This document shows positions 1 to 64,000 of a DNA stretch of 64,000 bases, piece after piece. Every line of letters begins with the position of its first letter. Position 1 is the first letter of the stretch. A program made the translations under genes and the position numbers. The notes beneath the pieces are model-generated. The model ran no database searches and was not told where the DNA came from. It worked only from the letters and a program-made list of their open reading frames with translations. The stretch comes from Candidatus Harrisonbacteria bacterium (GTDB lineage: Bacteria > Patescibacteriota > Minisyncoccia > UBA6257 > 1-14-0-10-40-38), in assembly GCA_023245035.1 (NCBI GenBank), contig JAHFLD010000004.1, positions 13,496-77,495 of the forward strand. The letters run 5' to 3'.

Positions 1-88
1 GCGAATATCTTGGTGTAAGTTTTGAGAGGGTGATTTTTTTCAACCGGCGCTGCTTTTGTTTTCCGCTGCCAGCAAGTACAATACTAAT

Positions 89-1222
89 ATGTCGTCTTTG
101 GCCTTGTACCGTAAATATCGCCCCAAGACGCTTCGCGACCTTTTGGGGCAGGATGATGTGGTGACCGTGCTTCGCGCCGCGGCTTCTCGCGACAGTCTGG
201 CGCACGCCTATTTGTTTTATGGTTCGCGCGGGAGCGGCAAGACCACCGCCGCCCGGATTTTGGCCAAGATTGCCAACTGCGAAACCAGAAGACAAAAACC
301 AAGCTTCCGCGCCGAGGGTGAACCGTGCAATGTTTGCGGACAGTGCGTGGTTATCGATACCGGAAGATCTTTAGATGTCGTGGAAATTGACGCCGCTTCC
401 AATCGCGGCATTGATGAGATCCGCAATTTAAAAGAAAGCGTGGCCTTCGCTCCGGTCTCGGGGGCAAAGAAAGTTTTTATTATTGACGAAGTTCACCAGC
501 TGACCAAAGACGCCTTTAACGCCTTGCTTAAAACTCTGGAAGAACCGCCGGCGCACGCCTTGTTTGTCCTCGCTACGACCGAATATGAAAAAGTTCCGGC
601 GACAATTATTTCGCGAACGCAGCGCTTCCATTTTAAGAAAATTCCAATGGCGACGGTTGTTAGAAAGTTGGCGACGATAGTGAGTGCCGAAAAATTCAAG
701 GTTTCTCGGGAGGCGCTCATGCTAATCGCCCGAGCCGGAGAAGGAAGTTTGCGGGATTCGGAGTCCTTGCTTGATCAGCTGACTTCGCTCGAGGACAAGG
801 TTGAGGCGATAACCGTTGAGCGACTTATCGGAACGGTTGGCTTGGCGCGGGTTAGCGAGCTGGCGGATCTTATTTTGAGTGAAAATGTTACCGGTGTCTC
901 TCATTATTTGCGGAACTTTGAAGATTCCGGATTTAATGTTGTTGATCTAAACAAGGAGCTTATTCATTACCTGCGGCGAGTATTGAGCGTGGCCGCCGAC
1001 GCTTCGCTTTTAGATCTCTTCCGCGACGAATTTGGCGAGGATGCCATAGCGACGATCAAGACGCACGCCGCCAAAATCCGCCCCGAACGCCACATTTCTC
1101 TGATTCGCTCGCTGATTCGCGCCCATAGCGAGATGCGCTACAGCCCATTTGCCGGAATTCCTTTGGAGGTCAGTTTGATTGATTTTTTTTCGAGCGGAAG
1201 TTCGCCCCGGGTTAAAAAATAA
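89..1222 (+). CDS. dnaX: DNA polymerase III subunit gamma/tau (short form)
   Basis: Translation matches DnaX. It has the LALYRKYRPKTLRDLLGQ N-terminus, a Walker A motif GSRGSGKTT, and clamp-loader motifs. The start is probably the ATG at 89 (MSSLALYRKYRP) rather than the ORF-track start at 56. Confidence 0.9.
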   Translation: MSSLALYRKYRPKTLRDLLGQDDVVTVLRAAASRDSLAHAYLFYGSRGSGKTTAARILAKIANCETRRQKPSFRAEGEPCNVCGQCVVIDTGRSLDVVEIDAASNRGIDEIRNLKESVAFAPVSGAKKVFIIDEVHQLTKDAFNALLKTLEEPPAHALFVLATTEYEKVPATIISRTQRFHFKKIPMATVVRKLATIVSAEKFKVSREALMLIARAGEGSLRDSESLLDQLTSLEDKVEAITVERLIGTVGLARVSELADLILSENVTGVSHYLRNFEDSGFNVVDLNKELIHYLRRVLSVAADASLLDLFRDEFGEDAIATIKTHAAKIRPERHISLIRSLIRAHSEMRYSPFAGIPLEVSLIDFFSSGSSPRVKK

Positions 1223-1787
1223 CTTCTAGGATTATCTTGCGCATATAAAAATATTGCATCCGGTTTTAGGATGTGCTAGCTTTGCAAAAGAAAGCCAGCT
1301 GTGGCTTTTCCAGTTCTTTCCGAATTATTTTTTTGATTTGGGGTGTGTCGATAGACGCGCAAACTTCGAAGTGCCGTCTCGCACCGGCAGTCGGCTCGGG
1401 ACTGTATATTCCGAGCCGGCAACGGAACGGCTTTTGGATCGCGTTGAAGCGCGGTCGCTTCGAGTGTGTATCGACGGGCTCTAATGAGGTGTTGGTGGCT
1501 CCAGATCTAAGCGGGTCAGGCTCGCCGACACCATTTCCCCGTGGCTTATCCAAAGTCGCGGGGATTTTTTTTAAGAGCTAGTAGCGGTGAAAATCTGGAT
1601 AAAAAAACCCGGGTTGTCGCGTTAGCGAAAAACCCGGGCCGAGTGGGGTGTGCCGAAGAAGTAGTTGTGGAGAGCGCCCCCCACCCTCATCGAAGCCGCG
1701 CTTTGCCCGCAGCGGCCCGACGGTGTGCTGGTTTTAGTATTCCAAACAGGGCAGGTTTAATCAAGCTCGGCTATCCACAGATGTTTT

Positions 1788-2660
1788 TTATAATTTTATA
1801 ACTGTTAATATATTTTTTTCTTTAGTTATTTTAAGCGCTCCATCGCGGTCGGTGCGAAAAATTTGAGCCCCGTTTCTTTCCAATCTATCAAGAGCCGATT
1901 TGGTTGGATGGCCATAGGTATTTTGACCAACTTCAATGACGGCGGCCTTGGGGTTTGTCGCTTTAACAAAAGCGCTGCCGGAAGAAAACTTTGAGCCATG
2001 ATGACCGACTTTTAGCACGTCGGAGGCGAGATCATATTTTTTTGCGAGGCGGTTTTCCACCATAAATCCTATATCTCCGGTGTAAACTGCCGAGATTGAT
2101 GCGTCAGAAAAGCGGAAGACGACGCAGGTGTTGTTGAGTTCGGGGTCGCGAAGTTCTTGCGGAGAGGGCGAGAGAATGTCCAGACGCGACCGGCCATAAG
2201 TTATCTTGTCGCCTTCGCCGACAACCACATAAGGAATTTTTTTTGCAATCAGCGCCTCTCTTAGCTCATTATAAGATTCTATTTCTCCCTTGCGGCCAGT
2301 CCCTAAAAAAACCCGAACCGGCAAGGTCTGAATAACCGCAATCAATCCGGCGAAGTGATCCAACTGGGGGTGGGTCATAATCATTAGATCTATAAGGCGG
2401 TGATCCGGAGGGAGTACGCGATCCAATTCGCCGGTGACTATGGCGTTGCGACCGCCGTCAATTAGAATCGTCGTCGGCCGACCACCATAATCGCGGGCAA
2501 CGATGAGCTCGCTGTCGCCCTGGCCGACGTTGAGGAAGAACAGTTCGGTCGCCTGTTTCTTATTCAAGATTCCGGTTTTCAAAATAAACCAGGCGGCAAT
2601 CGCCCACAACGCGAGAACCACAAGCCAAGCTTTTTTGGTGGAAATTTTATCTTCGTTCAT
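1788..2660 (-). CDS. comEC: ComEC C-terminal metallo-beta-lactamase-fold domain (second part of the split comEC)
   Basis: N-terminal TM helix followed by an HxHxDH-type motif (MIMTHPQLDHFAGL), typical of the ComEC MBL domain. It is in the +1 frame relative to the upstream comEC part. Confidence 0.8.
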   Translation of the reverse strand: MNEDKISTKKAWLVVLALWAIAAWFILKTGILNKKQATELFFLNVGQGDSELIVARDYGGRPTTILIDGGRNAIVTGELDRVLPPDHRLIDLMIMTHPQLDHFAGLIAVIQTLPVRVFLGTGRKGEIESYNELREALIAKKIPYVVVGEGDKITYGRSRLDILSPSPQELRDPELNNTCVVFRFSDASISAVYTGDIGFMVENRLAKKYDLASDVLKVGHHGSKFSSGSAFVKATNPKAAVIEVGQNTYGHPTKSALDRLERNGAQIFRTDRDGALKITKEKNILTVIKL

Positions 2661-4089
2661 AGCCGGTTGTCTTTTTTTGACCGTAGAAAACTATTATTAA
2701 CAGCGCCGTGAAATAAAAGACCGTGGCGACTCCGCCTATAGAGTTGACCCTGATCGCTCCCTGATGAGCGCTCAAGAACTCAATGATATTGATTTCGGCG
2801 CGAGTGATAATGCTCAAAAATTCACCGGCCAGCCCGCCCAAAATGGCGCTTAGGGAATAAACAGCCAGCGTGACTACGGCAAGGAGCATGGTTATGGGTA
2901 TCAAGGGCAAGATGATGACGTTGGCCAGAATAGAGATGAGTGAAACGGTTTTGAAACTCGCGGCCAAAACCGGAAAGACCACCGCTTGCGCGGCAATGGT
3001 ATTAATCGCATTCTCTCGCCAATGCCAAACTCCGGGATTTGGACCCAGGTAAAAGATTTTACGCAAAGCCGGAGCGAGATAAAAAATGCCGATTAGCGAC
3101 AGAAATGAAAGCTGGAAGCCGAGATCGCCAAGCAGGAGATAAGGATTAGCTAACAGCATCACGCAACAGGTTAGAGCGATGGTGTTGCGCGGACTGTAAA
3201 TCTTTTCCGCGTGCGCGGCGAGTCCAACCACGAGCGCCATAATCGCGGCGCGAATAATGGAGGCATCGGCGCCGGTCATAATCACAAAACCCAGCGCAAC
3301 TAGAATGGTCAAAACAAAGACGCCGCGGCGGGAGACAAGACCAAGCAATGCCACGGCGACTGACTGGATGATGATGGTGATGTTGTAGCCCGACAAGGCG
3401 ACGATGTGACTGACACCAGCCTTGCGGATCGCGTCGCGGAAGTTTTGTGAAAAACCTCCGGTGTCGCCTAAAAGCAATCCGGCGATGAAAGACGATTCTT
3501 TGGTCGGTAAAATCTTGCCGAGAGTGTTTTTGACCACGGTCTGCAGTTCATCCAATCCTCGCTTAATGGCATTGCCGCCCCCGTGGCTTTGAATGGTTAT
3601 TTTGGGAAAGTTTATGGTACCGCTTAATTTGTGGCGGGCGGCGTAGATTATTTTTTCTTCGGATATTGGATTCGCCTTTCCCTCAATTAAAATTTCGTCG
3701 CCGTAGCGCAGGGGCGGACTCTTTCGGGCGAGAATTTCCAGGCGTTCGCTTGGCGAGGCTTTGGTTTGAAAGAGAATGCGTTGTGAGTTTGGACTCTGGC
3801 GCACCTCTAAAACTATTCCGGTAAGATTGCGAGGGATGTCAAAAACGGCGCTTGGATTGCGATTAAAAACTATGGAATATCCTATCGCGTATAGAAACCC
3901 AGCGCCGACTCCGATAGCAATCATGAAGCGCAAAACAACTTTTGAGCGCCAGAGAATAAACTCCGCTATAACGACTCCTAAAATCAGCCAGGGTAAGACC
4001 GACCATGGATTCGCGGGGTTGGCAGTCGCGGCGTAGATACCGCTTACAAAACCCATCATTAGCCAAAAAGCCCTTTCGTGGAGCGGCAT
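2647..4089 (-). CDS. comEC: ComEC/Rec2 competence protein, N-terminal OB-like region plus polytopic membrane competence domain (first part of a split comEC)
   Basis: Multi-TM protein with the ComEC competence-domain architecture. It ends 14 nt inside the next ORF, which encodes the MBL domain normally fused to ComEC. Confidence 0.8.
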   Translation of the reverse strand: MPLHERAFWLMMGFVSGIYAATANPANPWSVLPWLILGVVIAEFILWRSKVVLRFMIAIGVGAGFLYAIGYSIVFNRNPSAVFDIPRNLTGIVLEVRQSPNSQRILFQTKASPSERLEILARKSPPLRYGDEILIEGKANPISEEKIIYAARHKLSGTINFPKITIQSHGGGNAIKRGLDELQTVVKNTLGKILPTKESSFIAGLLLGDTGGFSQNFRDAIRKAGVSHIVALSGYNITIIIQSVAVALLGLVSRRGVFVLTILVALGFVIMTGADASIIRAAIMALVVGLAAHAEKIYSPRNTIALTCCVMLLANPYLLLGDLGFQLSFLSLIGIFYLAPALRKIFYLGPNPGVWHWRENAINTIAAQAVVFPVLAASFKTVSLISILANVIILPLIPITMLLAVVTLAVYSLSAILGGLAGEFLSIITRAEINIIEFLSAHQGAIRVNSIGGVATVFYFTALLIIVFYGQKKTTGYERR

Positions 4090-4166
4090 AAAAATTTTTG
4101 AACGGATGGCGTAGAGGGTTTAGGGTGGAGGGAATTGGAATTTTGCCGACTCGGATGATCGCGTTA

Positions 4167-4694
4167 TTAAAACTCCAGAGCGATTTTGGCCATAACGCCG
4201 TCATTGAAAGGGTGTTTGATTTCGCGCATTTCGGTTACCAGATCGGCGGCTTTTATAAAGGCCTCGGGGGCGTCGCGGCCGGTGAGAATTATGAATTTTT
4301 CTTTGGGGAGTTTTTTGATAACCCCCAAGACTTCATCCGCTGTTATGAGATTTAGATGGGTGGCGTTGTTTATTTCGTCTAAGATAATCAAGTCCCAGGT
4401 ATTTTTTTGAATTTCGGTTTCGGCTTCGCGCAGGGCGGATTCGGCGGCTTTTTGGTGCTCCTCAATCGGGAGCGAGTCGCCTAAAATTCCCACAAAACCG
4501 AGGCCTCGCTTGCGGAGTTCAAACCCGGGCTGGTTTTCCGGTTTTTGGATAATCACCTTATCCTCGCCAGACTTCCACGGCCCTTTAATGAATTGAATCA
4601 TTAAGGCTTTTTTGCCACGGCCAACCATGCGAGCCGCCTGGCCAAGCGCGGCGGTGGTTTTGCCCTTGCCGTTGCCGGTAAAGATGATGAGCAT
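4167..4694 (-). CDS. cobO: cob(I)yrinic acid a,c-diamide / cob(I)alamin adenosyltransferase (CobO/BtuR family)
   Basis: N-terminus MLIIFTGNGKGKTTAALGQAARMVGRGKKALMIQFIKG is the characteristic CobA/CobO P-loop. Confidence 0.8.
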   Translation of the reverse strand: MLIIFTGNGKGKTTAALGQAARMVGRGKKALMIQFIKGPWKSGEDKVIIQKPENQPGFELRKRGLGFVGILGDSLPIEEHQKAAESALREAETEIQKNTWDLIILDEINNATHLNLITADEVLGVIKKLPKEKFIILTGRDAPEAFIKAADLVTEMREIKHPFNDGVMAKIALEF

Positions 4695-4751
4695 GGTTTT
4701 AGTATAAGGGTTGAGGGTTCAGGGTAAAGGGTAAAAAAAGCCCCCGATAAT

Positions 4752-5966
4752 CTAGCTAATCACTCCCCCGCCGAGCATTTCGCCAGACTTGGAATAGAAG
4801 ACGGCCGATTGCCCCGGAGCGACGAACTTTTGTGGGCGGTCAAAGGTGAGGGTGGCGGTAAATGAACGATGCGAAATTTTAAAATGCGAATGACGCGATT
4901 TTTTTTGGTTTAGTGATTTGTCATTGTCGACTTTCAGATATAGCATGGCTTTCGCGAGGGGCTGGCGATAGCGGAGGCGGGCGAAGACTGGAATGGGTTT
5001 TGGGGCGGGGGGTAAAAGGCGGCTGGTGGGAAATTTAGAGGTGGAAGAAGGCGCGGGCGGGGAAATAAAATGAAGGTCGGTTAGCATAACTTCTTTTTTT
5101 GAAAGTTCGGGGTGGTCGGCGCCTTCGGCGACGGTGATGGTGTTTTGTATAACATCTTTGGCTGATATGTAGCGGGGTCTAGAATTGGGAGTGAGGTTTG
5201 AGGGCTGAGGGCTGAGGTTAAATCCGTGGCGCTGGCCGATGGTATAAAAAGCCGCGCCGCGATGTTCACCGATGATATTGCCTTCGGGGTCGAGCACCGC
5301 GCCTTTTTTTGGTTTGATGTATTTGGCTAAAAAATCCGTCAGCGAAACTTTACCCAGGAAGCAGATGCCTTGGGAATCTTTTTTTTCGGCGTTGGGTAGT
5401 TTGAACTTTTTGGCGAACCGACGAACTTCGGGTTTGGTATAATCCCCAATTGGAAAGAGACAATGATCTAGCTGATCTTGCGTGAGCATCCAAAGGAAGT
5501 AGGATTGATCTTTGTTTTTGTCCAGAGCGGTAAATAACCGATGCGAAATTTTAGAATGCGAATGATGCGAAGTTTTACTCTTGCGACTTGCCAGCCGCAC
5601 ATAATGCCCAGTAGCAATGAAGTCGGCGCCGAGTTCGCGGGCGGCTTGATAAAAAAGTCCAAACTTAATTTCCCGATTGCACATCACATCGGGATTTGGG
5701 GTTTCGCCATTCTTGTATCCGGCGACCATGTATTCCACTACCTTGGCCTTGTATTCCTTTTCAAAATCCAGAACATAAAATGGGATTTTGAGAGCTTCGG
5801 CGGCGCGGCGGGCGTCTTCGGCATCTTGCTCGGCACACCCGTCAACGTTGTAACAGCGCAAATGGACGCCGGTTACTTGATAACCTTGTTTTTGAAGCAG
5901 GGCCGCGGCGACCGAGGAGTCCACCCCGCCGGACATCCCCACGAAGACCTTTTTTATTTTGATCAT
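4752..5966 (-). CDS. mnmA: tRNA-specific 2-thiouridylase MnmA
   Basis: SGGVDSSVAA PP-loop, the DKNKDQSYFLW motif, and a GQSAVFY C-terminus. It is longer than typical MnmA because of two in-frame insertions. Confidence 0.9.
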   Translation of the reverse strand: MIKIKKVFVGMSGGVDSSVAAALLQKQGYQVTGVHLRCYNVDGCAEQDAEDARRAAEALKIPFYVLDFEKEYKAKVVEYMVAGYKNGETPNPDVMCNREIKFGLFYQAARELGADFIATGHYVRLASRKSKTSHHSHSKISHRLFTALDKNKDQSYFLWMLTQDQLDHCLFPIGDYTKPEVRRFAKKFKLPNAEKKDSQGICFLGKVSLTDFLAKYIKPKKGAVLDPEGNIIGEHRGAAFYTIGQRHGFNLSPQPSNLTPNSRPRYISAKDVIQNTITVAEGADHPELSKKEVMLTDLHFISPPAPSSTSKFPTSRLLPPAPKPIPVFARLRYRQPLAKAMLYLKVDNDKSLNQKKSRHSHFKISHRSFTATLTFDRPQKFVAPGQSAVFYSKSGEMLGGGVIS

Positions 5967-5969
5967 ATT

Positions 5970-6004
5970 TATTACCCTTAAAAACTCCAGTTTTTAAGGA
6001 TGTT
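5970..6004. promoter_or_regulatory. Palindrome CCTTAAAAAC-TCCA-GTTTTTAAGG followed by GATGTTGTTAT. Candidate operator immediately 5' of mnmA.
   Basis: Perfect 10-bp inverted repeat. It is a near-identical copy of the site at 6313-6347. Confidence 0.45.
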
Positions 6005-6005
6005 G

Positions 6006-6308
6006 TTATATCTTTTGGAATGATTGCAGAAAGCGCACAAATGTCTTGCCATATGGCGATAGCGCATGTTCAACAAATTTACCGCGATATTTTTTATTAA
6101 CCAGCCCTGCCACATACAATCTCCGCGTATGTTCTCCAAGAGTCTTCTCGTTCGCGCCGAGCGCGGTGATAATATCGTCCAACGTTGCCCCATTGTTATC
6201 TGCAACATATAGCAAGATCTCAATCCGATAATGGTTAGCCATGCCCTTCAAATGCCGCTCCATCTGTTTAGCGGTTTTTGATTTTGCCATAGTCGCATTA
6301 TATATCAT
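6006..6308 (-). CDS. ArsR/SmtB-family winged-helix transcriptional regulator
   Basis: 100-aa protein with an HTH segment (HYRIEILLYVADNNGATLDDIITALGANEKTLGEHTRRLYVAGLV) typical of the ArsR family. Confidence 0.6.
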   Translation of the reverse strand: MIYNATMAKSKTAKQMERHLKGMANHYRIEILLYVADNNGATLDDIITALGANEKTLGEHTRRLYVAGLVNKKYRGKFVEHALSPYGKTFVRFLQSFQKI

Positions 6309-6312
6309 GCAC

Positions 6313-6347
6313 TTATAAACTCAAGTTTATAAGGATGTTATTTTGGG
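6313..6347. promoter_or_regulatory. Palindrome CTTATAAAC-TCAA-GTTTATAAG followed by GATGTTATTTT. Candidate operator directly 5' of the ArsR-like gene.
   Basis: 9-bp inverted repeat ending 3 nt before the regulator's start codon. It is paralogous to the site at 5970-6004. Confidence 0.45.
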
Positions 6348-6725
6348 GGACTTTGCTGATGGTTTAATAATTTTTCGGCTGGGGAGATGCCGCCGAAGAC
6401 TTTATGCGGAAAGTAGTTCCAGGCGTCGGATACCAACTGCGCAGTATTATCAAATAAACGAGAATTATAGTAAATAAACTTGATATTTCAGGGTATTCCC
6501 TGTTAAGAGGTCCATCTTTGTCCAGTTAAAAACTGTAGTGGATAAAATCGGGTATTTTTGCACAGTACGGCGTGGAAAATATGCAAAATTATCCCGAGCT
6601 CTAAATTTTGGGCGGTCAGCGTTCAAAATGCATTGGCAAGATTGTGTGAACCTCCACAGCCTTACGGCTGTGGCCTCCTTGGAATACCCCTCGACTATGC
6701 TCGGGGTTATATGCGCTTCATTCAT
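6338..6725 (-). pseudogene. Degraded transposase/integrase-core C-terminal fragment (frameshifted remnant)
   Basis: Minus-strand translation ends ...FIYYNSRLFDNTAQLVSDAWNYFPHKVFGGISPAEKLLNH*. This resembles the YYN...PAE C-terminal motif of rve-type transposases. There is no intact upstream ORF and the frame is broken. Confidence 0.3.
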
Positions 6726-6765
6726 CCCCAGCCTAAAACGGCAGGAGTTTGCTTATGTTGCGCAT

Positions 6766-6795
6766 ATAAAAAGAGCCCCAACTAAGTTGGGGCTC
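6766..6795 (-). terminator. Intrinsic terminator for the high-GC gene
   Basis: Perfect 11-bp stem GAGCCCCAACT/AGTTGGGGCTC with a 1-nt loop, followed on the minus strand by a T-run. Confidence 0.6.
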
Positions 6796-6864
6796 AAACG
6801 AACGGAAGAACTCAAGGAATCAAGAGAGTCAAGAGAGTCAAGAGTTCAAGCTAACAAGGGTCGA

Positions 6865-7740
6865 TTACTGCGAGACAAAGGCCGAAGCGGAACCATAGTC
6901 CCCGCCGGCGCTGCCGCACCAGCGGGCGCCGAACCGGACCCTGCCGCCGCCGAAGCGGAAGAGCGGCGCGAGCGAGAAGTCGCCATCGGCGTCCGGAGAG
7001 AACTCGTCACCAGCGCAGTCGACGTGGAGCTGTTCCCACTGAACCTCGCGTTCGGGGTGGGTCAGCAACATGATGCCGATTGCGAAGGCTCCGAGACCGA
7101 ACTCGTTGGCCGCGAAGACCTCACGTGCCCGGCGCACCGAACGGCCCTTGTGACGGAGACCGAACTGAGCCGGGACGACGAGGATGTCGTGATCCTTCTG
7201 CTCGTCGCCGAGCTTCTGGAACATCTTCGCCGTCTTGGCGTGCTGTCGCAGGTACTCCGTTCCGAGCTGGCCGTCACGGTAGTTGTAGAACTTCCGCTTG
7301 GACCCGATCATCGCGAGCACCTTCTCGACCGCTTCGCCGTACGTCGGCGCGAACTTCTCCCACTTCGGAATGGCGAACCATCCCTCGGCGTTCGGGGGAA
7401 GCGGCTGGTCGGCCAACTTCTCATCGGCGAAGCCGATACCCGGGAAGAGCTGACGCAGGATGTTGGTCTGCTCGGTGATCCCCTTGACCTTGTAGCCTTT
7501 GGGGTACGTGTAGCTCGACTGCACTTCCTCGTCAGCGAACTGGTTGGACACCGAGAGCTCTTTGATACCGGTCACGATGCGAGCTTGGAACTCGTCACCG
7601 TTCTCGATGAGCTTCTGGATGCCGTCCTTGTCGAGAGCCGTCTCTTTGAGCGCACGCAGGGCGGCGTCCTCGACAAAGCGCAGGTACTGTTTCTTTTGTC
7701 CATCCGTGATGGACGTGATCGACTGTGTCGTCATCGTCAT
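6865..7740 (-). CDS. Hypothetical protein encoded in a high-GC, high-GC3 (foreign-looking) segment
   Basis: 291-aa ORF with strong GC3 codon bias (ctc, atc, gtc, aag, gag, ttc) and diverse amino-acid composition. The opposite-strand ORF looks like an antisense shadow. Local GC is roughly 65% against ~50% around it. Confidence 0.6.
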   Translation of the reverse strand: MTMTTQSITSITDGQKKQYLRFVEDAALRALKETALDKDGIQKLIENGDEFQARIVTGIKELSVSNQFADEEVQSSYTYPKGYKVKGITEQTNILRQLFPGIGFADEKLADQPLPPNAEGWFAIPKWEKFAPTYGEAVEKVLAMIGSKRKFYNYRDGQLGTEYLRQHAKTAKMFQKLGDEQKDHDILVVPAQFGLRHKGRSVRRAREVFAANEFGLGAFAIGIMLLTHPEREVQWEQLHVDCAGDEFSPDADGDFSLAPLFRFGGGRVRFGARWCGSAGGDYGSASAFVSQ

Positions 7741-8068
7741 CCTCCTTGAGATTGGACTGATCCGAAACGCTCGGATAAGCGACTACCTCAACACAAGGCA
7801 AGTCTTCCTTTACTAAACGATTTCTGGAAATCAACACCCGATACAACTTATTTAGACTTGAATGGCGCGTTTATAGAAAAATACTTAGGAAAGGGAGACT
7901 TGCCTCGTGTGGCTGAATTAAAGCTTGTTTTTGCTAGGTTTTTAAGGAACCCACGTATTCTAGCACTATATGGTTAGATATGTCAACTTGGTGGGTTTGA
8001 TTAAATAACTTGCGGATAAGTTAATTTTTTGCTACAGTTTGGTGGCTTTTTAATCAATTCGGGACTTT

Positions 8069-8641
8069 ATGCTCAATTACAACGATTTAAAAAAGGGGGT
8101 TATATTCGTGCTAGAGGGCGAGCCGTACGAGGTTTTGGAATACGCTTTTTTGCGGATGCAACAGCGCAAGCCGGTGACTAAGACCAAGATTAAGAATCTG
8201 ATTTCCGGCAAGATAGTGGAGCGCAATTTTCACCAGAACGAAAGTTTTGGAGAGGCGGAGATTGAGAAAGAACCGGCGAAATATATTTATCTTAATCGCG
8301 GGGAATACTGGTTTAGCGATCCGAAAAATCCCGCCAAACGCTTTGCTTTAAGCGAGGAGTTGGTCGGAATCAAGGGGCAGTTTATGAAACCCAACAGCGA
8401 GGTTTTGATGGTGAAGTTTGGGGAGAAGATTATCGGCGTTGATGTGCCGATTAAGGTGGAGCTTAAGGTAACATCTACACCGCCCGGCGAGCGCGGGAAT
8501 ACCGCCCAAGGCGGAACCAAAAGCGCGACAGTGGAAACCGGCGCGGTGGTTCAGGTTCCCCTCTTTGTGAACGAGGGCGACGTGGTGAGAATAAACAGCG
8601 AGTTGGGAACCTACGTGGAGCGCGTAGAGAAGGCGAAGTAG
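8069..8641 (+). CDS. efp: Elongation factor P
   Basis: 190-aa translation aligns to EF-P throughout (KKGVIFVLEGEPYEVLEYAFLRMQQRKPVTKTKIKNLISGK...). Confidence 0.9.
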   Translation: MLNYNDLKKGVIFVLEGEPYEVLEYAFLRMQQRKPVTKTKIKNLISGKIVERNFHQNESFGEAEIEKEPAKYIYLNRGEYWFSDPKNPAKRFALSEELVGIKGQFMKPNSEVLMVKFGEKIIGVDVPIKVELKVTSTPPGERGNTAQGGTKSATVETGAVVQVPLFVNEGDVVRINSELGTYVERVEKAK

Positions 8642-8702
8642 TTCTTTGCTCTAAGAATCGCCTGCTTTGTTGCGACCTCCGGATACTCGGCCGCGCCCTG
8701 CG

Positions 8703-10352
8703 TTAGACCTCCTCTTCCAATTCCGGGTTTTCCAAAAAACTTACGCGGGTTTTTTCGGCTTCAATGATTTCTTGATTGTTCTTTTTAAGGGCTTCGTCGA
8801 TCGACTTGCGCAGATCGGATAGGTTTACCTCTTTCTTCTCGCGTTTTTCGAGCGGCGGAACTGGCGGCATTTCACGATTATCCGGCCGGCGGTTCATGGG
8901 CGGTGCTGGCATCGGCCGGTTGGCCGGCGGAGGCGAAGGCTGGCGCATCGGCGGGCGGCTATTTGGAGCGCTATTGTTCATTGGCGGACGACTCGGGCTA
9001 TTATTATTAAAAGTACGTTCGGGCGGTTGTTCGGGTCGGCGACTCATTCTTTCGTCCATGGCATTCATATCTTCCATCCATTCGCCGGCGATGTTCTTCT
9101 CTACGACTTGCCGGGGCGTGCCGTATTTAGTCCGCGAGTTTTGAATTATCGTTGCCTTGAAAGTTTTTTCCAAACTTGGAAATGGCGGTAACATTTCGGC
9201 GGAAAATGGCTTGGAAGCCATGCCATCAATCAAAAGTTTGATGTAGGTATTGTATTTTGGCAGATTGACCAAATCATTAGCGGTAAAATCTGGTAAAAAT
9301 TCTTTTTCCAAAAACTCGGCGTCTTCGGCGCCGATGCGGAAGGTAACAATGGTGCCGACGTTGCCGAAGACCGCGTCACGGACCTTGGTGTTGCCGTCGT
9401 GGGTCAACTGGCTGATATATTGATGAGCCAAAATCAGACAAAGGCGGTATTTTCTGGCTTCCGACAAGATGTTGGCAAAAGAGTCGGTGGCGAAGTTTTG
9501 AAATTCGTCCACATATAGATAGAAGTCCTTGCGATCTTTTTCGGGAATATCAACGCGCGACATGGCCGCCAACTGCAGGCGGGTAATAATCATGGAGCCG
9601 AGCAGGGCGGAATTATCCTCCCCCATCTTGCCCTTGGACAAGTTGACGATGAGGATTTTTTTCTCGTCCATAATCTTGCGCATGCTGACCGCCGATTGGG
9701 TTTGTCCCAAGATGTTGCGAATCAAAGGGTTAGAGATAAACTGGCCGATTTTGTTTTGAATGGCGGCGGTGGCTTCGGTTTCAAATTTTTGCGAATAACG
9801 GGAAAACTCGTTTACCCAGAAACTTTTGATGACCGGATCTTGCAGGTTCTCCACAATTCGGCGGCGATATTCCTTGTCGTTTAAAAGACGCATGATGCCA
9901 AGCAGCGTGGAACCCGGATATTCCAACAGCGCGAGCAGGGCGTTGTTTAAAATATATTCCATTCGGGATGACCAGACATCGGGCCAGATTTTTTTGAAAA
10001 CACCCATGATGCTTGACGCGATCAAGTGGCGAAATTCGTTGCCGACCTGTTCAATCGGATTAAAACCAATCGGATGCTCAACATCGGACGGATTGAAATA
10101 GACAACATCATTCAGGCGATGTTCCGGCACGAAATCCAGAACTTTTTCGGCAAACTCGCCGTGGGGATCAACGATGCCGACGCCGTGGCCGGCTTGAATA
10201 TCGCTGTAGACCATATTCTCCAGAATGGTCGTTTTGCCCATGCCGGTCTTGCCAATGATGTACATATGGCGACGACGGTCATCGGCCTTGATGCCGAATC
10301 TTTTGGTCTCGTTGCGAAAATTAACTTTGCCGAAAACGTTGATGTCTTTCAT
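8703..10352 (-). CDS. P-loop ATPase of the TraD/TraG/VirD4 (T4SS coupling-protein / DUF87-like) superfamily with a proline-rich C-terminal tail
   Basis: Walker A motif IGKTGMGKTT, Walker B motif LYVDEFQNF, and a low-complexity P/R/N-rich C-terminus. Confidence 0.55.
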   Translation of the reverse strand: MKDINVFGKVNFRNETKRFGIKADDRRRHMYIIGKTGMGKTTILENMVYSDIQAGHGVGIVDPHGEFAEKVLDFVPEHRLNDVVYFNPSDVEHPIGFNPIEQVGNEFRHLIASSIMGVFKKIWPDVWSSRMEYILNNALLALLEYPGSTLLGIMRLLNDKEYRRRIVENLQDPVIKSFWVNEFSRYSQKFETEATAAIQNKIGQFISNPLIRNILGQTQSAVSMRKIMDEKKILIVNLSKGKMGEDNSALLGSMIITRLQLAAMSRVDIPEKDRKDFYLYVDEFQNFATDSFANILSEARKYRLCLILAHQYISQLTHDGNTKVRDAVFGNVGTIVTFRIGAEDAEFLEKEFLPDFTANDLVNLPKYNTYIKLLIDGMASKPFSAEMLPPFPSLEKTFKATIIQNSRTKYGTPRQVVEKNIAGEWMEDMNAMDERMSRRPEQPPERTFNNNSPSRPPMNNSAPNSRPPMRQPSPPPANRPMPAPPMNRRPDNREMPPVPPLEKREKKEVNLSDLRKSIDEALKKNNQEIIEAEKTRVSFLENPELEEEV

Positions 10353-10408
10353 AGCGCGGACGGTTTAGCCAGAACTTATCATACCATTCCATGATTTTAA
10401 GATATAGC

Positions 10409-11665
10409 TTATTCCAGGGGCAATCCGGCCGGGGGTTCGCCTTTGCGCGAGCTTAGACGGCGAAGCATGGGAGATTTGACCGCGATGGCCGGAAAATGGA
10501 AGATCGTGGCCAACTCTTCAACATTCAGCACTGAATTTTTTCGGCCCATCATTCGATAGCGGTAGGCTTTGAAAATTTTTCGTTTTTTAGCTTCGGCTTT
10601 TTGATCCTTGAATGGAAACTTGCCCTTGGTCATCGTGTCCAAATCCGGGCGGAAAAAGTTCATATCGCGCGTGTCAAATTGCCGAAAGGCGCCGAGTACC
10701 GCCGAAATGTGGCCACGAGTGAAACTTTCCCGGCGATCTATATAGATAAAACGAATGCGGGCATCAAAGGCAATTTTAGCCATCTTTTTTTCAATATTTT
10801 CGATGATATCTTTTTCACCGGGACTTTTACCGGCCATTAGGTTTTCGTTGGCAGGCTTGTCTTCTTTTTTACCCCATTCAATTTCGGCGAATGGTCCTTT
10901 GAAAAAATTGCCGATGAGTTCTTTGGCATCGTCGGTGGCTTTGGCTTTTTTGGGTTTCTTGCGCCCGATAAGCTTGTCGCGAGTTTCTTCGGCTTGCTTC
11001 TTCCAGTCATCGCCGGTAGGGCGAATCAAAAATTGTAACAAAATCATCTCGCCTTCTTTGAGACGAGACATAACCTCGGCGATGCCGGCCATCGGATCGA
11101 GCAGGGCCTCGTCTTTTTTTTCTTCAAAAGCCGGATAGGTGCGAATCGGATAACCATCGTCACGACCTAGGATTAGGTCGGTGCCCCAGAGATCATAAGT
11201 TTTGTTGGGAATAATTCCAGGCAGATTGCTTAGATAGTCATCCACTTCGGCAATTTCGGCGTCGGGATATTGGGAGTAGATGGCGGACTCAACTAGACTG
11301 CGGTGATTTTCCGAAGTGCGGATATAAAAATAAATTCCACCGGCAATACCAACCATTTCGATGGAATACCACTCCTGAACTTTGCCTTTTAAGTTCTTTT
11401 CAAACCATTTGATATTAAAAACGTAGCTGGCGTGGAGGGCAGCAAAGACCTGCTCCATGGCTTTGGGGGTTTTTTCGATAACCTGTGGAATACGGATCTC
11501 AAGCGTGACCCATTTCATCTTCTTGAGAGCTTCGATGAGAATGTAGTAACGAAGGCGCTCCCAGAAGACGCTACCCACAATGATGGGTATGATAATCCAC
11601 CAGCTTACACTAAAAGCTTGGCTGACTGCCTGCCAGATTCCGCCAAGGATTTCATCGAGCATCAT
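10409..11665 (-). CDS. Hypothetical membrane protein, partner of the upstream ATPase
   Basis: N-terminal TM helices (WWIIIPIIVGSVFW). The rest is a charged soluble domain with no recognisable catalytic motif. Confidence 0.5.
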   Translation of the reverse strand: MMLDEILGGIWQAVSQAFSVSWWIIIPIIVGSVFWERLRYYILIEALKKMKWVTLEIRIPQVIEKTPKAMEQVFAALHASYVFNIKWFEKNLKGKVQEWYSIEMVGIAGGIYFYIRTSENHRSLVESAIYSQYPDAEIAEVDDYLSNLPGIIPNKTYDLWGTDLILGRDDGYPIRTYPAFEEKKDEALLDPMAGIAEVMSRLKEGEMILLQFLIRPTGDDWKKQAEETRDKLIGRKKPKKAKATDDAKELIGNFFKGPFAEIEWGKKEDKPANENLMAGKSPGEKDIIENIEKKMAKIAFDARIRFIYIDRRESFTRGHISAVLGAFRQFDTRDMNFFRPDLDTMTKGKFPFKDQKAEAKKRKIFKAYRYRMMGRKNSVLNVEELATIFHFPAIAVKSPMLRRLSSRKGEPPAGLPLE

Positions 11666-11775
11666 AACGCTCTAGAGTATGTTGGGAAAATACTTATTCT
11701 GCAAGCGCAGAGATCTATTAAGTTGTGAACAACTTAGTTGTTCAGGGGATTCTAAGTACACCTCAAACCAAAGTA

Positions 11776-12807
11776 TTAGACTTCGCGGATGTCGTAGGTT
11801 CCGTTGCCGATGTTCTTGAAATACTTCTTATTCTGCAGATTGATCATAATCGTTCCCTCTTTGAAGAAACGTTTTTGGAGTACGAACTTGACCACATCGG
11901 CGGAGCGCAAGGGGCCTTTTTCTTTAATGAAGTGGGCGATGACTTCGCGGGCGGTGCCGGGAAGAATGCCAAATTCCTGCAAGCCGTACATGCCACGGCC
12001 GACGAGGACAAATCGCGAATCTTTAATCAGCTCATTATGCACGGTCTGGACGTTGGCGATTTTATTTTTGCGATAGGCGTTGATGTGAGCGACAATATCG
12101 GTGAAGTGGAGCGGTTTGCTTTCTTTTTTAACTACGATGTAGGCCCACTGCCGAGCGGTCTTGGGGTTGATTTCCGGCCACTCCGCGAGACCAAAATCGC
12201 CAAAGGGGCTGGTCATAAACTTGCGGGAGATACCCATATAGATTTTGCCCACCGGTTCGCTGATTTTGGAGGCTTTAACGGCCTCGGCGAAAACACCGTC
12301 GTAACTCGCGCCACGCAACATGGCATCTTTGGAAGAGCGCACGACCTTAACCAATTGACCGACAAAATTCTCGGCCTTCTTTTTTGATTCCTCGTTCAAA
12401 TACCAAAAAGGATGATAATCGTCATCGCCGCGATGCGCCATTACTTTTCCGGAAAGTTCCATGATAAAACGAACCGCGTTGCCGGATTTGGCATCGGACA
12501 TCGCTTTCGGCGTGGCTTTAACCAATTCGGCGACAAGCGCGCCATCGTTAACCACCCCGCCCATTTCTTTAATAAATCGCGCGGCTTTTTCCGCCAGCGC
12601 CGAGGCGCCGGATTCGGCCATCTTTTTGCTGGACTGATTAAGGGCAAAAGCCTCAATCTGCCGCACTCGTTCGCGGGTAATGTTATATTTTTCCCCAAGT
12701 TCGGCGAGGGTCAAGCTGGCGTTGCCATCAAGACCGAATCGACCGGTCAGGATGTCTTTGGCGCGCGCGTCGAGTCCTTGAAGGAGAGTTTTTACTATTT
12801 TTTCCAT
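11776..12807 (-). CDS. Sigma-70 region-4-like HTH domain protein of unknown function
   Basis: N-terminus LDARAKDILTGRFGLDGNASLTLAELGEKYNITRERVRQIEAFAL is a classic sigma region 4 HTH. The remainder is uncharacterised. Confidence 0.5.
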   Translation of the reverse strand: MEKIVKTLLQGLDARAKDILTGRFGLDGNASLTLAELGEKYNITRERVRQIEAFALNQSSKKMAESGASALAEKAARFIKEMGGVVNDGALVAELVKATPKAMSDAKSGNAVRFIMELSGKVMAHRGDDDYHPFWYLNEESKKKAENFVGQLVKVVRSSKDAMLRGASYDGVFAEAVKASKISEPVGKIYMGISRKFMTSPFGDFGLAEWPEINPKTARQWAYIVVKKESKPLHFTDIVAHINAYRKNKIANVQTVHNELIKDSRFVLVGRGMYGLQEFGILPGTAREVIAHFIKEKGPLRSADVVKFVLQKRFFKEGTIMINLQNKKYFKNIGNGTYDIREV

Positions 12808-12912
12808 ATTCGCGTTTTTGACCTTATTTTTTAATTAAAATCACTTTACCACAATGTAATCTATAGCGCAATACCCTGTCAAGCCCTTAAGGCAAGGCCG
12901 TGCCATTTTGAC

Positions 12913-13818
12913 TTAGACCCTCTCTTCTTGGCCGCGCCACAGAGTTAACAAGGGGCTGGCGATAAAAATAGAAGAGTAGGTGCCAATTATGGTTCCGATT
13001 AGAATGGTAAGAGTGAAATAAGTCAGCGCCGAAGAGCTAAAGGCCAGAACGGCAAGCAAAACGAGCACGAGCGTGAGCGAGGTATTGATTGAGCGAGCTA
13101 AGGTTTGGTTGACGCTTTCGTTGACTAGCAAACTAAAATCTTTTTTACGCGAGTCTACTGCTTTTAGATTTTCGCGAACACGATCAAAGACGACGATGGT
13201 GTCGTGAACCGAGAAGCCCATGACGACCAAGACCGCCACCATAAAGTTGACGTCAATATCGATGCCGATGTAGTGGCCGAGGACGGCAAAAAGACCGACG
13301 GGAATAATGGCGTCATGAAAAAGAGTGATAAGCGTAATGGCGCCGTACTTCCAGGATTTGACCGGGTACGAGGACTTGCGGAAGGCAAAGGCGATGTAGG
13401 TTGAGATGGCAAAGAGAACCAGCAAAAAGGCGGTGATGGACTTCTGCCCGAGCTCTTTGCCGATAGAGGCGCCGATGGCCTGAAAAGAAAGCTCTTGAAC
13501 CGGACCAAACTCTTTGACCAGAAGTTTTAGATCTTCCTGTCGATCTTTTTCGGAAATCTCCTCCGTTCGGATTAAGAAAGTTTTGCCTTCTTGTTGCGGG
13601 ATTACGGTTACGTTTTCTTTTTTGATTTGGGTCTTGAAAAAAGCTCCCAAAGTGTCTTTGGTGGCGGCATTTTGAGTAAACGACAACTGCCACAAGGTTC
13701 CGCCCTTAAACTCAATTCCGAAGCGAAAACCGAAAACAAGCATGGCGACGACACTCAAGGCCACCAAGGTTCCCGAGATTGATAAAAATATTTTTCTGTG
13801 ACCGATGATGTTTTTCAT
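12913..13818 (-). CDS. secF: Protein translocase subunit SecF
   Basis: LSISGTLVALSVVAMLVFGFRFGIEFKGGT and an overall SecF topology. Confidence 0.9.
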   Translation of the reverse strand: MKNIIGHRKIFLSISGTLVALSVVAMLVFGFRFGIEFKGGTLWQLSFTQNAATKDTLGAFFKTQIKKENVTVIPQQEGKTFLIRTEEISEKDRQEDLKLLVKEFGPVQELSFQAIGASIGKELGQKSITAFLLVLFAISTYIAFAFRKSSYPVKSWKYGAITLITLFHDAIIPVGLFAVLGHYIGIDIDVNFMVAVLVVMGFSVHDTIVVFDRVRENLKAVDSRKKDFSLLVNESVNQTLARSINTSLTLVLVLLAVLAFSSSALTYFTLTILIGTIIGTYSSIFIASPLLTLWRGQEERV

Positions 13819-13851
13819 ATGGTTACGAATATACGAATTAGACTGATGTTG

Positions 13852-15105
13852 CTATTTTTTAACGAAAACGCGGAGCAGGGTTTTGGTAACCGTAATCGCG
13901 CTGAACATGCTAACTAAGACGCCAAGCAACATGGCCAGGGCAAATCCTTTAATAAAACCGGTGGTGAAGTAGTAAAGAATAACCGAGGTGATGATGGTCG
14001 TGATATTGGAGTCGCGAATTGACGGCCAGGCGCGTTTAAAGCCCTCGCCGATAGAGGTCACACGATCCAATCCCCGATTCCGCTCCTCTCGACTTCGCTC
14101 GAAAATCAAGATGTTGGCATCAACCGCCATGCCGATAGACAAGACAATGCCGGCGATTCCGGCCAAGGTCATAGTGATGCCGAAGACCTTGAAAACAAAC
14201 AAGCTGAAGGCGATGTAGATCACGAGCGCGAGGGCGGCGTACCAGCCGAGAGTTCGATAGTAGACCACCATAAAAAGCATCACGAGCAGGGTGCCGATGA
14301 TGCCGGCAAAAATAATCCGATTGAGCGAATCAATGCCAAGACTGGCGCCAATAGTTTGCTGGCTGACCAAGTTAATCGGGGCCGGCAAGGCGCCGGCGTT
14401 GAATCTGGAGACAAGCTCCCGAGCTTCTTTGATGGTGAAGCGTCCGGTAATCTGCGCTCGGCCGCCGGTGATTTTTTGTTGAACTACCGGAGCGGTGATG
14501 AGCGTGTTATCCAAAAAAACGGCAATCGGACGGCCAACATTTTTTCCGGTAAGTGTTTCAAAAATTTGGGCTCCTTCTTTATCAAATTCAAGCGTGACTT
14601 GCGGTTCGCCGGTCACATTGCTCAAAGCCAGCTGGGCCCCGCGAACATAACGTCCGGTAAGCTGGGTTGGAATAAAACGCGGTTCGGCGCTTGGCGTCGT
14701 GGTGCCAACGGTGGAGGTGGCGACTTGTTCCACTTCGGCAAAAAGCAAAAAGGGCGTGCTGCCGATCTCCTTAATCGCGTCGCCGACGTTTTTGATTCCG
14801 GCGAGCTCAACGATTAAGCGATAACTACCGCCCTCTTTGGCGGTGACGACTTGCGGCTCGCTGACGCCATAGAGGTTGACCCGGCGTTCAATAACGCTGC
14901 GCAAGCCCGTAAGTACCGAGTCGCGATCGTTAGCGGCGACCGAACGCATATCAATTTCGTAAACCAGATGCGCGCCGCCTACGAGGTCCAAACCGAGGCG
15001 CCAGGGCAAGAGGCGCGCGCCAAATCCACGCGGCAAGACGAACAGGATCGCGAGTATGGCGGCGGCAAGGACGGCAATTAGCAAACCGATTGGTTTCTTA
15101 GTCAT
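13852..15105 (-). CDS. secD: Protein translocase subunit SecD
   Basis: LGLDLVGGAHLVYEIDM and a SecD periplasmic domain. The ORF-track start at 15252 adds a non-protein-like R/H/S-rich extension, so the start is probably MTKKPIGLL at 15105. Confidence 0.85.
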   Translation of the reverse strand: MTKKPIGLLIAVLAAAILAILFVLPRGFGARLLPWRLGLDLVGGAHLVYEIDMRSVAANDRDSVLTGLRSVIERRVNLYGVSEPQVVTAKEGGSYRLIVELAGIKNVGDAIKEIGSTPFLLFAEVEQVATSTVGTTTPSAEPRFIPTQLTGRYVRGAQLALSNVTGEPQVTLEFDKEGAQIFETLTGKNVGRPIAVFLDNTLITAPVVQQKITGGRAQITGRFTIKEARELVSRFNAGALPAPINLVSQQTIGASLGIDSLNRIIFAGIIGTLLVMLFMVVYYRTLGWYAALALVIYIAFSLFVFKVFGITMTLAGIAGIVLSIGMAVDANILIFERSREERNRGLDRVTSIGEGFKRAWPSIRDSNITTIITSVILYYFTTGFIKGFALAMLLGVLVSMFSAITVTKTLLRVFVKK

Positions 15106-15194
15106 GGCAATTTTCGGATTTTCTTCTGACACCCACTTTAGCGGGCTTTGATTAGCTTGGCAACACTTGTGGGTTGCCGATTCCGGATGTATGA

Positions 15195-15368
15195 TATTCG
15201 GGTGACTCCGAGAGCGCTCCCTGTCATCCAATCGGTGAGCCTTGTTGGGCAAGGCTTCGCCGGGGTCCCCTTGGAAGACATGAAGGTTTAAGAGAGTGAC
15301 GAAGGTCTAGCGGCATAGGTGCATCCAGACTTTCTTCAACCCCGACGCGCTCTCGGGGTCTTTTTTTA
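15195..15368. ncRNA. Candidate structured RNA element (an independent + strand sRNA or a secD leader)
   Basis: 5' segment CCGAGAGCGC pairs with 3' segment GCGCTCTCGG to close a ~170-nt domain. This is followed by a T-run on the + strand. No ORF covers the region. Confidence 0.25.
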
Positions 15369-15445
15369 TGAACTACGAACCCGCCTTCGCTCTACGAGCT
15401 ACGGGCGGGCAAGTATACGAATGGGGTAAAAGATACGGATTACGA
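15355..15445. repeat. Dispersed intergenic repeat, copy A (AACTACGAACCCGCCTTCGCT ... TACGGGCGGGCAAGTATACGAATGGGTA)
   Basis: Shares a 24-nt head with the copy at 42399 and CGGGCGGGCAAGT/TATACGAATGGGTA blocks with the copy at 57660-57840. It begins right after a hairpin plus T-run. Confidence 0.6.
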
Positions 15446-15563
15446 GGTACTGCCAGCTCATCGCCCGCGCCTCGAACTGCCTGCCCGAACGATTACGTTC
15501 AGTCGGGCGGGCATCCGAAGCCTTATGTCCCATCCGATACAATTGTCTAAAAATATTTTTTCT

Positions 15564-16085
15564 TTATTTGCAATCAACAACCGAGCGAGTTGTTTCAAAG
15601 ACGATTTTTTGGTCAGTCTTGGGAATCTTGATGAGAACGTAGGGCGTGGTCAGAACTTGTTCGGTAACGCAATTCGGACCAGGGGAATTTTCGCTGATAT
15701 GCACTGTGAGCGATTTTCCAGGCTGGCGCAGACCGCTTAGATACGCGCCAAAGCCGTAACCGCCATTTGGTTTTTGGCCGGCAAAAACGGCAACAACACT
15801 TTCCTTGGTAAAATCAATCGCTGGCATATAGTCGCCAACAAAAACATGCGGGGCTATTTCGGAAAAGACCCTTAGCCACTCGGCTTCGGTGGTGATGACC
15901 AGATTTTTGGCCTCACCAACACCGGAACGCGGACCTTGCCGGATCATCTGACCCTCCTCGGTTCCCGGCGGAAGTCCGGGGTAAATCGGGGCTTTGGTGA
16001 TCTTGGTTTTGAGGAGCCAAAAAAGACCCCCAACCACAACGAGGAAAATAACCAGCAATAGAGCCTTGTTCCGCGGTGTATTCAT
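15564..16085 (-). CDS. Hypothetical secreted/membrane-anchored protein (possible PrcB_C-like domain)
   Basis: N-terminal signal/TM (ALLLVIFLVVVGGLFWLL). The VAVFAGQKPNGGYGFGAY segment is reminiscent of the PrcB C-terminal domain. This is a weak call. Confidence 0.4.
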   Translation of the reverse strand: MNTPRNKALLLVIFLVVVGGLFWLLKTKITKAPIYPGLPPGTEEGQMIRQGPRSGVGEAKNLVITTEAEWLRVFSEIAPHVFVGDYMPAIDFTKESVVAVFAGQKPNGGYGFGAYLSGLRQPGKSLTVHISENSPGPNCVTEQVLTTPYVLIKIPKTDQKIVFETTRSVVDCK

Positions 16086-16201
16086 TTTTTGATTATGGCA
16101 TAACGCGTAATTCGGTCAAGTTTGACAGGTAGCGATTGACAACGCGGTCTTTTTTCTTATTATTGATTCCAGTTCTTTGTCCTGTTCAATAAGGAGTCTC
16201 C

Positions 16202-16771
16202 ATGGCAAGCGATGGCATCACGCAAGGGAATGAGATGGTGACACCGAAAAGAACGAAGAAGATTCAGTTAAAATCCTGCAAAAAGCAGGCGCGGGATTTC
16301 GCGCTCGCCTCCGGACATTTGATGCAGACGAATTGCGAGGCCGAAAACTATCGGCTGGAAGTTTATGATCCGGAACTGTTGGCGCAGGTTAACTTTTCTT
16401 TGCAGACTTTTCTGGTGCACGGCTGTGACGCAATGCCACTTGATCGCTTTCGCGTTTCGTTTACCTTAGTGCGTGATTTGATGTGGGAGCACCAGCGCAG
16501 ACCGGAGCAGGTAACGCTCGTGGCCGAATTCGCCGAAGTGAAGACTATGAGGGATTACTTCGCGTCACCGGATGTGATCCATGGACTAGCGGTGCTGGCT
16601 TTTCCGAATTCCTATCTGTCGCAACAGGTTCTTTTGGGCAGGCTCGGCGAGCTGATTTATTTCACGCTCAACCATACGAATGAGCTAAACGGCATAGTAC
16701 AGAGCGACGAAGATCGGCGACGGGCGCTTATGGAACAGCAAACTCCCTCCAAGAGAGACGCGCCTGGTTAG
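16202..16771 (+). CDS. Hypothetical protein
   Basis: 189-aa ORF with a consensus-like promoter upstream (TTGACA-16-TATTAT at ~16148-16176) and a bidirectional terminator downstream. Confidence 0.5.
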   Translation: MASDGITQGNEMVTPKRTKKIQLKSCKKQARDFALASGHLMQTNCEAENYRLEVYDPELLAQVNFSLQTFLVHGCDAMPLDRFRVSFTLVRDLMWEHQRRPEQVTLVAEFAEVKTMRDYFASPDVIHGLAVLAFPNSYLSQQVLLGRLGELIYFTLNHTNELNGIVQSDEDRRRALMEQQTPSKRDAPG

Positions 16772-16779
16772 ATGAATAA

Positions 16780-16816
16780 TAAAAACGACCCTTTTACCAA
16801 GGGTCGTATTTTTTTG
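16780..16816. terminator. Bidirectional intrinsic terminator between convergent genes
   Basis: A-run, then stem ACGACCCTT, loop TTACC, stem AAGGGTCGT, then a T-run. Confidence 0.6.
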
Positions 16817-17404
16817 CTAGGCGAGTTGACCGCTCACATCCGCGAAAGATGTGGCCGGCTTGTCGTCGTCTGATACTTCGCAGAAGTTCGGCCTAAAAAT
16901 CAGTTGGGCGACAAGTTCGTTGTTGTGGAGCAGTGGGATCGAGAAGCGACCTTCACCGAAAATCGCGGCTTCGTAGCGGCGAATGTCTTCGGTCGTTCCG
17001 CGAATAATACAAAGTCGCTTGGAGCAAGCAATCGGGCCTTGGCCAGAGCCGTTGATTTGCGATGGGACGCCGTGATAGACCTCCAGTACTTCACCGTTTC
17101 CGGATCGCAGACCGATAACTTCCCCGCCGTAGATTCCGTGCCAATTGCCAAAAATCTCTTCGCCGTTCCGCTTGTCGTCCATGGTGTTGTTGCGACGCCA
17201 AATTTCGAGCGTCTCGGAGCACATAGCGAGTCGTTCTTCTTCGGTGGACTCTCCACGAAGCGCGTTGTTGAGATCCATGATTGGCAGAAATTCAAAATTC
17301 AAGCTGGAGTTGACCGGCAGTTCAAACCAAATACTGGTCGAGATTCGCGGTTCTTTTTCCGGAGCATTCTTGTAGCGAGCGATCTGCTCTTTGAGACTCG
17401 TCAT
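16817..17404 (-). CDS. Hypothetical protein
   Basis: 195-aa ORF convergent with the 16202 gene. No recognisable domain. Confidence 0.5.
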   Translation of the reverse strand: MTSLKEQIARYKNAPEKEPRISTSIWFELPVNSSLNFEFLPIMDLNNALRGESTEEERLAMCSETLEIWRRNNTMDDKRNGEEIFGNWHGIYGGEVIGLRSGNGEVLEVYHGVPSQINGSGQGPIACSKRLCIIRGTTEDIRRYEAAIFGEGRFSIPLLHNNELVAQLIFRPNFCEVSDDDKPATSFADVSGQLA

Positions 17405-17649
17405 TGGCTTGCGACTCCATTGTTAAGGTGCTTATGGTTGCTAACACCGCACACCACCTCATAACTAGTTTTTGCCGGTGTTTGGTTACCGCGGAATTAT
17501 GCCGGACAAAGATGATTTCTCCGCCAGCCACTAGTGCTTTTTAACTTCCCCTTGAAACCAGGTCATTTAAATAGTAAGATGGCAAGATATTTTTTGATAG
17601 AGATTGCGTTTGTTTAAAAGCCAAAAACAAAGCACAATAAATATATTCC

Positions 17650-17720
17650 GCTCCCATAGCTTAGTGGTAAAGCAGCTGCCTTTTAAGCAGTTGACCTTGG
17701 TCCGATTCCAAGTGGGAGCA
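17650..17720 (+). tRNA. tRNA-Lys (anticodon TTT)
   Basis: Hand-folded cloverleaf: acceptor GCTCCCA/TGGGAGC, D-arm GCTT..AAGC, anticodon loop CTTTTAA, T-arm CTTGG-TCCGATT-CCAAG, discriminator A. CCA is not encoded. Confidence 0.85.
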
Positions 17721-17744
17721 CTGAATTTGTTTCCATGATTTTAG

Positions 17745-17773
17745 TTGACATCTTTTTGGGGTTTGATTATAGT
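17745..17773 (+). promoter_or_regulatory. Near-consensus sigma70 promoter TTGACA-17-TATAGT
   Basis: TTGACA at 17745-17750, a 17-nt spacer, and TATAGT at 17768-17773. Confidence 0.55.
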
Positions 17774-17779
17774 CTTTTT

Positions 17780-17977
17780 ACTTACTGACAACTCGCATGA
17801 ATCGGGGTCGCTTGGCGAGGGAAAGAAAAACCAGTAAGGACTCGCTCCTTGAAAACTTTTATACCAGCCTCGGGGCGACTGCAGCGCGGCCGAGGAAACG
17901 GGTAATTGGAAACCTGGTTGCGGGTTAGATTTGTCATCCCACTCCCGTTAGTCTTCGGACTGGCGGGAGTTTTTTTA
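17780..17977 (+). ncRNA. Candidate small RNA of ~200 nt (6S-like or other sRNA), with its own promoter and terminator
   Basis: No ORF. It is bounded by the promoter above and the hairpin CTCCCG...CGGGAG plus T8 at 17942-17977. Internal helices include CCTCGG...CCGAGG. Confidence 0.4.
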
Positions 17978-18055
17978 TTTATTGAAATTTTTTTGATTTT
18001 GGATTATGCTCTGCCTTAGTTCTTGGTTTTTCTAGCAATCAAAAGGAGCGCGCCT

Positions 18056-18346
18056 ATGTTTGACTGGCTGGCCGGAATTTTTTCGGAGGCGCCGAAAAAG
18101 GAAGATAAGAAGAGGGTGCACTTGGTGATGTACTTGACCCCAGAGATTAAAGATCGAATCTTGCGGATACAGAAAGAAAGTGGCGCGAAGGATGTAGCGG
18201 TGTTGTTGCGTTGGGTATTCGCAGTTTATGAGGAGTTGCTTGAAATCGAGAGGAACAACGGCATTGTGATTGTTGAAGATGCCGACGGACAGAAGAAGCG
18301 CCTGCTTATTCGCCCAAAAAAAACAGCAGGAACCCCAGCCACTTAG
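18056..18346 (+). CDS. Hypothetical small protein
   Basis: An AAAGGAG RBS sits 8 nt upstream of the ATG at 18056. It is preceded by TTGAAA-17-TATGCT. Confidence 0.4.
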   Translation: MFDWLAGIFSEAPKKEDKKRVHLVMYLTPEIKDRILRIQKESGAKDVAVLLRWVFAVYEELLEIERNNGIVIVEDADGQKKRLLIRPKKTAGTPAT

Positions 18347-18385
18347 ACTTAGCCGAACCCCGCAAAACCGCGGGGTATTTTTTTG

Positions 18386-19474
18386 CTATAACTCCCCCTC
18401 CAGATCTTCCAGGAGTTTTTTGGCCTTCGGGGAAATTTTTTGCGGAACATTCACGTCCGGATAAATTATCAGGCGTCCGCGGCCATAACCGCCCAGGCGC
18501 GGCATGCCGGAACCGGACACGATTACCGGATCGCCAACTCGCGCGCCACGCGGAATTTCCAGGCCTACTTTTTCGCCGGCAATGCCGTCAATGACAATTT
18601 TGCGCCCGAGCAGGACATCGGCAAGTTTGAACTTGCGACGGGTTATAAGATCGTCTCCATCGCGATCAAATAACTCGTGCTTTTGAACTCTGACTCGCAC
18701 ATAGAGATCGCCTGGGTCGGCGCCACGTTCGCCAACTTCTCCGCCCTTTTGAATCTTAATCAGCTGGCCATCCATAATTCCCGGGGCGATAGAAATATCT
18801 ACCGTGCGCTCGCCCTTAACCCGTCCGGTGCCGGCGCAGGTTCGGCAAACTTTTTTGGGAATTTGACCGGTGCCGGAACATTTCTCGCAGGCGCGAACTT
18901 GTTCAAAACTGCCAAAAAAAGTATTGCGCACTTCTTTAATCTCTCCCCGGCCGTTGCAGGTGGCGCAGTCGGAAAATCCCTCCTTGGCAAAGTGGCCGAC
19001 TCCGGAACATTCTTGGCACTGAACATAAGTTTTGTAAGCTAAGGGTTTAACCGCCCCGCGGAAAGCTTCTTCTAGCGTGATGTCTTGCACATACTCCACA
19101 TCGGAGCCGTGGCGATAGGTTTTGCGTTTGCGTTTTACGCCCAGACCTTCAAAGAAGGAGTCAAACATATCGCCAAGATTGCCAAGATCGCCCATGTTCA
19201 CATTGCCAAAATCAAATTCAACGCCAAACGGGTTTTGCCCGCCGAAACCGGCGCCTCCAGATTGACCGTCAAAAGTCTGGCCGAAGCGGTCGTATTGCGA
19301 TTTTTTTTCGGGATTGGAAAGCACCTGATAGGCCTCGTTGATTTCTTTGAACTTGGCTTCGTTGCCACCGGCCTTGTCGGGGTGATGCTTGTGCGCCAAA
19401 GTACGATAGGCCTTTTTTATCTCTTCAACCGAGGCGCCTTTTTCCAAACCGAGGATTTTGTAGAAGTCTTTCAT
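18386..19474 (-). CDS. dnaJ: Molecular chaperone DnaJ
   Basis: J-domain KDFYKILGL...HPDK and four CxxCxGxG zinc-finger repeats. Confidence 0.9.
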   Translation of the reverse strand: MKDFYKILGLEKGASVEEIKKAYRTLAHKHHPDKAGGNEAKFKEINEAYQVLSNPEKKSQYDRFGQTFDGQSGGAGFGGQNPFGVEFDFGNVNMGDLGNLGDMFDSFFEGLGVKRKRKTYRHGSDVEYVQDITLEEAFRGAVKPLAYKTYVQCQECSGVGHFAKEGFSDCATCNGRGEIKEVRNTFFGSFEQVRACEKCSGTGQIPKKVCRTCAGTGRVKGERTVDISIAPGIMDGQLIKIQKGGEVGERGADPGDLYVRVRVQKHELFDRDGDDLITRRKFKLADVLLGRKIVIDGIAGEKVGLEIPRGARVGDPVIVSGSGMPRLGGYGRGRLIIYPDVNVPQKISPKAKKLLEDLEGEL

Positions 19475-19546
19475 GCTTTTACGAATTTACAAATTATTAC
19501 GAAAATACGAATAGAATGCTTGATAAAGAAATTCTGATCTGGCGCT

Positions 19547-20476
19547 TTACAGAATAACCACTTCTTTGGAGCGGCTTTCCAGACCGATATGGATTACATT
19601 AAGCCCCAAAAGTACATGATACGCAAGAAAGGCGAGAAAGACAACAACAAAGTTCAAGAAAAAGCCGATGCCCTTGAGGGTAAAAAACAGCAACACCCCC
19701 AGGCCGGCCGCGAGCAGAAGCTTGCCGCCGCCGGAAAGTTTGTCGGCTTTTTCGGTGAGCACTTTTTCCAGGGCGTGCGGAAGCGTTTCGTTGGCTTCAA
19801 TTTTGACCCCAAGTGAATCGCTGGCTGTGGCGATAATTTCCTGAACCTGAGCGTCCAGATAGGCCACGGGAATAGTCTGGCTTAGACCGAGTTTTTTTTG
19901 AGTGATGGCCTTGATGACATCACCGACCCGGCCGTCTAATTTTACTCCCGGAGAAAGTCTGGCGGTCAGCGGCAAAACACTTTCAATGGCCACTCGAACA
20001 TAATCTTTGGAGACGGCGCCGCCTTTGGTTTTGAGTTCGGCACCAACGTAGATTGCGGCAAAGAGCGCCAGTCCGGTAAAAAGAGCTCCGGAGGCGCGGC
20101 GGGCGGCGGCATAAAATTCAATATTTAAATTGTTTTCCAAAACTTTGTGTCCGCGTTCAAAACCAATAATCATAGTGGCGAACAGCAAAGCGGCGGGAAT
20201 TAAAACCGTGAAAGAAAACGAGGCGTAAAAGGGAGTGACAAAGGCCAGGACTTGGGCGGCATATAAACCGGAGGCGACTCTGACTCCTTTTACCAGAAAA
20301 GGGTGGAGTGTCATCAGCGCGAACCAAAGCACGCAATAAATGGCGAGACTCGCCGGACTACCGTCTTGGTTTAAAAATCGCTGTAGCGTCCAACCAAAAA
20401 GCGCCGCCAGCCCGGTGCTCAAAATGCCGAGAGTGATGACCTTCCATTTAGTGCCATCAATATTGGGTTCTTCCAT
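19547..20476 (-). CDS. Hypothetical polytopic membrane protein inserted between dnaK and dnaJ
   Basis: Several predicted TM helices and no recognisable catalytic motif. Confidence 0.5.
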   Translation of the reverse strand: MEEPNIDGTKWKVITLGILSTGLAALFGWTLQRFLNQDGSPASLAIYCVLWFALMTLHPFLVKGVRVASGLYAAQVLAFVTPFYASFSFTVLIPAALLFATMIIGFERGHKVLENNLNIEFYAAARRASGALFTGLALFAAIYVGAELKTKGGAVSKDYVRVAIESVLPLTARLSPGVKLDGRVGDVIKAITQKKLGLSQTIPVAYLDAQVQEIIATASDSLGVKIEANETLPHALEKVLTEKADKLSGGGKLLLAAGLGVLLFFTLKGIGFFLNFVVVFLAFLAYHVLLGLNVIHIGLESRSKEVVIL

Positions 20477-20750
20477 GTGATTACGAATTTACTAAGGTTA
20501 CGAATTTACGGATTATTACGAATGTACGAATAAATACAAAGATCCAAATGAAATACCACTAGGAATTCTGATGCTTTTTCAATTATAGCATTTTTGTCGT
20601 GATGTCGGTTTTTTTGTCGGTAAATCAAAGAATATTGAGTCTCCAAAAAAACCCACGAATTTAGATCCATGGCCCTCATCGGGGCACCCTTCGATCCCCA
20701 TCAGCTTACAAGGCTGGTGGGGATTTTTTATTCGCTCAAACAAAACGGTT

Positions 20751-22619
20751 TTACTTATTCTCTCCCTCTGGGCTTGGGTTTGGGGTTTCGGGCTCGGTTG
20801 GCGGAGTTTGTCCGGGCTGATTTTGTTGCATCATCGGGCCGATTTTTTGGAGTTCGGCGGAGAGTTCGGCGGTGGCCTTGGTGATGCTTGCTGTGTCGGT
20901 ACCGTCTTTTACTTTTTTGAGCGCGTCTATCTTGTCATTGATGCCGGTTTTTAAGTCAGCGGCAACCTTGTCGCCCAAATCACGGAGGGATTTTTCGGCT
21001 AAGTAAATCAGACTTTCGGCCTGGTTTTTGGCCTCGGCCACTTCTCGCTTGCGCTTGTCTTCTTGGGCGTTCTCCGCGGCCTCTTTTTTGAGCCGTTCAA
21101 CTTCGTCTTTGGAGAGCGCGGTGGTGGCTTCGATTCTGACCGACTGGGTCTTGCCGGTTTTTTGCTCTTTGGCGGAAACATTTAGAATGCCGTTGGCGTC
21201 GATATCAAAAGTAACTTCTACTTGAGGCGTGCCGCGGGGCGAGGGTGGAATACCGTCCAGCACAAAGCGAGCCAGAGTCTTGTTGTCGGTCGCCATTTCC
21301 CGCTCGCCCTGGAGAACGTGAATTTCCACTTGGGTCTGATTGTCGGCGGCGGTGGAAAAGACTTGCGATTTGGCGGTCGGAACGGTGGTGTTTTTTTCTA
21401 TTAGTTTGGTGAAGACGCTTCCCAAAGTCTCAATGCCAACCGAGAGCGGGGTAACATCCAAAAGCAAGATGTCTTTAACTTCGCCCTGCAAAATGCCGGC
21501 TTGCACGGCGGCGCCGATAGCGACAACTTCGTCGGGGTTAATGTCGCGGTGCGGATCTTTGCCAAAGAACTTTTTGACCGCTTCTTGAATGGCCGGCATT
21601 CGGGTTTGGCCGCCGACGAGAATAATTTCGTCAATTTGCGAGATGTTGAACTTGGCCTCTTTGATCGTCTGATCCAAAATTTTAATGGAGCGATCAACGT
21701 GTTCGTGAACCAAATCCTCCAATTTGGCGCGGGTGAGCTTCATTAAGAAGTGTTTGGGACCGGCGGCATCCGAGCTGATGTAGGGCAGATTGATCTCGGT
21801 CTCAACCGAGGTCGAGAGTTCGTGCTTGGCGCGTTCGGCGGCTTCTTTTAAGCGCTGAAGAGCCAGCGGATCGCGGCTAATATCAATCCCCTCCTGTTTT
21901 TTGTACTCCTTGACCAAATATTCGTTGATGAGCTTGTCAAAGTCGTCGCCGCCCAAGTGGGTGTCGCCGCCGGTGGCCTTGACCTCCACCGTGTCGTCGG
22001 CAACTTCCAACACCGAGACGTCAAAAGTTCCGCCGCCAAAGTCGTAGACGACGATTTTTTCGTTCTTCTTTTTATTGAGGCCGTAGGCGAGCGCCGCCGC
22101 GGTCGGTTCGTTCAAGATACGGCGAACTTTGAGGCCGGCGATTTCTCCGGCGTTTTTGGTGGCTTGGCGCTGACTGTCGTCAAAATAGGCTGGAACAGTG
22201 ATGACTGCTTCTTCTATTTTTTCTCCAAGGCGAGCTTCGGCATCGGCTTTAAGCTTGCCCAAAACCATGGCCGAGATTTCTTCCGGCGTAAACCAATCCG
22301 CGCCCATTTTTATCTCCACACCGCCGCTTGCCGAGGCCTTCATCTCAAACGGAAACCACTTCTTGTCGCTTTGGACTTCGGGGTCGCTGAACTTGCGCCC
22401 AATGAGGCGCTTGACCGAAAAAATCGTGTTCTGCGGATTGGTGACCGCCTGGCGCTTGGCTAAGAGGCCGACGAGGCGTTCGTTGGATTTATTGAAGGCG
22501 GCGATGGAGGGCACGGTGCGGTTGCCTTCGGCCGATTCAATCACGCGGGGCGTGCCGGCTTCCATGATGGCCATGGCCGAGTTGGTGGTACCGAGATCAA
22601 TTCCTAAAATTTTTGGCAT
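20751..22619 (-). CDS. dnaK: Molecular chaperone DnaK (Hsp70)
   Basis: [18 protein letters not shown] and the other Hsp70 signatures are present throughout. Confidence 0.95.
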
Positions 22620-22696
22620 AGTTCTTGATTGTTTTAATTGTTATAGAAACTTTATTTGCTTTAGATATTGTAATTGTTGGAAGCGTTGCAAATGTT

Positions 22697-23263
22697 TTAT
22701 CCGGCGGTTTCTTTGGGACCTTTGGCAATTTTGACTTGAGACGGGCGGATGACTTTTTCGTGCAATTTCCAGCCGCGGGTAATTTCTTCGGTGATACTTC
22801 CCGGCGGAAGACTGGAGACTTCTTCGGTGACCGCCTCGTGGAAGCTGGGATTAAACGATTCACCGACGGCTTTAATCGGAACTACCCCGTTGCGGCGCAA
22901 TAAGGATTCAAATTGGGATTTAATCATCTCTATTCCTTTTTCGCCGGCTCCGGTGTTAGCTGTCTTGAGTGCCAGATCAAAACTGTCCATGACAACCAAC
23001 AAATCTTTAAGGAGGCTTTCATTGCTGAATTTTATCATCGTCTCGGCGCGGGTCAATTCCTCTTTTTTGTAGTTAATCAGATCGGCTTTCGCGCGGCGCC
23101 AACCGTTTAGATATTCGTCGGCCTCTTTGCGGCAGAGCGCCATTTTGTCTTGAAGCTCGCCGGCGGCTTTTTCGGCTTCGGTCGCGGGGGTTGGCTCCGC
23201 ATCGGGCAATTTGGCCGAGGGTTCCGGCTGGTTTTGATTGGGATTTTTTACAATGTCGTCCAT
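22697..23263 (-). CDS. grpE: Nucleotide exchange factor GrpE
   Basis: GrpE coiled-coil plus C-terminal beta-domain motifs. Upstream is a TTGAAA-17-TATAAT promoter at ~23270-23300 on the minus strand. Confidence 0.85.
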   Translation of the reverse strand: MDDIVKNPNQNQPEPSAKLPDAEPTPATEAEKAAGELQDKMALCRKEADEYLNGWRRAKADLINYKKEELTRAETMIKFSNESLLKDLLVVMDSFDLALKTANTGAGEKGIEMIKSQFESLLRRNGVVPIKAVGESFNPSFHEAVTEEVSSLPPGSITEEITRGWKLHEKVIRPSQVKIAKGPKETAG

Positions 23264-23438
23264 ATGAGCCTATCTATTATATTGTTGCCGTGTCTCTTTT
23301 TCAAGCGCGAGCACAAATGATTTTTTAGAACCGAATAATAAGTCTTGGGGATAACTTAATAGCGCCGAACATCTGGGAGTGATATAATGCTTTTTGTATT
23401 CGTAGCACTAAAGGTCGAGTTGTTAGAGTACTTTTTCT

Positions 23439-23828
23439 ATGAATCCGAAACAATTTCTTCAAATAGGAGGCGTGGTGTTGTTGCTCGTCGGTCTTTTGGG
23501 CTTTTTTGGTTTAATCGGACCGACTTCGGACGCCAGCATCTTCGGCAGCGCTTGGTGGTTTGATAACGGCGAGAACTGGGCGCATACGATTCTGGGCATT
23601 GTGGCCTTGATCGCCGCCGGTGCCTTAAAGAATGCCATGCAACAGAAGAATCTGGTTATCTTGGTGGGTGTGCTTGGCATCTTCTTTGCCGTGTACAACG
23701 TGTTCTCGACTAGCTTCCTAGGCGCGAATTTGGAAAGTCCCGCTGACTTGATTCTGCACTTGGCCGTTGGCGTTTGGGCCCTTTGGGCCGCGATGCGCAA
23801 ACCGGCAATGTCTGGCGGCGCGATGTAG
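23439..23828 (+). CDS. Hypothetical small membrane protein
   Basis: 129 aa with four hydrophobic segments. Confidence 0.45.
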   Translation: MNPKQFLQIGGVVLLLVGLLGFFGLIGPTSDASIFGSAWWFDNGENWAHTILGIVALIAAGALKNAMQQKNLVILVGVLGIFFAVYNVFSTSFLGANLESPADLILHLAVGVWALWAAMRKPAMSGGAM

Positions 23829-23988
23829 TTTGGTTTTCTACTTGGTTATAAAAAAGTTCCCGTGTGAGGCGGGGACTTTTTTGTTGGGCCAACTTTTCAC
23901 CCGAGGCTATTGACGAACAGGGTATTGTCGTGCCATTCTTATTTTGGAAACTTGATAGAGTTCTGGGTCCGAACTGGAGAATCTGCCA

Positions 23989-24152
23989 TGCATGAAGAGT
24001 GTCTTGACCCCATCAAGGAGCGCGCGCGTTGGGTCGCTTTTGAACGCGGCCAGGCTCGATTAAACTTCTGGTTTGGTTTCTGGATCGGGATTTTTGTGGG
24101 TATGACGCTGACCTGTGTTCTTTTTTCTTTTGGCTTTTTTTCGGGGCGCTAG
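23989..24152 (+). CDS. Hypothetical small TM protein
   Basis: A GGAGA RBS lies 7 nt upstream of the ATG at 23989. It has a single TM helix and is followed by a hairpin plus T-run at 24153-24190. Confidence 0.3.
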
Positions 24153-24170
24153 AATTAACCGATCGCCACT

Positions 24171-25346
24171 CTAGAACAGAGTGGCGTTTTTTTTGGCCGG
24201 CTTTTTGGAAATTGATTTATCTAATGCCGAAAGCTTTTCCACGCGCACGCCGAGGAGGCGGATTTTTTTCTTGCGGGGATTTTCGCGCTTGTCCAGAAAG
24301 GGCATAAAAAGGCGGATGGCTTCGGTTTGAATAGTTTCCGCGTCACGGCCGGATTTAGTTAGGGTGTGGGCTCTGGTTTTAGTTTCAAAATCCTCAAAAC
24401 GGACAACGAGGCCCACGGTTTTAAAACTGACTGCTTCCTTTTCCACTTTTTGAGCCACCCGTTCGGCCATTGCTTGAATTTTTTTTAACAAGAACTGCGG
24501 ATCCAGCGTGTCTTGGTCAAAAGTTTCCTGTTCGCCGATGGATTTAATTTCGCGGTCGGTTACAATCGGACTTTCGTCTATGCCCCGCGCCTTCTCGTAC
24601 ATATCGCTTCCCCACTTGCCGAAAAGGGATTCCAGTTTTTCCCGCGATAGGCGGCGCAAGTCGTAGATGCTCTCCACGCGGTGAGTCAGCAGGGTTTCGC
24701 GCGTCTTCGGACCGATGCCCGGAATAACACCGACCGGCTGGGCGTCCAAAAATTCTTGAACTTCGTCCGGCCGAACGATTGTCAGGCCATCGGGTTTTTT
24801 GGTACCGGCGGCGATTTTGGCGATAAGCTTGTTGGGGCCGATGCCGACGCTCGCAGTTAGGCCAAGTTTTTCCTTGAGTTCGGCTTTGATTTTTTTAGCC
24901 GCCGCTTCTGCTTCCAGCCAGCCGGCATTTTCTTCTGCTTTATTTTGTTTTGAATTTTGTCCTTGGGGTTTGCCGCTTTTGAGTTCAAAATAAGCCTCGT
25001 CAACGCTCGCCGGTTCAATTGAGACAGAGTGCGCGGCGATGAGCTCCATAATCCGCGAAGATTTTTGAGCGTAGAGCTTGTGATTCGGTTCCAGAAAAAC
25101 AGCCGGCGGTTTGCCGGCGGCTTTGGCTTTTTCGGCAAGACGCCAGGCGATGGAAATCGGTTGGGCGGAGTGGATGCCGTAGGCGCGAGCCGCGTAGTTG
25201 GCGGTGGAGACGACTCCCCGACCGGTGCCATGCTTGGGATCGGAGCCGATGACGAGCGGCTGACCCTTGAGTTTGGGATTGGCTTGTTCTTCCACCGAGG
25301 CGAAGAAGGCATCCATATCCAGATGAAGTACGATGCGCTGACTCAT
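24171..25346 (-). CDS. dinB: DNA polymerase IV (Y-family)
   Basis: MSQRIVLHLDMDAFFASVEE and Y-family palm/finger motifs. Confidence 0.9.
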   Translation of the reverse strand: MSQRIVLHLDMDAFFASVEEQANPKLKGQPLVIGSDPKHGTGRGVVSTANYAARAYGIHSAQPISIAWRLAEKAKAAGKPPAVFLEPNHKLYAQKSSRIMELIAAHSVSIEPASVDEAYFELKSGKPQGQNSKQNKAEENAGWLEAEAAAKKIKAELKEKLGLTASVGIGPNKLIAKIAAGTKKPDGLTIVRPDEVQEFLDAQPVGVIPGIGPKTRETLLTHRVESIYDLRRLSREKLESLFGKWGSDMYEKARGIDESPIVTDREIKSIGEQETFDQDTLDPQFLLKKIQAMAERVAQKVEKEAVSFKTVGLVVRFEDFETKTRAHTLTKSGRDAETIQTEAIRLFMPFLDKRENPRKKKIRLLGVRVEKLSALDKSISKKPAKKNATLF

Positions 25347-25426
25347 CTATATATTATATACCAGACCCACCGGGTTTCGGACAATAAAAAAACACCCTTT
25401 TCGGGAGTGTTTTTTTGGGGCTTTAT

Positions 25427-25528
25427 TTAGCGCTTGCGTCGCGAACGCTTGCCTTTGGCATTGCGCTTGACCTTGTGGCCGATTTTTTTCTTTCGGCTGT
25501 TCATCTTTTTCGGATTTTTCTTTTTCAT
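25427..25528 (-). CDS. 33-aa highly basic peptide (ribosomal-protein-like composition)
   Basis: MKKKNPKKMNSRKKKIGHKVKRNAKGKRSRRKR. It is followed on the minus strand by a hairpin plus T-run at 25391-25420. It falls below the ORF-track length cut-off. Confidence 0.3.
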   Translation of the reverse strand: MKKKNPKKMNSRKKKIGHKVKRNAKGKRSRRKR

Positions 25529-25749
25529 TTTTTTTAGAGAACAATCGCGGGCGGTTCGGCCTTTAAAGTTGGATGCTTAAGTGGCGTTTTAGAAAAATGT
25601 CTCACTGATGAAAGTTTAGCAGACATTCATCGCGTTGCCCCTGTGCGGAACTTTTATTTTTTTTCTAATTACGAGATGAGAAAAAAAATAAAACGCCCCC
25701 AACTTTGGCTGGGGGCATGATGATTCGTGAATCACGGAGTTGAGCGCGG

Positions 25750-25908
25750 TTAGGAGCGGCCGAGATATAGAGCCTCTGCTATAAGAGGCTCATTAACTCT
25801 GTCTATCACCTCGCCAATCTTCTCTGGATTTGCGGCGCTTTGTGATTGATGCTCTTCAATTGAATGCCTCATCTTCATAACCGCCGACAATTCTTCTAAC
25901 GTGAGCAT
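25750..25908 (-). CDS. Hypothetical 52-aa protein
   Basis: A GGAG RBS lies 9 nt upstream of the ATG. Translation: MLTLEELSAVMKMRHSIEEHQSQSAANPEKIGEVIDRVNEPLIAEALYLGRS. A minus-strand terminator sits at ~25685-25720. Confidence 0.3.
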   Translation of the reverse strand: MLTLEELSAVMKMRHSIEEHQSQSAANPEKIGEVIDRVNEPLIAEALYLGRS

Positions 25909-25999
25909 TGGGCTTCTCCTTTTTTATGGAAGAACTGCTTTTGACTCTAGCCTATTTTTTATTTTTTTGATAGGTCGCTTGCTTTGCTATACTTAATAT

Positions 26000-26374
26000 A
26001 TGAAGACGGTGAAGCTCGTCGGATTTGGAATCTTGAATTACGCGGTTCGTTTTGCGGTGGGCGGTTTGTTGTATAAGGCAGTGGAGATGGATCCGTTGGG
26101 TTTTTGGTACGGCTTTCTTTTGACGCTCACGGCCTTGATTGCTTCGTTTATATTTTTGCGATTTGTGATTAAGCCCGCCAACTTGGGCGAGGCCATGTTT
26201 GCGGCCGGAGTTTGGGTAGTGATAGCTCTGGCGCTCGACATTATAACCGCCGAACCGATTGTGGGCGTTACTCCGGTCTATTTGCTTCAGGAGACGCAAA
26301 CTTGGACGCGATTGATCGCGGTCTTTTTGGCGGGACTGTTTGCCGCTAGGTCAAGAATTGAAAAAAATATCTGA
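26000..26374 (+). CDS. Hypothetical membrane protein
   Basis: 124 aa with four TM helices. Confidence 0.5.
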   Translation: MKTVKLVGFGILNYAVRFAVGGLLYKAVEMDPLGFWYGFLLTLTALIASFIFLRFVIKPANLGEAMFAAGVWVVIALALDIITAEPIVGVTPVYLLQETQTWTRLIAVFLAGLFAARSRIEKNI

Positions 26375-26475
26375 ACTAGATACAATACTTCTATTCCGGG
26401 ATAGCCCCGCCTACGCCAAGAGCTTTGGCGGGCAGGTCAGCGATATATTCAACCGCTATCCCGAAATAGAAACAT

Positions 26476-26547
26476 TCCGGGATAGCTCAGCGGTAGAGCG
26501 GCGCGCTGTTAACGCGAAGGTCGCAGGTTCGATCCCTGCTCCCGGAG
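26476..26547 (+). tRNA. tRNA-Asn (anticodon GTT)
   Basis: Hand-folded: acceptor TCCGGGA/TCCCGGA, D-arm GCTC..GAGC, anticodon loop CTGTTAA, T-arm GCAGG-TTCGATC-CCTGC, discriminator G. Confidence 0.85.
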
Positions 26548-28014
26548 CCCGATTGGTTGATTAGCGAAAGTGAGGATCGTACTAAATGGTTCTCGTAGCG
26601 TAAACACTGGCTTTCTGCCGTTTACGATTGAGTTCTGAAGTAGATAGTTGAGAAACTTTCGTTTTTCGGGAACTTCCGAACCTTTAAATATTTCGAGCGC
26701 GTTCTTGGCGAGATTTAGCACAGTAGAAGCGGTATTGTAATAGTTTTCATCGGCTTGGGTATGTTCTTCAAGGTGCAGGTTAATTTCGTACTGTCGTTCT
26801 TTTAGTTCTTTAAACTTCTTGTCATAGTCGTCCTTAGTAATACTACTGTCGAGCAGTAAGTCCATAAGCCGATCTATTTTGACCTGTACTAGGTTGTATT
26901 CCTTCTGAAAGCTATCTACTGCGTTTTCGTGATACGAGGTTTTAGATTCGTTGCTACGCCGCAAACCGGTTACTACTTCATCTATCTTCTCCTGTGGCAT
27001 GGCCTTAAATGCCCCTAGGATGTCGTAGATTGGCTTCAAGAGCTCTCTTTCGGGTATGTATAGCTTTTCTTTGCACAAGTCTTTTTTGGCGTTCGTACAA
27101 CTGTAGTAAATATATTTCCCTTTAGCGGTTTCCGGACTCATAGCGCACCCGCATTTACCACAGCGAAGCAGTCCTCTAAAAATATGAGGCTTGGCCGCAT
27201 ATTGGAACGGCTTCTTGCCCCAACCCTTCCTAATCTCTTGGCACCGATCAAAAAGCTCTTTAGTAATGAGGGGCTGATATTTATGAGGATACAGCTTGCC
27301 CTTGCACCTCATAATGCCGTAATAGAATGGGTTACTTAAAATAAAATTAACCATGCTGAAAGCTAACGGCTTCCCCGTCTTACTTTTCAAACCATCTTTA
27401 GCTATGGCAATCCTTACTGTTTTGCCTGAATGATTTCCCGTGGCGTATAGCTCAAACATTTTGCGGATTAAATGCGCTGTATTTGGATCGGGAATTATAT
27501 CTTTCCTTAATCGCTTCTCGGCGTCCAAAGCGATGTTCTGATAGCCCATCGGCGCTTTGCCCGTCCATTCTCCGTTTCTTCGCTTCTGCTCAAACTTTCT
27601 TTTAACATTATCGCTCAACTGGAGGACATAACTTCTTGCAAACATAACAGCCATATCCCAACGGAGCAATTCCGAACTGTTTGAGTTTTGGCCTAAAACT
27701 AAATTTTCACGATAGAAATGAATTTCGAGCTTGCCAACTTTCCTAAGCTCATCTAACAGCACCGATTCTTTAAAGCTTCTTTGGAGCCGGTCAACAGTAT
27801 CAACCACGAGAGCGATCGGCTCCTTGGAGTCTTTTATGACTTCAACTACTTCTTGAAAGCGCTCTCTGTCGCCGGTAGTCGAGGATTCTTCAATTTCGTA
27901 TGTTTTCCAAACTGAAAGCCCTTTGAATTTCACATAATCAGAAACACGGACTACCTGCGCTTCATTTGAGTCCTGTTTTTTGTCTGATACACGGGCTAAG
28001 ATGATGGCTTTCAT
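26509..28014 (-). CDS. Large serine recombinase (resolvase N-domain, recombinase domain, zinc ribbon)
   Basis: N-terminus MKAIILARVSDKKQ carries the catalytic Ser. A CGKCGCAMSPE...YYSCTN zinc ribbon follows. The 3' end overlaps the tRNA-Asn antisense. Confidence 0.85.
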   Translation of the reverse strand: MKAIILARVSDKKQDSNEAQVVRVSDYVKFKGLSVWKTYEIEESSTTGDRERFQEVVEVIKDSKEPIALVVDTVDRLQRSFKESVLLDELRKVGKLEIHFYRENLVLGQNSNSSELLRWDMAVMFARSYVLQLSDNVKRKFEQKRRNGEWTGKAPMGYQNIALDAEKRLRKDIIPDPNTAHLIRKMFELYATGNHSGKTVRIAIAKDGLKSKTGKPLAFSMVNFILSNPFYYGIMRCKGKLYPHKYQPLITKELFDRCQEIRKGWGKKPFQYAAKPHIFRGLLRCGKCGCAMSPETAKGKYIYYSCTNAKKDLCKEKLYIPERELLKPIYDILGAFKAMPQEKIDEVVTGLRRSNESKTSYHENAVDSFQKEYNLVQVKIDRLMDLLLDSSITKDDYDKKFKELKERQYEINLHLEEHTQADENYYNTASTVLNLAKNALEIFKGSEVPEKRKFLNYLLQNSIVNGRKPVFTLREPFSTILTFANQPIGLREQGSNLRPSR

Positions 28015-28017
28015 AAT

Positions 28018-31000
28018 TTATTCGGAGAACTTACCGCCAGAAATGTCGAAAAATCTCTCAAAGAAGCTCGTCAGTTTACTTAGAACACTTTCACGTTTTT
28101 TGGTACGCTCACCGGTGGGAGAAAATCGAGATACGGCCGGTAAAACCTTAGTGATTGCTGTACCCGTCGTTGCCAAATTACCGTCACGAAACGCATTTCG
28201 TACAAACCTATACGTTGCGTCGTGATCAAGATTTTCGCTCACAATAATTTGTTCGAGTTCTTCAACCTTTTTCCCTTCAACAAACTTCTGCCAGTCGTCA
28301 TCAACCACGGAGTGTATATCAAGCGAAGAGATAAACTGGTTAATGAGGTCTTTCTTGTTGCGTAGCTCAACACTTGAGTCTATTGCTTTGTTAATATCAA
28401 CTAAAATCTCACGATTTTTTGTGTGGTCTTCGTGGTATTTTTTAATGAGCCCTAGTACGTAGTCGATATTTATCTCTACCTGTTTAATAAGCTCCATCTC
28501 AAACACCAAGTCATCGTTGATATTCTCTTTAGCATCCTCAACTCCCTTGCGAAATTCGTTATAAAGATCAATATATGCACTGTGATAATCTTGAATATCT
28601 CGATCCGATAAAATCTCATTTCCAATAAACTCGTCAAAGGTCGTCAGGATATTACGCACGCGCAAAATTCCGCCATAGAGCTTAATGAAGTCTTTTTGGT
28701 TTTGCTCACCTATAATTCTTTCCCCGACGGGGAACTTTTCCAAAAGCTCCGCGACGAGGCTTGCATAGCCACGTATTTGCTTCTCGCCATCTTTATAGCC
28801 GTGATAATACTCAGCATATGATTTGAGTAGAACGATGCCACTCGCTTCCTTATCACCAAAGAGCGCTATGGACTCATTGGTCGCTTTTTCTAGGTTGCGG
28901 AAACAAACAATGTTACCGAAAGTTTTTACGCTGTTTAAAATACGATTCGTACGCGAAAATGCTTGTAGAAGTCCGTGCAATCTTAGATTTTTGTCTACCC
29001 ATAGCGTATTGAGTGTTGTTGCATCAAAACCAGTCAAAAACATATTGACCACGATAAGAATATCGATCTCACGATCTTTTGCGCGCTGACTGACATCTTT
29101 ATAGTAATTTTGAAATTTATCAGATGACGTATCGTAGGATGTGCCAAACATCGCATTGTAATCAGCAATAGCTCCATCCAAAAAATCTCTTGAACTCACA
29201 TCGAGTCCAGTCGTATCCTCTGAGTTTTCATCTATCATTCCATCCGCATCCTCGTCGTTCACTCCAAAGCTATAAATTGTTGCTACTTTGAGTCGCTTAT
29301 CACTTGGTACGTCCGCAAGTTGTTTTTTGAACTCTGCATAATACTTCTTTGCAACATCAATAGATGAAACTGCAAAAATTGAGTTAAAGCCAGCGAGTCT
29401 CCGATCTTTCAACTTATAAAAACTATTGCGCTTGGTCTTTTGATCAAAATGCTCCCGAATGTAGCCAACAATATTTGCCAATCGTTCAGGTGCGGCAAGC
29501 ACTGCCTCACGATCAATATCGCTCACTTTCTTATCTTCAATATTCTCAGCTTCGCGGACGGTAGAAATATAATCAACCTTAAACGGTAAAACATTTTTAT
29601 CAGCGATTGCGTCCACGATAGTGTACGTGTGCAATTTTTCGCCAAAGGCTTGCTCGGTAGTCTTCAAATCGAGTCGCCCACCAGAAGACGCATTCATCGC
29701 AAAAATCGGCGTGCCGGTAAAGCCAAAGAGATGATAGCTTTTAAATGTCTTGGTAATAGCGGCGTGCATGTCGCCGAACTGTGAGCGGTGACATTCGTCA
29801 AAGATAAGCACGACGTGGCCATCAAAAATCGTATGCCCAGAATTTCGTCCAATAAAACGATCGAGTTTCTGAATAGTTGTGATGATGATACGTGCGTTCG
29901 GATTCTCTAGCTGACGCTTCAAAATCGCCGTACTAACATTGCTATTGGCCGCACCTTTTTCAAACTTGTCATATTCTCGCATCGTCTGGTAGTCCAGGTC
30001 TTTACGGTCAACAATAAAAACCACCTTATCTACATACGGCAATTTGCTCACCAGCTGTGCCGTCTTGAAGCTGGTCAAAGTTTTTCCTGATCCTGTCGTG
30101 TGCCAAATATACCCGCCAGCCTCTACCGTGCCGAGCTTTTTGTAGTTTGTACTTACTTCGATGCGACTCAGTATTCGCTCTGTTGCTACTATCTGATACG
30201 GTCGCATCACCAAGAGCTGTTTGTCGGTAGTAAACACGCAATAACGGGTCAAAATATTCAAAAGTGTGTGCTTCGCAAAAAAAGTCTTGGCAAAGTCCGT
30301 TAAGTCTGTAATGGGTCGGTTGGTAGAATCTGCCCACCAACTCGTAAACTCAAAACTATTACTCGCCCGTTTACCTTTTTTCGCTGTACCGGTACTGACT
30401 TCTTTTATGTGCTCTTTACGTGTCGTATTGCTGTAATACTTTGTGTGTGTGCCGTTTGAAATAATAAACAGTTGCACATATTCAAAAAGTCCTGCTGAAG
30501 CAAAGAAGCTTTCCCGCTGATAACGATTGATCTGATTGAAAGCTTCTTGAATAGCAACCCCGCGACGTTTAAGCTCTACATGCACCAACGGCAGGCCGTT
30601 TACTAGCACCGTCACATCATAGCGGTTGGCACGCTTTCCCTCATCCGTCGCGTATTGGTTGATAACCTGCAGACTGTTATCGTGAATATTGTCCTTTTTG
30701 AGGAGGTAGACATTTTTTACCGTACCGTCCTCGCGCGTCAGGTTCTTGATGTGGTCTTCTTGAATGGTTGCTGTCTTTTCTTCAACGCTTTGATTCGGGT
30801 TAGCAATCTCACTTGCAAAGAAATGCTCCCATTCCGTATCGGTGAATGTAAAACCATTAAGCTTCTCTAATTGCAGACGGAGGTTCAATGTCAAATCAGC
30901 CTCAGAGGTGATAGGTAGATACTCATACGCTTGCTTTGTAAGTTGTTCTATAAATACCTTCTCTAAATTCGCTTCACTTTGATACTGTGTGACACGCTGA

Positions 31001-31077
31001 ATATTTGGCGTGTATTGTGCCACTACGGTGCTTTGTGGATTTTCCGCGACGAGATTGTATTTATTGTTACTTGGCAT
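28018..31077 (-). CDS. hsdR: Type I restriction enzyme R subunit
   Basis: 1019 aa with the helicase motif TGSGKT, DEAH-like motif FDECHRS, and a nuclease region near the N-terminus. Confidence 0.9.
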   Translation of the reverse strand: MPSNNKYNLVAENPQSTVVAQYTPNIQRVTQYQSEANLEKVFIEQLTKQAYEYLPITSEADLTLNLRLQLEKLNGFTFTDTEWEHFFASEIANPNQSVEEKTATIQEDHIKNLTREDGTVKNVYLLKKDNIHDNSLQVINQYATDEGKRANRYDVTVLVNGLPLVHVELKRRGVAIQEAFNQINRYQRESFFASAGLFEYVQLFIISNGTHTKYYSNTTRKEHIKEVSTGTAKKGKRASNSFEFTSWWADSTNRPITDLTDFAKTFFAKHTLLNILTRYCVFTTDKQLLVMRPYQIVATERILSRIEVSTNYKKLGTVEAGGYIWHTTGSGKTLTSFKTAQLVSKLPYVDKVVFIVDRKDLDYQTMREYDKFEKGAANSNVSTAILKRQLENPNARIIITTIQKLDRFIGRNSGHTIFDGHVVLIFDECHRSQFGDMHAAITKTFKSYHLFGFTGTPIFAMNASSGGRLDLKTTEQAFGEKLHTYTIVDAIADKNVLPFKVDYISTVREAENIEDKKVSDIDREAVLAAPERLANIVGYIREHFDQKTKRNSFYKLKDRRLAGFNSIFAVSSIDVAKKYYAEFKKQLADVPSDKRLKVATIYSFGVNDEDADGMIDENSEDTTGLDVSSRDFLDGAIADYNAMFGTSYDTSSDKFQNYYKDVSQRAKDREIDILIVVNMFLTGFDATTLNTLWVDKNLRLHGLLQAFSRTNRILNSVKTFGNIVCFRNLEKATNESIALFGDKEASGIVLLKSYAEYYHGYKDGEKQIRGYASLVAELLEKFPVGERIIGEQNQKDFIKLYGGILRVRNILTTFDEFIGNEILSDRDIQDYHSAYIDLYNEFRKGVEDAKENINDDLVFEMELIKQVEINIDYVLGLIKKYHEDHTKNREILVDINKAIDSSVELRNKKDLINQFISSLDIHSVVDDDWQKFVEGKKVEELEQIIVSENLDHDATYRFVRNAFRDGNLATTGTAITKVLPAVSRFSPTGERTKKRESVLSKLTSFFERFFDISGGKFSE

Positions 31078-32284
31078 ATTCGTTGAAAGCTAAAAGTTTA
31101 CCCCGATAGTATTCATACTGTGATCTACGAGCAGAGAGTTCTGCTGGCAAACCTATCGAAATATCACTTACAAGCGCATTGAACTTATCCAAAATCGTCA
31201 CTATACGCTCTTGTTCTGCGAGGGGTGGAATTGAGACCTCCACATTTGCCATGACATTACTCATAAGTTTGGGATTGCCCATTCCAGCACTGACATATTT
31301 TTTAGCAACAGTTGCCAGTATGTACGCAAGAAATTTTGTATTTACATCTTCAACTTTGACTTTCAAAAGCCCGCAAACATTTGTAAGACTAAACTTTCCG
31401 TTACGATAGAAAATAGAACCGGCGTTTGCCCCGTCAGTTGTCCAAGTCACATACTCACCGTCATAATCGTAAGTACTGATGTATCCAAAGACACCATCAT
31501 CTGTTGTTTGCGATGAGTAGACTGGGTATTCGCCTCTATTTGTTTTTAGATAATCTTTTGACATAACTCTACCTCGGTTAATTTGACATATCTCCGATAT
31601 CGTGGCGCGTCTTACTCTCTCTCTCTCGGTTCCTTCCTTAAATGTCAGAAGTTGTGAGCGATAATGCTCGTACTGCTTCTTTCTCGCTTCTAGCTCCGCT
31701 TCTAGCTCCGCTTCTAGCTCCGTAAAACTATTAAGAGTTTTGATAATATTTTCTTGTACTGCAAGTGGTGGTAGGGGTATTTTAATTTTTGCAAAACGCT
31801 TTTTTGAGACATTAAATCTCGTCACTCCACTGGCAGTTTTTGCAATCTGTTTTCTCATCTGTTCATCCCTAAACAAATATTTAGAGAACTCGGGCAACAA
31901 CAAGTTATTGTCATTCAGGCGAAAGCCAAAACAAAAACTATTTAAATACAACGGCTCACTAATTTTCTTTGTTAAAACAGAGGACATCCCACACTCGTCT
32001 GGCGTTTCTGATGAGCCTGTAAATAACACATCACCATATTCGATCCTGTTTTGATTTTCGTCTTTGCCTACTTTTACAAAGACATCGATATCGGTATTGA
32101 CCGCGATGTTAGAGTATATATTCATGTAGGTAACAAATTTTGCGTTACCATTGCTAAAATCATCTTTGCTTTTGCCTGACAGCCCACCATAAAACTCGCC
32201 TAGTTCTCCCAACTCCTTAAACTCAACCCCATTGGGGCAGAGCTTAGCAATCAGTTTTTCAATTTTGCTCATATGTTTAATCAT
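31067..32284 (-). CDS. hsdS: Type I restriction-modification specificity subunit
   Basis: Two target-recognition domains separated by a central (ELEA)3 coiled-coil spacer. It overlaps hsdM and hsdR by a few nt, in operon fashion. Confidence 0.85.
   Translation of the reverse strand: MIKHMSKIEKLIAKLCPNGVEFKELGELGEFYGGLSGKSKDDFSNGNAKFVTYMNIYSNIAVNTDIDVFVKVGKDENQNRIEYGDVLFTGSSETPDECGMSSVLTKKISEPLYLNSFCFGFRLNDNNLLLPEFSKYLFRDEQMRKQIAKTASGVTRFNVSKKRFAKIKIPLPPLAVQENIIKTLNSFTELEAELEAELEARKKQYEHYRSQLLTFKEGTERERVRRATISEICQINRGRVMSKDYLKTNRGEYPVYSSQTTDDGVFGYISTYDYDGEYVTWTTDGANAGSIFYRNGKFSLTNVCGLLKVKVEDVNTKFLAYILATVAKKYVSAGMGNPKLMSNVMANVEVSIPPLAEQERIVTILDKFNALVSDISIGLPAELSARRSQYEYYRGKLLAFNEYAK
31686..31721. 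repeat. Perfect 12-bp x3 tandem repeat (CTTCTAGCTCCG) in the hsdS central conserved region
   Basis: Encodes ELEAELEAELEA in-frame on the minus strand. Confidence 0.9.
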
Positions 32285-33867
32285 TTTGTTCCTTCAATAT
32301 CGCTAACGATCTCGTCAATCGAGGTGCGGAGTTCCTGTTGCCGTGCCACGATGCCCGCTATTCTCGTGTTCAGCTCCGTAATGTCTACCACCTCGCGAGT
32401 GTCTTCCGCCATAACATAGCTTGAAACGGCAATATTGTAGTCATTTTCGGCAACGGCTTTATTGTCCACGAGTTTGGCAAAATACTTGGCATCTTTGCGA
32501 GTACTGAATGCTTCCAAAATCTTGGAGCGATTCGTCTCGCTCAATTTATTTTTGTTGCCACCACGAGTAAATTCGACAGAGGCGTCGATAAAAAGTGTTT
32601 TGTTATCTTTCTTGCTCTTTTTAAGCACAATGATACAAGTGGCTATGGTAGTACCAAAAAAGAGATCAGGCGGTAGCTGGATAACTGTATCAACGTAGTT
32701 GTTGTCTATCAGATACTTGCGAATTTTCTGCTCTGCACCACCACGATAGAGGACGCCCGGAAATTCAACGATTGCGGCAGTGCCACTGGTAGAAAGCCAG
32801 CTGAGCATGTGCATAGTAAAAGCTAGGTCAGCTTTACTCTTTGGAGCGAGTACTCCCGCAGGAGAGAAGCGTGGATCATTGATGAGGAGAGGGTTAGCAT
32901 CGCCCTCCCAGTGGATGGAATATGGCGGGTTGGAGACGATAGCGTCAAACGGTTCATCGTCCCAATGCTTTGGATCGGTGAGCGTATCGCCGTGAGCAAT
33001 ATCAAAATTGTTGTAGTTTATATCGTGCAAGAACATGTTGATACGACATAAGTTGTAGGTGGTCAGGTTAATTTCCTGTCCGAAAAAACCTAGACGAACA
33101 TTTTCTTTGCCGAGCACTTTGGCGAATTTAAGGAGTAGTGAGCCAGAACCGCAGGCTGGATCATAGACCTTATTTACTTCTTTCTTGCCGACTGTGGTAA
33201 TTTCGGCCAAAAGTTCACTGACTTCCTGTGGAGTGTAGAACTCGCCTCCAGACTTACCAGCGTTTGAGGCGTACATAGTCATGAGGAACTCATACGCATC
33301 GCCGAAAGCGTCTATTGTATTGTCGGAGTAGTTGCCAAGGCGAAGGTCGCCAATAGATTCAAATAGTTTTGCGAGTTTTTGATTTCGTTTTTCTACCGTA
33401 CTTCCTAGTTTATTGGAGTTGACATCAAGGTCATCAAACAAGCCCTTGATATCATCTTCACTGTTCGCACCTTTTGCAGAATTTTCAATATTACGAAAGA
33501 CTGCTGTAAGGGTTTCGTTGAGATTAGCGTCATTGCGAGCATTTTTCCTGACATTCACAAAAAGCTCACTTGGCAAAATGTAAAAACCTTTTTCTTTGAC
33601 GGTATCAGCTCGACCGAACTCAGCTTCTTTGTTGGAAAGTGTAGCGTAATCAAAATCTTTTTTAGCCGCGCGGCGTTCATCAGCATTTATATAGTTGGTC
33701 AAATTTTCACTGATGAAGCGATAAAAGAGTATACCGAGTACATACTGCTTGAAGTCCCAACCATCTACGCTTCCACGTAAATCATTAGCAATCTGCCAAA
33801 TAGCACGATGCAGCTCGGCACGCTCCTGCTCTTTGGTTGTATTTAGATGTGCTTCTTTGTTTGGCAT
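32281..33867 (-). CDS. hsdM: Type I R-M N6-adenine DNA methyltransferase subunit
   Basis: NPPY motif (VSNPPYSIHW) and an AdoMet motif FYTPQEV...DPACGSGS. Confidence 0.9.
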   Translation of the reverse strand: MPNKEAHLNTTKEQERAELHRAIWQIANDLRGSVDGWDFKQYVLGILFYRFISENLTNYINADERRAAKKDFDYATLSNKEAEFGRADTVKEKGFYILPSELFVNVRKNARNDANLNETLTAVFRNIENSAKGANSEDDIKGLFDDLDVNSNKLGSTVEKRNQKLAKLFESIGDLRLGNYSDNTIDAFGDAYEFLMTMYASNAGKSGGEFYTPQEVSELLAEITTVGKKEVNKVYDPACGSGSLLLKFAKVLGKENVRLGFFGQEINLTTYNLCRINMFLHDINYNNFDIAHGDTLTDPKHWDDEPFDAIVSNPPYSIHWEGDANPLLINDPRFSPAGVLAPKSKADLAFTMHMLSWLSTSGTAAIVEFPGVLYRGGAEQKIRKYLIDNNYVDTVIQLPPDLFFGTTIATCIIVLKKSKKDNKTLFIDASVEFTRGGNKNKLSETNRSKILEAFSTRKDAKYFAKLVDNKAVAENDYNIAVSSYVMAEDTREVVDITELNTRIAGIVARQQELRTSIDEIVSDIEGTK

Positions 33868-33869
33868 AA

Positions 33870-34052
33870 CTATTTTGTTCTTACTTTGCTCATAAACCGC
33901 TCAAACTCGGATCGCTTGATGCGAAACTCTTTGCCTATCTTATGGGCAACTAATTTACCCGCACCTATATAGCGGTAAATTGTCATCACATTTACTTTAA
34001 GCTTCCCGGCTAATTCCTTTGCTGTATAAAATTCATCTTTCATAGTTAGCAT
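33870..34052 (-). CDS. Excisionase/AlpA-family HTH DNA-binding protein
   Basis: 60 aa with the HTH YTAKELAGKLKVNVMTIYRYIGAGKLVAHKIG. Confidence 0.6.
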   Translation of the reverse strand: MLTMKDEFYTAKELAGKLKVNVMTIYRYIGAGKLVAHKIGKEFRIKRSEFERFMSKVRTK

Positions 34053-34057
34053 AGTTA

Positions 34058-35335
34058 TTATACTTTACTTTTGTTTACAGGCGAAGTGGATAACTTTTCG
34101 GTCTTATAACTTGCGAATATCTTGATTGCTTCTTCGACTTGAGCAACCCAACTATGGCATTGTTTTTGCTTGACCTTTTTATTGAGCTTCTTAGTGTCGT
34201 CTCTTATCCGGTACCATGTGCGATCGACGCATATGGGCTTGAGTAGATGCCTTAACTCTCGTGTGCCACCTTCTTCCTTACATAGAGCTTTTAGTCCCAC
34301 TAGATATATGGCTTCTTTGGGTTTTATCTTTTTGTTTGCTTTAAGAAGCTCTTCGAGATGCTTTTTCGGACTGCCCTTTAAATCAAAGATAAAGAGGTTC
34401 TCTTCGGCTATCATCTTTTCCCAGTAGAGCTTTACGATTTTTTGGCATATATCCTTTTTAAATATTTCTTGGAAGCTAGGACTTTCCTTGTAGCCAATTT
34501 CTTTTAAAACTTCACCAAGTTTTGTCTTATGTGCAAGACGAACTTCTATACGTAGTATTTCCATTGGCTTCCCTATCTTCTGAATGGCTTCAAAGAGGGA
34601 TAACTGCCGCGCCGGTTGATCGCCATCAATTGACCGGCCGTTCGCTTGGCTTAGATCGGCAATCTTGTCGTAGATGACTAACTGATGGCGCTTGGCATAC
34701 ATCTGCAATGACTGCCCGTCGTTCCGGAAGGTTACTTTTGCTAAATCAAGTTTCTTTTTTAGGTTTATCTTGTGTAGCTCTTTAATCACGAAGCTAGATG
34801 TATATCCATCTTTAAGTTCTATATTTTTGGAAGGATGAAGGGCCGATACTTTGGCGTTCATTATCGCCTCTTCGGAGGTAGCAACACCCATTGCGTTAAG
34901 GTCACTTTGGAGCTTGATAACTACTCTTTTGAAGTCAGACTCTTCGAGCTCATCGACATTCGTGCCGAATAACAGCTTCGGAGCAGAAAACTCAATCTTT
35001 AATGGTATTTCTATGCCCTTGTTGGTCGCCCGTTTAGTGATGGTTAGGCGTGGCCTCTTAATGCCTATCTTCTCCTCTGCGGGTGTCGTGTTATTCACAC
35101 ATTTTAGACCATTAGCACCATATCCTCTTAGTAGGTTGGCTGATGGTTTAAACCTTTCCGGTTGTAAAATTTGATAACTATTTTGGGAAATATTGAGGAT
35201 TATCGTATCGAACATTTTAATTTTTATTAGATTTATAATTTTGAGGATTTTGACGTTTGTCCTCTTCGAGAAGCAGGGCAAAAAAGCCGATAAGGTTTTG
35301 GTTAGCTTCATAATTGGCAAGGGCTTCAAATCCAC
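34058..35335 (-). CDS. Putative replication-initiation (Rep_trans-like) protein. Start uncertain.
   Basis: SLQMYAKRHQLVIYDKIADL resembles the Y...xYDK motif of Rep_trans/RstA-type initiators. The assignment is tentative. Confidence 0.35.
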   Translation of the reverse strand: MDLKPLPIMKLTKTLSAFLPCFSKRTNVKILKIINLIKIKMFDTIILNISQNSYQILQPERFKPSANLLRGYGANGLKCVNNTTPAEEKIGIKRPRLTITKRATNKGIEIPLKIEFSAPKLLFGTNVDELEESDFKRVVIKLQSDLNAMGVATSEEAIMNAKVSALHPSKNIELKDGYTSSFVIKELHKINLKKKLDLAKVTFRNDGQSLQMYAKRHQLVIYDKIADLSQANGRSIDGDQPARQLSLFEAIQKIGKPMEILRIEVRLAHKTKLGEVLKEIGYKESPSFQEIFKKDICQKIVKLYWEKMIAEENLFIFDLKGSPKKHLEELLKANKKIKPKEAIYLVGLKALCKEEGGTRELRHLLKPICVDRTWYRIRDDTKKLNKKVKQKQCHSWVAQVEEAIKIFASYKTEKLSTSPVNKSKV

Positions 35336-35516
35336 CTTTTTCCACCAATTCTTTTTCGGGTTTTTTATTTCGCGTTCTCACGCCCTGAATAATAAATAAC
35401 CCTCTAAGCTCCACGTGGCCTAGAGGGTTCGAGAGGGTTTTCTTGTAAAATGATAAAAAAAGACCACCGAATTTAAGGTAGTTTTAAAAGCCCTCTAAGC
35501 CGATGCAACCCACGGT

Positions 35517-36755
35517 TTAATTATCCCTCTTGGCGCTACCTACAAACATCCTGATATTCTTTTTCTGTTCATCAAATTCAAATTTTAAACGACTATCTAG
35601 CTTTTTGATTTTTTGTATTTCCTTAATTGCCCATACTATTTTGGCAATTTTTGCGCTTAGAGCTATGTGGATATTCTCAAAATCTGGATTCTCTTTATCT
35701 TTTTTGATTCTTATATCTTCAAAGACTACTTCAACACTCTTAAAGACATTCAGGGGGTCGCTAAGGGCTTTAATCAGCTTAAATTGTCTTGTGTCTGCTT
35801 TTGCAATCGATATTTTTGGGCCCTCTTTATAGAATTTTAAATATCCCCCGCCATCGATTATGACGGTAAATGGCTTTATTTTTGGATTAAGAGATTCTTC
35901 TTGTTCGTCCTTTACTTGTTCTACAATGTTTTTTGAATTTGTATTTTTTTCCATTTTTGCCTCGGTTTCTTCACGATCTAGTTCATCAAGCATACCTAGA
36001 TGGAATCTTTGTAGAGACAGTTTTGGGTCACCCGATAGAAGCATGTTATGTCTTTCGCCTCTTTTTAGAGCCTCAACGGCTTCTATATAAAAACCCCGAC
36101 TAAATTTCGTAGCTCCAATCCCCGATGAATCAGGGGCATTTATATCAGCAATGTAGTATTCAAAAGCTTTATATGTCTTCACTAGATTTTCTAATGCGCC
36201 CCATATCGTAATATCTTTTGCTCTTTCCATCCTTTTATTTATTTCTTTAACCTCTTCATATGATTCGCTGATCTTAAAATCTCTTATAGTATCGGCGCCC
36301 ATGGGGTCTTTGCCAAAAATTACATATTTTTCAATAAAAGAAACCTTACCAAGTCCGTAAAGCATTACAATGATTTCCTCAATCGCATCGTACAGCGATC
36401 CAGTTACTCCGCGAGAAGAAATGATCGCTCCTTTTTTATAGAGATCGTAGCTCTCAAAAAGACTAAAAAGCGGGTTATGGATAAATTTCTCCTTTTTAGT
36501 TTTTGCTGTGATGTCATCGTAGACCGCTTCTATTTCTTTAAAGGCTTTGACTTTAAGTTTTTCTATATTCTTTAGGTCATTTACATGATCTTTATCTATA
36601 TTCCCGGCTATCCTATTTAATACAGGATGGGCGCTTATATAGCTGATATAACCATATATCCAAGCTGAATACTGATAGTTGACTTGAGTATCAACGAAGG
36701 TCTTATATCTCCGATCTAGTCCTTCTTTTAGTTTTGGAATGCTTAAATCGTCCAT
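35517..36755 (-). CDS. Hypothetical 412-aa island cargo protein, no recognisable domain
   Basis: A long, low-GC ORF that I could not place in a known family. Confidence 0.5.
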   Translation of the reverse strand: MDDLSIPKLKEGLDRRYKTFVDTQVNYQYSAWIYGYISYISAHPVLNRIAGNIDKDHVNDLKNIEKLKVKAFKEIEAVYDDITAKTKKEKFIHNPLFSLFESYDLYKKGAIISSRGVTGSLYDAIEEIIVMLYGLGKVSFIEKYVIFGKDPMGADTIRDFKISESYEEVKEINKRMERAKDITIWGALENLVKTYKAFEYYIADINAPDSSGIGATKFSRGFYIEAVEALKRGERHNMLLSGDPKLSLQRFHLGMLDELDREETEAKMEKNTNSKNIVEQVKDEQEESLNPKIKPFTVIIDGGGYLKFYKEGPKISIAKADTRQFKLIKALSDPLNVFKSVEVVFEDIRIKKDKENPDFENIHIALSAKIAKIVWAIKEIQKIKKLDSRLKFEFDEQKKNIRMFVGSAKRDN

Positions 36756-36906
36756 TATTCTTTACTTTAGTTTACATTCCATGATTATTCAATTGGTAAT
36801 GTGGGCTATTTTAAAAGCCTTGAATCGTTACAGGTAATGAGGTTGACTTTGATGTTACTAACAGGCTACCATGTCAATCCGAAGCAGTAAGAATTATAAT
36901 AGGCAT

Positions 36907-37302
36907 ATGGACATATTTCCTGTTTTAGGGGTGGTTTATAAATCCAAAGATGGAAATTGGCGTGGTTTTTGTTATCCGTATGATGTCGCCTGCAATACCA
37001 TGACCAAGGAAGAAGCTATGAAAAACTTAATGGAGTTAATGGAGACTTATGAAGAGAATTTAAGTAACTATAACAGTCCGAGACATCTCATAGTAAAAAA
37101 ACTTTCCGAGAAAGAGGATCAAGATGTTTTCAAGAAAATATGGCCGGAAGTTTCTAGAAAGTTTGCTGAACGATTAAGGGTGGCATCTAATCCAACAAAA
37201 TTCTCTGATCGTCTCTCGCAAGATACAAAGTTCACTGTGGATTCTGGCAAGAGCACGGTTTCTTATTCAAATCGACCTTTAGCGCTTGCTTCTTCAGAAT
37301 AA
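36907..37302 (+). CDS. HicB-like (UPF0150) antitoxin-family protein
   Basis: MDIFPVLGVVYKSKDGNWRGFCYPYDVACNTMTKEEAMKNLMELMETYEE matches the HicB/UPF0150 N-terminal pattern. The start is taken at the internal Met of ORF 36871. Confidence 0.45.
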   Translation: MDIFPVLGVVYKSKDGNWRGFCYPYDVACNTMTKEEAMKNLMELMETYEENLSNYNSPRHLIVKKLSEKEDQDVFKKIWPEVSRKFAERLRVASNPTKFSDRLSQDTKFTVDSGKSTVSYSNRPLALASSE

Positions 37303-37585
37303 TGTGGCGATACCAACAAAAATAGACTTCGGAGATTTCTTTAAAGCAGTTCGCCTTATTTCAGTTAAAAAAGGATTCACCTGCAAACCTTATAATGGCA
37401 GTAAGGGTTCTGCTATATGCTTTAACTTCTTTAGAGCAGGAGAAGAAGAACCATTTGGCGTTTTTTGTGTGCACGAAGACAAGCATAGAAAAGTCATATA
37501 TTCCGATGATCTCAAGAAAGCCTGTAAGCAATTAGGGGTGACTAAGGAAGAATTTGAAGTTTTCATTAAAAATGGCTTTAAGTAG
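37286..37585 (+). CDS. HicA/YcfA-like putative toxin
   Basis: G-F-x...GSKGS...H...K-x-I...LKKACKQLGVTKEEF pattern resembles HicA family mRNA interferases. It overlaps the upstream HicB-like gene by 17 nt. Confidence 0.4.
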   Translation: MLLQNNVAIPTKIDFGDFFKAVRLISVKKGFTCKPYNGSKGSAICFNFFRAGEEEPFGVFCVHEDKHRKVIYSDDLKKACKQLGVTKEEFEVFIKNGFK

Positions 37586-37664
37586 AAAAAGAAACGAGGT
37601 TTAAATAGCTAAGTTCCGTTCTTATTTGTCTCCAATTCAGGGTTCTAAACCTATCCAACCACGG

Positions 37665-37691
37665 GAGCCAAGTTGGATGATTATCGAAGGT
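37665..37691. repeat. Putative attR. Imperfect direct repeat of tRNA-Asn 3' end and downstream sequence (26544-26570).
   Basis: GGAGCCAAGTTGGATGATTATCGAAGG against GGAGCCCGATTGGTTGATTAGCGAAAG, 20/27 identical. Confidence 0.4.
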
Positions 37692-37788
37692 AAAAATACT
37701 ACAGGTTGTGCTGTAGTATAATATTTTTATGCGCTAGTGCTTTGGCGGATGGGTTATAAATTAAAATGTGTCATAATTATGGGAGAGC

Positions 37789-38088
37789 ATGTTCAAGGAA
37801 TTCGCTAAATTTTTAAAAGAGTTCAATATTGTTTCTTTGGCGGTGGGTTTTGTGATGGGTACGGCCTCAACCTCGCTCGTGAGTTCTATGGTTAAAGACG
37901 TGCTCATGCCCATTGCCGCGCCACTTTTGGGCGCGGAAGCGTGGAGAGAGGCCGTTTGGCATATTGGTCCCGTGACTATTGCTATTGGCTCGTTTGCGGC
38001 CGAGCTTTTTAATTTTCTGATCTTAGCTTTGATTGTTTTTGTTATTGTCAAAAAAATTATCAAGACGGAGACGGTAAAAAAATATTAA
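37789..38088 (+). CDS. mscL: Large-conductance mechanosensitive channel MscL
   Basis: LKEFNIVSLAVGFVMGTA...VKDVLMPI conserved TM1 and loop region. Confidence 0.85.
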   Translation: MFKEFAKFLKEFNIVSLAVGFVMGTASTSLVSSMVKDVLMPIAAPLLGAEAWREAVWHIGPVTIAIGSFAAELFNFLILALIVFVIVKKIIKTETVKKY

Positions 38089-38089
38089 T

Positions 38090-40630
38090 TTGATGACAAG
38101 AAAAATCGTCAGTTCCGTTGTTATAACTTCACTATTTTTTTCTCAAGTATCTTTTGTTTTTGCTCAAACGCTCGAGCCGGTGACCATAAATACCACTACG
38201 ACTACGGAACCTATATCCGAACCTGTGCCCGAACCAGAGCCTGTCGTTGAAGAAACTGTAACGCCTCCGGCAGACACCACGGGGCCGGCCTTTATTTCTG
38301 TCGCCACCGCGTCAGCGGAGGAAACCGAGGTTACGGTAGTCTGGACAACCGACGAGCTGGCATACGGCTTCGTAGAATATGGAGAGACGATGAGCTACGA
38401 TCTCTCTACGCCGAAGAGTGCCTCGGCAGAACTGGATCACACCATAGCCATAACCAATCTAACGGCGGGCACCGTATATCATTATCGTATTGTCGCGGAA
38501 GACGAAAGTGGCAATGTAAGCTATTCAAAAGACCGGACATTGGAGACGGCTTTGGAGGTGGTTGCTATAGATAACGCGCCGCCGGAAATCTCTGAAATAT
38601 CCGTGACCGATATCGCGACCTCGAGCGCGATAGTGAGTTGGGTGACCGATGAGCTGGCGCAAGGAAAAATAGAGTACGGAAAAACCGCCGAATATGGCGC
38701 GTCCTCGCCTTTGACTGCTGACTATGCCACCACACACTCCGCATCAATCGCGAATCTTGATCCGGATACGGAGTACCATTATCGCGTGGTCGTACAAGAT
38801 GAATCCGGCAATGAGGCGCTCTCTCCCGACGAGATATTTATTACCGACCCGTTTCCGCCAGAACAGCCGGTTGTTGCAGAACCGGATTCTTCGACGGATT
38901 CGACAAGTTCACCACAGGCAAGCTCAGAACCTTTGGCCGCTACGACAACATCAGAAACCACGGCGACCTCAACACCGGCGACTATACCAACAGGAAATTC
39001 CACGTCAACACCGGGAACTTCTACAACCACCCCAACAGCTAATACCGAGCCGGACGCAATCGCAACAACAACCCCGTTTGCGATTTCCCATATTGAAACT
39101 GCTTTGGTCGGCACATCGACGGCGAGGATAATATGGAGAACGAACGAACCGGCGACATCGCGGGTATTTTATGGCGCTTCGGAAAATTACGCCTCTTCGT
39201 CCCCCGCTCTAAATGCTCTCAATTCATCTCACGAAATAAAACTGACCGGTCTAAACTCGGGCACTAATTATTTTTATAAAGTTGTTTCCAAAAATGCCTC
39301 CGGTAAGACAATCGAAAAAAGCGGATTTGAATTCAATACGTTGTTTAGGAAAAAGACAACGGTAATCCCGCCGGCGATCGCCGCTATGCGAATTGAATCA
39401 GTGGGAACTTCAAGCGCGATAATTTTATTTGATACCAATGTTCCGGCAACCGGCCAAATTAAGTATGGGACAACGACAAGCTACGCCAAGTCCGATCTAG
39501 AGCACGCGGCGCTTCTTACCAAGCATCGCCATCCGCTCTCCGGACTCGCGCCAAACACCGGCTATAATTTCGTCGCGGTTGTACGCGATGTCTACGGCAA
39601 CGAAACGATTTATCAAAATCAAACATTTAGGACCTTTGGGAATCAGATCACGACGCAACAGATAGAAGCCGAGCCCGAAACCGTAGTTGATCAAACGACG
39701 GTGGCGCCGGAGAAAAGCAGTGGAGGAGGCGGTGATTATCCTTTTACATATACGCCAACTCACAGCAAGCCGGCAATCGTCAAAGTTGAAGCGCTTGATA
39801 AGCAGGTGATGTTCGTGTGGAATCCGCAAAAGCCGCCAAAAGCCGCTTCGGGGTCAACGCAAATACGAACTAACATCGTCATTACGAGAAGTACCCTGAA
39901 TTATTTTGATAATCCGACTTTCGGCAAGATGGTCTACAAGGGAAATAGCGGGGTTTTCACCGACACGCGCCTGGAAAACGGCAAGACATATTATTATTCG
40001 GTTTTTAAAGTGAATCAGTTTAACAGCTACTCACAACCCGTTCGATTTAAGGTTGTGCCGACGGAAAAGGACCAAGAAATAACATTGAAAGCGGCGCCGA
40101 CGGTGGCACAAAAGACGCCGATCTATAAGTTTTCCAAAATCCTGGCGCGGGGCGATAAAAATAAGCAGGTGGAACATTTGCAGGTCTTACTTGCTTCCGA
40201 ATCTTCTATTTATCAAAGAGGTTTGATTACCGGATATTTTGGTCCACTAACGGAGCGGGCGGTTAAAACATTTCAGAAGCGCCATAAACTTTCGGCGACC
40301 GGAGTGGCGAACATGGCAACATTAAAAAAACTGGAGCAACTTTCCGGTGTAGAAGTTGCTCAAGACAAGGCGGCGATTTACGACAAGGCGTTGGCGAGAA
40401 ATTTGGCGGTTGGCCACACGGGCGGAGACGTGTCGGTATTGCAACAATTTTTAGTTAACGCCGAAGTTTATCCCGAAGCTTTAGTGACCGGCCGTTTTGG
40501 ACCATTGACGAGAGCGGCCTTACAAAGATTTCAACAAGAACAAAATATTACTCCGGCCGAGGGCTTTTTTGGACCAATCACCAAAAAGCGAGTGTTGAAC
40601 CTAATAAGACTTCGGAGTGTTTCGCTCTAG
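38090..40630 (+). CDS. Secreted cell-surface protein with five FN3/purple-acid-phosphatase-N-like repeats, an S/T/P-rich linker and two C-terminal peptidoglycan-binding (PG_binding_1) domains
   Basis: Signal peptide. Repeated units of the form ...VVWTTDE.A.G.VEYG.T..Y...........H...I.NL...T.YHYR.V..DESGN... occur five times. Two C-terminal LxxLL...G..TGxFGPxTxxAVxxFQ modules follow. Confidence 0.7.
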   Translation: MMTRKIVSSVVITSLFFSQVSFVFAQTLEPVTINTTTTTEPISEPVPEPEPVVEETVTPPADTTGPAFISVATASAEETEVTVVWTTDELAYGFVEYGETMSYDLSTPKSASAELDHTIAITNLTAGTVYHYRIVAEDESGNVSYSKDRTLETALEVVAIDNAPPEISEISVTDIATSSAIVSWVTDELAQGKIEYGKTAEYGASSPLTADYATTHSASIANLDPDTEYHYRVVVQDESGNEALSPDEIFITDPFPPEQPVVAEPDSSTDSTSSPQASSEPLAATTTSETTATSTPATIPTGNSTSTPGTSTTTPTANTEPDAIATTTPFAISHIETALVGTSTARIIWRTNEPATSRVFYGASENYASSSPALNALNSSHEIKLTGLNSGTNYFYKVVSKNASGKTIEKSGFEFNTLFRKKTTVIPPAIAAMRIESVGTSSAIILFDTNVPATGQIKYGTTTSYAKSDLEHAALLTKHRHPLSGLAPNTGYNFVAVVRDVYGNETIYQNQTFRTFGNQITTQQIEAEPETVVDQTTVAPEKSSGGGGDYPFTYTPTHSKPAIVKVEALDKQVMFVWNPQKPPKAASGSTQIRTNIVITRSTLNYFDNPTFGKMVYKGNSGVFTDTRLENGKTYYYSVFKVNQFNSYSQPVRFKVVPTEKDQEITLKAAPTVAQKTPIYKFSKILARGDKNKQVEHLQVLLASESSIYQRGLITGYFGPLTERAVKTFQKRHKLSATGVANMATLKKLEQLSGVEVAQDKAAIYDKALARNLAVGHTGGDVSVLQQFLVNAEVYPEALVTGRFGPLTRAALQRFQQEQNITPAEGFFGPITKKRVLNLIRLRSVSL

Positions 40631-40634
40631 ATCG

Positions 40635-41870
40635 CTACGCGTTGTCCCCCGCCACAAAGCCGGTTGTCCAGCAGAGTTGCAGACTGTAGCCACCCGAGGG
40701 GCGGTCGATGTTTAGAACGTCGCCGACGAGATAAAGACCCGGAATCAGGCGCGACTCCATGGTTTTAAAGTTTACTTCTTCAAGCGCCACGCCACCCGAA
40801 GAGACAATCGCTTTTTCGGCGCCAAGCAAACCGGAGACGTGAAGCGGGATCGCCTTCATCAGCGCGGAAAGTTTTTTGCGCGATTCGGTGCTGACGCTAT
40901 GATTCGGCGTCTCGCCACTGATGTTGGATATTTCCAAAATCGCGCCGACGAGAGCGGCGGGGATTATTTTGCTTAAAACGTTTTTTAATTTTTTATTGCT
41001 TTCGCCGATTAGGAGTTCTTGCAGTTTTTTGCGGAGCGCGCCCTGATCAAGCGCCGGAAAAAGATCCAGCTCAATTACTACTTCGCCATATTTTAGAAGC
41101 TCCCCTATTTCCTGACTCAAGTTGAGCACTGTAGGGCCGCTAATGCCAAAGTGAGTAAACAAGAGACGGCCTTTGGCGCTTGCTTGCTTTTGCCCGTTCT
41201 GGAGCGCCGTGAGCTTAACGTCTTTGAGCGTGACACCGCCGAGTTTTTTGGCCCAGAGGTCGGCAAGCGCGATCGGAACCAGGGCAAAATTATTGGCGAC
41301 AATCGTATGCCCGAGTTTTTTTAGCCACTTAAAGCCATCGCCGCTCGATCCAGTCTCGGGACGCGAAACGCCGCCCGTCGCCAGAACGCACGACTTGGCG
41401 ATAATCTCCGGTTCGCCTTTTATTTTAACGACGATGTGTTTTTCTTTCGGATCAAAGAGAAGCCCCGCGACCTCGGCGCCGGCGCGCACTTTTACGCCAC
41501 CGACTTTCAGATAATTCACCAATACCTGCCAGACGGATTTGGCGCTGTCCGAAACCGGAAAGATTCGGCCTTCGTTTTCTTCTTTGGTCGCCAGGCCTCG
41601 TTCGTTGAAAAAAGTCAGGGCATCTTTAACCCCGAATTGGGTGAAGGCAGAAAAAAGAAACTGGCTCTTTTCTTTGTATTCGGTAAGCATGGCGCGAATA
41701 TCGGTTTTGTTGTTGGTTAGATTACAGCGCCCGCCGCCGGTAATGAGAAGTTTTTTACCGAGACCGGGATTCTTCTCCAAAAGCAAAACCTTCCGGCCAC
41801 AACCAGCCGCGCGGCCGGAGGCCATCATACCGGCCGGACCCCCGCCAATCACCACCACATCGTAATTCAT
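40635..41870 (-). CDS. HI0933-family (BaiN-like) FAD/NAD(P)-binding flavoprotein
   Basis: MNYDVVVIGGGPAGMMA...LLLEKNPGLGKKLLITGGGRCNLTN. Confidence 0.85.
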   Translation of the reverse strand: MNYDVVVIGGGPAGMMASGRAAGCGRKVLLLEKNPGLGKKLLITGGGRCNLTNNKTDIRAMLTEYKEKSQFLFSAFTQFGVKDALTFFNERGLATKEENEGRIFPVSDSAKSVWQVLVNYLKVGGVKVRAGAEVAGLLFDPKEKHIVVKIKGEPEIIAKSCVLATGGVSRPETGSSGDGFKWLKKLGHTIVANNFALVPIALADLWAKKLGGVTLKDVKLTALQNGQKQASAKGRLLFTHFGISGPTVLNLSQEIGELLKYGEVVIELDLFPALDQGALRKKLQELLIGESNKKLKNVLSKIIPAALVGAILEISNISGETPNHSVSTESRKKLSALMKAIPLHVSGLLGAEKAIVSSGGVALEEVNFKTMESRLIPGLYLVGDVLNIDRPSGGYSLQLCWTTGFVAGDNA

Positions 41871-41986
41871 ATTTTTGATCTTACCTTATAAAAAGCCAAA
41901 ATAGCGAGGATTATTTTTTGCTTGGCTGTTGCAATTTAGTGAAATTTAGGTAAAGTGTTGTAAGTTCCTTACCAAGGAGTTTTTCC

Positions 41987-42355
41987 ATGCCGATCGATTG
42001 TCCGGAGCTAAGTCAAAAGGCCCGAGCCATTTTTGAGAAACTGAAGCCACATTTCCCGCCAGATCCGTGGGGTAGTCCGAAATGGTTCGAGGATGGCAGA
42101 GTTTTCCGAGACCTCGGCGAACGAGTATTTGATCTGCGTAAGTCGGCCGACAGGAAGAAGATGATGGAGGAGCTGTTCCATACTTTGGGGTACATGTTGA
42201 CTATCGCGGTTGGTGTCTTCAGGGATCATCATGGGAAGTCCGCCAACTTAGAGGGCTTCCGACTGACGCCGATGTTGCTAAACAAGCTAGAACTTTATGA
42301 CTTGCTGACTGAGCTTGAGTATCAGATTGAGATCGCGCCTATCGTGGATGCGTAA
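41987..42355 (+). CDS. Hypothetical protein
   Basis: 122 aa. It is followed by an extended hairpin plus T7 terminator at 42358-42398. Confidence 0.5.
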   Translation: MPIDCPELSQKARAIFEKLKPHFPPDPWGSPKWFEDGRVFRDLGERVFDLRKSADRKKMMEELFHTLGYMLTIAVGVFRDHHGKSANLEGFRLTPMLLNKLELYDLLTELEYQIEIAPIVDA

Positions 42356-42394
42356 GATCGGTGCCGCCCAAGAACAGAGAATGTTCCGGGGCGG

Positions 42395-42460
42395 TTTTTT
42401 TATTAACTACGAACCCGCCTTCGCTTTGCGAGTTACTGGTGAGCGAGTTATGATATTGGG
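42395..42460. repeat. Dispersed intergenic repeat, copy B (ATTAACTACGAACCCGCCTTCGCTTTGCGAG...)
   Basis: Its 24-nt head is identical to copy A at 15362. It starts immediately after a terminator. Confidence 0.6.
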
Positions 42461-42462
42461 AC

Positions 42463-44400
42463 ATGGAAAATCCCGATTTTTTGAAGCAAAAATACGCCCT
42501 ACAAAATAGTCCCGAGGTGGAATCCGCCGCCAAGCGCACCGAGGCGCAGAGTGGTGAAAAAGTTCCACAGAAGCCCGAGGATAGAATTCAAAACTATCTG
42601 GATCGCTTTACGGAGATTCTGGATCGCGAGGATCCGGAAAAGCGGGAACGGGGCGTGGAAGCATTGAAGCAGATTTTGCACGACAAGTTTGTGATTAAGC
42701 CCGAGGAAGTTCCGGAGAGTTATTTTGAAACGCAACGCCGGATCGCGCGGGAGCGAGGGCAGGGCGAGATTGAAGTTACCGACGAGATGCGTAGACAGCA
42801 CACCGAAGTTATCATTGCCGATCAGGAGAGTACGCTAGATAATTGGATTGATTACCTTTCCTCACCGGACGCGCTGTATCCCGACTGGCTCAAGTATTGG
42901 GCAGTGCGGAGTATTCTCGGCTTAGGCGGATACGATAAGGAGAAAAAGCAATTTACCAAGCGGGACAAGGGAACAGTCAAACCATTCCCCGATCTGAACC
43001 GGGAGGCCTTGGCCTACGTGTTGGACGTGATAGAGAAAAAGCACAAGGGAGAAAAACCAAATCTCACCGCATTTGAAGCCGAGGACAAGCCTAAATTTGA
43101 GCAACTGCTCGCTGGAGAGAATTTTGGCAAGCTCTATGCCTGGGCGATTGAAAAGGTAACGCCGGATTCGGTGGATCGGCTAACGATCACCGAGGGTAAG
43201 TGGGTCAAATATGAAAAAGAATCGGATCACATGCCGCTCGTGGAATCGCTCCAAAGTCATGGCACCGGCTGGTGTACGGCGGGAGAATCCACTGCCGAGG
43301 CCCAACTTAAAAAGGGCGATTTTTATGTCTATTATTCGCTTAATCAAAATGGCGAGGCAAAGATTCCCCGGGTCGCGATTAGGATGGAGGATCAAGGCAT
43401 CGCCGAGGTTCGTGGAATCGCGCCCGAACAAAACCTGGACCCTTATATTGCTTCGGTGGCGCAGGAAAAACTTAAAGAATTTCCGGACGGGGAGAAATAT
43501 GAGAAGAAGGTTCGGGATATGAAACTTTTGACGGAGATTGATAACCGCGTAAAACGCGGGGATGAGTTAACTAAGGACGATCTGATTTTTCTGTATGAAA
43601 TCAAGGAGCCGATTGAGGGGTTTGGGTATCAGAAGGATCCAAGGGTTGAGGAGTTAAGGGAAGCAAGAAAGCTTAGATTCAAGGATGATTTGGTTATAAT
43701 TTTTGGATGTAAGCCAGAACGAGTGGCCTTAGCACCAAACGAAATTAAAGAAGATACTCTAGTGTATGTTGGGAAATTAGAACCAGGTATTTTTAACCGA
43801 TTACCCGTCAACATTGAACACATTTATGCTGAATTTCCCAGGGAAATACATAGGGAAAAAGTTGAAATTATCAAAAGAGAAAAACCGTCCATTCTATCAG
43901 ATAAATTAAAATTACGGCTGACAGCTGCTGATATTGGGATGACAGAAAGCGCGGCTGCAATAATAGACGATCCTTATTTTGTATTTGACGATGCCGAATC
44001 TTCAGTTTATAAGGATATTAGGGTTACTACTCTAATCCGCCTAACGGCGGCTGACCTAGGGCTGAAGCCTCAGATAATAAGCAGTAGAAGCGGTGTTGCC
44101 TTTGATCAAGTCTATGAGCGGGCAAAAGAACTCGGTTTGGAATTATGCCCCGGTGAAGTCATCCCTTATTATTGCATTGAATATCGAAGCAAACTTCCTA
44201 CCGTGGATATAAGAGTTGGAATGAAGTTCGAACACACGAGCCATTATGGCTTTCCTTCTGCTTTATCTTTCGAAATTTTAAACGAAAAAGACTCTGGAAT
44301 GCTTTTGAGTACGTATTCGCCAGATAATACCCAAAGTGAATACTCCACCTTTTTATTCCGTCTGCCGAATCGCGCCCCAAGCACTCCCCCGCCCGGTTAA
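42463..44400 (+). CDS. Hypothetical 645-aa protein with internal LRLTAADIGM / IRLTAADLGL repeats
   Basis: Long ORF. The C-terminal third (from ~43680) is markedly lower in GC than the N-terminal part. Confidence 0.55.
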   Translation: MENPDFLKQKYALQNSPEVESAAKRTEAQSGEKVPQKPEDRIQNYLDRFTEILDREDPEKRERGVEALKQILHDKFVIKPEEVPESYFETQRRIARERGQGEIEVTDEMRRQHTEVIIADQESTLDNWIDYLSSPDALYPDWLKYWAVRSILGLGGYDKEKKQFTKRDKGTVKPFPDLNREALAYVLDVIEKKHKGEKPNLTAFEAEDKPKFEQLLAGENFGKLYAWAIEKVTPDSVDRLTITEGKWVKYEKESDHMPLVESLQSHGTGWCTAGESTAEAQLKKGDFYVYYSLNQNGEAKIPRVAIRMEDQGIAEVRGIAPEQNLDPYIASVAQEKLKEFPDGEKYEKKVRDMKLLTEIDNRVKRGDELTKDDLIFLYEIKEPIEGFGYQKDPRVEELREARKLRFKDDLVIIFGCKPERVALAPNEIKEDTLVYVGKLEPGIFNRLPVNIEHIYAEFPREIHREKVEIIKREKPSILSDKLKLRLTAADIGMTESAAAIIDDPYFVFDDAESSVYKDIRVTTLIRLTAADLGLKPQIISSRSGVAFDQVYERAKELGLELCPGEVIPYYCIEYRSKLPTVDIRVGMKFEHTSHYGFPSALSFEILNEKDSGMLLSTYSPDNTQSEYSTFLFRLPNRAPSTPPPG

Positions 44401-44490
44401 ATTTCTTACTTTAATCCGCGCGCGATTTGACAATATATAAAGTTGTATTATGTTTGGTGGAGGTCTTTTACATTTTTCCAAGGAGAGCTT

Positions 44491-44757
44491 ATGCCTTCGC
44501 CAGTTCAGTCGACTTGCAAACACTGTAAGAGTGTTTTTATTGAAGAAGTTCAATGTCCGGACTGCAATGTTTTTCTTGGCGTCCCTAGGCAATGCATGCC
44601 ATGCCATAGAGAACTTGCTCACCAAATCATAGAAATCCAGAATGCTTCCTTTTTTGGCGGCAAAAAGCTGGACGGACATTCTTCTTTTGAGAAGGATCCG
44701 GACTGCTACCGAATTGCCGAGCCGGATTCCGACCAGTCTCCGGCGAACGATTTGTGA
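44491..44757 (+). CDS. Small zinc-ribbon (multi-CxxC) protein
   Basis: An AAGGAGAG RBS lies 6 nt upstream of the ATG at 44491. Cys motifs: CKHC...CPDC...CMPC. Confidence 0.45.
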   Translation: MPSPVQSTCKHCKSVFIEEVQCPDCNVFLGVPRQCMPCHRELAHQIIEIQNASFFGGKKLDGHSSFEKDPDCYRIAEPDSDQSPANDL

Positions 44758-44846
44758 AGCGTTGCCTGACCTTGATTAGCTCCAAGCCCCGTTTAATCGC
44801 GGGGCTTTTTATTTGATTTGGTATAATTAAGGCAAGCAAAAAAACC

Positions 44847-45299
44847 ATGATTAAAAATAATAAGGCGGTTGGGGTGACGGTTTGGTTTTTGAGGGTTGGC
44901 TTGGGCTGGTTGTTTTTTTATGCCGGAATTACCAAGGTCATAAATTCGGCCTGGTCGGCGGCGGGATATTTGGGAGCGGCAAAAACTTTTCCCGCTTTTT
45001 TTAGCTGGCTTACGACTCCGGCTAATATTCCGTGGGTTAATTTTGCTAATGAGTGGGGCTTGACCCTGATCGGACTGGGACTCATAACCGGACTCTTGGT
45101 TCGGCCAGCGGCGATTGCCGGAATTGCTTTAATGTTCCTCTATTATCTGCCGATTCTTGATTTTCCCTATCCCAATCCCCACTCTTATCTGGTTGACGAG
45201 CATATAATCTACATTTTGGTTTTGGCGTTGTTGTTTAACACGGACGCCGGACGATTCTGGGGCTTGGACAAGATGGTTTTTAAGCGAAAATATAATTGA
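44847..45299 (+). CDS. DoxX-family membrane protein
   Basis: VWFLRVGLGWLFFYAGITKV and a 4-TM DoxX topology. Confidence 0.8.
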   Translation: MIKNNKAVGVTVWFLRVGLGWLFFYAGITKVINSAWSAAGYLGAAKTFPAFFSWLTTPANIPWVNFANEWGLTLIGLGLITGLLVRPAAIAGIALMFLYYLPILDFPYPNPHSYLVDEHIIYILVLALLFNTDAGRFWGLDKMVFKRKYN

Positions 45300-45376
45300 G
45301 TCGCGATGGATGGTGAAATTGAAAATAGGCGCCGAGTTCTGGCTTGGAAAATAAAGCTGTGCTAGAGTGTGGTTGT

Positions 45377-45793
45377 ATGAAAATCGTGTTCGCGATGTTT
45401 TTACTGGTTGGCTTCGTCAGCATCGCCGTTTTCGGAGTTTTTGGGATGCACGCCGACATGCAGAAACACGGTAGCGCCGGTTGTATTGCCGCTACGGCGA
45501 CGGGAGCGGACTGCCCACAAAGGGCCACACCGGCGGATTCGCTGGCTTTCCACGCCACTTTTTTCAAAAGTTTTTCCAGCGCGGTTTTTGCCGGTTCTGT
45601 TTTGTCTTTATTGATTTTGGGCGCGATTCTTCTTATCGGATTCACTCATTTTAGACCGGTTGATTTTTTGATTCGCTTCCAGAGACTCGCCGACCACTCC
45701 TGGTTTAATTTTAGGGCAGAAACCTTGTCGCCACGACCGGAATTTTTGCGTTGGCTGACTCGCCACGAAAATAGTCCAACTTTGGTTTTTTGA
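45377..45793 (+). CDS. Hypothetical membrane protein. Start uncertain.
   Basis: TM helix MKIVFAMFLLVGFVSIAVFGVF and Cys pairs (C..C, GADCPQ). Confidence 0.4.
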   Translation: MKIVFAMFLLVGFVSIAVFGVFGMHADMQKHGSAGCIAATATGADCPQRATPADSLAFHATFFKSFSSAVFAGSVLSLLILGAILLIGFTHFRPVDFLIRFQRLADHSWFNFRAETLSPRPEFLRWLTRHENSPTLVF

Positions 45794-45910
45794 GACGCCG
45801 ACACAAGGTCATCCGTAGCTTTGCGGAGTCGAATCGGTTTTGTGTCGCGCGTCTTTTAGTCCCCCTACTTTGAGGGATTTTTTGTGCGCAGGAATTTTAT
45901 TGATCTTAAT

Positions 45911-46408
45911 ATGAATAAAACTTTTAGCAGTATCGTTTTAGGAGTTCTGATACTTGGCGGTCTTATCTGGGCGGCACGACCGGATGCGGAGAAAAAAATC
46001 CCGCCCCCGCTGGCTTCGGTTAGCGCGACACTCACGGCTTTGGAGGCCAACAACTATGACTTTGGCACCATTTCCATGGCGGCGGGAAAAGTTAAGCATG
46101 AGTTCAAAATCAAAAACACAGGAACCGCGGCGGTGAACATAGAAAAAATGTACACCTCCTGCATGTGCACGACGGCGGTATTGAGGCACGGGGATAAGCA
46201 ATTTGGTCCTTATGGTATGCCGGGACACGGCATGATACCGAGGATTGATCAAATGATAGATCCGCAAAAGGAAGCCACAATAGAAGTTATTTTTGATCCG
46301 GCTGCGCATGGACCGGCGGGTATCGGTCGAATTAAAAGAGTGGTTACGATTGAAAACAACGCCGGTCAGCCCCTGGAGCTCGAGTTCGCGGCGACGGTGA
46401 CTCCGTAA
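45911..46408 (+). CDS. DUF1573 domain-containing protein
   Basis: Signal/TM, then YDFGTI...G......F.I.NTG...V.I.....SCMCT, the DUF1573 signature. Confidence 0.6.
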   Translation: MNKTFSSIVLGVLILGGLIWAARPDAEKKIPPPLASVSATLTALEANNYDFGTISMAAGKVKHEFKIKNTGTAAVNIEKMYTSCMCTTAVLRHGDKQFGPYGMPGHGMIPRIDQMIDPQKEATIEVIFDPAAHGPAGIGRIKRVVTIENNAGQPLELEFAATVTP

Positions 46409-46413
46409 AATCC

Positions 46414-47196
46414 ATGAGTAAGAAATTTGTGATTCTTTTAGCGGGGGCGATACTACTTTTTGGCTCGGTGATTTTCTTTAAGGCGGGCAACATCGGCACA
46501 TCCGCGCTGTGGAATTTGAGCCGCGGGGGAAGTTGGCTCTTGCCGCTTATCGGCGTCGCGGCTTTGATTGACAGCATCAATCCGTGCGCGTTTTCGGTTT
46601 TGCTTTTGACGATTGCGTTTCTGTTTTCTATCGGAAAGAGCCGGCTTGGAATCCTGAAAATTGGCGGGGCTTATATCGTCGGCATCTTCGCGGTGTACAT
46701 TCTCATCGGTCTGGGACTCTTGCAGACGCTTCACCTCTTTGATACGCCGCACTTTATGGCGAAGGTTGGCGCGACCTTACTAATCGCTCTCGGGGCGATT
46801 AACCTAATCAACGAATTTTGGCCGTCTTTTCCGATCAAGCTTCGCATTCCGCAAGCGGCGCACGGCAAGATGGCGCAGTTAATGAAAAAGGCGTCGTTGC
46901 CGACGGCCTTTTTGTTGGGGGCGCTGGTCGGACTATGTGAATTCCCCTGTACCGGCGGGCCGTATTTGATGGTGCTGGGACTCCTACATGATCAGGCAAC
47001 TTATTTCGCGGGCGTTGGCTATCTGATTCTGTATAACCTGATTTTTGTTCTGCCACTCATCATTATTTTGGCTTTGTCGAGCAATCAAGCTCTGTTGCAA
47101 AAAGTCCAATCGTGGAAAAAGGCCGAGACAAAAAATATGCGCGTTTGGGGAGGCGCGGCCATGATTCTTCTTGGTCTCTTGATTTTTGCCTTCTAG
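46414..47196 (+). CDS. ccdA: Cytochrome c biogenesis / thiol:disulfide transporter CcdA (DsbD family)
   Basis: Conserved Cys in INPCAFSVLL and CEFPCTGGPY. Six-TM layout. Confidence 0.8.
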   Translation: MSKKFVILLAGAILLFGSVIFFKAGNIGTSALWNLSRGGSWLLPLIGVAALIDSINPCAFSVLLLTIAFLFSIGKSRLGILKIGGAYIVGIFAVYILIGLGLLQTLHLFDTPHFMAKVGATLLIALGAINLINEFWPSFPIKLRIPQAAHGKMAQLMKKASLPTAFLLGALVGLCEFPCTGGPYLMVLGLLHDQATYFAGVGYLILYNLIFVLPLIIILALSSNQALLQKVQSWKKAETKNMRVWGGAAMILLGLLIFAF

Positions 47197-47212
47197 TTCG
47201 ACATCAAACATC

Positions 47213-47716
47213 ATGACGACAAAAATACCTTACGAAGCGCTGATTAAAAAAATTGAGGCGATGAAAACTTCGGCGGCAGTTGATCTGTCAACCGAGGAGG
47301 ATTTAAGTATCGCGGTGATGAACTTAATAAGTTTAGAGGAGCACTTCTTCTTTACCGGAGCCAAAACCGGCAAGCCGGAATATTTTGATCTTTTGAACGA
47401 GGCGCGAAAAATGCGAAAAGAGCTACTCGCAAAAATGATGGATCAAAACGAGGGGGAAACCTGGTGTATTGCCAAGCACCTTTTGGCGGGGACGATGCGC
47501 TTGATGGAGGTCGGCACCAAGCTGCAGGCTGATGGCAAAGAGACGGCGGCGCGGGAGATGTTTAGCAGGGGCTACAAACTTTACTCACTATTCTGGGGGC
47601 TCCGACTCAAACTGGTTGATGTTGCCAAACTGCCGAAAATGGAAGAGCGAGGCAATCGCCCTTGGACGCTGGAAGAGATTACGAGCAAGCTGGTCGATTG
47701 CTGTGATGAAAAATAA
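47213..47716 (+). CDS. Hypothetical protein
   Basis: Start taken at MTTKIPYEAL. No recognisable domain. Confidence 0.45.
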   Translation: MTTKIPYEALIKKIEAMKTSAAVDLSTEEDLSIAVMNLISLEEHFFFTGAKTGKPEYFDLLNEARKMRKELLAKMMDQNEGETWCIAKHLLAGTMRLMEVGTKLQADGKETAAREMFSRGYKLYSLFWGLRLKLVDVAKLPKMEERGNRPWTLEEITSKLVDCCDEK

Positions 47717-47862
47717 GATGGACTTAGACGTTTGGCGGTCTGCTTTGTTAAAATCTCCGCTACTCGTTCGCTGTATTAAGTAAATACAGCTTACTCGTTG
47801 CTCGATTTTGCCTTGCATCCCATCCAAACCAACTAAGTCCTGAAAATAAGCAGTCTAAACTC

Positions 47863-48816
47863 ATGAACAACGAAAATAAAGATTCGGAACTTGAACTAAT
47901 CGCGCCGTTGAAGGCGCGGGTTAAAAAAGATTACGCTTTACCGGCTTGTATTGTGATCTCGGCGATTATTTTAGCCCTAGCTTGGATTTACACGACGGGG
48001 CTTCGTGCTGCCAATCTGGGAAAGGCCGAGGTTAAAACCAACGCGCGAAGCACGTCTGAATCCGTGCCGGGCGCGGAAGTTACCCCATCCTCTGGAGTGA
48101 TTTTGCCAATCAGTTGGGGCGATTTAGGAGCGCAGCTGGTTAGCGCGGGGGTGATTGATGCCGAAAGATTTCAGGCGATTTACGATGGGCGCGGAGAGTT
48201 TACTTCGGAATATCGGACTCTTCTTTTGGGAAGAAGCGATGGACTGCTGCTAATAACGCCGAAGAATGCCGCCTATCTGCTGAATCTTTTTTGGGCGCTG
48301 GGGTTGGCCAACAAAAATCCGATCTTGGATGCGGGCGAAATGACGGATCCCAGATATGGCGGAGCGCACCGATTCGCTTCCACCGCCGGTTGGACAATGG
48401 CCAAAGGCAGTCCGATGGATCACTACAGCCGTCATTTGCTGATTAAACTGACGGCCGAGCAACAGGCTTTGGTAGAAAAAATATCGCGGGGCATTTATCG
48501 GCCGTGCTGTGGTAATTCTACTCACTTTCCCGACTGCAATCATGGCATGGCGATGCTGGGATTTTTGGAGTTGATGGCTTCGCGGGGCGTGAGCGAACAA
48601 GCGATGTGGCGGGCGGCTTTGGCCGTCAATTCCTACTGGTTTCCGGATACCTACTCCACTATCGCCACTTACCTAAAAAACAAGGGCGTTCCCTGGCAAG
48701 ATGCCAAGCCAGAGGAAATACTTGGAGCCGATTATTCGAGCGGCGCCGGATACGCGAAAATCGCCGCGCAGGTTTTGGAACCGCAATCGCAGGGCGGTGG
48801 TTCGTGCGGGGTTTGA
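47863..48816 (+). CDS. Hypothetical membrane-anchored Cys/His-rich protein ([14 protein letters not shown] motif)
   Basis: N-terminal TM helix. It carries a metal-site-like Cys/His cluster and sits inside a copper/redox gene neighbourhood. Confidence 0.5.
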
Positions 48817-48872
48817 TGAATGGATTTGGCTTAATTAGAAAACTAACAATCAACCTATTAATTAATAAACCT

Positions 48873-49121
48873 ATGATGAATAATTTCGGGTACAATCAGA
48901 TGTTGGGCTGGGGTTTCGGCGGTGGATTTATGATGTTGTTCTTTTGGGTCGCGGTTATATTATTAATCCTGTGGCTTGTGAGAGCGGCGCGAGGAGAAGA
49001 TAATTCGGGCCACCACGCGCACCAAGGCAAGTCGTCGCTCGACATCCTTAAGGAGCGCTACGCTAAAGGCGAGATTGATAAAAAAGAGTTTGAGGAAAAG
49101 AAAAAAGATTTAAACGATTAG
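48873..49121 (+). CDS. SHOCT-domain membrane protein
   Basis: TM helix, then C-terminal [24 protein letters not shown], the classic SHOCT motif. It is in frame with ORF 48606, but the start is taken at the ATG at 48873. Confidence 0.55.
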
Positions 49122-49163
49122 TCAGAAGAATTTGTTAAACAAAAAATTTGAGAATCTTAACCA

Positions 49164-49355
49164 TTGCCTATGTTCAACTCACTATTCAAGAAAAACAAAA
49201 ATGACTCGCCGAAAAAACCGGAAACTGATCCGGTGTGCGGCATGCGAGCCAGTGATGGAATTACTTTGATGTACCGAGACAAGCTTTATGCTTTTTGTTC
49301 GGATCATTGCAAAAAAGAATTCGGCGAGCATCCCGGACTTTATTCCACACACTGA
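49164..49355 (+). CDS. YHS/TRASH-type metal-binding domain protein
   Basis: CGM...C...HC spacing (PVCGMRASDG...YAFCSDHCKKEF). Confidence 0.55.
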   Translation: MPMFNSLFKKNKNDSPKKPETDPVCGMRASDGITLMYRDKLYAFCSDHCKKEFGEHPGLYSTH

Positions 49356-49356
49356 T

Positions 49357-51471
49357 ATGGATCATCAAAATCAAAGCAGTGAAGCTAAAACCTATACCTG
49401 TCCGATGCATCCGGAGGTTGTCGCCGCCAAACCAGGGATGTGTCCGGAGTGCGGGATGCAACTGGTTCCGGCTAGAAAAAAAATGGCAACGCTCGGCGCG
49501 AGAGAAGATTCTAACAAGCACGCCGGACATTCAACGAATATCTTTAAGGCCAAATTTTGGACGAGTTTAATCTTGTCCATTCCGGTGGTCGCTTATTCGG
49601 ACATCGCTCAAAACCTACTGGGCTATCGGGCGCCGATTTTTTTTGGCTCAAACTATTTGCAGCTTACGATCGCATCAATCATCTTCTTTTACGGCGGATG
49701 GGTTTTTGTCGCTTCGGCTTATCGCGAACTTAGAGCCAGGTTGCCGGGAATGATGACCTTGATCGCGCTCGCGATTTCGGTGGCCTATTTCTACAGCGTG
49801 GCCATGGTTTTTACCCACGGCGAAACTTTGTTCTGGGAGCTCGCGACATTGATTACCATCATGCTTCTTGGGCATTGGATAGAGATGCGGGCCGTTTCTG
49901 GCGCTCAAAGCGCGCTTAAGGAGCTTTCTAAATTATTACCGGATCAGGCGGAGATTATTTTGGAGGGTAAACTAAAACTCATCGCTCTCAGTGAGCTCAA
50001 AAAAAACGATTTGGTATTCGTGAAGCCCGGAGGAAGAATTCCAGCCGATGGCCTGGTGCAGGAAGGAGTGTCGGATGTTAATGAATCCATCGCCACCGGC
50101 GAGTCTAAACCAGTTCCCAAGCAGGCGGGTTCCGCGGTTATTGCCGGCACAACCAATGGCGACGGCTCTCTTCGGATACTGGTAACCGAGATCGGCGAGG
50201 AGACTTTTTTGGCGGGGGTGATGCGACTAGTGGCCGAGGCGCAAAGTTCAAAATCACGGCTTCAAATACTTTCCGACCGGGCGGCCTATTATTTGACGAT
50301 AACCGCGGTTGTGACCGGCGGAATCACTCTCTTTGTCTGGCTGACGCTAGCTGATCCGGCTTTCGCCATCAACCGAATGGTCGCGGTACTGGTTATCGCC
50401 TGCCCGCACGCCTTGGGTTTGGCGATTCCGCTGGTCGCTTCCATATCCACGACTAAGGCGGCACGAAACGGTTTTTTAGTTCGCCAGCGTTTGGCGCTGG
50501 AGGCGGCTCGCGAGATTAACATCGTGCTGTTTGATAAGACGGGAACATTAACTCGCGGAGAGTTTGGCATTGACTCGATTATCGCGGAAGCACCGAATGG
50601 CGAGGCGGAGGTTTTGCGCTATGCCGCTTCGGTCAACAGCCACTCCGAGCATCCCTTGGCCAAAGCGATGATAAATGAAGCGACTCTCCGCGCGATCGCG
50701 ATTCCCGAGGTGAAAAACTTTCAGAGAATTCCCGGGCAGGGCGTAAGAGCCACCCTGGATGGCGACGAAATATTAGTCGGCAGTGTTTTGCTCGCCGAAA
50801 ATCGCGGCCTAAAAATCAGCGGTAAGATTAAGGCGGAAATTGATAAACTGGCGCAACAAGGAAAAACCATTAATGTGGTTATTAAAGGCGGGTCGGTGGT
50901 TGGAGCAATCGCGCTAGCCGATGTAATTCGCGAAGAATCAAGGGAGGCGATTCTAGCTCTGCGTGAAATGGGCGTGAAGACGGGCATGATTACCGGAGAC
51001 GCGGAGGATGTGGCGCAGTGGGTCGCTCGAGAACTTGGTATTGATGAATATTTCGCGCGAGTTTTGCCGGATCAGAAGGCCGAGAAGGTAAAACTTCTGC
51101 AATTAAACGGGAAAAAAGTGGCGATGGTCGGCGATGGAGTCAATGACGCTCCGGCGCTAACCCAAGCCGACCTGGGCATTGCCATCGGCGCCGGCACTAA
51201 TGTAGCGATTGAATCGGCTGGGATTATTCTGGTGCGCAACGATCCCCGTGATATCGCGAAAATAATCAGACTCTCAAAACTGACCTACACGAAGATGATC
51301 CAAAATCTTTGGTGGGCTACCGGATACAATATCATCGCTCTACCGCTCGCCGCGGGAGTTTTGTCTTCCAAGGGCATACTGCTTCAACCGGCGTTGGCAG
51401 CGGTCTTTATGTCGCTATCAACCGTGATTGTGGCCATTAACGCGGTGCTCCTGCGCCGAAAAAAACTTTAA
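49357..51471 (+). CDS. Copper-translocating P1B-type ATPase (CopB-like, CPH motif)
   Basis: N-terminal metal-binding CPMHPEV...CPECGM, TM motif [18 protein letters not shown] phosphorylation site, and GDGVNDAP hinge. Confidence 0.9.
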
Positions 51472-51474
51472 ATT

Positions 51475-51978
51475 ATGCGCTTGCCAAAACGTTCCTGGGA
51501 AAAGTTAAAAATTTGGGATGATGGGCCGATTCATTTGACCGAAGAAGCCATTTCGCGTCTGCATGAAAAATTGGCGCAACTCAAACGCGATTTGCCGGGA
51601 TTAATTTCCGAAGCGGCGCGAACCGCGGATTATGGCGATCGATCGGATAATGCCGAATACAAGGAGGCCAAATCGGCCTTGCGCCGAGCCAACCGCCAGA
51701 TTTTAATTTTGGGAGATCAAATCAAGCGAGCGGTGGCTATCAAGACCGGAAAAAATACGGCGGGTACGGTTCAGCTGGGTTCCACGGTGGTTTTGGAAAT
51801 TGAAGGCGCGCAAAAAACATTCCAAATTTTAGGACCACAGGAAACCGATCCGGCTAGAGGAAAAATTTCCTGCGAGTCCCCGCTGGGGGCGTTGCTTATG
51901 GGTCGCAAAGCCGGAGAAATTGCCCAACTGCAGACCGCAAACGGCCCGCGAAGTTATCGCATTCTGGAGATTAAATAG
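51475..51978 (+). CDS. greA: Transcription elongation factor GreA family
   Basis: Coiled-coil N-domain and an FKBP-like C-domain (GSTVVLEIEGAQKTFQILG). Confidence 0.8.
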   Translation: MRLPKRSWEKLKIWDDGPIHLTEEAISRLHEKLAQLKRDLPGLISEAARTADYGDRSDNAEYKEAKSALRRANRQILILGDQIKRAVAIKTGKNTAGTVQLGSTVVLEIEGAQKTFQILGPQETDPARGKISCESPLGALLMGRKAGEIAQLQTANGPRSYRILEIK

Positions 51979-52064
51979 TAAAAACCGCCCGACATGGGGC
52001 GGTTTTCCAACTACGCGAATCGTAAATTGGCGGTAAAAAAGAACGAGCTGGCAAAAAACGACTT

Positions 52065-52238
52065 CTAATTGGAGGACGGAATAGTCAGTCGAGCCACGAG
52101 ATTGATAATTTCCTGCGGCGACATCTGGAGTTTGACCTCAAGATCTCGCATCTCGCTTGCTTCTTGCGGAGTCTTGTCGCTTCGCAAGGCCAGTTTGGCA
52201 TAGCGCAGTGCCAGTTGATTTTTTTCTTCTTGATCCAT
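52065..52238 (-). CDS. Hypothetical 57-aa protein coupled to the upstream gene
   Basis: A GGAG RBS lies 7 nt upstream. Translation: MDQEEKNQLALRYAKLALRSDKTPQEASEMRDLEVKLQMSPQEIINLVARLTIPSSN. Its start is 4 nt after the stop of the 52242 gene. Confidence 0.3.
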   Translation of the reverse strand: MDQEEKNQLALRYAKLALRSDKTPQEASEMRDLEVKLQMSPQEIINLVARLTIPSSN

Positions 52239-52241
52239 GGT

Positions 52242-52715
52242 TTAACTCCTGTTAGTGGATTTGATTTCCCGCAAAACTTCGCGGTAAGCAATGATTAAAC
52301 CGAAGCGGGCAAAATAGGGGCGATACTGATCATGAGAGCGATTCGGATCGGGACATAATTCATCAAACCATTTAGTGTCTTTGCCGTGCTTATCAAGATT
52401 GCGGGCAAGAATTTTTACCGAATCAATATAGGCATCATGGGCTCGACGCTGAACGGCATCGAGAGTTCGCAAATCGTCCCGACTTCCGCTTTCGCGTTCC
52501 AAGTCGCCACGACGAAGACTCAATTGGGTTTCGATGACCGCCTTGGCGTATCTAAAGGCGCGTTCTTGCATATCATCCAGGAGAGCTTTTAAACCCGCAT
52601 TCTCGGTGCACTCTTTTCGGAGCGCTTCTAAAGTAATCGGGATGGCCAAGGTTTCCACATCGCCCATTTTTTCTAACTCCTCGATCGCCGCCGGATCGGT
52701 AAAGAATTTTTCCAT
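52242..52715 (-). CDS. Hypothetical protein
   Basis: 157-aa ORF with normal codon usage and no recognisable domain. Confidence 0.5.
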   Translation of the reverse strand: MEKFFTDPAAIEELEKMGDVETLAIPITLEALRKECTENAGLKALLDDMQERAFRYAKAVIETQLSLRRGDLERESGSRDDLRTLDAVQRRAHDAYIDSVKILARNLDKHGKDTKWFDELCPDPNRSHDQYRPYFARFGLIIAYREVLREIKSTNRS

Positions 52716-53015
52716 GGCTTTTCCTCCAATTCTATATAAAAGAGCCGGAATAAGCTATATCATAGATTGTTTTTTCGTGCAACTTTTCCAACCGAAGTAG
52801 CGCTCGCCATCTCCTTTGCAGGCACCGCGGTTTCATTTTCTCCAGCGGAAAATGAACCGCTACCTCTCAACTTAAAAATTTTGACTGCTGTCAAAAACCA
52901 ATCTTTTTAAGTTTCCGAGAGTTGCCCGCCTGTTCGGCGGGCAAGTCCCAAAATACAAAAGTCCTCGCCGGTTATTGTTGAAAAATAGCTCATTTTAAGC
53001 CTATTTTAGGCCTAC

Positions 53016-53045
53016 TTGACAATATTTGGCATAGTATGCTATAGT
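53016..53045 (+). promoter_or_regulatory. Near-consensus sigma70 promoter (TTGACA, 18 nt, TATAGT) heading an ORF-free region
   Basis: CTTGACAATATTTGGCATAGTATGCTATAGT. The same TTGACAATAT box recurs at 60927 and 44425. Confidence 0.5.
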
Positions 53046-53049
53046 GCCA

Positions 53050-53785
53050 TTGTTCGTTGACAACTTCACCCCCCACTTCACCCTCTACCGGAGAACCAAT
53101 GGCCATGTAGTTTTCTAAAATTATTTTGGTCATGAACCATGATCGCCTGGCTTCCGAACACTTCGTTCGGGAGCGGATCTGAACCACCTGCCGTGGAGCA
53201 AGGATTTAGTACGGTGACTTGAAGAGCGCCTAAGAGGCTGGCGCTATGACAGAAATCAGTCCTCTCGTCGCGCGTCATTGGATGGCGCTTGGCGATGGCG
53301 ATTTCGACATCACGAGAACCAACGCAAAGACAGAGAAGGGAAAACGCGATGCCGACGCAGATAAGAGCGCCCGAGGGGCTGGCGCTATAACATAAATTAG
53401 TCTCCCGCCACGCACCAGGCAAGGCTTGGTGATTGGCGGTGGCGTCGCTTACTGATCGATCCTGGCGGTGTAGATGCAAATACGGCGAGAGAGGGTTATG
53501 CGATACCAGCGATGAGCGCCCAGGGAGTTGGCGCTAACACAAGTAAACATCCTTGGTTTAGAATCACCATAAACGATTCTTGGGGATAGACCTCTTGGAA
53601 TCCGTCTTGTCCGCTCCGGCGGACCCGAAGATGGATATTTCATCCAAGCCGTCTGGGCACCTCATTAGAATCACAAGGAACAATCAAACGCTGTTTTTTG
53701 ACCTCACGACTTTGACTTCTTTGGGATTCATGCTCCTAGCACCTTCAGCCCGTGTCGTTTAACCGCGACACGGGCTATTTTTTTT
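53050..53785 (+). ncRNA. Candidate large non-coding RNA (~740 nt) with internal ~145-nt imperfect tandem repeats
   Basis: No credible ORF on either strand. It has a promoter at 53016 and a perfect terminator hairpin GCCCGTGTCG/CGACACGGGC plus T9 at 53748-53785. Three hairpins AGCGCC-N9-GGCGCT lie at 53225, 53366 and 53515. Confidence 0.3.
53748..53785 (+). terminator. Intrinsic terminator
   Basis: 10-bp perfect stem, 7-nt loop, T9. Confidence 0.7.
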
Positions 53786-53834
53786 ATAAGCCGCGACTTA
53801 TAGATCCGGCGATTTTGATATTGCGAAAAACTTA

Positions 53835-54836
53835 TTATTTAAAATTGCTAACCTCGCGATAGGCGATCCGGGAAATACTAGAGATCGCATTTTGCAGAAC
53901 CTTAACTTCCCCGCCCTTGGTCATAACGCAGAGAAAATATGGCTTGGTCGGGGCGTAAACAATTCCGCAGTCGTGAAGTTCAACGGTATTTGAATTTTGA
54001 AGATCGCCATAGACGCCAAACTTGTGCGCGACGGGTATGCCGTTTTCCACTCCGGCGGTGAGGCCATTTTTAAATTGGACTTCGGTGAGAAGTTTGAGAG
54101 CTTGGTCGGATTGTTCCTTGTTTAAGAAGGTCGCGTTGTAGAGAATCCTAAAAAACAAAGAGTAGGTTTTGGCCGAGATGCCGTAGTCGCCGCGAATCGC
54201 GCTCGGGAGTTTGACTCCGAGATCGATAAATACTTCTTTCAAAAAATTTTCACCGATTAGATTAACCAGCAGGTCTTTGGCGCCATTATCGGAATCAACG
54301 ATCATGGAGCGCAGAAGCTGTTCGGTGGTGTAATAAAGACCTGGTTTTAAGGTATAGAAGCCGTCTTTGGCTTGGGGGCTTTCCGGATTTTCGTAGAAAA
54401 CTTTGACGGCGGAAAAATCGGGATCGGACTCCAATCGCTTGAAGTACGCCATCATAATCTGAACTTTGAGCAGACTGGCGGGAATAAATTCCTGATTTTC
54501 GTTAACTCCCATCCAGCGAGCGGCCTCCAAGTCGCGGAAGTAAACCGAGATTTGGCCAACTCGATGAGTGCTAATCTCTTGATCAATAAAATCCTGAACC
54601 TTTTTTTCTAGCGGAGCGAACTCGCGATATTCAATTTGTTCGGCGATATTGCAGGCGAGCAAGGGATTAATGTATTGATACCTGGCATCGCTCGCGCGCA
54701 GGAGGCCGGAATCAAGATAAGGGTCTTTGGCGAGGGCATCTTTAGCGGCAAGATTGCGGCCGATAACAACACCAACGAGCAAAGAAAAACCACAGGCCGC
54801 GATTGGCAATAAGATTCGTTTTAAATTCGCCATCAT
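53835..54836 (-). CDS. Serine hydrolase related to class A beta-lactamases
   Basis: Signal/TM, then an S-x-x-K motif (SLLKV) and an overall class-A-like length. Confidence 0.55.
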   Translation of the reverse strand: MMANLKRILLPIAACGFSLLVGVVIGRNLAAKDALAKDPYLDSGLLRASDARYQYINPLLACNIAEQIEYREFAPLEKKVQDFIDQEISTHRVGQISVYFRDLEAARWMGVNENQEFIPASLLKVQIMMAYFKRLESDPDFSAVKVFYENPESPQAKDGFYTLKPGLYYTTEQLLRSMIVDSDNGAKDLLVNLIGENFLKEVFIDLGVKLPSAIRGDYGISAKTYSLFFRILYNATFLNKEQSDQALKLLTEVQFKNGLTAGVENGIPVAHKFGVYGDLQNSNTVELHDCGIVYAPTKPYFLCVMTKGGEVKVLQNAISSISRIAYREVSNFK

Positions 54837-54921
54837 TTATTTTTTTTGCTACTTTAGCAAACAATAGCACTTTATGTCTGACTTTGCACCATACACAGCC
54901 TCCGGATTTTTTTGAGGTAAA

Positions 54922-56235
54922 ATGAAAGTAATGGAGTTTAGGCACTCCCCTTTTTCTTTGATTTCGAATTCCGAGTCGCACGCGGTGGCGCTGTCTTTGC
55001 GCAGTTATCTGGAGCGTTTGCGCCTCATAGAACAAGATGAAAAGTACGCAACTTTGGAAAGCTCCTTGCGCCTCCCGCAGGATACGGAGATTTTGCGGAA
55101 ATGTCAGGAGTTGGTTAAGCAGTTAGCCGGCCTCGGTTTGAAGTATGTGGTCATACTTGGAGTCGGCGGATCAAATCTGGGCGCTAAGGCGATTTACGAC
55201 GCCATCTACGGAAATTTTGACGCGCTTCAAACTCGCCGATATCCGCGGGCGATTTTTTTAGAATCCTTGAGCGGCGCCTATTTTGAAAAGGCACTCCAGA
55301 CAATTCACGCTCAGGTTCGCCACCCAGCAGAATTACTAGTGGTCGTGGTCAGCAAGTCGGGAGCAACTTTAGAAACCATGGCCCAGGCCGAGGTGCTTTA
55401 TGATCAGTTGCGCGTTTCTTTTCCGGCGATTCGCGAACGCATAGTGGTCGTGACCGATAAAGACTCGCCACTCGCGAGGGTCGCTGGCGACACGGGCATG
55501 CACACCCTCTTGATTCCACGCAAAGTCGGCGGGCGATTTTCGGTTTTTTCCGCTGCCGGACTTTTCCCGCTCTCTGCGCTAGGACATGACATCTCGGCAT
55601 TAACTAATGGCGCGGCAAGCGCCTTGCGCTCGGGATTGGGTGAGAATTGTTTAGAGAGCGCGCCGGTCTTGCTTGCCACCTTGCTTTACGCCCATTACGG
55701 ACGCGGTTCGCGAATTTTTAACATGTTTTTATTCAATCCGGAATTGGCCTCGCTTGGCGCCTGGTGTCGCCAACTTATCGCCGAGAGTCTGGGCAAGGAG
55801 GAGAATATTTATGGAAAACAGATAAATGCCGGCTTGATCCCTTTGGTTTCCCTCGGTTCCGCCGACTTGCATTCAATGGCCCAGTTGTATCTTGGCGGGC
55901 CGCGCCAGATGTTTACCCTCTTCCTTAAGGATAAACACCTTGGGGACATAAAGATTGGCGGCAAACTTTTTCCGGGGGCGGTCTATTCCGGACACACCAC
56001 GTCGGAAATTGATCAGGCAACCTACGAAGCGACTTTGGACGCCTACACGCGGGCAAAACTTCCGTTCGCTGAAATCAAGCTTTCCGATCTTTCGGAAAAA
56101 TCTCTGGGGAAGTTTATGCAATCAATGATGCTTACGGTAATGCTCTTGGGCAAGCTTTTGCGAGTGAATGCTTTTGATCAACCGGCGGTGGAGGGCTATA
56201 AGCTTAAGACCCGTTCAATCCTAGAAAAAGGATAA
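54922..56235 (+). CDS. pgi: Glucose-6-phosphate isomerase (short form)
   Basis: VVILGVGGSNLGAKAI SIS motif and PGI-family conserved blocks. Confidence 0.85.
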   Translation: MKVMEFRHSPFSLISNSESHAVALSLRSYLERLRLIEQDEKYATLESSLRLPQDTEILRKCQELVKQLAGLGLKYVVILGVGGSNLGAKAIYDAIYGNFDALQTRRYPRAIFLESLSGAYFEKALQTIHAQVRHPAELLVVVVSKSGATLETMAQAEVLYDQLRVSFPAIRERIVVVTDKDSPLARVAGDTGMHTLLIPRKVGGRFSVFSAAGLFPLSALGHDISALTNGAASALRSGLGENCLESAPVLLATLLYAHYGRGSRIFNMFLFNPELASLGAWCRQLIAESLGKEENIYGKQINAGLIPLVSLGSADLHSMAQLYLGGPRQMFTLFLKDKHLGDIKIGGKLFPGAVYSGHTTSEIDQATYEATLDAYTRAKLPFAEIKLSDLSEKSLGKFMQSMMLTVMLLGKLLRVNAFDQPAVEGYKLKTRSILEKG

Positions 56236-56307
56236 GCCGGGGATTTTTAATTTTGCGGGGACTTATCCACATGTATATATGTTATATGTTTGCTAGACTC
56301 TAGGTAT

Positions 56308-56994
56308 ATGAAAAAACACTCAACTGTTTCACTGACCCCAAAACAACAGCGTTTCTACGAAACTCTGCGGTCGCACATCGCTCGCCGTCGTGAGTCGCCA
56401 ACCGTGGCGGAGCTTCAAAAATCAATGAAGCTCTCTTCGCCGCGCGCCGTCAGCCAATATTTGGAGTCTTTGGAAAAAAAGGGCTTGATAAAACGAAGTC
56501 GTTATGCCACGCGCGGAATTTCTTTAGTTAGTTCCGCGGTTAAGTCCGGGGTTCAGATGATTACCATTCCACTCATCGCCTCGGCGGGATGCGACAATGT
56601 GAGCGTCTTGGCGCAAAGAACTTTTGATGAGTACATCTGCGTTTCCAGCGACTTGCTTCAAGGGCGAAAAAAACAAAGAGTGGTAAGTATTAAGGCCATT
56701 GGTGAATCAATGAACGAGGCGGGAGTTAATGACGGCGATTATGTTTTGGTGGAGGTGACGGACGCGGCAAGCGAAGACGATCTGGTGGTGGCGATTATTG
56801 ACGGCTTCGCGGTCATAAAAAAATTGGAATACGCCAACAACGCGGTAATCTTGAAGCCGGTTTCGAGCGATCCGGTCTACAAGCCAATCATCATGCGGCG
56901 AGATTTTACGATTTTTGGAAGAGTGCTGGACATTATCCGGCGCCCGCAACATGGCGAGTTAGAAATCGTGCCCTTGGTTTCGGGCGGGTATTAG
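56308..56994 (+). CDS. lexA: LexA repressor (S24 peptidase)
   Basis: N-terminal wHTH (LTPKQQRFYETLRSHIARRRESPTVAELQKSM), an Ala-Gly cleavage site in IASAGCD, and a Ser/Lys dyad (GESM ... K). Confidence 0.8.
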   Translation: MKKHSTVSLTPKQQRFYETLRSHIARRRESPTVAELQKSMKLSSPRAVSQYLESLEKKGLIKRSRYATRGISLVSSAVKSGVQMITIPLIASAGCDNVSVLAQRTFDEYICVSSDLLQGRKKQRVVSIKAIGESMNEAGVNDGDYVLVEVTDAASEDDLVVAIIDGFAVIKKLEYANNAVILKPVSSDPVYKPIIMRRDFTIFGRVLDIIRRPQHGELEIVPLVSGGY

Positions 56995-57146
56995 ATTCAC
57001 CGATTTTATAGGATTTTTGAGTGCTATTGACTTTTTGGGAGAAATATATATAATGACTCGTGTTCGGTTTAGGCTTGTGCCTAGCCGATTCTAGCTTCTT
57101 TGAAAATTCCATCCCCGCCTTGGAGCGGAAAAAAGGAAAGCAGACC

Positions 57147-57614
57147 ATGCTTGGTAGCTTTTTTGGTCGCTACGGCCACTTCTTTGGAGCCGCGGCGTTA
57201 CTGGCAGCACTGTCCATTCCCTTCGTGAAGATCTGCAACTCCGAGCCGCCCGCGACGAAGTCGCCTCCGGTTCAGCAGACTGACGTCGGAATCACGAACG
57301 TCAAGATCGCCATGCTCGAGACGGAGGTTAAGCGCCTCAACTCCGAGATTCTGGAACTCAAAGAAGACCGCAACCAAATCTATATCCGGTTCAACAAGGA
57401 GTTCGACAGGGTTGAGGCGGATGTCACGGAGATCCGCTTACAGATCGTGAAGAACAATGATGAGACCAAGCGGGGTCTCGACGACATGGGCAAGAACCTC
57501 ACGGCGCGAGTTGAGCGTGTTTTCACGCTCGCCGAACAGGTGAATCAGATGCTCCGCGAATTCATCAGAACCAGCACATCAAAGCCAACCGAGAGTCGCC
57601 CCGAGAAGAAGTGA
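57147..57614 (+). CDS. Hypothetical coiled-coil protein with high-GC3 codon usage
   Basis: An AAAAAGGAAAG RBS lies upstream. It has an N-terminal hydrophobic segment and a heptad-rich body. Codon usage (aag/gag/ctc/atc/gtc) differs from that of neighbouring genes. Confidence 0.5.
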   Translation: MLGSFFGRYGHFFGAAALLAALSIPFVKICNSEPPATKSPPVQQTDVGITNVKIAMLETEVKRLNSEILELKEDRNQIYIRFNKEFDRVEADVTEIRLQIVKNNDETKRGLDDMGKNLTARVERVFTLAEQVNQMLREFIRTSTSKPTESRPEKK

Positions 57615-57659
57615 CAGCGCCCATCGCACGCCCCCGACTTGTCTGCCTCTGGCAGATTG

Positions 57660-57840
57660 CGTCGGGGGCATTTTTTTACGGACTACGAATTTACGAATTA
57701 GTACGAATATACGAATAACTAAAACAGAGGCTGAGGGTTAAATACGGGCGGGCAAGTTTACTAGTACTACGAATTTACGAATTAGTACCCGCCCGTACCG
57801 GACGGTACGTTCGGGCGGGCGAATATACGAATGGGTATCT
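57660..57840. repeat. Dispersed intergenic repeat, long copy C (six TACGAAT heptamers plus CGGGCGGGCAAGT / TATACGAATGGGTA blocks with internal inverted repeats)
   Basis: It starts right after the hairpin GCCCCCGAC...GTCGGGGGC plus T7. It shares blocks with copies A and B. Confidence 0.6.
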
Positions 57841-57866
57841 AAACTGACATATAGAAAATGCGCGCC

Positions 57867-58865
57867 TTACTCTTGCGCGTGTTTTTCTTTAATCAGCTGA
57901 TTGAGAAGTTTTTTGACTCCTTCCAAGCTTTCGGCATCGTGAATTGAATAAATTAGCGGTTTTGCCGGACGATCGCTAAACTGACTAGCGATACCGTCTA
58001 TCGCCTCTTCAGACAAAAGGTCGCTTTTGCTGATGAATATATATTCCGGCTTGGCCGAGAGCGCCGGATTGTAGGCGGTTAATTCTTTGCGAATAATTTC
58101 GTAATCCGCGCGCGGATGCTCCGAATCGCCGGAAATTAAGTGAAAGAGAACCTTGGTGCGTTCAATGTGGCGAAGAAATTTTATGCCGAGCCCCTTGCCA
58201 ATGGAAGCGCCCTCGATTAGGCCGGGAATATCGGCCAGAACCAACTCGTAGTAGACGCCGAGATTGGGCGCGAGAGTGGTAAAAGGATAATTAGCGACCT
58301 TGCTTTTGGCATTGGTGAGTTCGTTGAGGAGGCTGGATTTGCCGGCGTTCGGCAGACCAATCAAGCCGACGTCGGCAATGAGCTTGAGCTCAAAGCGAAT
58401 AGTTCCGGCTTCGCCCGGCAGGCCGGGCTGGAAGCGGCGGGGGCTCGTGTTATGCGGTCCGCGAAAATGAAAATTGCCCTTGCCGCCCTTACCACCTTCG
58501 GAAATTAGCTGGCGCTCCCCGATCTTGATGACTTCTATGGAGGTTTTTTTGGTAAGATCGTGAACCACGGTACCAACGGGTATTTGCAAAACTAAATCTT
58601 GGCCGTCGTGGCCGTCATTAAATTGCGGTTTGCCGTTTTGGCCGTCTTCGGCTTTGGCAGTTTTTTTGAAACGGAACTGGCGCAGGCGAGAAATATCCAC
58701 CACGCCTTCAACATAAACATTGCCGCCGCGCCCCCCACTGCCGCCGGCGGGACCCAGACTCATCATGTTTTTATTGAAGGCAACAGCTCCTTTGCCGCCC
58801 TTGCCTGCCTGCACCTTGATAGTGATATCGTCAACTAACATATCGTCATCGTAACACTCAATCAC
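57867..58865 (-). CDS. obg: GTPase ObgE/CgtA
   Basis: Glycine-rich Obg fold (GGKGGKG...GGRGG) and G1 motif GLPNAGKSSL. Confidence 0.9.
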   Translation of the reverse strand: MIECYDDDMLVDDITIKVQAGKGGKGAVAFNKNMMSLGPAGGSGGRGGNVYVEGVVDISRLRQFRFKKTAKAEDGQNGKPQFNDGHDGQDLVLQIPVGTVVHDLTKKTSIEVIKIGERQLISEGGKGGKGNFHFRGPHNTSPRRFQPGLPGEAGTIRFELKLIADVGLIGLPNAGKSSLLNELTNAKSKVANYPFTTLAPNLGVYYELVLADIPGLIEGASIGKGLGIKFLRHIERTKVLFHLISGDSEHPRADYEIIRKELTAYNPALSAKPEYIFISKSDLLSEEAIDGIASQFSDRPAKPLIYSIHDAESLEGVKKLLNQLIKEKHAQE

Positions 58866-58910
58866 TTGCGAAGACTAGCGAGCGGCGCTATCTTGCTCAA
58901 GAACTGACCT

Positions 58911-60329
58911 ATGCTGGAAAAAACTTTCGCTGAAGCAAAAACCGTAAAGATCGTGGCAACGCTCGGGCCTTCTTGCCGTGAGCGGGAAGCAATCTTGGAG
59001 CTCACGCGAGCCGGAGCGGATATCTTTCGGGTCAACCTTTCTCATTCAAGCGAAGACGAAGTTAATGCAATGGTCGCTAACGTTCGAGCGGTTGAAAAAA
59101 TCGTCGGCCGACCACTCGCGATTTTGGCTGATTTGGCCGGACCAAAGATTAGAATTGGACAAACTATTGACGGCGCGAGGCTTTCGGCCGGAGACGAGGT
59201 GGAGATATTAACCAGATCCGGAGAACGTTCGGCTTATTCGTTGTCGCTTAATTTTTCTTCGGTATTGAAAAACCTCAAACCCGGCAATGGAATCTACCTC
59301 GGTGACGGAACCATTCATCTCGCAGTTGAACGAAAATTGGCGCATGGAGTTTTGACCCGGGTTATTTCCGGAGGGCATCTACGGTCGCAAATGGGTTTCG
59401 CGGCCGAAGGACTGACGCTTAAAAAATTCGCCTTGAGCTCTAAAGACCTGCAAGACGTCGCGCTCGTCACCTCGCTAAAAGTGGACGCGATCGCGGTTTC
59501 GTTCGTGCAGACTCCGCGCGACATTGAGGCGGTGCGCCGTCTTTTGCCCCAAAATAACCGCCCGCTCCTTATCGCCAAAATCGAAACCGTTCCCGGCGTC
59601 AATAACGCCGATAAGATCCTTAAGATTGCCGACGGACTGATGGTCGCGCGCGGAGACTTGGGACTTTCCATGCCGATTGCCGAGTTGCCCCATATTCAGA
59701 AAAAATTAATCGCGCTTGGACTGCGCAATGCCAAGCCGGTGATTACCGCGACTCAAATGCTGGAGTCGATGATCGCCCATCCAATGCCGACCCGAGCCGA
59801 AGTGACGGATGTGGCCAACGCGATTCTGGACGGAACCGACGCGGTGATGCTTTCGGGCGAGACCGCCGTCGGCAAGTTTCCAGCAGAGGCGGTAGCGATG
59901 ATGACCAAGATCATTGCCAGCACCACGCCGCACGTTGTGCCCAGATTTTTTGATAATGAGGCATCTATCGCGGACGCAGTGAGTTCTTCCACGGTGGCGA
60001 TCGCCAACCAAACCGGCGCGAAATTGGTTATTGTTTTTACCGAAAGCGGAACGACGGCACGCCGAATTTCGCGCCACCGCAACCCACAGCCAATCGTGGC
60101 CTTGTCGCCAAACCCGCAGACAATTCGTCAGCTAAGTTTTTCGTGGGGCGTTTCGGCTCAACAAATTTCTAGTACCAAAGATTTTGACGACCTAGTAGGT
60201 TCGGCTCAACGCATAGCGCGAAAAAATCCGGTTCGGCCATTAAATCACGGCGAGGTGTTTGTGGTGAGCGCGGGAGTGCCTTTTGGCAAGGTTGGCAGTA
60301 CCAACTTGGCGCTAGTTGAGAGGGCTTGA
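58911..60329 (+). CDS. pyk: Pyruvate kinase
   Basis: KIVATLGPS, the MVARGDLG motif, and a PK barrel/C-domain. Confidence 0.9.
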   Translation: MLEKTFAEAKTVKIVATLGPSCREREAILELTRAGADIFRVNLSHSSEDEVNAMVANVRAVEKIVGRPLAILADLAGPKIRIGQTIDGARLSAGDEVEILTRSGERSAYSLSLNFSSVLKNLKPGNGIYLGDGTIHLAVERKLAHGVLTRVISGGHLRSQMGFAAEGLTLKKFALSSKDLQDVALVTSLKVDAIAVSFVQTPRDIEAVRRLLPQNNRPLLIAKIETVPGVNNADKILKIADGLMVARGDLGLSMPIAELPHIQKKLIALGLRNAKPVITATQMLESMIAHPMPTRAEVTDVANAILDGTDAVMLSGETAVGKFPAEAVAMMTKIIASTTPHVVPRFFDNEASIADAVSSSTVAIANQTGAKLVIVFTESGTTARRISRHRNPQPIVALSPNPQTIRQLSFSWGVSAQQISSTKDFDDLVGSAQRIARKNPVRPLNHGEVFVVSAGVPFGKVGSTNLALVERA

Positions 60330-60358
60330 TTGAATTTTTCGCGGGCCGTAGGTTGCTA

Positions 60359-60386
60359 TTGACATATATTGTCTATATGCTATAAT
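60359..60386 (+). promoter_or_regulatory. Near-consensus sigma70 promoter with extended -10 (TTGACA-16-TGCTATAAT)
   Basis: ATTGACATATATTGTCTATATGCTATAAT. Confidence 0.5.
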
Positions 60387-60463
60387 GCACGGGAACTTGG
60401 GACTTCCTCCCTTTTCTTGAACAAGAGTTCATTTAAAACTAGTTTTTAATCACAGGAGAAAAG

Positions 60464-60868
60464 ATGCGTTGCTCTTTGTGGGGATTCGATTCGGGCTACA
60501 ACGACGAGGATGATGCGGCGCTGGACTGCGACACCTCGGGCCAAATTGGAATCGTCGACCAGATGGTTGACTTCGCCTCTTCTGATCAGTTCACCGACGA
60601 CGACCCTTACTTTAGCTTTTACGGCGCCGATGAAGACTTCCGCGTGATGCTTGAAGAGGCACTCCAAAAGGAGGAGCCCGAGCAGGAGGTGGAGGCGAGT
60701 CCCGCGCAAGGAATGTCGGCGCTCAAGGCTCACGGCGACAAGGCCATGGCTCCGTACCGCCGACACGAGAAACATCACGGTCGCGACAGGCGCGGCAAGC
60801 ACCGGAGCTTGCGGGCGCATCGCACCGGATTCAAGCGCAAGGGAGAGTTCGTCTCCCGTGCCGCTTAG
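60464..60868 (+). CDS. Hypothetical small protein with an acidic N-half and basic C-half
   Basis: AGGAGAAAAG RBS. GC is about 60%. It is followed by the terminator hairpin GGACCCC...GGGGTCC plus T-run at 60871-60900. Confidence 0.5.
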   Translation: MRCSLWGFDSGYNDEDDAALDCDTSGQIGIVDQMVDFASSDQFTDDDPYFSFYGADEDFRVMLEEALQKEEPEQEVEASPAQGMSALKAHGDKAMAPYRRHEKHHGRDRRGKHRSLRAHRTGFKRKGEFVSRAA

Positions 60869-60926
60869 GACCCCAAACGGGGTCCTTTTTTTATTTGATT
60901 AACGGGTCGGTGATTTAGAAGCTTAC

Positions 60927-60955
60927 TTGACAATATGGCGTCTGTGTAATATAAT
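60927..60955 (+). promoter_or_regulatory. Consensus sigma70 promoter TTGACA-17-TATAAT
   Basis: CTTGACAATATGGCGTCTGTGTAATATAAT. Confidence 0.55.
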
Positions 60956-60997
60956 GCCGGAAGCACCTTGAGAGTCGATTTCTTTTTTGGAGAATAA

Positions 60998-61396
60998 ATG
61001 AAAGTTGCCTATATCTTGCGGGGAATTCCGGGTAGTGGTAAAACCACGCTCGCCAAGATCCTCGCGGAACCGGAGGGCGTCATCCACTCAACCGACGACT
61101 ACTTTTACCAAGGAGGAGTTTATCGCTTTCAACCGGAGCGACTGCCAGAGTTTCACGAGAAGAACTTCGCGGCTTTTGTGAACAGTTTGCGAGCCGAGAT
61201 TCCCATCGTGGTTTGTGACAACGTCAACCGCGAACATCGCGATTATCGGCGGTACGTGTATGCCGCCCGTGAACACGGCTACCGAGCGGCCATCGTTTTT
61301 CTGCCGCATCCGAGTCCGGATGAGGCTACGGCGCGCACGGTTCACGCAGTTCCGATTCAGACCATTTTGCGGATCATCGAGCGGTGGGAATATTAA
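60998..61396 (+). CDS. P-loop kinase/ATPase of the AAA_33 / zeta-toxin-like family
   Basis: MKVAYILRGIPGSGKTTLAK Walker A motif and a short ~130-aa kinase-fold body. Confidence 0.55.
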   Translation: MKVAYILRGIPGSGKTTLAKILAEPEGVIHSTDDYFYQGGVYRFQPERLPEFHEKNFAAFVNSLRAEIPIVVCDNVNREHRDYRRYVYAAREHGYRAAIVFLPHPSPDEATARTVHAVPIQTILRIIERWEY

Positions 61397-61481
61397 TTCC
61401 CGCCGCTTTTTTTGACCTAAAGGACCTATTTTGCTATCCTCTGTTTTCGGGTTCCTTGAAAACCTTTTTGGAGGATTGCTA

Positions 61482-61919
61482 ATGAGTGCGGAAAGCAGAA
61501 CACCGGCGAGTAGAAAAAGAACGACAGCTTTTGAACGTGAACTGCTAAAGACCGCCGGCTTTTTTCACGCCACCGGATTGCCCTTGAAGAATGTGCGCGG
61601 TCGCGAATACACGATTGGCGAGTTCCTGCCGGATACTTGGCGCGGTTCGTGGCACCACCACAATGGAAGAACGGTGATTGTGACTGTTGGCGGCGAGGTG
61701 TGGTTGTCGTTAGGCGATCACCTGCCCCGCCCCGACATGACTCAAATTCAGAGCCCTTTGCCAGCGGTAATTTATAAGCTCTGCCCCAACCTTCGGCAAC
61801 CGGAACTTGAATCGCGGAATTTTGAGCTCTTCGTACCACTCGCCTACGGCGAGCACATCAACCCCGAAGCCGTTGCCGAACGCATTAAGAACCCCGACTG
61901 GCAGATGGAGCTAGTGTAG
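61482..61919 (+). CDS. Hypothetical protein
   Basis: A GGAGG RBS lies 8 nt upstream of the ATG at 61482. It is followed by the terminator GCGGACACC...GGTGTCCGC plus T-run. Confidence 0.45.
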   Translation: MSAESRTPASRKRTTAFERELLKTAGFFHATGLPLKNVRGREYTIGEFLPDTWRGSWHHHNGRTVIVTVGGEVWLSLGDHLPRPDMTQIQSPLPAVIYKLCPNLRQPELESRNFELFVPLAYGEHINPEAVAERIKNPDWQMELV

Positions 61920-61995
61920 CGTTTTTCTGCGGACACCAAGGTGTCCGCTTTTTTTATTTCTGGTATACTTTTTTTGAAAGGTCGCGCTTGGTTTC

Positions 61996-62223
61996 TTGAG
62001 TTTTTTTAAAATATTTATGGACGGAATGAAAAAAGAAGATGGGATGAAGTGTGCTTGCCGTCATCATTCGGTAATCCCTTTTTTGATGGTTTTGTTCGCT
62101 TTGGTTTTTTTGTTGGGCGCTTTTGATATTGTTACGGCGAGAACCGTTTCGATTACCTGGCCGATTTTGATTGGTGTCGCGGGCCTGATGAAGATGAATG
62201 AGCGCCGATGCACTTGCTGTTAG
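61996..62223 (+). CDS. Small Cys/His-containing membrane protein
   Basis: TM helix with flanking CAC...HH and CTCC motifs. It is followed by a bidirectional terminator at 62240-62275. Confidence 0.3.
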   Translation: MSFFKIFMDGMKKEDGMKCACRHHSVIPFLMVLFALVFLLGAFDIVTARTVSITWPILIGVAGLMKMNERRCTCC

Positions 62224-62294
62224 TTTTTTTGGTTTTACCAAAAAATATAAACGCCCCGATTTTAATCGGGGCGTTTTGGTGATTGTCTCGCTTA

Positions 62295-63020
62295 CTACCA
62301 CAAGAGAGAGCCTTTGCAAGAAGGAAAGATATCTCGCCGATAACTTTCCCTGACGTTATGGGTGATGGCGCGGAGGGTCGGCGATCGGCCCAAAATCCAG
62401 ATCTCAACGCTGGGCTCGGCATTTTCCACCTCTTTATCGGAATGGCGCGAGCACAAACACTTAATCACGTCGCCCGAACTGAAACATTCCGGAAAGTGCG
62501 TCAGTAGGGCTATCGCCTCTTCCACGGTCAGACCACGCCGGAATTCTCGGCCTAAACTTTCTTTGGCCTCGGGTACAGAGACGCCACAAAGTTCACGTCC
62601 GGACCTTAGATCGCTAATGGCATAAATACCTCGTCCAGTCTCTAATTTTCTCTCCAACTCCAAAGAATCCAAATTGACACTTGATGAGACTTCACCGGCG
62701 TGCCATTTTTTGCCGGAGATGCCCGCGAGCAGTTGGCGAATAGTGAGATGAGCCCTGGTCACGACCAGCAAGGCCGGAACTTGACTCGTCTTGAGAGGCA
62801 AGGAAGTTGGCATTGACAGCTGCAGCTCTAATCGCTTCAGTTCATCTTCCAACCAAACTCTATCCAGACCACCTCTCGTGTGATACTTTCTCTCTTTAAC
62901 CAAACGGCGGTGTTGAGCCCTAAGGATCGCGACGAGATCGTCTCTGGTTATCGCGACATCTTCTTCGCGGGCTTGCGCCAGACCATCTGTCATAATCGGC
63001 TCTCCTTTTTCTCTTTTCAA
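62295..63020 (-). CDS. Hypothetical protein
   Basis: 241-aa ORF with no recognisable domain. Confidence 0.45.
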   Translation of the reverse strand: MKREKGEPIMTDGLAQAREEDVAITRDDLVAILRAQHRRLVKERKYHTRGGLDRVWLEDELKRLELQLSMPTSLPLKTSQVPALLVVTRAHLTIRQLLAGISGKKWHAGEVSSSVNLDSLELERKLETGRGIYAISDLRSGRELCGVSVPEAKESLGREFRRGLTVEEAIALLTHFPECFSSGDVIKCLCSRHSDKEVENAEPSVEIWILGRSPTLRAITHNVRESYRRDIFPSCKGSLLW

Positions 63021-63117
63021 AGAACGGGTTTGCGATTCGGGAATATCTTACCGATAAAACCGAAGAAAATCAAACTAGACGGGTGGTTTATTTTATCCCA
63101 CAGGGCGACGTGTTAGA

Positions 63118-63336
63118 ATGAGTTTAATCATGAAACAGCTCTACAGAAGCAGGCACAATCGAGTGATCGCCGGAGTTTTTGGCGGCTTGGGAGAATATTG
63201 GGGAGTTGATCCGGTATTGCTTCGACTTGGCTTTGTTCTGCTAACTATTTTTACCCACGTTGTTCCGGGAGTTATAACTTATGCCATCGCCGCCTTGGTC
63301 GTTCCACAGCATCCGCAAGTAAAAAAAGATTTATAA
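63118..63336 (+). CDS. PspC-domain protein
   Basis: LYRSRHNRVIAGVFGGLGEYWGVDPVLLRLGFVLLTIF is the canonical PspC domain. Confidence 0.7.
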   Translation: MSLIMKQLYRSRHNRVIAGVFGGLGEYWGVDPVLLRLGFVLLTIFTHVVPGVITYAIAALVVPQHPQVKKDL

Positions 63337-63378
63337 TCATCTTGGATCTTTGGCTTTATCGTCGGCTTTTTTACTAGC

Positions 63379-63987
63379 ATGAATGCCTCTTTTTTCTTCG
63401 CTAATGCCTGGCTAACTTACGCGACAGTTTTCGCCATAGTAACTTTAACCGGTTATTTGATTCCGATTCCCGAGGAGATAATGCTGATTTTTATCGGTTA
63501 TCTGGCGGCGCTAGGACTGGGAAACCCATATTTAATGACGCTGGCGGGTATTTTAGGATTACTGGCCGGCGATGGAATTATTTTCTTTTTAAGCCTGCAT
63601 GGAGCTAGATTTATAAATCGCCTGAAAGTAAAAATAAATCCGGCGCGGCTCGAACGCTATGAGACTAAGGCGCGCGATCATTTGGGACGCTATGTATTTG
63701 GCCTGCGATTCGTACCAACGCTCCGATTTTTGAGTCCGATTCTTGCCGGATCAATGAGGGTTTCCTGGCGAGTGTTTCTTTGGTATGACGCCTTAGCCGC
63801 TTTGATATACGCGCCAATTTTAATTTTTTTTGGCTACCATTTTGGCAACCAGCTGGCACTGATTTTGAGCGAACTGAAAGTTGTCCGCCATACTTTTTTT
63901 ATTCTTTTCCTGATAGCGCTCGGAATTTGGATGACGGTCGCGGCTCACCGCAGGTTTTACGTGGAGCGTCCCGCGGGCAAAAAGTAA
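63379..63987 (+). CDS. DedA/VTT-family membrane protein
   Basis: The LIPIPEEIMLIFIGYLAALG segment, the GRYVFGLRFVPTLRFLSPILAGSMRVSW segment, and the DedA re-entrant loop signature. Confidence 0.8.
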   Translation: MNASFFFANAWLTYATVFAIVTLTGYLIPIPEEIMLIFIGYLAALGLGNPYLMTLAGILGLLAGDGIIFFLSLHGARFINRLKVKINPARLERYETKARDHLGRYVFGLRFVPTLRFLSPILAGSMRVSWRVFLWYDALAALIYAPILIFFGYHFGNQLALILSELKVVRHTFFILFLIALGIWMTVAAHRRFYVERPAGKK

Positions 63988-64000
63988 TAGTGGCTGGATT

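What the first reader, a model, noticed from the sequence alone, without database searches (positions are those of the whole stretch)
26476..37691. Low-GC integrative island at tRNA-Asn carrying a serine integrase, Type I R-M, Rep/Xis, unknown cargo and a HicBA-like pair
GC content drops sharply immediately 3' of tRNA-Asn. A large serine recombinase gene overlaps the tRNA 3' end on the opposite strand. It is co-oriented and contiguous with hsdR-hsdS-hsdM and an AlpA/Xis-like HTH. A 27-bp imperfect direct repeat of the tRNA 3' end and downstream sequence reappears at 37665-37691, just before mscL, which defines an ~11.1 kb element. Islands at tRNAs more often use tyrosine integrases, and serine integrases do not normally generate long direct repeats, so the junction architecture deserves scrutiny.
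Basis: partly seen in the sequence, partly recalled or inferred. Interest (0 to 1): 0.7.

Follow-up and report, generated by a model that had tools for sequence, protein, structure and literature searches.

The report
tRNA-targeting serine-integrase element carrying restriction genes
This is a real 11.1-kb mobile element inserted at the tip of a tRNA-Asn gene by a serine integrase whose own gene spans the attachment site, so the enzyme loses its conserved last 28 residues on integration; it belongs to a large, apparently undescribed family that ferries restriction systems among ultra-small (CPR) bacteria.

Summary
The island is real. It spans window 26547-37666 (11,120 bp; 40.7% GC against about 49.5% in the flanks). 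It lies between tRNA-Asn(GTT) and a bidirectional terminator upstream of mscL.

It is not a tyrosine-type tRNA island. A canonical large serine integrase (LSI) sits antisense on the tRNA 3' end, and its attachment site attP lies inside its own reading frame.

- **True shared core:** only GGAGCC is shared between the two junctions (26544-26549 and 37664-37669). Across relatives the identity shrinks to tRNA nt 71-74.
this is a decayed integrase 3' end, a scar of an earlier tandem element.
- **Detached integrase tail:** the last 29 codons (LPWLDRFRTLNWRQIRTEL...) lie 11 kb away at attR. The same detached, protein-level-conserved tail is found in about 22 related integrated elements and is fused to int in attP-form contigs.
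- **Site geometry:** the FRT codons (TTTAGAAC) mimic the tRNA T-loop, 5 bp further from the crossover. This is the known attP/attB offset of the integrase zinc-ribbon motif.
- **Core genes:** Rep_trans-fold rolling-circle Rep, a small protein, an HTH_17 excisionase-like protein, and Int.
- **Cargo:** a complete Type I R-M system. Relatives carry other R-M types in the same slot.

"HicBA" is not supported. I found no empty site and no excised circle for this particular copy.

The parts
26476..26550 (+). tRNA-Asn(GTT). Its T arm and acceptor 3' strand form the B half-site of attB. The gene is intact after integration, but the encoded CCA has become CCC.
   Evidence: ARAGORN; Rfam RF00005 at 67.7 bits; sequence
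26544..26549 (.). attL core GGAGCC. The inferred central dinucleotide GA lies at 26545-26546 (tRNA nt 71-72).
   Evidence: attL/attR comparison across loci; dyad-axis scan; half-site register
26509..28014 (-). Large serine integrase, integrated isoform of 501 aa. Residues 1-490 are element-encoded. The last 11 aa (REQGSNLRPSR) are read from the antisense tRNA.
   Evidence: Pfam Resolvase/Recombinase/Zn_ribbon; PHROG integrase 2.3e-68; catalytic R8/S10 and zinc cysteines invariant; PDB profile match to the A118 integrase C-terminal domain 4kis
28018..31077 (-). hsdR, the Type I restriction subunit (cargo)
   Evidence: Pfam; PADLOC REase_I at 1170 bits
31067..32284 (-). hsdS, the Type I specificity subunit (cargo). 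It contains a (GA)6G tract at 31615-31627 that is 2 bp shorter in another sample.
   Evidence: Pfam Methylase_S, two stretches; PADLOC; indel
32281..33867 (-). hsdM, the Type I methyltransferase (cargo)
   Evidence: Pfam N6_Mtase 3.5e-115 and HsdM_N; PADLOC
33870..34052 (-). 60-aa HTH_17 excisionase-family protein. It is a core gene of the family and a candidate directionality factor or regulator.
   Evidence: Pfam HTH_17 8.8e-13; TIGR01764; 58-74% identical in most of the ~50 related loci with a hit (one at 40%)
34058..35215 (-). 385-aa rolling-circle replication initiator with the Rep_trans / G2P fold (core gene)
35217..35414 (-). 65-aa protein abutting rep. Its C-terminal 30 aa are conserved in 38 loci. 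Function unknown.
   Evidence: tblastn; called as a gene in L001
35398..35429 (-). 12-bp-stem hairpin followed by a T-rich run, lying between the 412-aa gene and the rep module. It may be a terminator or an origin candidate; neither was tested.
   Evidence: no conserved counterpart found in relatives
35517..36755 (-). 412-aa protein of unknown function. It is only weakly conserved, and only in a few relatives.
   Evidence: no Pfam, PHROG, NCBIfam or PDB hit; tblastn
36871..37302 (+). 143-aa protein of an unnamed small-protein family (WRGFxxPYD motif). No HicB match was detected.
37286..37585 (+). 99-aa ORF unique to this element. It was not called as a gene in the source assemblies, and no HicA match was detected.
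37578..37667 (-). Detached 3' end of int, which is also the P arm of attP. It comprises 29 codons (LPWLDRFRTLNWRQIRTELSYLNLVSFST) plus a stop. It is in frame with int only in the excised circle. It contains the T-loop mimic TTTAGAAC.
   Evidence: translation; homology to L011 attP and to the attR of L003/L012/L013/L014; nhmmer; codon analysis
37664..37669 (.). attR core GGAGCC, with the central GA at 37665-37666
37668..37700 (-). Scar: a decayed integrase 3' end / P' arm from an earlier related element.
   Evidence: translation; comparison with P' arms of relatives
37696..37719 (.). Bidirectional terminator-like hairpin of the host. It corresponds to the hairpin seen right after the tRNA in other hosts.
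   Evidence: B' flanks

Best explanation
**What it is**

Window 26547-37666 is an 11,120-bp integrative, plasmid-like element. It replicates by a rolling circle and has no virion or conjugation genes. The host is a Patescibacteria (CPR) bacterium.

**Integration**
- The element was inserted by its own large serine integrase into the extreme 3' end of tRNA-Asn(GTT).
- Crossover is inferred at the dinucleotide 5'-GA-3', tRNA nt 71-72, inside the 6-bp identity GGAGCC.
- One attB half-site is the tRNA itself, comprising the acceptor 3' strand and the T stem-loop. The T-loop sequence GATCGAAC sits at half-site positions 12-19.
- The matching attP half-site carries the mimic TTTAGAAC at positions 17-24. 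This 5-bp outward shift is what distinguishes attP from attB for A118-type integrases.

**The integrase gene spans attP**
- attP lies inside the int reading frame, with the crossover in codon Leu490.
- The circular form encodes a 518-aa integrase with a conserved 28-residue C-terminal tail (PWLDRFRTLNWRQIRTEL...).
- Integration leaves that tail at attR, 11 kb away, and fuses 11 junk residues read from the antisense tRNA.
- The truncated protein keeps every canonical domain.

**Genes**
- Core module: a 65-aa protein, a Rep_trans-fold initiator, an HTH_17 excisionase-like protein and Int.
- Cargo: a complete Type I R-M system occupies the slot between HTH_17 and int. In relatives the same slot holds Type III, IIG or II R-M systems, or other defence genes.

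**The extra similarity at attR**
- It is the scar of an earlier related element that sat in tandem at this site.

**Shown here**
- Gene identities, both boundaries, the detached tail and its coding constraint, the site geometry, and the family-wide tRNA/tmRNA association.

**Inferred**
- The exact dinucleotide, present-day mobility of this copy, and any role for the tail or for HTH_17 in directionality.
For: **Boundaries and composition**
- tRNA position, GC drop and gene order.
- Domain content.

**Family-wide association with tRNA and tmRNA genes**
- Among 79 GTDB species-representative loci, 45 have a called antisense tRNA or tmRNA at the integrase 3' end: Asn 20, Ser 6, tmRNA 5, Gln 4, Asp 2, Glu 2, His 2, Leu 2, Trp 1, Tyr 1.
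- A further 16 have acceptor/T-arm-like sequence there without a tRNA call.

**The detached tail**
- Integrase homologues are conserved up to ..QPxGL. After that they either stop, read tRNA antisense (..GSNLRP..), or carry a tail of the form ..LDxFRTLNWxxIKxEL...
- The tail or P-arm segment of the attP-form contig L011 matches the far end of the integrated elements L003, L012, L013 and L014, and matches window attR.
- A profile search finds the tail in frame, on the integrase strand, 5.4-11.1 kb upstream of int in about 22 loci.
- Codon positions 1 and 2 are conserved while position 3 is free, and pN/pS is 0.45 out to 66 bp from the core.
- Window translations.
- Further attP-form contigs from JGI.
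- The two ends of L011 join in frame through one gene.

**Site geometry**
- Minimal identity between attL and attR is GCTC on the integrase strand, which is tRNA nt 71-74.
- The best dyad axis falls at T|C.
- GAAC sits at half-site positions 21-24 in 10 of 10 attP sites and at 16-19 in 9 of 9 attB sites. This reproduces the zinc-ribbon motif positions 16-24 (attP) and 11-19 (attB) of the LI integrase (PMC3783163).

**Other parts**
- Rep fold.
- Conservation of the core module.
- R-M cargo in relatives.
- The canonical A118 integrase C-terminal domain aligns only up to about residue 468, so the tail is an add-on (secondary structure).
Against: - No empty attB and no excised circle were recovered for this particular element. 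Every long contig of this species in the collection carries it. mscL relatives are not syntenic.
- The crossover dinucleotide is inferred from comparison and symmetry. The dyad score is only 0.39, so it was not observed directly.
- For the tRNA-Asp subgroup the 4-bp identity is GCGC. Every dinucleotide within it is palindromic, which sits uneasily with the polarity rules for serine integrases.
- No replication origin was identified.
- L011 has no terminal overlap, so its circularity is only consistent with the data, not proven.
Confidence: 0.82

Rival explanations
1. Classical tRNA island. On this reading the 27-bp box is the attachment-site duplication produced by integration, as with tyrosine integrases, where attP carries a copy of the tRNA 3' end.
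For: - An imperfect repeat of 21/27 lies exactly at the two ends.
- The tRNA is regenerated at attL.
Against: - No tyrosine recombinase is present. The only recombinase is a serine integrase.
- Exact identity between the two junctions is only 6 bp.
- In relatives (L003, L012, L014, L015, L053...) the host-side arm at attR shows no similarity to the element arm, and identity falls to 4-9 bp.
- Most of the repeated part lies outside the tRNA. It reads as an integrase C-terminus.
Confidence: 0.04
2. Immobile relic. The element is fixed in this lineage and can no longer excise, and the truncated integrase is effectively a pseudogene.
For: - All contigs of this species, from 4-5 samples, carry the island at the same place.
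- No circle or empty site was found.
- The integrase lacks its native C-terminus.
Against: - Int, Rep, HTH_17 and the R-M genes are all intact. The 29-codon tail fragment at attR is still open and close to the family consensus.
- Truncation is the normal integrated state of the whole family: about 75% of the 120 closest homologues are truncated.
- The tail is under purifying selection. That can act only if elements regularly pass through the circular form.
Confidence: 0.15
3. The conserved "tail" is only a DNA binding site, namely the P arm of attP, and is not a functional part of the protein. On this reading the open frame across attP is incidental.
For: - TTTAGAAC lies exactly where a zinc-ribbon-domain motif is expected.
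- The Arg codon is always AGA or GGA and never CGN, which suggests a constraint at the DNA level.
Against: - Conservation extends to at least 66 bp from the core, well beyond a half-site of about 25 bp.
- It shows three-base periodicity. Positions 1 and 2 score 0.9-1.0 at F, T, L, N, I, E and L, while position 3 scores 0.36-0.72.
- pN/pS is 0.45 for codons 10-22.
- In attP-form contigs the frame always stays open for about 25-45 codons.
Confidence: 0.15
4. It is a prophage or phage satellite rather than a plasmid-like integrative element.
For: - Serine integrases are common in temperate phages.
- The G2P/CRI family to which the Rep is distantly related includes filamentous-phage initiators.
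Against: - No capsid, tail, Zot-like or coat genes were detected.
- Only four relatives were found in 2.9 million IMG/VR viral contigs: one at 34% identity, the other three at 23%.
- Rep has no match in 50,697 phage records or 72,556 plasmid records.
- Elements in the family are as small as 5.4 kb.
Confidence: 0.06

Closest known systems
A118 / U153 / LI-type large serine integrases (Listeria phages). Structural model of attP and attB recognition: Rutherford et al. 2013, PMC3783163.
   Same: - Same domain order: catalytic domain, recombinase domain, then a zinc ribbon with an inserted coiled coil.
- A profile of the family matches the A118 C-terminal domain (4kis) over residues 170-468.
- The attachment sites show the same geometry. 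A zinc-ribbon-type motif sits at half-site positions 17-24 in attP and 12-19 in attB, a 5-bp shift. The motif itself (TTTAGAAC) even resembles LI's TTTAGTATC.
   Different: - Only about 25% identical.
- The target is a tRNA or tmRNA 3' end rather than a protein-coding gene.
- Only one attB half-site, the tRNA, is conserved.
- attP lies inside the int ORF.
- There is an extra conserved tail of about 28 aa beyond the point where A118 integrase ends.
Dehalococcoides ssrA genomic islands with the CcrB-like serine recombinase DsiB (McMurdie et al. 2011, PMC3146451)
   Same: - A serine recombinase gene on the reverse strand lies directly next to attL at the 3' end of a tmRNA gene.
- The elements are low-GC and mobilisable.
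- Successive elements form tandem arrays with leftover repeats.
- CcrB is also the best NCBIfam hit for this integrase, at E = 1.4e-29, far below the family cutoff.
   Different: - The Dehalococcoides islands have a 20-bp direct repeat, with insertion in the T-loop.
- They carry a second small recombinase (DsiA) together with ParB, RecF and Mom-like module genes.
- No attP-within-int arrangement and no tail swap were described.
- Here the crossover is at nt 71-72, identity is 4-9 bp, there is a single recombinase, and the replicon is a Rep_trans type.
Integration-dependent immunity of mycobacteriophages BPs, Brujita and relatives (Broussard et al. 2013, as reviewed in PMC9262239)
   Same: - attP lies inside an ORF and attB overlaps a tRNA 3' end.
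- The circular and integrated forms therefore encode proteins with different C-termini. In some cases the stop codon is supplied by host sequence at attL.
   Different: - Those systems use tyrosine integrases with common cores of about 35 bp.
- The gene that is cut there is the repressor, and what it loses is an ssrA-like degradation tag.
- Here the gene that is cut is the serine integrase itself, and no degradation tag is evident in the tail.
SSV-type archaeal integrases, where attP lies inside int (from my own knowledge of the field)
   Same: The integrase gene spans attP and is split by integration.
   Different: - SSV integrases are tyrosine recombinases.
- Their gene is split into two large non-functional parts.
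- Here only the last 28 residues are removed and all catalytic and DNA-binding domains stay intact.
Rep_trans rolling-circle plasmids (pT181 RepD/RepDE and Geobacillus Rep; PDB 4cwc, 4cij)
   Same: - Homologues carry an invariant Y182-D183-K184.
   Different: - Sequence identity is 12-15%.
- There is an extra helical C-terminal domain of about 130 aa.
- The window protein has no Pfam hit.
- No match was found in 72,556 plasmid records.
- The replicon is integrative.

Membership tests
Large serine integrase (LSI) | N-terminal resolvase-type catalytic domain with a serine nucleophile | tested here: met
   Pfam Resolvase at residues 3-150. R8 and S10 are invariant in 30 homologues.
Large serine integrase (LSI) | Recombinase domain followed by a zinc ribbon with an inserted coiled coil | tested here: met
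   - Pfam Recombinase and Zn_ribbon_recom.
- Invariant cysteines at 285, 288, 290 and 306.
- The AF2 model of the full-length relative P0004 shows long helices at 338-442 between zinc-ribbon elements.
- Profile match to the A118 C-terminal domain.
Large serine integrase (LSI) | Short attP and attB sites that share little beyond a central dinucleotide, with the zinc-ribbon motif 5 bp further out in attP | tested here: met
   Identity between attL and attR is 4-9 bp. GAAC sits at positions 21-24 in 10 of 10 attP sites and 16-19 in 9 of 9 attB sites, in line with PMC3783163. This rests on sequence inference only.
Large serine integrase (LSI) | Unidirectional attP x attB recombination, reversed by a directionality factor | not testable with these tools
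   HTH_17 is a conserved neighbour.
Tyrosine-integrase tRNA island (Islander type) | Tyrosine recombinase integrase | tested here: not met
   No Phage_integrase domain occurs in any ORF of the element.
Tyrosine-integrase tRNA island (Islander type) | A displaced tRNA fragment forms a direct repeat at the far end | tested here: not met
   Only GGAGCC (nt 70-75) recurs. The rest of the box is not tRNA sequence.
Rep_trans / G2P rolling-circle initiators | Rep_trans fold | tested here: met
   [not shown]
Rep_trans / G2P rolling-circle initiators | Sequence-profile membership (Pfam PF02486 or PF05144 above the cutoff) | tested here: inconclusive
   The window protein has no hit. Of 36 homologues, 4 hit Phage_CRI (best E = 6.4e-7) and 4 hit Rep_trans (best E = 0.02).
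Rep_trans / G2P rolling-circle initiators | Catalytic tyrosine and a cognate double-strand origin | not tested
   Y182 is invariant, but it was not mapped onto the active site. No conserved origin hairpin was found.
Type I restriction-modification system | HsdR, HsdS and HsdM present together and intact | tested here: met
   HsdS has two target-recognition domains.
HicAB toxin-antitoxin | HicA_toxin and HicB domains | tested here: not met
   - No hit in Pfam at E <= 10, in NCBIfam at E <= 1, or in PADLOC.
- No relevant PDB hit.
- None of 37 homologues hits HicB.
Integration-dependent switch (BPs type) | attP inside an ORF, so that integration changes the product's C-terminus | tested here: met
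Integration-dependent switch (BPs type) | The removed C-terminus is an ssrA-like degradation tag, and the integrase is a tyrosine recombinase | tested here: not met
   The integrase is a serine recombinase. The window tail ends ...NLVSFST. A few relatives end in ..AA or ..IAC, which is suggestive only.

The most novel reading that the evidence does not exclude
The attP-within-int arrangement may act as a built-in sensor of the element's state. The circular element makes full-length integrase carrying the conserved tail (LDxFRTLNWxxIKxEL). The integrated element can make only a tail-less isoform.

The two isoforms would differ in directionality, stability or partner binding. For example, the full-length form might be competent for integration, while the tail-less form carries out excision, alone or together with the conserved HTH_17 protein. 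That would give a serine integrase an autonomous directionality switch.

The same clade would also be the first large, coherent group of serine integrases specialised for tRNA and tmRNA 3' ends. It would achieve this by reading the universal T-loop as its zinc-ribbon motif. That would explain how the clade hops between at least 10 different tRNA species and tmRNA across CPR bacteria, Chlamydiae and Bacteroidetes.
Probability: 0.35. Interest if true: 0.85.

Novelty: new variant of a known kind. Interest (0 to 1): 0.68.

Why it matters
**It challenges a working generalisation**
- The TIGER paper found only 14 of 297 S-Int elements at t(m)RNA genes and asked for experimental proof (PMC7192596).
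- Here a whole clade does so. There are more than 2,000 homologues at E <= 1e-20, and 61 of 79 species-representative loci sit at tRNA- or tmRNA-like 3' ends.
- A mechanistic rationale is also visible in the sequence: the T-loop serves as the attB zinc-ribbon motif, and a coding mimic of it sits in attP.

**A natural state-dependent recombinase**
- The integrase isoform depends on whether the element is integrated or free.
- This makes a directly testable hypothesis about how directionality is controlled.

**Biology of ultra-small bacteria**
- These elements appear to be a main vehicle moving R-M and other defence systems among CPR bacteria with tiny genomes.

**Practical use**
- A compact integrase with a target of about 50 bp inside a universally conserved tRNA gene is an obvious candidate for an integration vector. 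Patescibacteria have almost no genetic tools.

Tried and rejected
**Empty attB**
- Exact look-up of MscL found only island-bearing contigs, plus a 1,095-bp contig (L006) that starts at window 37677, inside attR. That start fits neither crossover model, so I draw nothing from it.
- MscL relatives at 82-86% identity (L091-L095) are not syntenic and have no tRNA-Asn upstream.

**Repeat significance**
- The repeat on its own is marginal: 24/35 against a runner-up of 22/35.

**Rep**
- Foldseek against the PDB gave no hit at E < 0.02.
- A PDB profile search gave none.

**HicAB**
- See the membership test. All sequence-level tests were negative.

**412-aa and 99-aa proteins**
- Nothing was found in any library.

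**Replication origin**
- A hairpin lies upstream of rep in the window, but no conserved counterpart exists in 25 relatives.

**Phage or plasmid affiliation**
- IMG/VR, the INPHARED phage records and PLSDB gave no close relatives of Int or Rep.

**Dyad symmetry by eye**
- CAACC/GGTTG pairs gave inconsistent spacings between elements. I replaced this with a scored scan.

**Other**
- Cluster look-up returned no organism names.
- The first idea that L013, L017, L025, L063 and L090 are excised forms was rejected. They also have a P arm upstream, so they are older members of tandem arrays whose int reads into a neighbour's P arm.

Full report

Yes.
- ARAGORN and Rfam place tRNA-Asn(GTT) at 26475/6-26547/50 on the + strand.
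- GC falls from 49.6% in the 10 kb to the left to 40.7% across 26547-37666. It returns to 48.2% on the right.
- The ORF 26509-28014 (-) is a large serine integrase with Resolvase, Recombinase and Zn_ribbon_recom domains and a PHROG integrase match at 2.3e-68. Its stop codon lies 42 nt inside the antisense tRNA.
- hsdR, hsdS, hsdM and a 60-aa HTH_17 gene follow without gaps on the same strand.
- The repeat exists at 21/27 identities, or 24/35 over a longer box. As a bare match it is only marginally better than the next-best hit in the window, 22/35.
- The window is identical to an ENA metagenome contig. The same island is present in the other long contigs of this species.

**2. What validates the right-hand boundary**

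The integrase has more than 2,000 homologues at E <= 1e-20, mostly from Patescibacteria (CPR) metagenomes. Aligned, they are conserved up to ..QPxGL and then diverge into three kinds of ending:
- an immediate stop (..GLRG*);
- read-through of an antisense tRNA T arm (..REQGSNLRP..);
- a conserved tail (..LPLLVVFRTLNWDSIKSELQF..).

Contig L011 (9,052 bp) has no tRNA and a 516-aa integrase with the tail attached. Its tail segment matches, by blastn, the far end of the integrated relatives L003, L012, L013 and L014 and the window's attR.

A profile of this segment finds it in about 22 loci. It is always on the integrase strand, in frame with the core, and 5.4-11.1 kb upstream of int. So attP lies inside the int ORF, and integration carries the last roughly 29 codons to the other end of the element.

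A pattern scan of JGI metagenomes for the uninterrupted attP found two more contigs with a full-length integrase. The two ends of L011 lie in one ResIII-like gene and join in frame, which is consistent with a circle but does not prove one.

**3. The tail is protein-coding, not only a binding site**

Across 25 elements the conserved residues F, T, L, N, I, E and L show 0.9-1.0 identity at codon positions 1 and 2, but only 0.36-0.72 at position 3. pN/pS is 0.45 for codons 10-22, which lie 28-66 bp from the core and so outside any plausible half-site.

Selection on a peptide that is fused to int only in the circle implies that these elements regularly cycle through the excised state.

The profile match to the A118 integrase C-terminal domain (4kis) ends at about residue 468. 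The AF2 model of P0004 shows the zinc-ribbon domain ending near residue 482, followed by two short helices at 488-507. The tail is therefore an add-on, and the integrated isoform keeps all canonical domains.

**4. Where the crossover is**

- In the window, attL and attR share only GGAGCC (26544-26549 and 37664-37669).
- In relatives the identity is 4-9 bp. For the tRNA-Asn group the intersection is GCTC on the integrase strand, which is tRNA nt 71-74. The Ser, Glu and Asp groups share the equivalent four positions.
- A scored dyad scan of 10 reconstructed attP sites peaks at T|C. This gives a central dinucleotide of TC, which is 5'-GA-3' at tRNA nt 71-72. The score is modest at 0.39.
- With that centre, GAAC occupies half-site positions 21-24 in all 10 attP sites (motif TTTAGAAC at 17-24). 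It occupies positions 16-19 in all 9 tRNA arms (T-loop antisense GATCGAAC at 12-19).
- This is the 5-bp attP/attB offset, at almost the same positions, that Rutherford et al. established for the zinc-ribbon motif of the Listeria LI integrase: 16-24 in attP and 11-19 in attB (PMC3783163).
- The FRT codons thus double as a T-loop mimic. The Arg codon there is always AGA or GGA.
- The host-side B' arm is not conserved among hosts.

**5.

Beyond GGAGCC, the similarity lies outside the tRNA. In the integrase frame the host-side arm at attR reads SIFTFDNHPTWL, where the integrase C-terminus reads ..ILTFANQPTWL. It matches the P' arms of relatives at about 18/21 positions.

In other hosts the tRNA is followed after 8-10 nt by a terminator hairpin. 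In the window about 20 extra nucleotides sit between the core and the equivalent hairpin at 37696-37719.

The family also forms tandem arrays:
- L053 has two P arms.
- In L013, L017, L025, L063 and L090 the integrase reads into another element's P arm.

I conclude that the box is the scar of an earlier tandem element that was mostly deleted. It is not a product of the integration reaction.

**6. Gene content**

- **Core module.** A 65-aa protein, a 385-aa protein, HTH_17 and Int are conserved in about 40-50 loci.
- **HTH_17.** It matches the excisionase family.
- **Type I R-M.** The system is complete.
- **Cargo slot.** In relatives the slot between HTH_17 and int holds Type III, Type IIG or D12-MTase/AlwI R-M systems or a PLD-SNF2 helicase. 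Cargo elsewhere in the element includes a TPR-PIN protein (L030) and, in L003, L011 and L025, a methylase/helicase pair.
- **Unknowns.** The 412-aa protein and the 143-aa and 99-aa ORFs remain unknown. Nothing supports HicAB.
- **Not a phage.** No virion genes are present. There are no close relatives in IMG/VR, and Rep has no match in the phage or plasmid records.

**7. Family-wide picture**

Of 79 species-representative genome loci, 45 have a called antisense tRNA or tmRNA at the integrase 3' end: Asn 20, Ser 6, tmRNA 5, Gln 4, Asp 2, Glu 2, His 2, Leu 2, Trp 1 and Tyr 1. A further 16 have acceptor/T-arm-like sequence there. The hosts are mainly Patescibacteria, with Chlamydiae (at tmRNA) and Bacteroidetes also represented.

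**8. Comparison with what is known**

- The enzyme is a bona fide LSI, but only about 25% identical to characterised ones.
- TIGER (2020) found 14 of 297 S-Int elements at t(m)RNA genes and called for experimental proof.
- The Dehalococcoides ssrA islands, with the CcrB-like recombinase DsiB, are the nearest described case. They differ in crossover position, repeat length and module content.
- Changing a product's C-terminus by integration is known for the repressor of BPs-type mycobacteriophages, which use tyrosine integrases.
- My searches of the open-access library found no description of a serine integrase whose own ORF spans attP, nor of this CPR element family. That library is incomplete, so prior description cannot be excluded.

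**9. Verdict**

The finding is correct in outline, and more interesting than first framed. It is a new variant of a known kind: an LSI-driven integrative element with three distinguishing features.
- It targets tRNA and tmRNA 3' ends through a T-loop-based attB.
- Its attP is embedded in int, so the circular and integrated forms encode different integrase isoforms.
- It has an R-M cargo slot.

Weak points:
- No empty site or circle was found for this copy.
- The crossover dinucleotide is inferred, not observed.
- The function of the tail is unknown.
- The GCGC core of the tRNA-Asp subgroup is a puzzle for polarity control.

Noticed in passing
window 31615-31627 (inside hsdS, minus strand): A (GA)6G dinucleotide tract lies between the two target-recognition domains of HsdS. 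Contig L002, from another sample, is otherwise 99.99% identical but has (GA)5G. This frameshifts HsdS into 230-aa and 165-aa products. It looks like simple-repeat phase variation of Type I specificity.
   Followed up: partly
window 26394-26465: A 12-nt copy of the tRNA-Asn 5' end (ttccgggatagc) lies about 80 nt upstream of the tRNA. It forms an inverted repeat with gctatcccgaa. There is no Rfam match and I have no explanation.
   Followed up: no
L020, L023, L030, L032, L038, L053, L065, L072 (about 0-60 nt past the integrase 3' end): The tRNA-like sequence next to int has a normal acceptor and T arm but diverges inside the anticodon (..CGCTTAC|ACTTTATC..). ARAGORN makes no call. These may be intron-containing or split tRNA genes in CPR hosts.
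   Followed up: no
L053 2846 and 4389; also L013, L017, L025, L063, L090: Elements occur in tandem arrays. Two P arms lie in one locus, or an older integrase reads across a hybrid junction into a neighbour's P arm and so regains a tail.
   Followed up: partly
L034 / L040 (tRNA-Asp group): The minimal identity between attL and attR is GCGC. Every dinucleotide in it is palindromic, which is hard to reconcile with the polarity rules for serine integrases.
   Followed up: no
P0361: The 143-aa protein family (WRGFxxPYD motif) has 66 cluster representatives. One of them is a 7,571-aa protein with 9 copies of the domain.
   Followed up: no
GenBank MT837677.1 (6.4 kb) and MT836653.1 (9.3 kb): Two unannotated "Bacteriophage sp." records from human faeces encode integrases 35-37% identical to this one. 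They may be small elements of the same kind rather than phages.
   Followed up: no
L006 (1,095-bp contig, sample ERZ27280021): The contig begins at window 37677, inside attR and 8 nt past the GGAGCC core. This could be an assembly break caused by population heterogeneity at the junction, but the position fits no simple model.
   Followed up: partly
L007 / L024 / L026 (Bacteroidetes contigs): Relatives at about 62% identity with full-length tails sit among ArdC, TraG/T4SS-coupling, zeta-toxin and HTH genes. The integrase clade is therefore also used by conjugative elements outside the CPR bacteria.
   Followed up: no

What the first reader, a model, noticed from the sequence alone, without database searches (positions are those of the whole stretch)
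31686..31721. Perfect 12-bp x3 tandem repeat encoding (ELEA)3 in the hsdS central spacer
This is a classic specificity switch. In EcoR124I versus EcoR124II, a change from 2 to 3 copies of a 12-bp repeat (TAEL) in the hsdS central conserved region lengthens the non-specific spacer of the recognition sequence by 1 bp. The repeat is prone to slipped-strand mispairing. Here three perfect CTTCTAGCTCCG units sit exactly between the two target-recognition domains.
Basis: partly seen in the sequence, partly recalled or inferred. Interest (0 to 1): 0.6.

Follow-up and report, generated by a model that had tools for sequence, protein, structure and literature searches.

The report
Spacer-ruler repeat in a restriction specificity gene
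The perfect 12-base x3 repeat is real and is the well-known four-amino-acid "ruler" repeat of Type IC restriction enzymes, which sets how far apart the two halves of the DNA target lie; this is an ordinary new example, and a second (GA)n repeat beside it may be the faster switch.

Summary
Confirmed. Window 31685..31722 holds 3.2 perfect copies of a 12-nt unit. On the minus strand, 31685..31720 encode (ELEA)3, residues 189-200 of a 405-aa HsdS in an hsdM-hsdS-hsdR Type IC operon. The operon lies on a low-GC island next to tRNA-Asn in a Patescibacteria-like genome.

The repeat sits in the first long helix between the two target-recognition domains. It aligns without gaps to the TAEL repeat region of EcoR124 HsdS. 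In helix length, three ELEA units equal the two-TAEL form (EcoR124I, N6), not EcoR124II.

Among 126 related alleles the unit count is 1, 2, 3, 4 or 5 (1/6/64/54/1 alleles). Alleles with the same domain pair carry 3 or 4 units; L005 is 93-94% identical with four.

Units are identical within an allele but differ between alleles at synonymous sites, which own-gene codon usage does not explain. This indicates repeat turnover by slippage or unequal crossing-over.

Switching within this population and its effect on the methylated motif are untested.

It is out of frame in 9 of 19 relatives, with the downstream domain still intact, as with the polyG tract of NgoAV.

This is a new member of a known kind.

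The parts
31685..31720 (-). Three perfect 12-nt units GAGCTAGAAGCG encoding (ELEA)3, HsdS residues 189-200. The DNA periodicity extends to 31722.
31067..32284 (-). hsdS, 405 aa, Type I specificity subunit with two target-recognition domains
   Evidence: Pfam Methylase_S, two stretches, E=5e-50. Best solved relative is EcoR124 HsdS 7bst_A, E=2.7e-26.
31790..32284 (-). Target-recognition domain 1 (about residues 1-165)
   Evidence: Region-wise identities to relatives; AF2 model
31646..31765 (-). Central conserved helix (residues 174-213) that contains the repeat and links TRD1 to TRD2
   Evidence: AF2 model helix H174-213; gapless alignment to the EcoR124 central region
31615..31627 (-). (GA)6.5 dinucleotide tract GAGAGAGAGAGAG at the junction of central helix and TRD2 (encodes ERER). 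In frame here.
   Evidence: Only occurrence in the window, 0 expected. Length polymorphism and frame changes in relatives.
31250..31612 (-). Target-recognition domain 2 (about residues 225-345)
31094..31222 (-). Distal conserved helix (residues 355-397), the antiparallel partner of the central helix. Its length does not vary among relatives.
   Evidence: AF2 helix H355-397; F-to-R length 17 in 77 of 82 alleles whatever the repeat number
32281..33867 (-). hsdM, 528 aa, N6-adenine methyltransferase; overlaps the hsdS start by 4 nt
   Evidence: Pfam N6_Mtase and HsdM_N; TIGR00497 hsdM 763 bits
28018..31077 (-). hsdR, 1019 aa, with the EcoR124_C C-terminal domain (Type IC hallmark); overlaps the hsdS end by 11 nt
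   Evidence: Pfam EcoR124_C 2.8e-67, T1R_D3-like, SWI2_SNF2, HSDR_N; TIGR00348
26509..28014 (-). Large serine recombinase at the edge of the low-GC island that carries the operon (context)
   Evidence: Pfam Resolvase, Recombinase, Zn_ribbon_recom; GC profile
26475..26550 (+). tRNA-Asn(GTT). Its 3' part is overlapped by the end of the recombinase gene; probable integration site (context).

Best explanation
The repeat is the tetra-amino-acid repeat characteristic of Type IC HsdS specificity subunits. It forms about three turns of the first of two long antiparallel helices that hold the two target-recognition domains apart, so it acts as a molecular ruler. Adding or losing one 12-nt unit (4 residues, about one helical turn) changes that helix while the partner helix stays fixed. 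In EcoR124I/II and NgoAV this shifts the non-specific gap of the bipartite target by 1 bp.

Because the units are identical in DNA, unit number changes by slipped-strand mispairing or unequal crossing-over. This has happened repeatedly in the family, mostly toggling between 3 and 4 units. The window allele has 3 units, the same helix length as EcoR124I (N6-type spacing). Its closest full-length relative, L005, has 4 (N7-type).

Shown here: location, homology, copy-number polymorphism on the same recognition-domain pair, and DNA-level homogenisation of the units. Inferred: the effect on gap length, and the mutational mechanism. Not shown: switching on the timescale of a population.
For: - Type IC operon: Pfam and NCBIfam assignments.
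- Homology of the repeat region: FTELEAELEAELEARKKQY aligns without gaps to EcoR124 [19 protein letters not shown], and the distal helix also aligns without gaps.
- Structure: the AF2 model puts residues 189-200 inside helix 174-213, paired with helix 355-397.
- Copy-number spread: 126 non-redundant related alleles have 1/2/3/4/5 units in 1/6/64/54/1 cases.
- Same domain pair, different counts: window (3), L006 (3; 93%/93% TRD identity), L005 (4; 94%/93%), L004 (3; 83%/87%), L002 (4; 80%/84%).
- Closest TRD1 match: L009 shares 97% TRD1 and the very same unit GAGCTAGAAGCG, but has four copies.
- Homogenised units: synonymous differences per unit pair are 0.36 within alleles against 1.92 between alleles (0 of 5000 permutations reach this). 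Own-gene codon usage predicts 2.6 differences and 0.75 alleles with all units identical, against 54 of 92 observed.
- Scatter on a tree: at least 16 copy-number changes on a neighbour-joining tree of 46 alleles with a homologous TRD1.
- Uncompensated change: the partner helix length is constant at 17 residues for both 3- and 4-unit alleles.
- Literature: EcoR124I N6 (2 TAEL) versus EcoR124II N7 (3 TAEL), arising by unequal crossing-over (PMC3874165). NgoAV with 1 LEAT gives GACN6TGC and with 2 LEAT gives GACN7TGC (PMC6789123). Tetra-amino-acid repeats are called characteristic of Type IC HsdS (PMC10030836).
Against: - No reads or methylation data were available, so neither heterogeneity in this population nor the recognition sequence is known.
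- Three units is a short array.
- The nearest alleles with a different count differ by 9-11% in DNA over the operon.
- The only other copy of this exact allele (L001) also has three units.
- The tree-based count of changes uses a TRD1 tree, and recombination between alleles could inflate it.
- Gap length also depends on the geometry of each recognition domain, so the 'N6' prediction is only by analogy.
Confidence: 0.85

Rival explanations
1. Fast contingency locus: the 12-nt array changes length at high frequency within the living population, so that cells with N5, N6 and N7 specificities coexist (true phase variation).
For: In Mycoplasma pneumoniae the homologous 12-bp AELS/TELS repeat varies between strains and even between passages of one strain (PMC4537597). 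Units here are perfectly identical, which is the best substrate for slippage. Copy number is scattered across the TRD1 tree.
Against: The most variable M. pneumoniae genes carry long arrays (up to 33 units); here there are 3. No allele closer than about 90% DNA identity with another count was found. L001 is identical with 3 units. Counts are strongly concentrated at 3 and 4, as expected if most other lengths are selected against.
Confidence: 0.2
2. The operative rapid switch of this hsdS is the (GA)n tract at 31615..31627, not the 12-nt repeat. A change of 2 nt puts TRD2 out of frame and yields a half-size HsdS (TRD1 plus central helix) that dimerises and recognises a symmetric target. The 12-nt repeat only sets the gap for whichever form is made.
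For: It is the only such tract in 64 kb, with 0 expected by chance. In 19 related alleles the tract is 8-25 nt long. Ten alleles are in frame and nine out of frame, with a stop 21-38 codons after RKKQY. In the seven out-of-frame alleles inspected before one search stopped on an error (L028, L034, L045, L048, L064, L066 and one more in the list printed), TRD2 and the distal helix remain open for 176-199 codons in the other frame; L074, L136 and L146 were classified only. Open downstream frames mean the frameshifts are recent or reversible. GA[5] or longer meets the published length criterion for phase-variable dinucleotide repeats, and such repeats in hsdS always lie between the two TRDs (PMC7383803). 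In NgoAV, a polyG frameshift gives a truncated active HsdS recognising GCAN8TGC (PMC6789123 and PMC9577141).
Against: In the window the tract is in frame, and no read-level heterogeneity is available. Activity of a truncated HsdS in this lineage is untested. Some out-of-frame consensus sequences could be dead genes or assembly errors.
Confidence: 0.5
3. Static structural periodicity: ELEAELEAELEA is simply what this coiled-coil helix needs, and the DNA identity is a by-product of codon preference, with no role for repeat-number change.
For: The amino-acid motif is conserved across phyla.
Against: This gene uses GAA and GAG equally (14:13), CTA for only 3 of 33 Leu codons outside the repeat, and GCG for 3 of 21 Ala codons outside the repeat. 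P(three identical units) is about 3e-4. Across the family, 54 of 92 alleles have all units identical against 0.75 expected. Unit number varies from 1 to 5.
Confidence: 0.05
4. Assembly artefact: a mis-assembled or collapsed repeat.
For: None specific.
Against: The array is 38 bp, well within one read. The reading frame is intact. The same sequence occurs on an ENA metagenome contig (L001), though whether that assembly is independent of the window's is not known. Homologous arrays occur in more than 100 contigs from many projects.
Confidence: 0.02

Closest known systems
[quoted passage not shown]
   Same: Same subunit, same helix and same position, with a gapless alignment of the repeat and its RKKQY..LL.FKEG flank. 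Both have a 12-nt in-frame unit encoding 4 residues, and natural alleles differ by one unit on identical recognition domains. The HsdR carries the EcoR124_C domain.
   Different: The unit is ELEA rather than TAEL. Here the whole 13-residue segment is built of perfect units, so '3 units' equals the helix length of the '2-repeat' EcoR124I. The host is an uncultured Patescibacteria-like bacterium and the operon is chromosomal on an island rather than on a plasmid. The effect on gap length has not been measured.
NgoAV (Type IC, Neisseria gonorrhoeae): LEAT repeats plus a downstream polyG tract in hsdS
   Same: The same two-part architecture: a variable tetra-amino-acid repeat in the central helix that sets the gap (N6 versus N7), followed by a frameshift-prone simple repeat before TRD2 that yields full-length or half-size HsdS (PMC6789123; PMC9577141). 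Relatives of the window gene show both kinds of variation.
   Different: The frameshift tract is a GA dinucleotide run rather than polyG. The unit is ELEA rather than LEAT. No methylome is available, and the window allele is currently full length.
Mycoplasma pneumoniae hsdS genes with 12-bp AELS/TELS tandem repeats
   Same: A 12-bp repeat encoding 4 residues in the first dimerisation helix, with copy number polymorphic among strains (PMC4537597; PMC8836594).
   Different: The mycoplasma arrays reach 16-33 units and change between passages. Here, and in 118 of 126 relatives, there are only 3 or 4 units.
EcoDXXI and EcoPrrI (Type IC, three TAEL repeats, N7 gap)
   Same: Members of the same family with the repeat in the same helix. 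Engineered changes in repeat number changed the gap as predicted (PMC3874165).
   Different: They correspond in helix length to the 4-unit relatives (for example L005), not to the window allele.

Membership tests
Type IC restriction-modification system (EcoR124I family) | HsdR with the family-specific C-terminal domain (Pfam EcoR124_C, PF12008) | tested here: met
   PF12008 E=2.8e-67 over residues 749-1009 of the 1019-aa HsdR
Type IC restriction-modification system (EcoR124I family) | Gene order hsdM-hsdS-hsdR (the Type IC order, from my own knowledge of the family) | tested here: met
   On the minus strand: hsdM 33867..32281, hsdS 32284..31067, hsdR 31077..28018, with overlapping junctions
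Type IC restriction-modification system (EcoR124I family) | HsdS conserved regions similar to EcoR124 HsdS, with tandem tetra-amino-acid repeats in the central conserved region | tested here: met
   Best PDB match is EcoR124 HsdS, E=2.7e-26. Central and distal conserved regions align without gaps, and (ELEA)3 lies at the TAEL position. The feature is described as characteristic of Type IC in PMC10030836.
Type IC restriction-modification system (EcoR124I family) | Subunit complementation or antibody cross-reaction with family members (the classical definition) | not testable with these tools
   Requires experiments
Repeat-number specificity switch of the EcoR124I/II kind | In-frame 12-nt tandem repeat in the helix between the two recognition domains | tested here: met
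Repeat-number specificity switch of the EcoR124I/II kind | Alleles with the same two recognition domains but different unit numbers | tested here: met
   Window and L006 have 3 units; L005 has 4 units at 93-94% TRD identity. L004 (3) versus L002 (4) is a second pair.
Repeat-number specificity switch of the EcoR124I/II kind | Gap of the recognition sequence changes by 1 bp per unit | not testable with these tools
   Needs methylome data or in-vitro assays. Inferred from EcoR124I/II and NgoAV.
Repeat-number specificity switch of the EcoR124I/II kind | Interconversion observed within one lineage or population | not tested
   No reads available. The nearest variants are about 10% diverged in DNA.
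SSR phase-variable hsdS (NgoAV type: full-length versus truncated HsdS) | Simple repeat with a unit not divisible by 3, located between the two recognition domains, of a length meeting published criteria | tested here: met
   (GA)6.5 at 31615..31627. The criterion of GA[5] or longer, and the location rule, are in PMC7383803.
SSR phase-variable hsdS (NgoAV type: full-length versus truncated HsdS) | Tract-length variants that shift the frame while the downstream domain stays intact | tested here: met
   9 of 19 related alleles are out of frame. In those inspected before one search stopped on an error, 176-199 codons remain open in the other frame.
SSR phase-variable hsdS (NgoAV type: full-length versus truncated HsdS) | The truncated HsdS is active with a different (symmetric) specificity | not testable with these tools
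   Known for EcoR124I delta50, EcoDXXI deltaC and NgoAV; not known for this protein

The most novel reading that the evidence does not exclude
In this Patescibacteria lineage one hsdS gene carries two independent mutable 'dials'. The first is a 12-nt ruler repeat, mostly 3 or 4 units, which sets the gap length. The second is a (GA)n frameshift tract that chooses between a full-length asymmetric HsdS and a half-size symmetric one. Together they would let a tiny-genome episymbiont generate four or more restriction/methylation specificities from one recognition-domain pair. If both switch at population timescales, this would be the first phase-variable methylation system described in the candidate phyla radiation. 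A text search of the held library found no paper combining Patescibacteria, phase-variable and restriction-modification. The family-wide 3/4 toggling would also fill the gap left by surveys that excluded repeats with units divisible by three (PMC7383803).
Probability: 0.3. Interest if true: 0.5.

Novelty: new member of a known kind. Interest (0 to 1): 0.3.

Why it matters
For this locus, the repeat count allows a prediction: EcoR124I-like spacing for the window allele, and one base pair more for its 4-unit relative L005. This can be tested directly with long-read methylomes of the source community. More broadly, the comparison shows that Type IC specificity genes across many phyla keep their ruler repeat homogenised in DNA and toggle mostly between 3 and 4 units. 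It also shows that a clade found mainly in groundwater and sediment metagenomes couples this ruler with a GA frameshift tract, as in gonococcal NgoAV. That is a useful annotation rule and suggests that uncultured small-genome bacteria diversify their phage defence by contingency repeats. It does not reveal a new mechanism.

Tried and rejected
- A megablast of hsdS against PLSDB plasmids found nothing, so no named close relative could be used.
- Rfam found only the two tRNAs in the window; there is no RNA element at the repeat.
- I looked for island attachment repeats. There is no second copy of the tRNA-Asn 3' end in the window at up to 3 mismatches, and no convincing long direct repeat between 26.3 and 39 kb. 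Only an 18-nt partial copy of the tRNA 5' end lies 81 nt upstream. The far island border therefore remains defined by GC content only.
- The two ORFs upstream of hsdM gave no Pfam, NCBIfam or meaningful PADLOC match.
- Codon bias as an explanation for the DNA identity was tested and rejected.
- The plus-strand ORF 31740..32054, which starts just beyond the repeat, was treated as a shadow of hsdS on the grounds that hsdS fully accounts for the region; no search was run on it.
- The script stopped on an error after eight loci. The values it had already printed were used, and L074, L136 and L146 rest alone.
- A rapid-switching claim could not be evaluated: no reads were available, and the collections gave no allele closer than about 90% DNA identity with another unit count.

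Full report
**1. The observation**

The window has a perfect period-12 tandem repeat at 31685..31722: 3.2 copies, 100% matches, no indels. It lies inside the minus-strand ORF 31067..32284 (405 aa). In that frame, 31685..31720 read GAG CTA GAA GCG three times, giving ELEA-ELEA-ELEA at residues 189-200. This is immaterial. The identical gene with three units also occurs on an ENA metagenome contig (L001), although I could not establish that this assembly is independent of the window's.

**2. What the gene is**

- The ORF has two Methylase_S domains.
- Its start overlaps the end of an hsdM (32281..33867; N6_Mtase, HsdM_N; TIGR00497 at 763 bits).
- Its end overlaps the start of an hsdR (28018..31077) carrying HSDR_N, SWI2/SNF2, T1R_D3-like and the EcoR124_C domain.
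- Gene order M-S-R, the EcoR124_C domain, and EcoR124 HsdS as best solved relative (7bst_A, E=2.7e-26) place the system in Type IC.

The operon sits in an 11-kb stretch of low G+C (0.38-0.45 against about 0.49 on either side). This stretch begins at a tRNA-Asn (26475..26550) whose 3' part is overlapped by the end of a large serine recombinase gene (26509..28014). It is therefore an integrated island.

The flanking chromosome encodes DnaK, DnaJ, a Y-family polymerase and MscL. The DnaK is 75-77% identical to proteins named from Harrisonbacteria, Paceibacteria and other Patescibacteria. The host is probably a CPR bacterium.

**3. Where the repeat sits in the protein**

HMMER aligns FTELEAELEAELEARKKQYEHYRSQLLTFKEG to EcoR124 [32 protein letters not shown] without a gap. 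The distal conserved region also aligns without a gap. An AlphaFold2 model (mean pLDDT 77) puts residues 189-200 inside a 40-residue helix (174-213) that leads from TRD1 to TRD2. A second long helix (355-397) follows TRD2. This is the arrangement that the review by Loenen et al. describes as an antiparallel coiled coil whose length sets the separation of the two recognition domains (PMC3874165).

The solved chain shows two TAEL units flanked by degenerate partial copies (TAL- and -NM). Thirteen residues therefore lie between the conserved F and RKKQY, exactly as in the window protein. Three ELEA units thus correspond in helix length to the two-TAEL EcoR124I (GAA N6 RTCG), not to the three-TAEL EcoR124II (N7).

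**4. Comparison with relatives**

I fetched 160 related hsdS loci from metagenomes and from named genomes and extracted the segment between the conserved Q..I...L..F anchor and RKKQY.

*Copy-number distribution.* Among 126 non-redundant alleles the segment is 5, 9, 13, 17 or 21 residues long, that is 1, 2, 3, 4 or 5 units. The counts are 1, 6, 64, 54 and 1. The length of the partner helix segment is 17 residues in 77 of 82 alleles, whether the central helix has 3 or 4 units. The change is therefore uncompensated, as in EcoR124I/II.

*Same domains, different counts.* The same pair of recognition domains occurs with different unit numbers:

| Allele | Units | TRD1 identity | TRD2 identity |
|---|---|---|---|
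| window | 3 | – | – |
| L006 | 3 | 93% | 93% |
| L005 | 4 | 94% | 93% |
| L004 | 3 | 83% | 87% |
| L002/L003 | 4 | 80% | 84% |

L009 has 97% TRD1 identity and exactly the same DNA unit GAGCTAGAAGCG, but four copies. Its local alignment to the window shows a clean 12-nt indel in otherwise about 95% identical flanks.

*Scatter on a tree.* On a neighbour-joining tree of 46 alleles with a homologous TRD1, unit number needs at least 16 changes by Fitch parsimony. Recombination between alleles could inflate this count.

**5. Evidence that the DNA repeat itself turns over**

Units are usually identical within an allele but differ between alleles at synonymous positions (for example GAGCTAGAAGCG, GAGCTGGAAGCA, GAGTTAGAGGCA, GAACTAGAGGCT).

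- For ELEA units, the mean difference is 0.36 nt per unit pair within alleles and 1.92 between alleles. None of 5000 permutations reached the observed value.
- With each gene's own codon usage outside the repeat as the null, 2.6 differences are expected, and 0.75 alleles should have all units identical. Fifty-four of 92 do.
- For the window gene, the probability of three identical units is about 3e-4.

This is concerted evolution. It is what repeated gain and loss of units by slippage or unequal crossing-over produces. The search patterns used to collect the loci act at the protein level, so they do not select for DNA identity.

**6. What is and is not established**

- Established: the repeat is the Type IC ruler repeat. 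Its number varies on a constant recognition-domain background. The units are being homogenised.
- Inferred from EcoR124I/II and NgoAV (1 LEAT gives GACN6TGC, 2 LEAT give GACN7TGC; PMC6789123): each unit changes the target gap by 1 bp. The window enzyme should then have EcoR124I-like spacing and L005 one base more.
- Not established: that the count changes within this population. The nearest alleles with another count are 9-11% diverged in DNA across the operon. The array is short compared with the unstable M. pneumoniae arrays of up to 33 units (PMC4537597). The strong concentration at 3 and 4 units suggests that selection allows few lengths.

**7.

Fifty-seven nucleotides downstream of the 12-nt array, at the junction of the central helix and TRD2, lies GAGAGAGAGAGAG (minus strand, 31615..31627; it encodes ERER). 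It is the only such tract in the window, with none expected by chance.

In 19 related alleles that carry a tract at this position, its length ranges from 8 to 25 nt:

- Ten are in frame (13, 19 or 25 nt in the window's context).
- Nine are out of frame, among them L028 (23 nt), L034 (11), L045 (21), L048 (15), L074 (17) and L136 (15).
- The out-of-frame alleles have a stop 21-38 codons after RKKQY.
- In those inspected before the script stopped on an error, TRD2 and the distal helix remain open for 176-199 codons in another frame. L074, L136 and L146 rest alone.

Intact downstream domains mean the frameshifts are recent or reversible. This matches the published picture of simple repeats in hsdS, which always lie between the two recognition domains and give full-length or truncated HsdS (PMC7383803). 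It also matches NgoAV, where a polyG tract truncates HsdS at about residue 201-208 and changes the motif to GCAN8TGC. The window allele is in frame. I rate this tract as the more likely fast switch (0.5), with the 12-nt array setting the gap for either form.

**8. Comparison with the known, and verdict**

Tandem tetra-amino-acid repeats (TAEL, LEAT, SEAL, TSEL) are described as characteristic of Type IC HsdS (PMC10030836). ELEA is simply another spelling, and in my sample it is the commonest. The two-repeat architecture has a direct precedent in NgoAV.

The finding is therefore a correct recognition of a known device in a new host: a new member of a known kind. Two things go modestly beyond the literature I could read:

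- the family-wide 3/4 bimodality with DNA-level homogenisation, given that surveys excluded repeats with units divisible by three;
- the occurrence of both dials in Patescibacteria-associated alleles, for which a text search found no report.

Interest is 0.3.

Noticed in passing
window 31615..31627 (minus strand), inside hsdS: A (GA)6.5 dinucleotide tract lies between the central helix and TRD2 and is the only such tract in the window. In 19 related alleles its length is 8-25 nt, and 9 are frameshifted. The downstream TRD2 frame is still open in those checked, as with the polyG switch of NgoAV.
   Followed up: yes
window 26475..28014 and 26500..38000: The restriction operon lies on a low-GC island of about 11 kb (0.38-0.45 against about 0.49). 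The island starts at tRNA-Asn(GTT), whose 3' 42 nt are overlapped by the end of a 501-aa large serine recombinase gene. An 18-nt partial copy of the tRNA 5' end sits at 26393..26410. No second copy of the tRNA 3' end was found, so the far border (about 37.6-37.8 kb, before mscL at 37789) is unresolved.
   Followed up: partly
window 34058..35335 (-) and 35517..36755 (-): Two ORFs of 425 and 412 aa lie immediately upstream of hsdM on the island. Neither has a Pfam, NCBIfam or meaningful PADLOC match. They may be accessory defence or island genes.
   Followed up: partly
L009, L014, L016, L017 (same TRD1, other TRD2); L026, L038, L042, L035 (same TRD2, other TRD1): Recognition domains are shuffled independently among relatives: TRD1 is 84-97% identical with an unrelated TRD2, and the reverse also occurs. 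This is the usual domain swapping of Type I specificity genes.
   Followed up: partly
proteins P0004, P0006-P0009, P0034, P0037, P0038 and others (590-636 aa): Many homologues are about 600 aa long with two or three RKKQY-type conserved helices. They look like 'extended' HsdS proteins with a third recognition domain, as reported for Mannheimia and Fusobacterium.
   Followed up: no
L066 (JACCDP011089897.1), central regions at protein positions 171 and 586 in two frames: One 2.4-kb contig carries two hsdS central regions with the same flank (QREIVRVLDLF). One has 3 and the other 4 ELEA units, and one is followed by a 15-nt GA tract that breaks the frame.
   Followed up: no
L044 / L097 (Hainich groundwater Patescibacteria MAG): An allele with a single ELEA unit (TELEA then RKKQY), the shortest central helix seen. 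Its TRD1 is homologous to the window's.
   Followed up: no
window 18386..25346: The housekeeping context (dnaJ, a 309-aa ORF with no Pfam hit, dnaK, a dinB-like Y-family polymerase) and DnaK similarity (75-77% to Harrisonbacteria and Paceibacteria; best unnamed hit 94%) indicate a Patescibacteria (CPR) host.
   Followed up: partly
window 38090..40630 (+): An 846-aa protein combines purple-acid-phosphatase-N/fibronectin-III-like domains with two peptidoglycan-binding domains, just outside the island.
   Followed up: no

Follow-up and report, generated by a model that had tools for sequence, protein, structure and literature searches.

The 64,000-nucleotide stretch of DNA analysed here (the window) very probably encodes, at 53052-53785 on the plus strand, a bona fide structured non-coding RNA (ncRNA) of an undescribed family. 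In the two species in which it is known, the RNA has a 5′ domain, followed by one or two full modules of ~145 nt, a terminal module and then a 3′ domain that is strongly conserved. A preliminary description of the locus had already proposed a large structured ncRNA of an undescribed type. The proposal is now supported by an orthologue in a second species, by compensatory changes that preserve helices, by the lack of a conserved reading frame and by negative Rfam searches; together with transcription signals of its own in both species, these are the generic marks of a conserved ncRNA. Taken as a whole, the data are best explained by an undescribed structured ncRNA gene whose product serves as a trans-acting platform or decoy with multiple binding sites, a reading that we hold with evenly balanced confidence.

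Structured bacterial ncRNAs longer than ~500 nt are rare, and OLE, GOLLD, ROOL and HEARO each led to unexpected biology. Regulatory RNAs of ultra-small groundwater bacteria, whose genomes are reduced, are to our knowledge all but uncharacterised; a literature search found nothing relevant to them and no description of an RNA of this kind. The locus is a concrete and testable target: its ends and its repeated motif are defined, and RNAs with two and with three modules can be compared as they occur in nature.

Transcription signals and gene neighbourhood

As the preliminary description had it, a near-consensus promoter and a strong terminator bracket the region. The sigma-70-type promoter (53016..53045, plus strand) has a -35 element TTGACA at 53016-53021, an 18-nt spacer and a TG-extended -10 element TATAGT at 53040-53045, matching 11 of 12 consensus positions; transcription would start near 53052. 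The intrinsic terminator (53747..53785, plus strand) comprises a 12-bp stem with eight G-C pairs (53747-53776), a 6-nt loop and a T8 run, U8 in the RNA. About 735 nt lie between the two predicted signals.

The orthologue was found in a metagenome scan with the pattern GAGCGCC-N8-TGGCGCTA-NN-ACA. Only one of the 64 loci returned shows similarity to the window RNA in blastn or nhmmer searches, and it lies on a 10-kb contig from the Hainich sample Hain-H43-01um (L077). The remaining 63 are coding sequence (for example, with a WRYHKP motif) or unrelated hairpins; L062 and L091 were dismissed on inspection. The related contigs originate from 0.1-µm-filtered Hainich groundwater. In the Hainich contig the RNA has a promoter of the same type (TTGACA-18-TGcTAGATT at 3677-3648, minus strand) and a terminator at 3082-3053 that differs from that of the window by two wobble-compatible changes. 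The search for homologous regions in relatives, proposed in the preliminary description, has thus yielded an orthologue at the syntenic position with promoter and terminator conserved.

The gene order common to both loci is ATPase-GreA-57aa-157aa-...-RNA-...-PGI-LexA, and the PGI, LexA and GreA proteins are 80-86% identical in amino-acid sequence. Upstream of the RNA in the window are genes for a P-type ATPase and GreA, a 57-aa gene and a 157-aa gene, the last of which is on the minus strand and divergent from the RNA. Downstream lies a convergent beta-lactamase-like gene of ~1 kb, the named homologues of its product being from Candidatus Doudnabacteria, followed by PGI and LexA on the plus strand. 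These named homologues, together with the filtered groundwater from which the related contigs come, make a host of the CPR/Patescibacteria type probable. The Hainich contig differs in having an extra 228-aa ORF between the 157-aa gene and the RNA and in being without the beta-lactamase-like gene, so that the RNA ends ~95 nt before PGI on the same strand. These two differences indicate that the RNA unit is a stable element with genes gained or lost on both sides. The neighbouring genes gave no informative Pfam or PADLOC matches. Contigs of the same strain from other samples are 99.9-100% identical, and the strain variants of both species are identical or do not cover the RNA, except for one SNP (53293 C>A).

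Further homologues were sought in several ways. Three scans of viral contigs, with the hairpin motif and with two conserved blocks of the 3′ domain, gave no matches, and the RNA had no counterpart among phages and plasmids by blastn in distant mode. No homologous RNA was found in the neighbourhoods of the beta-lactamase homologues P0005, P0006, P0007 and P0011. A double-hairpin pattern, which is palindromic, matches both strands and is too unspecific, returned 26 loci on genome contigs, all of which were rejected as unrelated G+C-rich tandem repeats.

Since the RNA adjoins PGI on the same strand in the Hainich contig, and the strand order is the same in the window, it could be taken for a cis-regulatory leader or attenuator of pgi-lexA. 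This is very unlikely, because in the window the 1-kb gene on the opposite strand intervenes between the terminator and PGI and because pgi keeps a conserved upstream block of its own in both species. At 600-735 nt the RNA is also far longer than known leaders, and no riboswitch or T-box model matches it. The window terminator has a G+C-rich 12-bp stem and U8, and inspection by eye found no sequence upstream that could pair with its 5′ arm as an antiterminator.

Modules, domains and their conservation

The repeated element of the RNA is hairpin A. At the DNA level, AGCGCC-N9-GGCGCT has just three exact matches in the 64-kb window, at 53225, 53366 and 53515, and these open the three repeats (R1 to R3) as had been noticed before. 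The spacings are 141 and 149 nt, and a repeat search finds one 40-nt family at these same spacings. When up to one mismatch is allowed there are four matches in the 64 kb against 0.26 expected, a number reached by none of 100 shuffles. The three loops read TAAGAGGCT, CGAGGGGCT and CAGGGAGTT as DNA, and the hairpins are directly followed by ATGACA (R1), ATAACA (R2) and AACACA (R3). The earlier designation of the units as tandem repeats stands as far as the 141/149-nt spacing is concerned. However, the third unit is partial and Tandem Repeats Finder makes no call, because identity between R1 and R2 is no more than 65.9%, indels separate them, and only the first part of the third unit is shared. 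The shared blocks reported earlier, TGGCG(A/G)TGGCG and GAGA(A/G)GGG...GCGAT(G/A)CC, were both recovered.

Module R1 (141 nt, 53222..53362, plus strand) comprises hairpin A at 53225-53245 with the loop UAAGAGGCU, an A-rich linker, hairpin B at ~53265-53299 and a purine block, GAGAAGGG...GCGAUGCC. Module R2 (149 nt, 53363..53511, plus strand) is a paralogue of R1 separated from it by several indels; its hairpin A lies at 53366-53386 with the loop CGAGGGGCU and is accompanied by hairpin B and the block GAGAGAGGG...GCGAUACC. The terminal module R3 (53512..53581, plus strand) resembles R1 and R2 over its first ~45-70 nt only. It has hairpin A at 53515-53535 with the loop CAGGGAGUU, a UCCUUGG tract at 53549-53555 that may pair with this loop, and an AGAAUC/GAUUCU hairpin at 53560-53580. 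The last hairpin and its Hainich counterpart, GGAGUUUUU/AAAAACUUC, were read by eye and are missing from the consensus structure of the 3′ part because the alignment misplaces them.

Together with the two units of the Hainich RNA (U1 and U2) there are five copies of hairpin A, and their consensus is GA(A/U)GAGCGCY-loop-GGCGCUA-NN-ACA. The stem has 6 bp, and a single one of its 60 positions in the five copies has changed between or within the two species. This change, from C to U, keeps a G.U pair in the RNA and breaks the palindrome in the DNA. The loops are 8-9 nt long and end in U (UAAGAGGCU, CGAGGGGCU and CAGGGAGUU in the window; CGAGGCACU and UGGGGAGU in the Hainich contig). The GAGG/GGGAG-type cores pointed out in the preliminary description extend to the relative, with GAGG or GGAG present in all five loops while the rest of the loop varies. 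Outside hairpin A the modules drift at a near-neutral rate, being 53-66% identical, with their helices kept. R1 and R2 are more similar to each other (65.9%) than either is to U1 (58.4% for R1, 52.7% for R2), which points to a duplication in the lineage of the window as the source of the extra module. With three hairpin A modules in the window RNA against two in the Hainich RNA, module number is evolutionarily labile, as judged from these two sequences.

The modules are flanked by two domains. The 5′ domain (53052..53221, plus strand) begins with the conserved leader GUUCGUUGACA at 53052-53062 and contains the blocks ACUUCAC, GGAGAA, AUGUAG and AUUUUGGUC. It includes a hairpin at 53150..53174 (plus strand), GCU-CCGAAC-ACUUC-GUUCGG-GAGC, whose ACUUC loop is retained in the Hainich RNA on a stem of UGAGGC/GCCUCA in place of CCGAAC/GUUCGG. 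Of its nine pairs, five have changed on both sides and still pair, two show wobble changes and none is broken. A LexA box, GAAC-N5-GTTC at 53155-53168, was considered here and rejected, its sequence not being conserved in the relative. The 3′ domain (53582..53746, plus strand) is organised around a long interrupted helix in which GGGGAUAGACCUCUUGGAA (53582-53600) pairs with CCAAGCCGUCUGGGCACCUCAUUAGA (53644-53669), and two more helices follow. The second strand is a run of 26 nt identical in the two species, and the tip of the long helix is variable and covaries.

As a neutral yardstick, four-fold degenerate sites are 48-62% identical between the window and the Hainich contig. Identity is 72.5% in the 3′ domain, 58.3% in the 5′ domain, 53-59% in the modules and 46% in the DNA directly past the terminator. 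The 3′ domain is thus well above neutral, which we take as selection on its sequence. Folding energies of the two orthologous RNAs are lower than those of shuffled controls (MFE z of -3.5 and -3.1).

The preliminary description had also proposed a test for covariation in relatives, and in the two species compared helices are indeed kept through compensatory changes. The consensus structures were derived from the very alignments that were later scored, and the covariation comprises one pairwise comparison plus internal paralogues: on this basis the 3′ part (53512-53790, including hairpin A and the terminator) has 61 pairs, with seven compensatory changes, nine one-sided wobble-compatible changes and no broken pair. 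In slid controls, where partners were shifted by 1-3 columns, there are 0-1 compensatory changes and 32-45% of the cells are paired; the observed value was reached by 2 of 500 shuffles. The RNAalifold model of the 5′ domain has 23 pairs, six of them compensatory. That of the full-length modules R1, R2 and U1 has 29 pairs, of which six are compensatory and some have broken cells; it consists of the invariant hairpin A, a covarying hairpin B and a long-range closing helix.

These results bear on whether the locus makes a functional RNA at all. Hairpin A is perfectly palindromic as DNA, evolution inside the modules is about neutral and the distribution is very narrow, as might be expected of a decaying duplicate or pseudogene, or of palindromic operators for a dimeric DNA-binding protein. 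Such readings are extremely unlikely given the many helices preserved by compensatory changes and the conservation of promoter and terminator on one strand. Operators are further contradicted by the single stem substitution, which gives a G.U pair acceptable in RNA and breaks the DNA palindrome. Decay is contradicted by the identity of the 3′ domain, and a decayed gene by the absence of protein similarity in any frame.

Coding capacity was likewise considered. The region had been described as holding no credible ORF; mechanical ORFs do occur in it, and what stands of the claim is that none is conserved in the orthologue. They encode 133 aa (53078-53479, minus strand), 49 aa (53246-53395) and 60 aa (53580-53762); the Pfam scan of mechanical ORFs covered the first of these and gave no match. 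The 49-aa ORF was called as a gene on two contigs and has an SD-like AAGAGG 8 nt before its AUG at 53246, so that an mRNA for this or other small proteins might be envisaged, an idea to which we give next to no credence. Its start codon and frame are missing from the Hainich RNA and from the paralogous modules, the AUG that follows hairpin A in R1 being AUA or AAC in the other four units. Indels between orthologues and between modules have lengths that are not multiples of three. Comparison of the two RNAs by tblastx gives short pieces in all frames with frame switches and no conserved reading frame, and six-frame translations of the region found no homologue among 5.8 billion proteins at E up to 1.

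Possible modes of action

The mechanism that we put forward as the best guess, a serious but tentative candidate, is that of a multivalent platform or decoy that acts in trans. Each invariant hairpin A would offer a docking site for one and the same sequence-specific partner, and the role of the conserved 3′ domain would lie in folding, in stability or in binding a second partner. Multivalent docking is suggested by the fact that the stem is invariant in sequence, not merely in pairing, and that its copy number varies. The partner could be an RNA-binding protein or the anti-Shine-Dalgarno (anti-SD) sequence of the 30S subunit; the 30S anti-SD or an RBS-binding protein come into question because the loops resemble Shine-Dalgarno sequences. 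Two or three sites are few for a sponge, an observation that speaks against a platform.

In a narrower form of this idea, the RNA is an SD mimic whose loops titrate the 16S anti-SD of the 30S subunit, or an RBS-binding repressor, and so tune translation globally. A 4-nt SD core is found in five of five loops although other loop positions vary, and in R1 an AUG stands 8 nt after AAGAGG, resembling a translation-initiation region. The start-like codon after hairpin A is not conserved, however, and GAGG/GGAG shows no clear enrichment in the RNA (7 occurrences against 6.3 expected in the window, 8 against 4.7 in the Hainich contig). SD motifs are only weakly enriched upstream of the ORFs of this genome, and pairing with the anti-SD needs no invariant stem sequence. 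On balance, titration of this kind is rather improbable. The weak apparent SD usage of the genome is also a point against RBS mimicry in general.

As the main alternative, most plausible for the terminal modules, the loops could instead be engaged within the RNA itself. Pairing with pyrimidine tracts that lie 12-15 nt further downstream would create H-type pseudoknots whose third loop is A-rich and give a self-contained ornate fold; the RNA would then act as an architecture made of RNA alone, as a ribozyme or as an element that binds a ligand, and not as a sponge. The strongly negative folding z-scores are in keeping with such a fold. Pairs in a common register can be drawn for R3 (CAGGGA/UCCUUG) and U2 (UGGGGAG/UUCCCUG), and the changes from R3 to U2 keep the pairing (C-G to U.G, A-U to G.U, G.U to G-C). 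The energy of the loop-tract duplex beats that of shuffled sequences for both R3 and U2 (p ~0.03 for each), and R1 carries AGAGG/CCUCU. The duplex is not significant, however, in R1 (p = 0.13), R2 (p = 0.48) or U1 (p = 0.30), and purine loops easily match pyrimidine tracts through composition alone. The RNAalifold model assigns part of the tract to hairpin B, and for a riboswitch or a ribozyme no Rfam model matches. We regard this fold as unlikely, though deserving of consideration. In the terminal modules the loops may be hidden within such an intramolecular pseudoknot, which would count against their availability for a platform.

Comparison with known RNA families

That the RNA belongs to no known class, as stated in the preliminary description, agrees with a cmscan of the window against Rfam 15, which returned nothing at the gathering score. 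Rfam 15 includes models of OLE, GOLLD, ROOL, HEARO, raiA, CsrB/Rsm, group II introns, tmRNA and RNase P, none of which was significant in either copy, and the riboswitch, ribozyme and T-box models gave no matches in the window or the Hainich copy. At E up to 10, a search of 52800-53900 and of the Hainich copy gave only terminator-like sRNA matches of 15-19 bits beyond GOLLD and CRISPR-DR28. At 10.5 bits, the GOLLD match stays far below the gathering score of 150, and it falls upstream of the promoter, outside the transcript; the CRISPR-DR28 match (18 bits) is due to chance and falls on an unrelated upstream hairpin. ARAGORN, run for tmRNA, finds only two tRNAs elsewhere in the window, and Rfam is negative for 6S RNA, SRP RNA and RNase P.

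Several repeat-containing systems were compared with the RNA and set aside. A CRISPR array is at variance with 'spacers' that are 120-128 nt long and mutually homologous, where unrelated spacers of ~30-40 nt would be expected. Type III antitoxin RNAs such as ToxI and CptI are likewise flanked by a promoter and a terminator, tandemly repeated and potentially pseudoknotted. Their period, however, is about 34-45 nt as against 141-149 nt here, and their repeats are near-identical as against 53-66% identical. Nor is the RNA followed by a toxin gene on its own strand; the next gene is convergent, and PADLOC finds nothing among the neighbours. A K-turn has a 3-nt bulge followed by tandem sheared G.A/A.G pairs beside the C-stem. 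As a K-turn or L7Ae-binding hairpin, only R1 (GGCGC-UAU-GA) fits, since R2, R3, U1 and U2 have AA, CA, CA and AA, respectively, at the G.A position.

The possible succession of a hairpin, an A-rich linker and a tract pairing with the loop recalls the H-type topology of tmRNA, preQ1-I and SAM-II, here in repeated form. Unlike tmRNA, the window RNA is without a tRNA-like domain or tag ORF, and unlike the preQ1-I and SAM-II riboswitches it is without an aptamer consensus, an expression platform or a downstream gene, support for the pseudoknot itself being marginal.

Closer parallels exist with CsrB and RsmZ. These, too, are stand-alone RNAs with their own promoter and Rho-independent terminator, in which hairpins with purine-rich, SD-like loops are repeated in numbers that vary among relatives. 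They differ from the present RNA, which has two or three sites on modules of 145 nt and in which the stem, not the loop, is invariant. A CsrB-like sponge was rejected, as GGA occurs in only two of five hairpin A loops (R3 and U2) and no CsrB/Rsm model of Rfam matches. GGA is not enriched in the RNA as a whole (14 against 12.1 expected in the window, 10 against 9.2 in the Hainich contig), and a CsrA-like motif was not found in six-frame translations of the 64-kb window and the 10-kb Hainich contig.

In its size of 600-735 nt, its dense conserved structure, its own transcription unit, its non-coding nature and its restriction to a lineage, the RNA resembles OLE, GOLLD, ROOL, raiA and HEARO. It matches none of them in sequence or structure and, in contrast to these ornate ncRNAs, it has no association with phages or tRNAs and no IscB gene nearby; genes for OLE-associated proteins were not recognised among the scanned neighbours. 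Those classes do not have internally repeated modules. More speculatively, the RNA could be the first representative of a new class of large, modular ncRNAs in bacteria resembling the candidate phyla radiation, in which invariant GC hairpins with SD-like loops recruit several copies of a partner, be it a lineage-specific RNA-binding protein or the 30S subunit, and the gain or loss of modules tunes valency. If so, it would be a regulator at the level of translation or of an RNP that is unlike CsrB, OLE, ROOL and GOLLD.

Conserved and amplified elements upstream of the promoter

Between the 157-aa gene and the promoter of the RNA lies a nested hairpin, AACUUAAAAAUUUUGAC-UGCU-GUCAAAAACCAAUCUUUUUAAGUU (window 52869-52913). 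Its counterpart in the Hainich groundwater relative, found upstream of 5214 on the 10-kb contig L077 and at about 1005-955 of the shorter contig L029, reads GACGUAAAAAUUUCGAC-UAAA-GUCGAAAACCAAUCUUUUUACGUC, and both helices carry a compensatory change, CUU/AAG being replaced by CGU/ACG and UUUGAC/GUCAAA by UUCGAC/GUCGAA. The hairpin is a second conserved structured element at the locus, and may serve the 157-aa gene as its 5′ UTR or as a regulator. The adjoining unit (52912-52975) comprises CCGAGAG, a GC hairpin (GUUGCCCGCC...GGCGGGCAAG) and, further on, AGUCCUCGCC. It is present as one copy in the window and is amplified in the Hainich relative, where about four copies, each some 60 nt long, are arranged in tandem (L029 about 690-960, minus-strand reading). 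The AGUCCUCGC motif of this unit is similar to the AGUCCUCUCGUC tract within the RNA modules.

Short reading frames and repeats within the RNA

The 5′ domain of the RNA contains a 12-nt direct duplication, ACTTCACCCCCC / ACTTCACCCTCT (window 53063-53086). In the MFE fold predicted for the window RNA, its CCCUCU pairs with module R2's GAGAGGG block. The L077 counterpart has one ACUUCAC and lacks the C-run. A GGAG...CCAAUG...UAG arrangement is conserved between window 53086-53108 and L077 about 3615-3595, within which the window reads AUG-GCC-AUG-UAG and L077 reads AUG-UAG. This arrangement could represent a start-stop mini-ORF, or no more than a conserved RNA motif, AUGUAG. A longer frame of 49 aa (53246-53395, plus strand) begins in module R1 with an AUG 8 nt past the AAGAGG loop of the opening hairpin. 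Gene callers predict it on certain assemblies and omit it from others whose sequence is identical, and neither L077 nor the paralogous modules conserve it. Among assemblies of the window's strain from other samples, several short contigs end within or beside the RNA gene, at 52929 (L102), 53147 (L104) and 53532 (L101); these breaks may stem from the internal repeats.

Gene content around the RNA and look-alikes elsewhere

The locus around the RNA is plastic. Compared with L077, only the window carries the beta-lactamase-like gene (53835-54836, minus strand) between the RNA and pgi, whereas in L077 alone a 228-aa ORF (3937-4623, plus strand) separates the RNA from the 157-aa gene. This ORF has its own promoter (11/12, L077 3801-3830) and gave no match in a Pfam scan. 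On the unrelated metagenome contig L062 a look-alike hairpin, GAGAGCGCC-UUUUAGGU-UGGCGCUAAGACAUAAAU, directly follows a long ORF (about 340-385, minus strand) and shares with the window RNA this motif alone. The contig of a 54%-identical beta-lactamase homologue, L094, holds a unit of about 170 nt with a promoter and a terminator at its ends (about 1525-1725, minus strand). The unit faces the beta-lactamase-like gene convergently, just as the large RNA does in the window. Its promoter and first nucleotides, TTGACA-N18-TGCTAGACT-GUGUUCAGUACGUU, and a GGCCUUGAGGAUUUCGC block are similar to GGCUUUGAGGCACUUCGC of L077. The L094 unit could be either an unrelated sRNA or a reduced relative of the large RNA.
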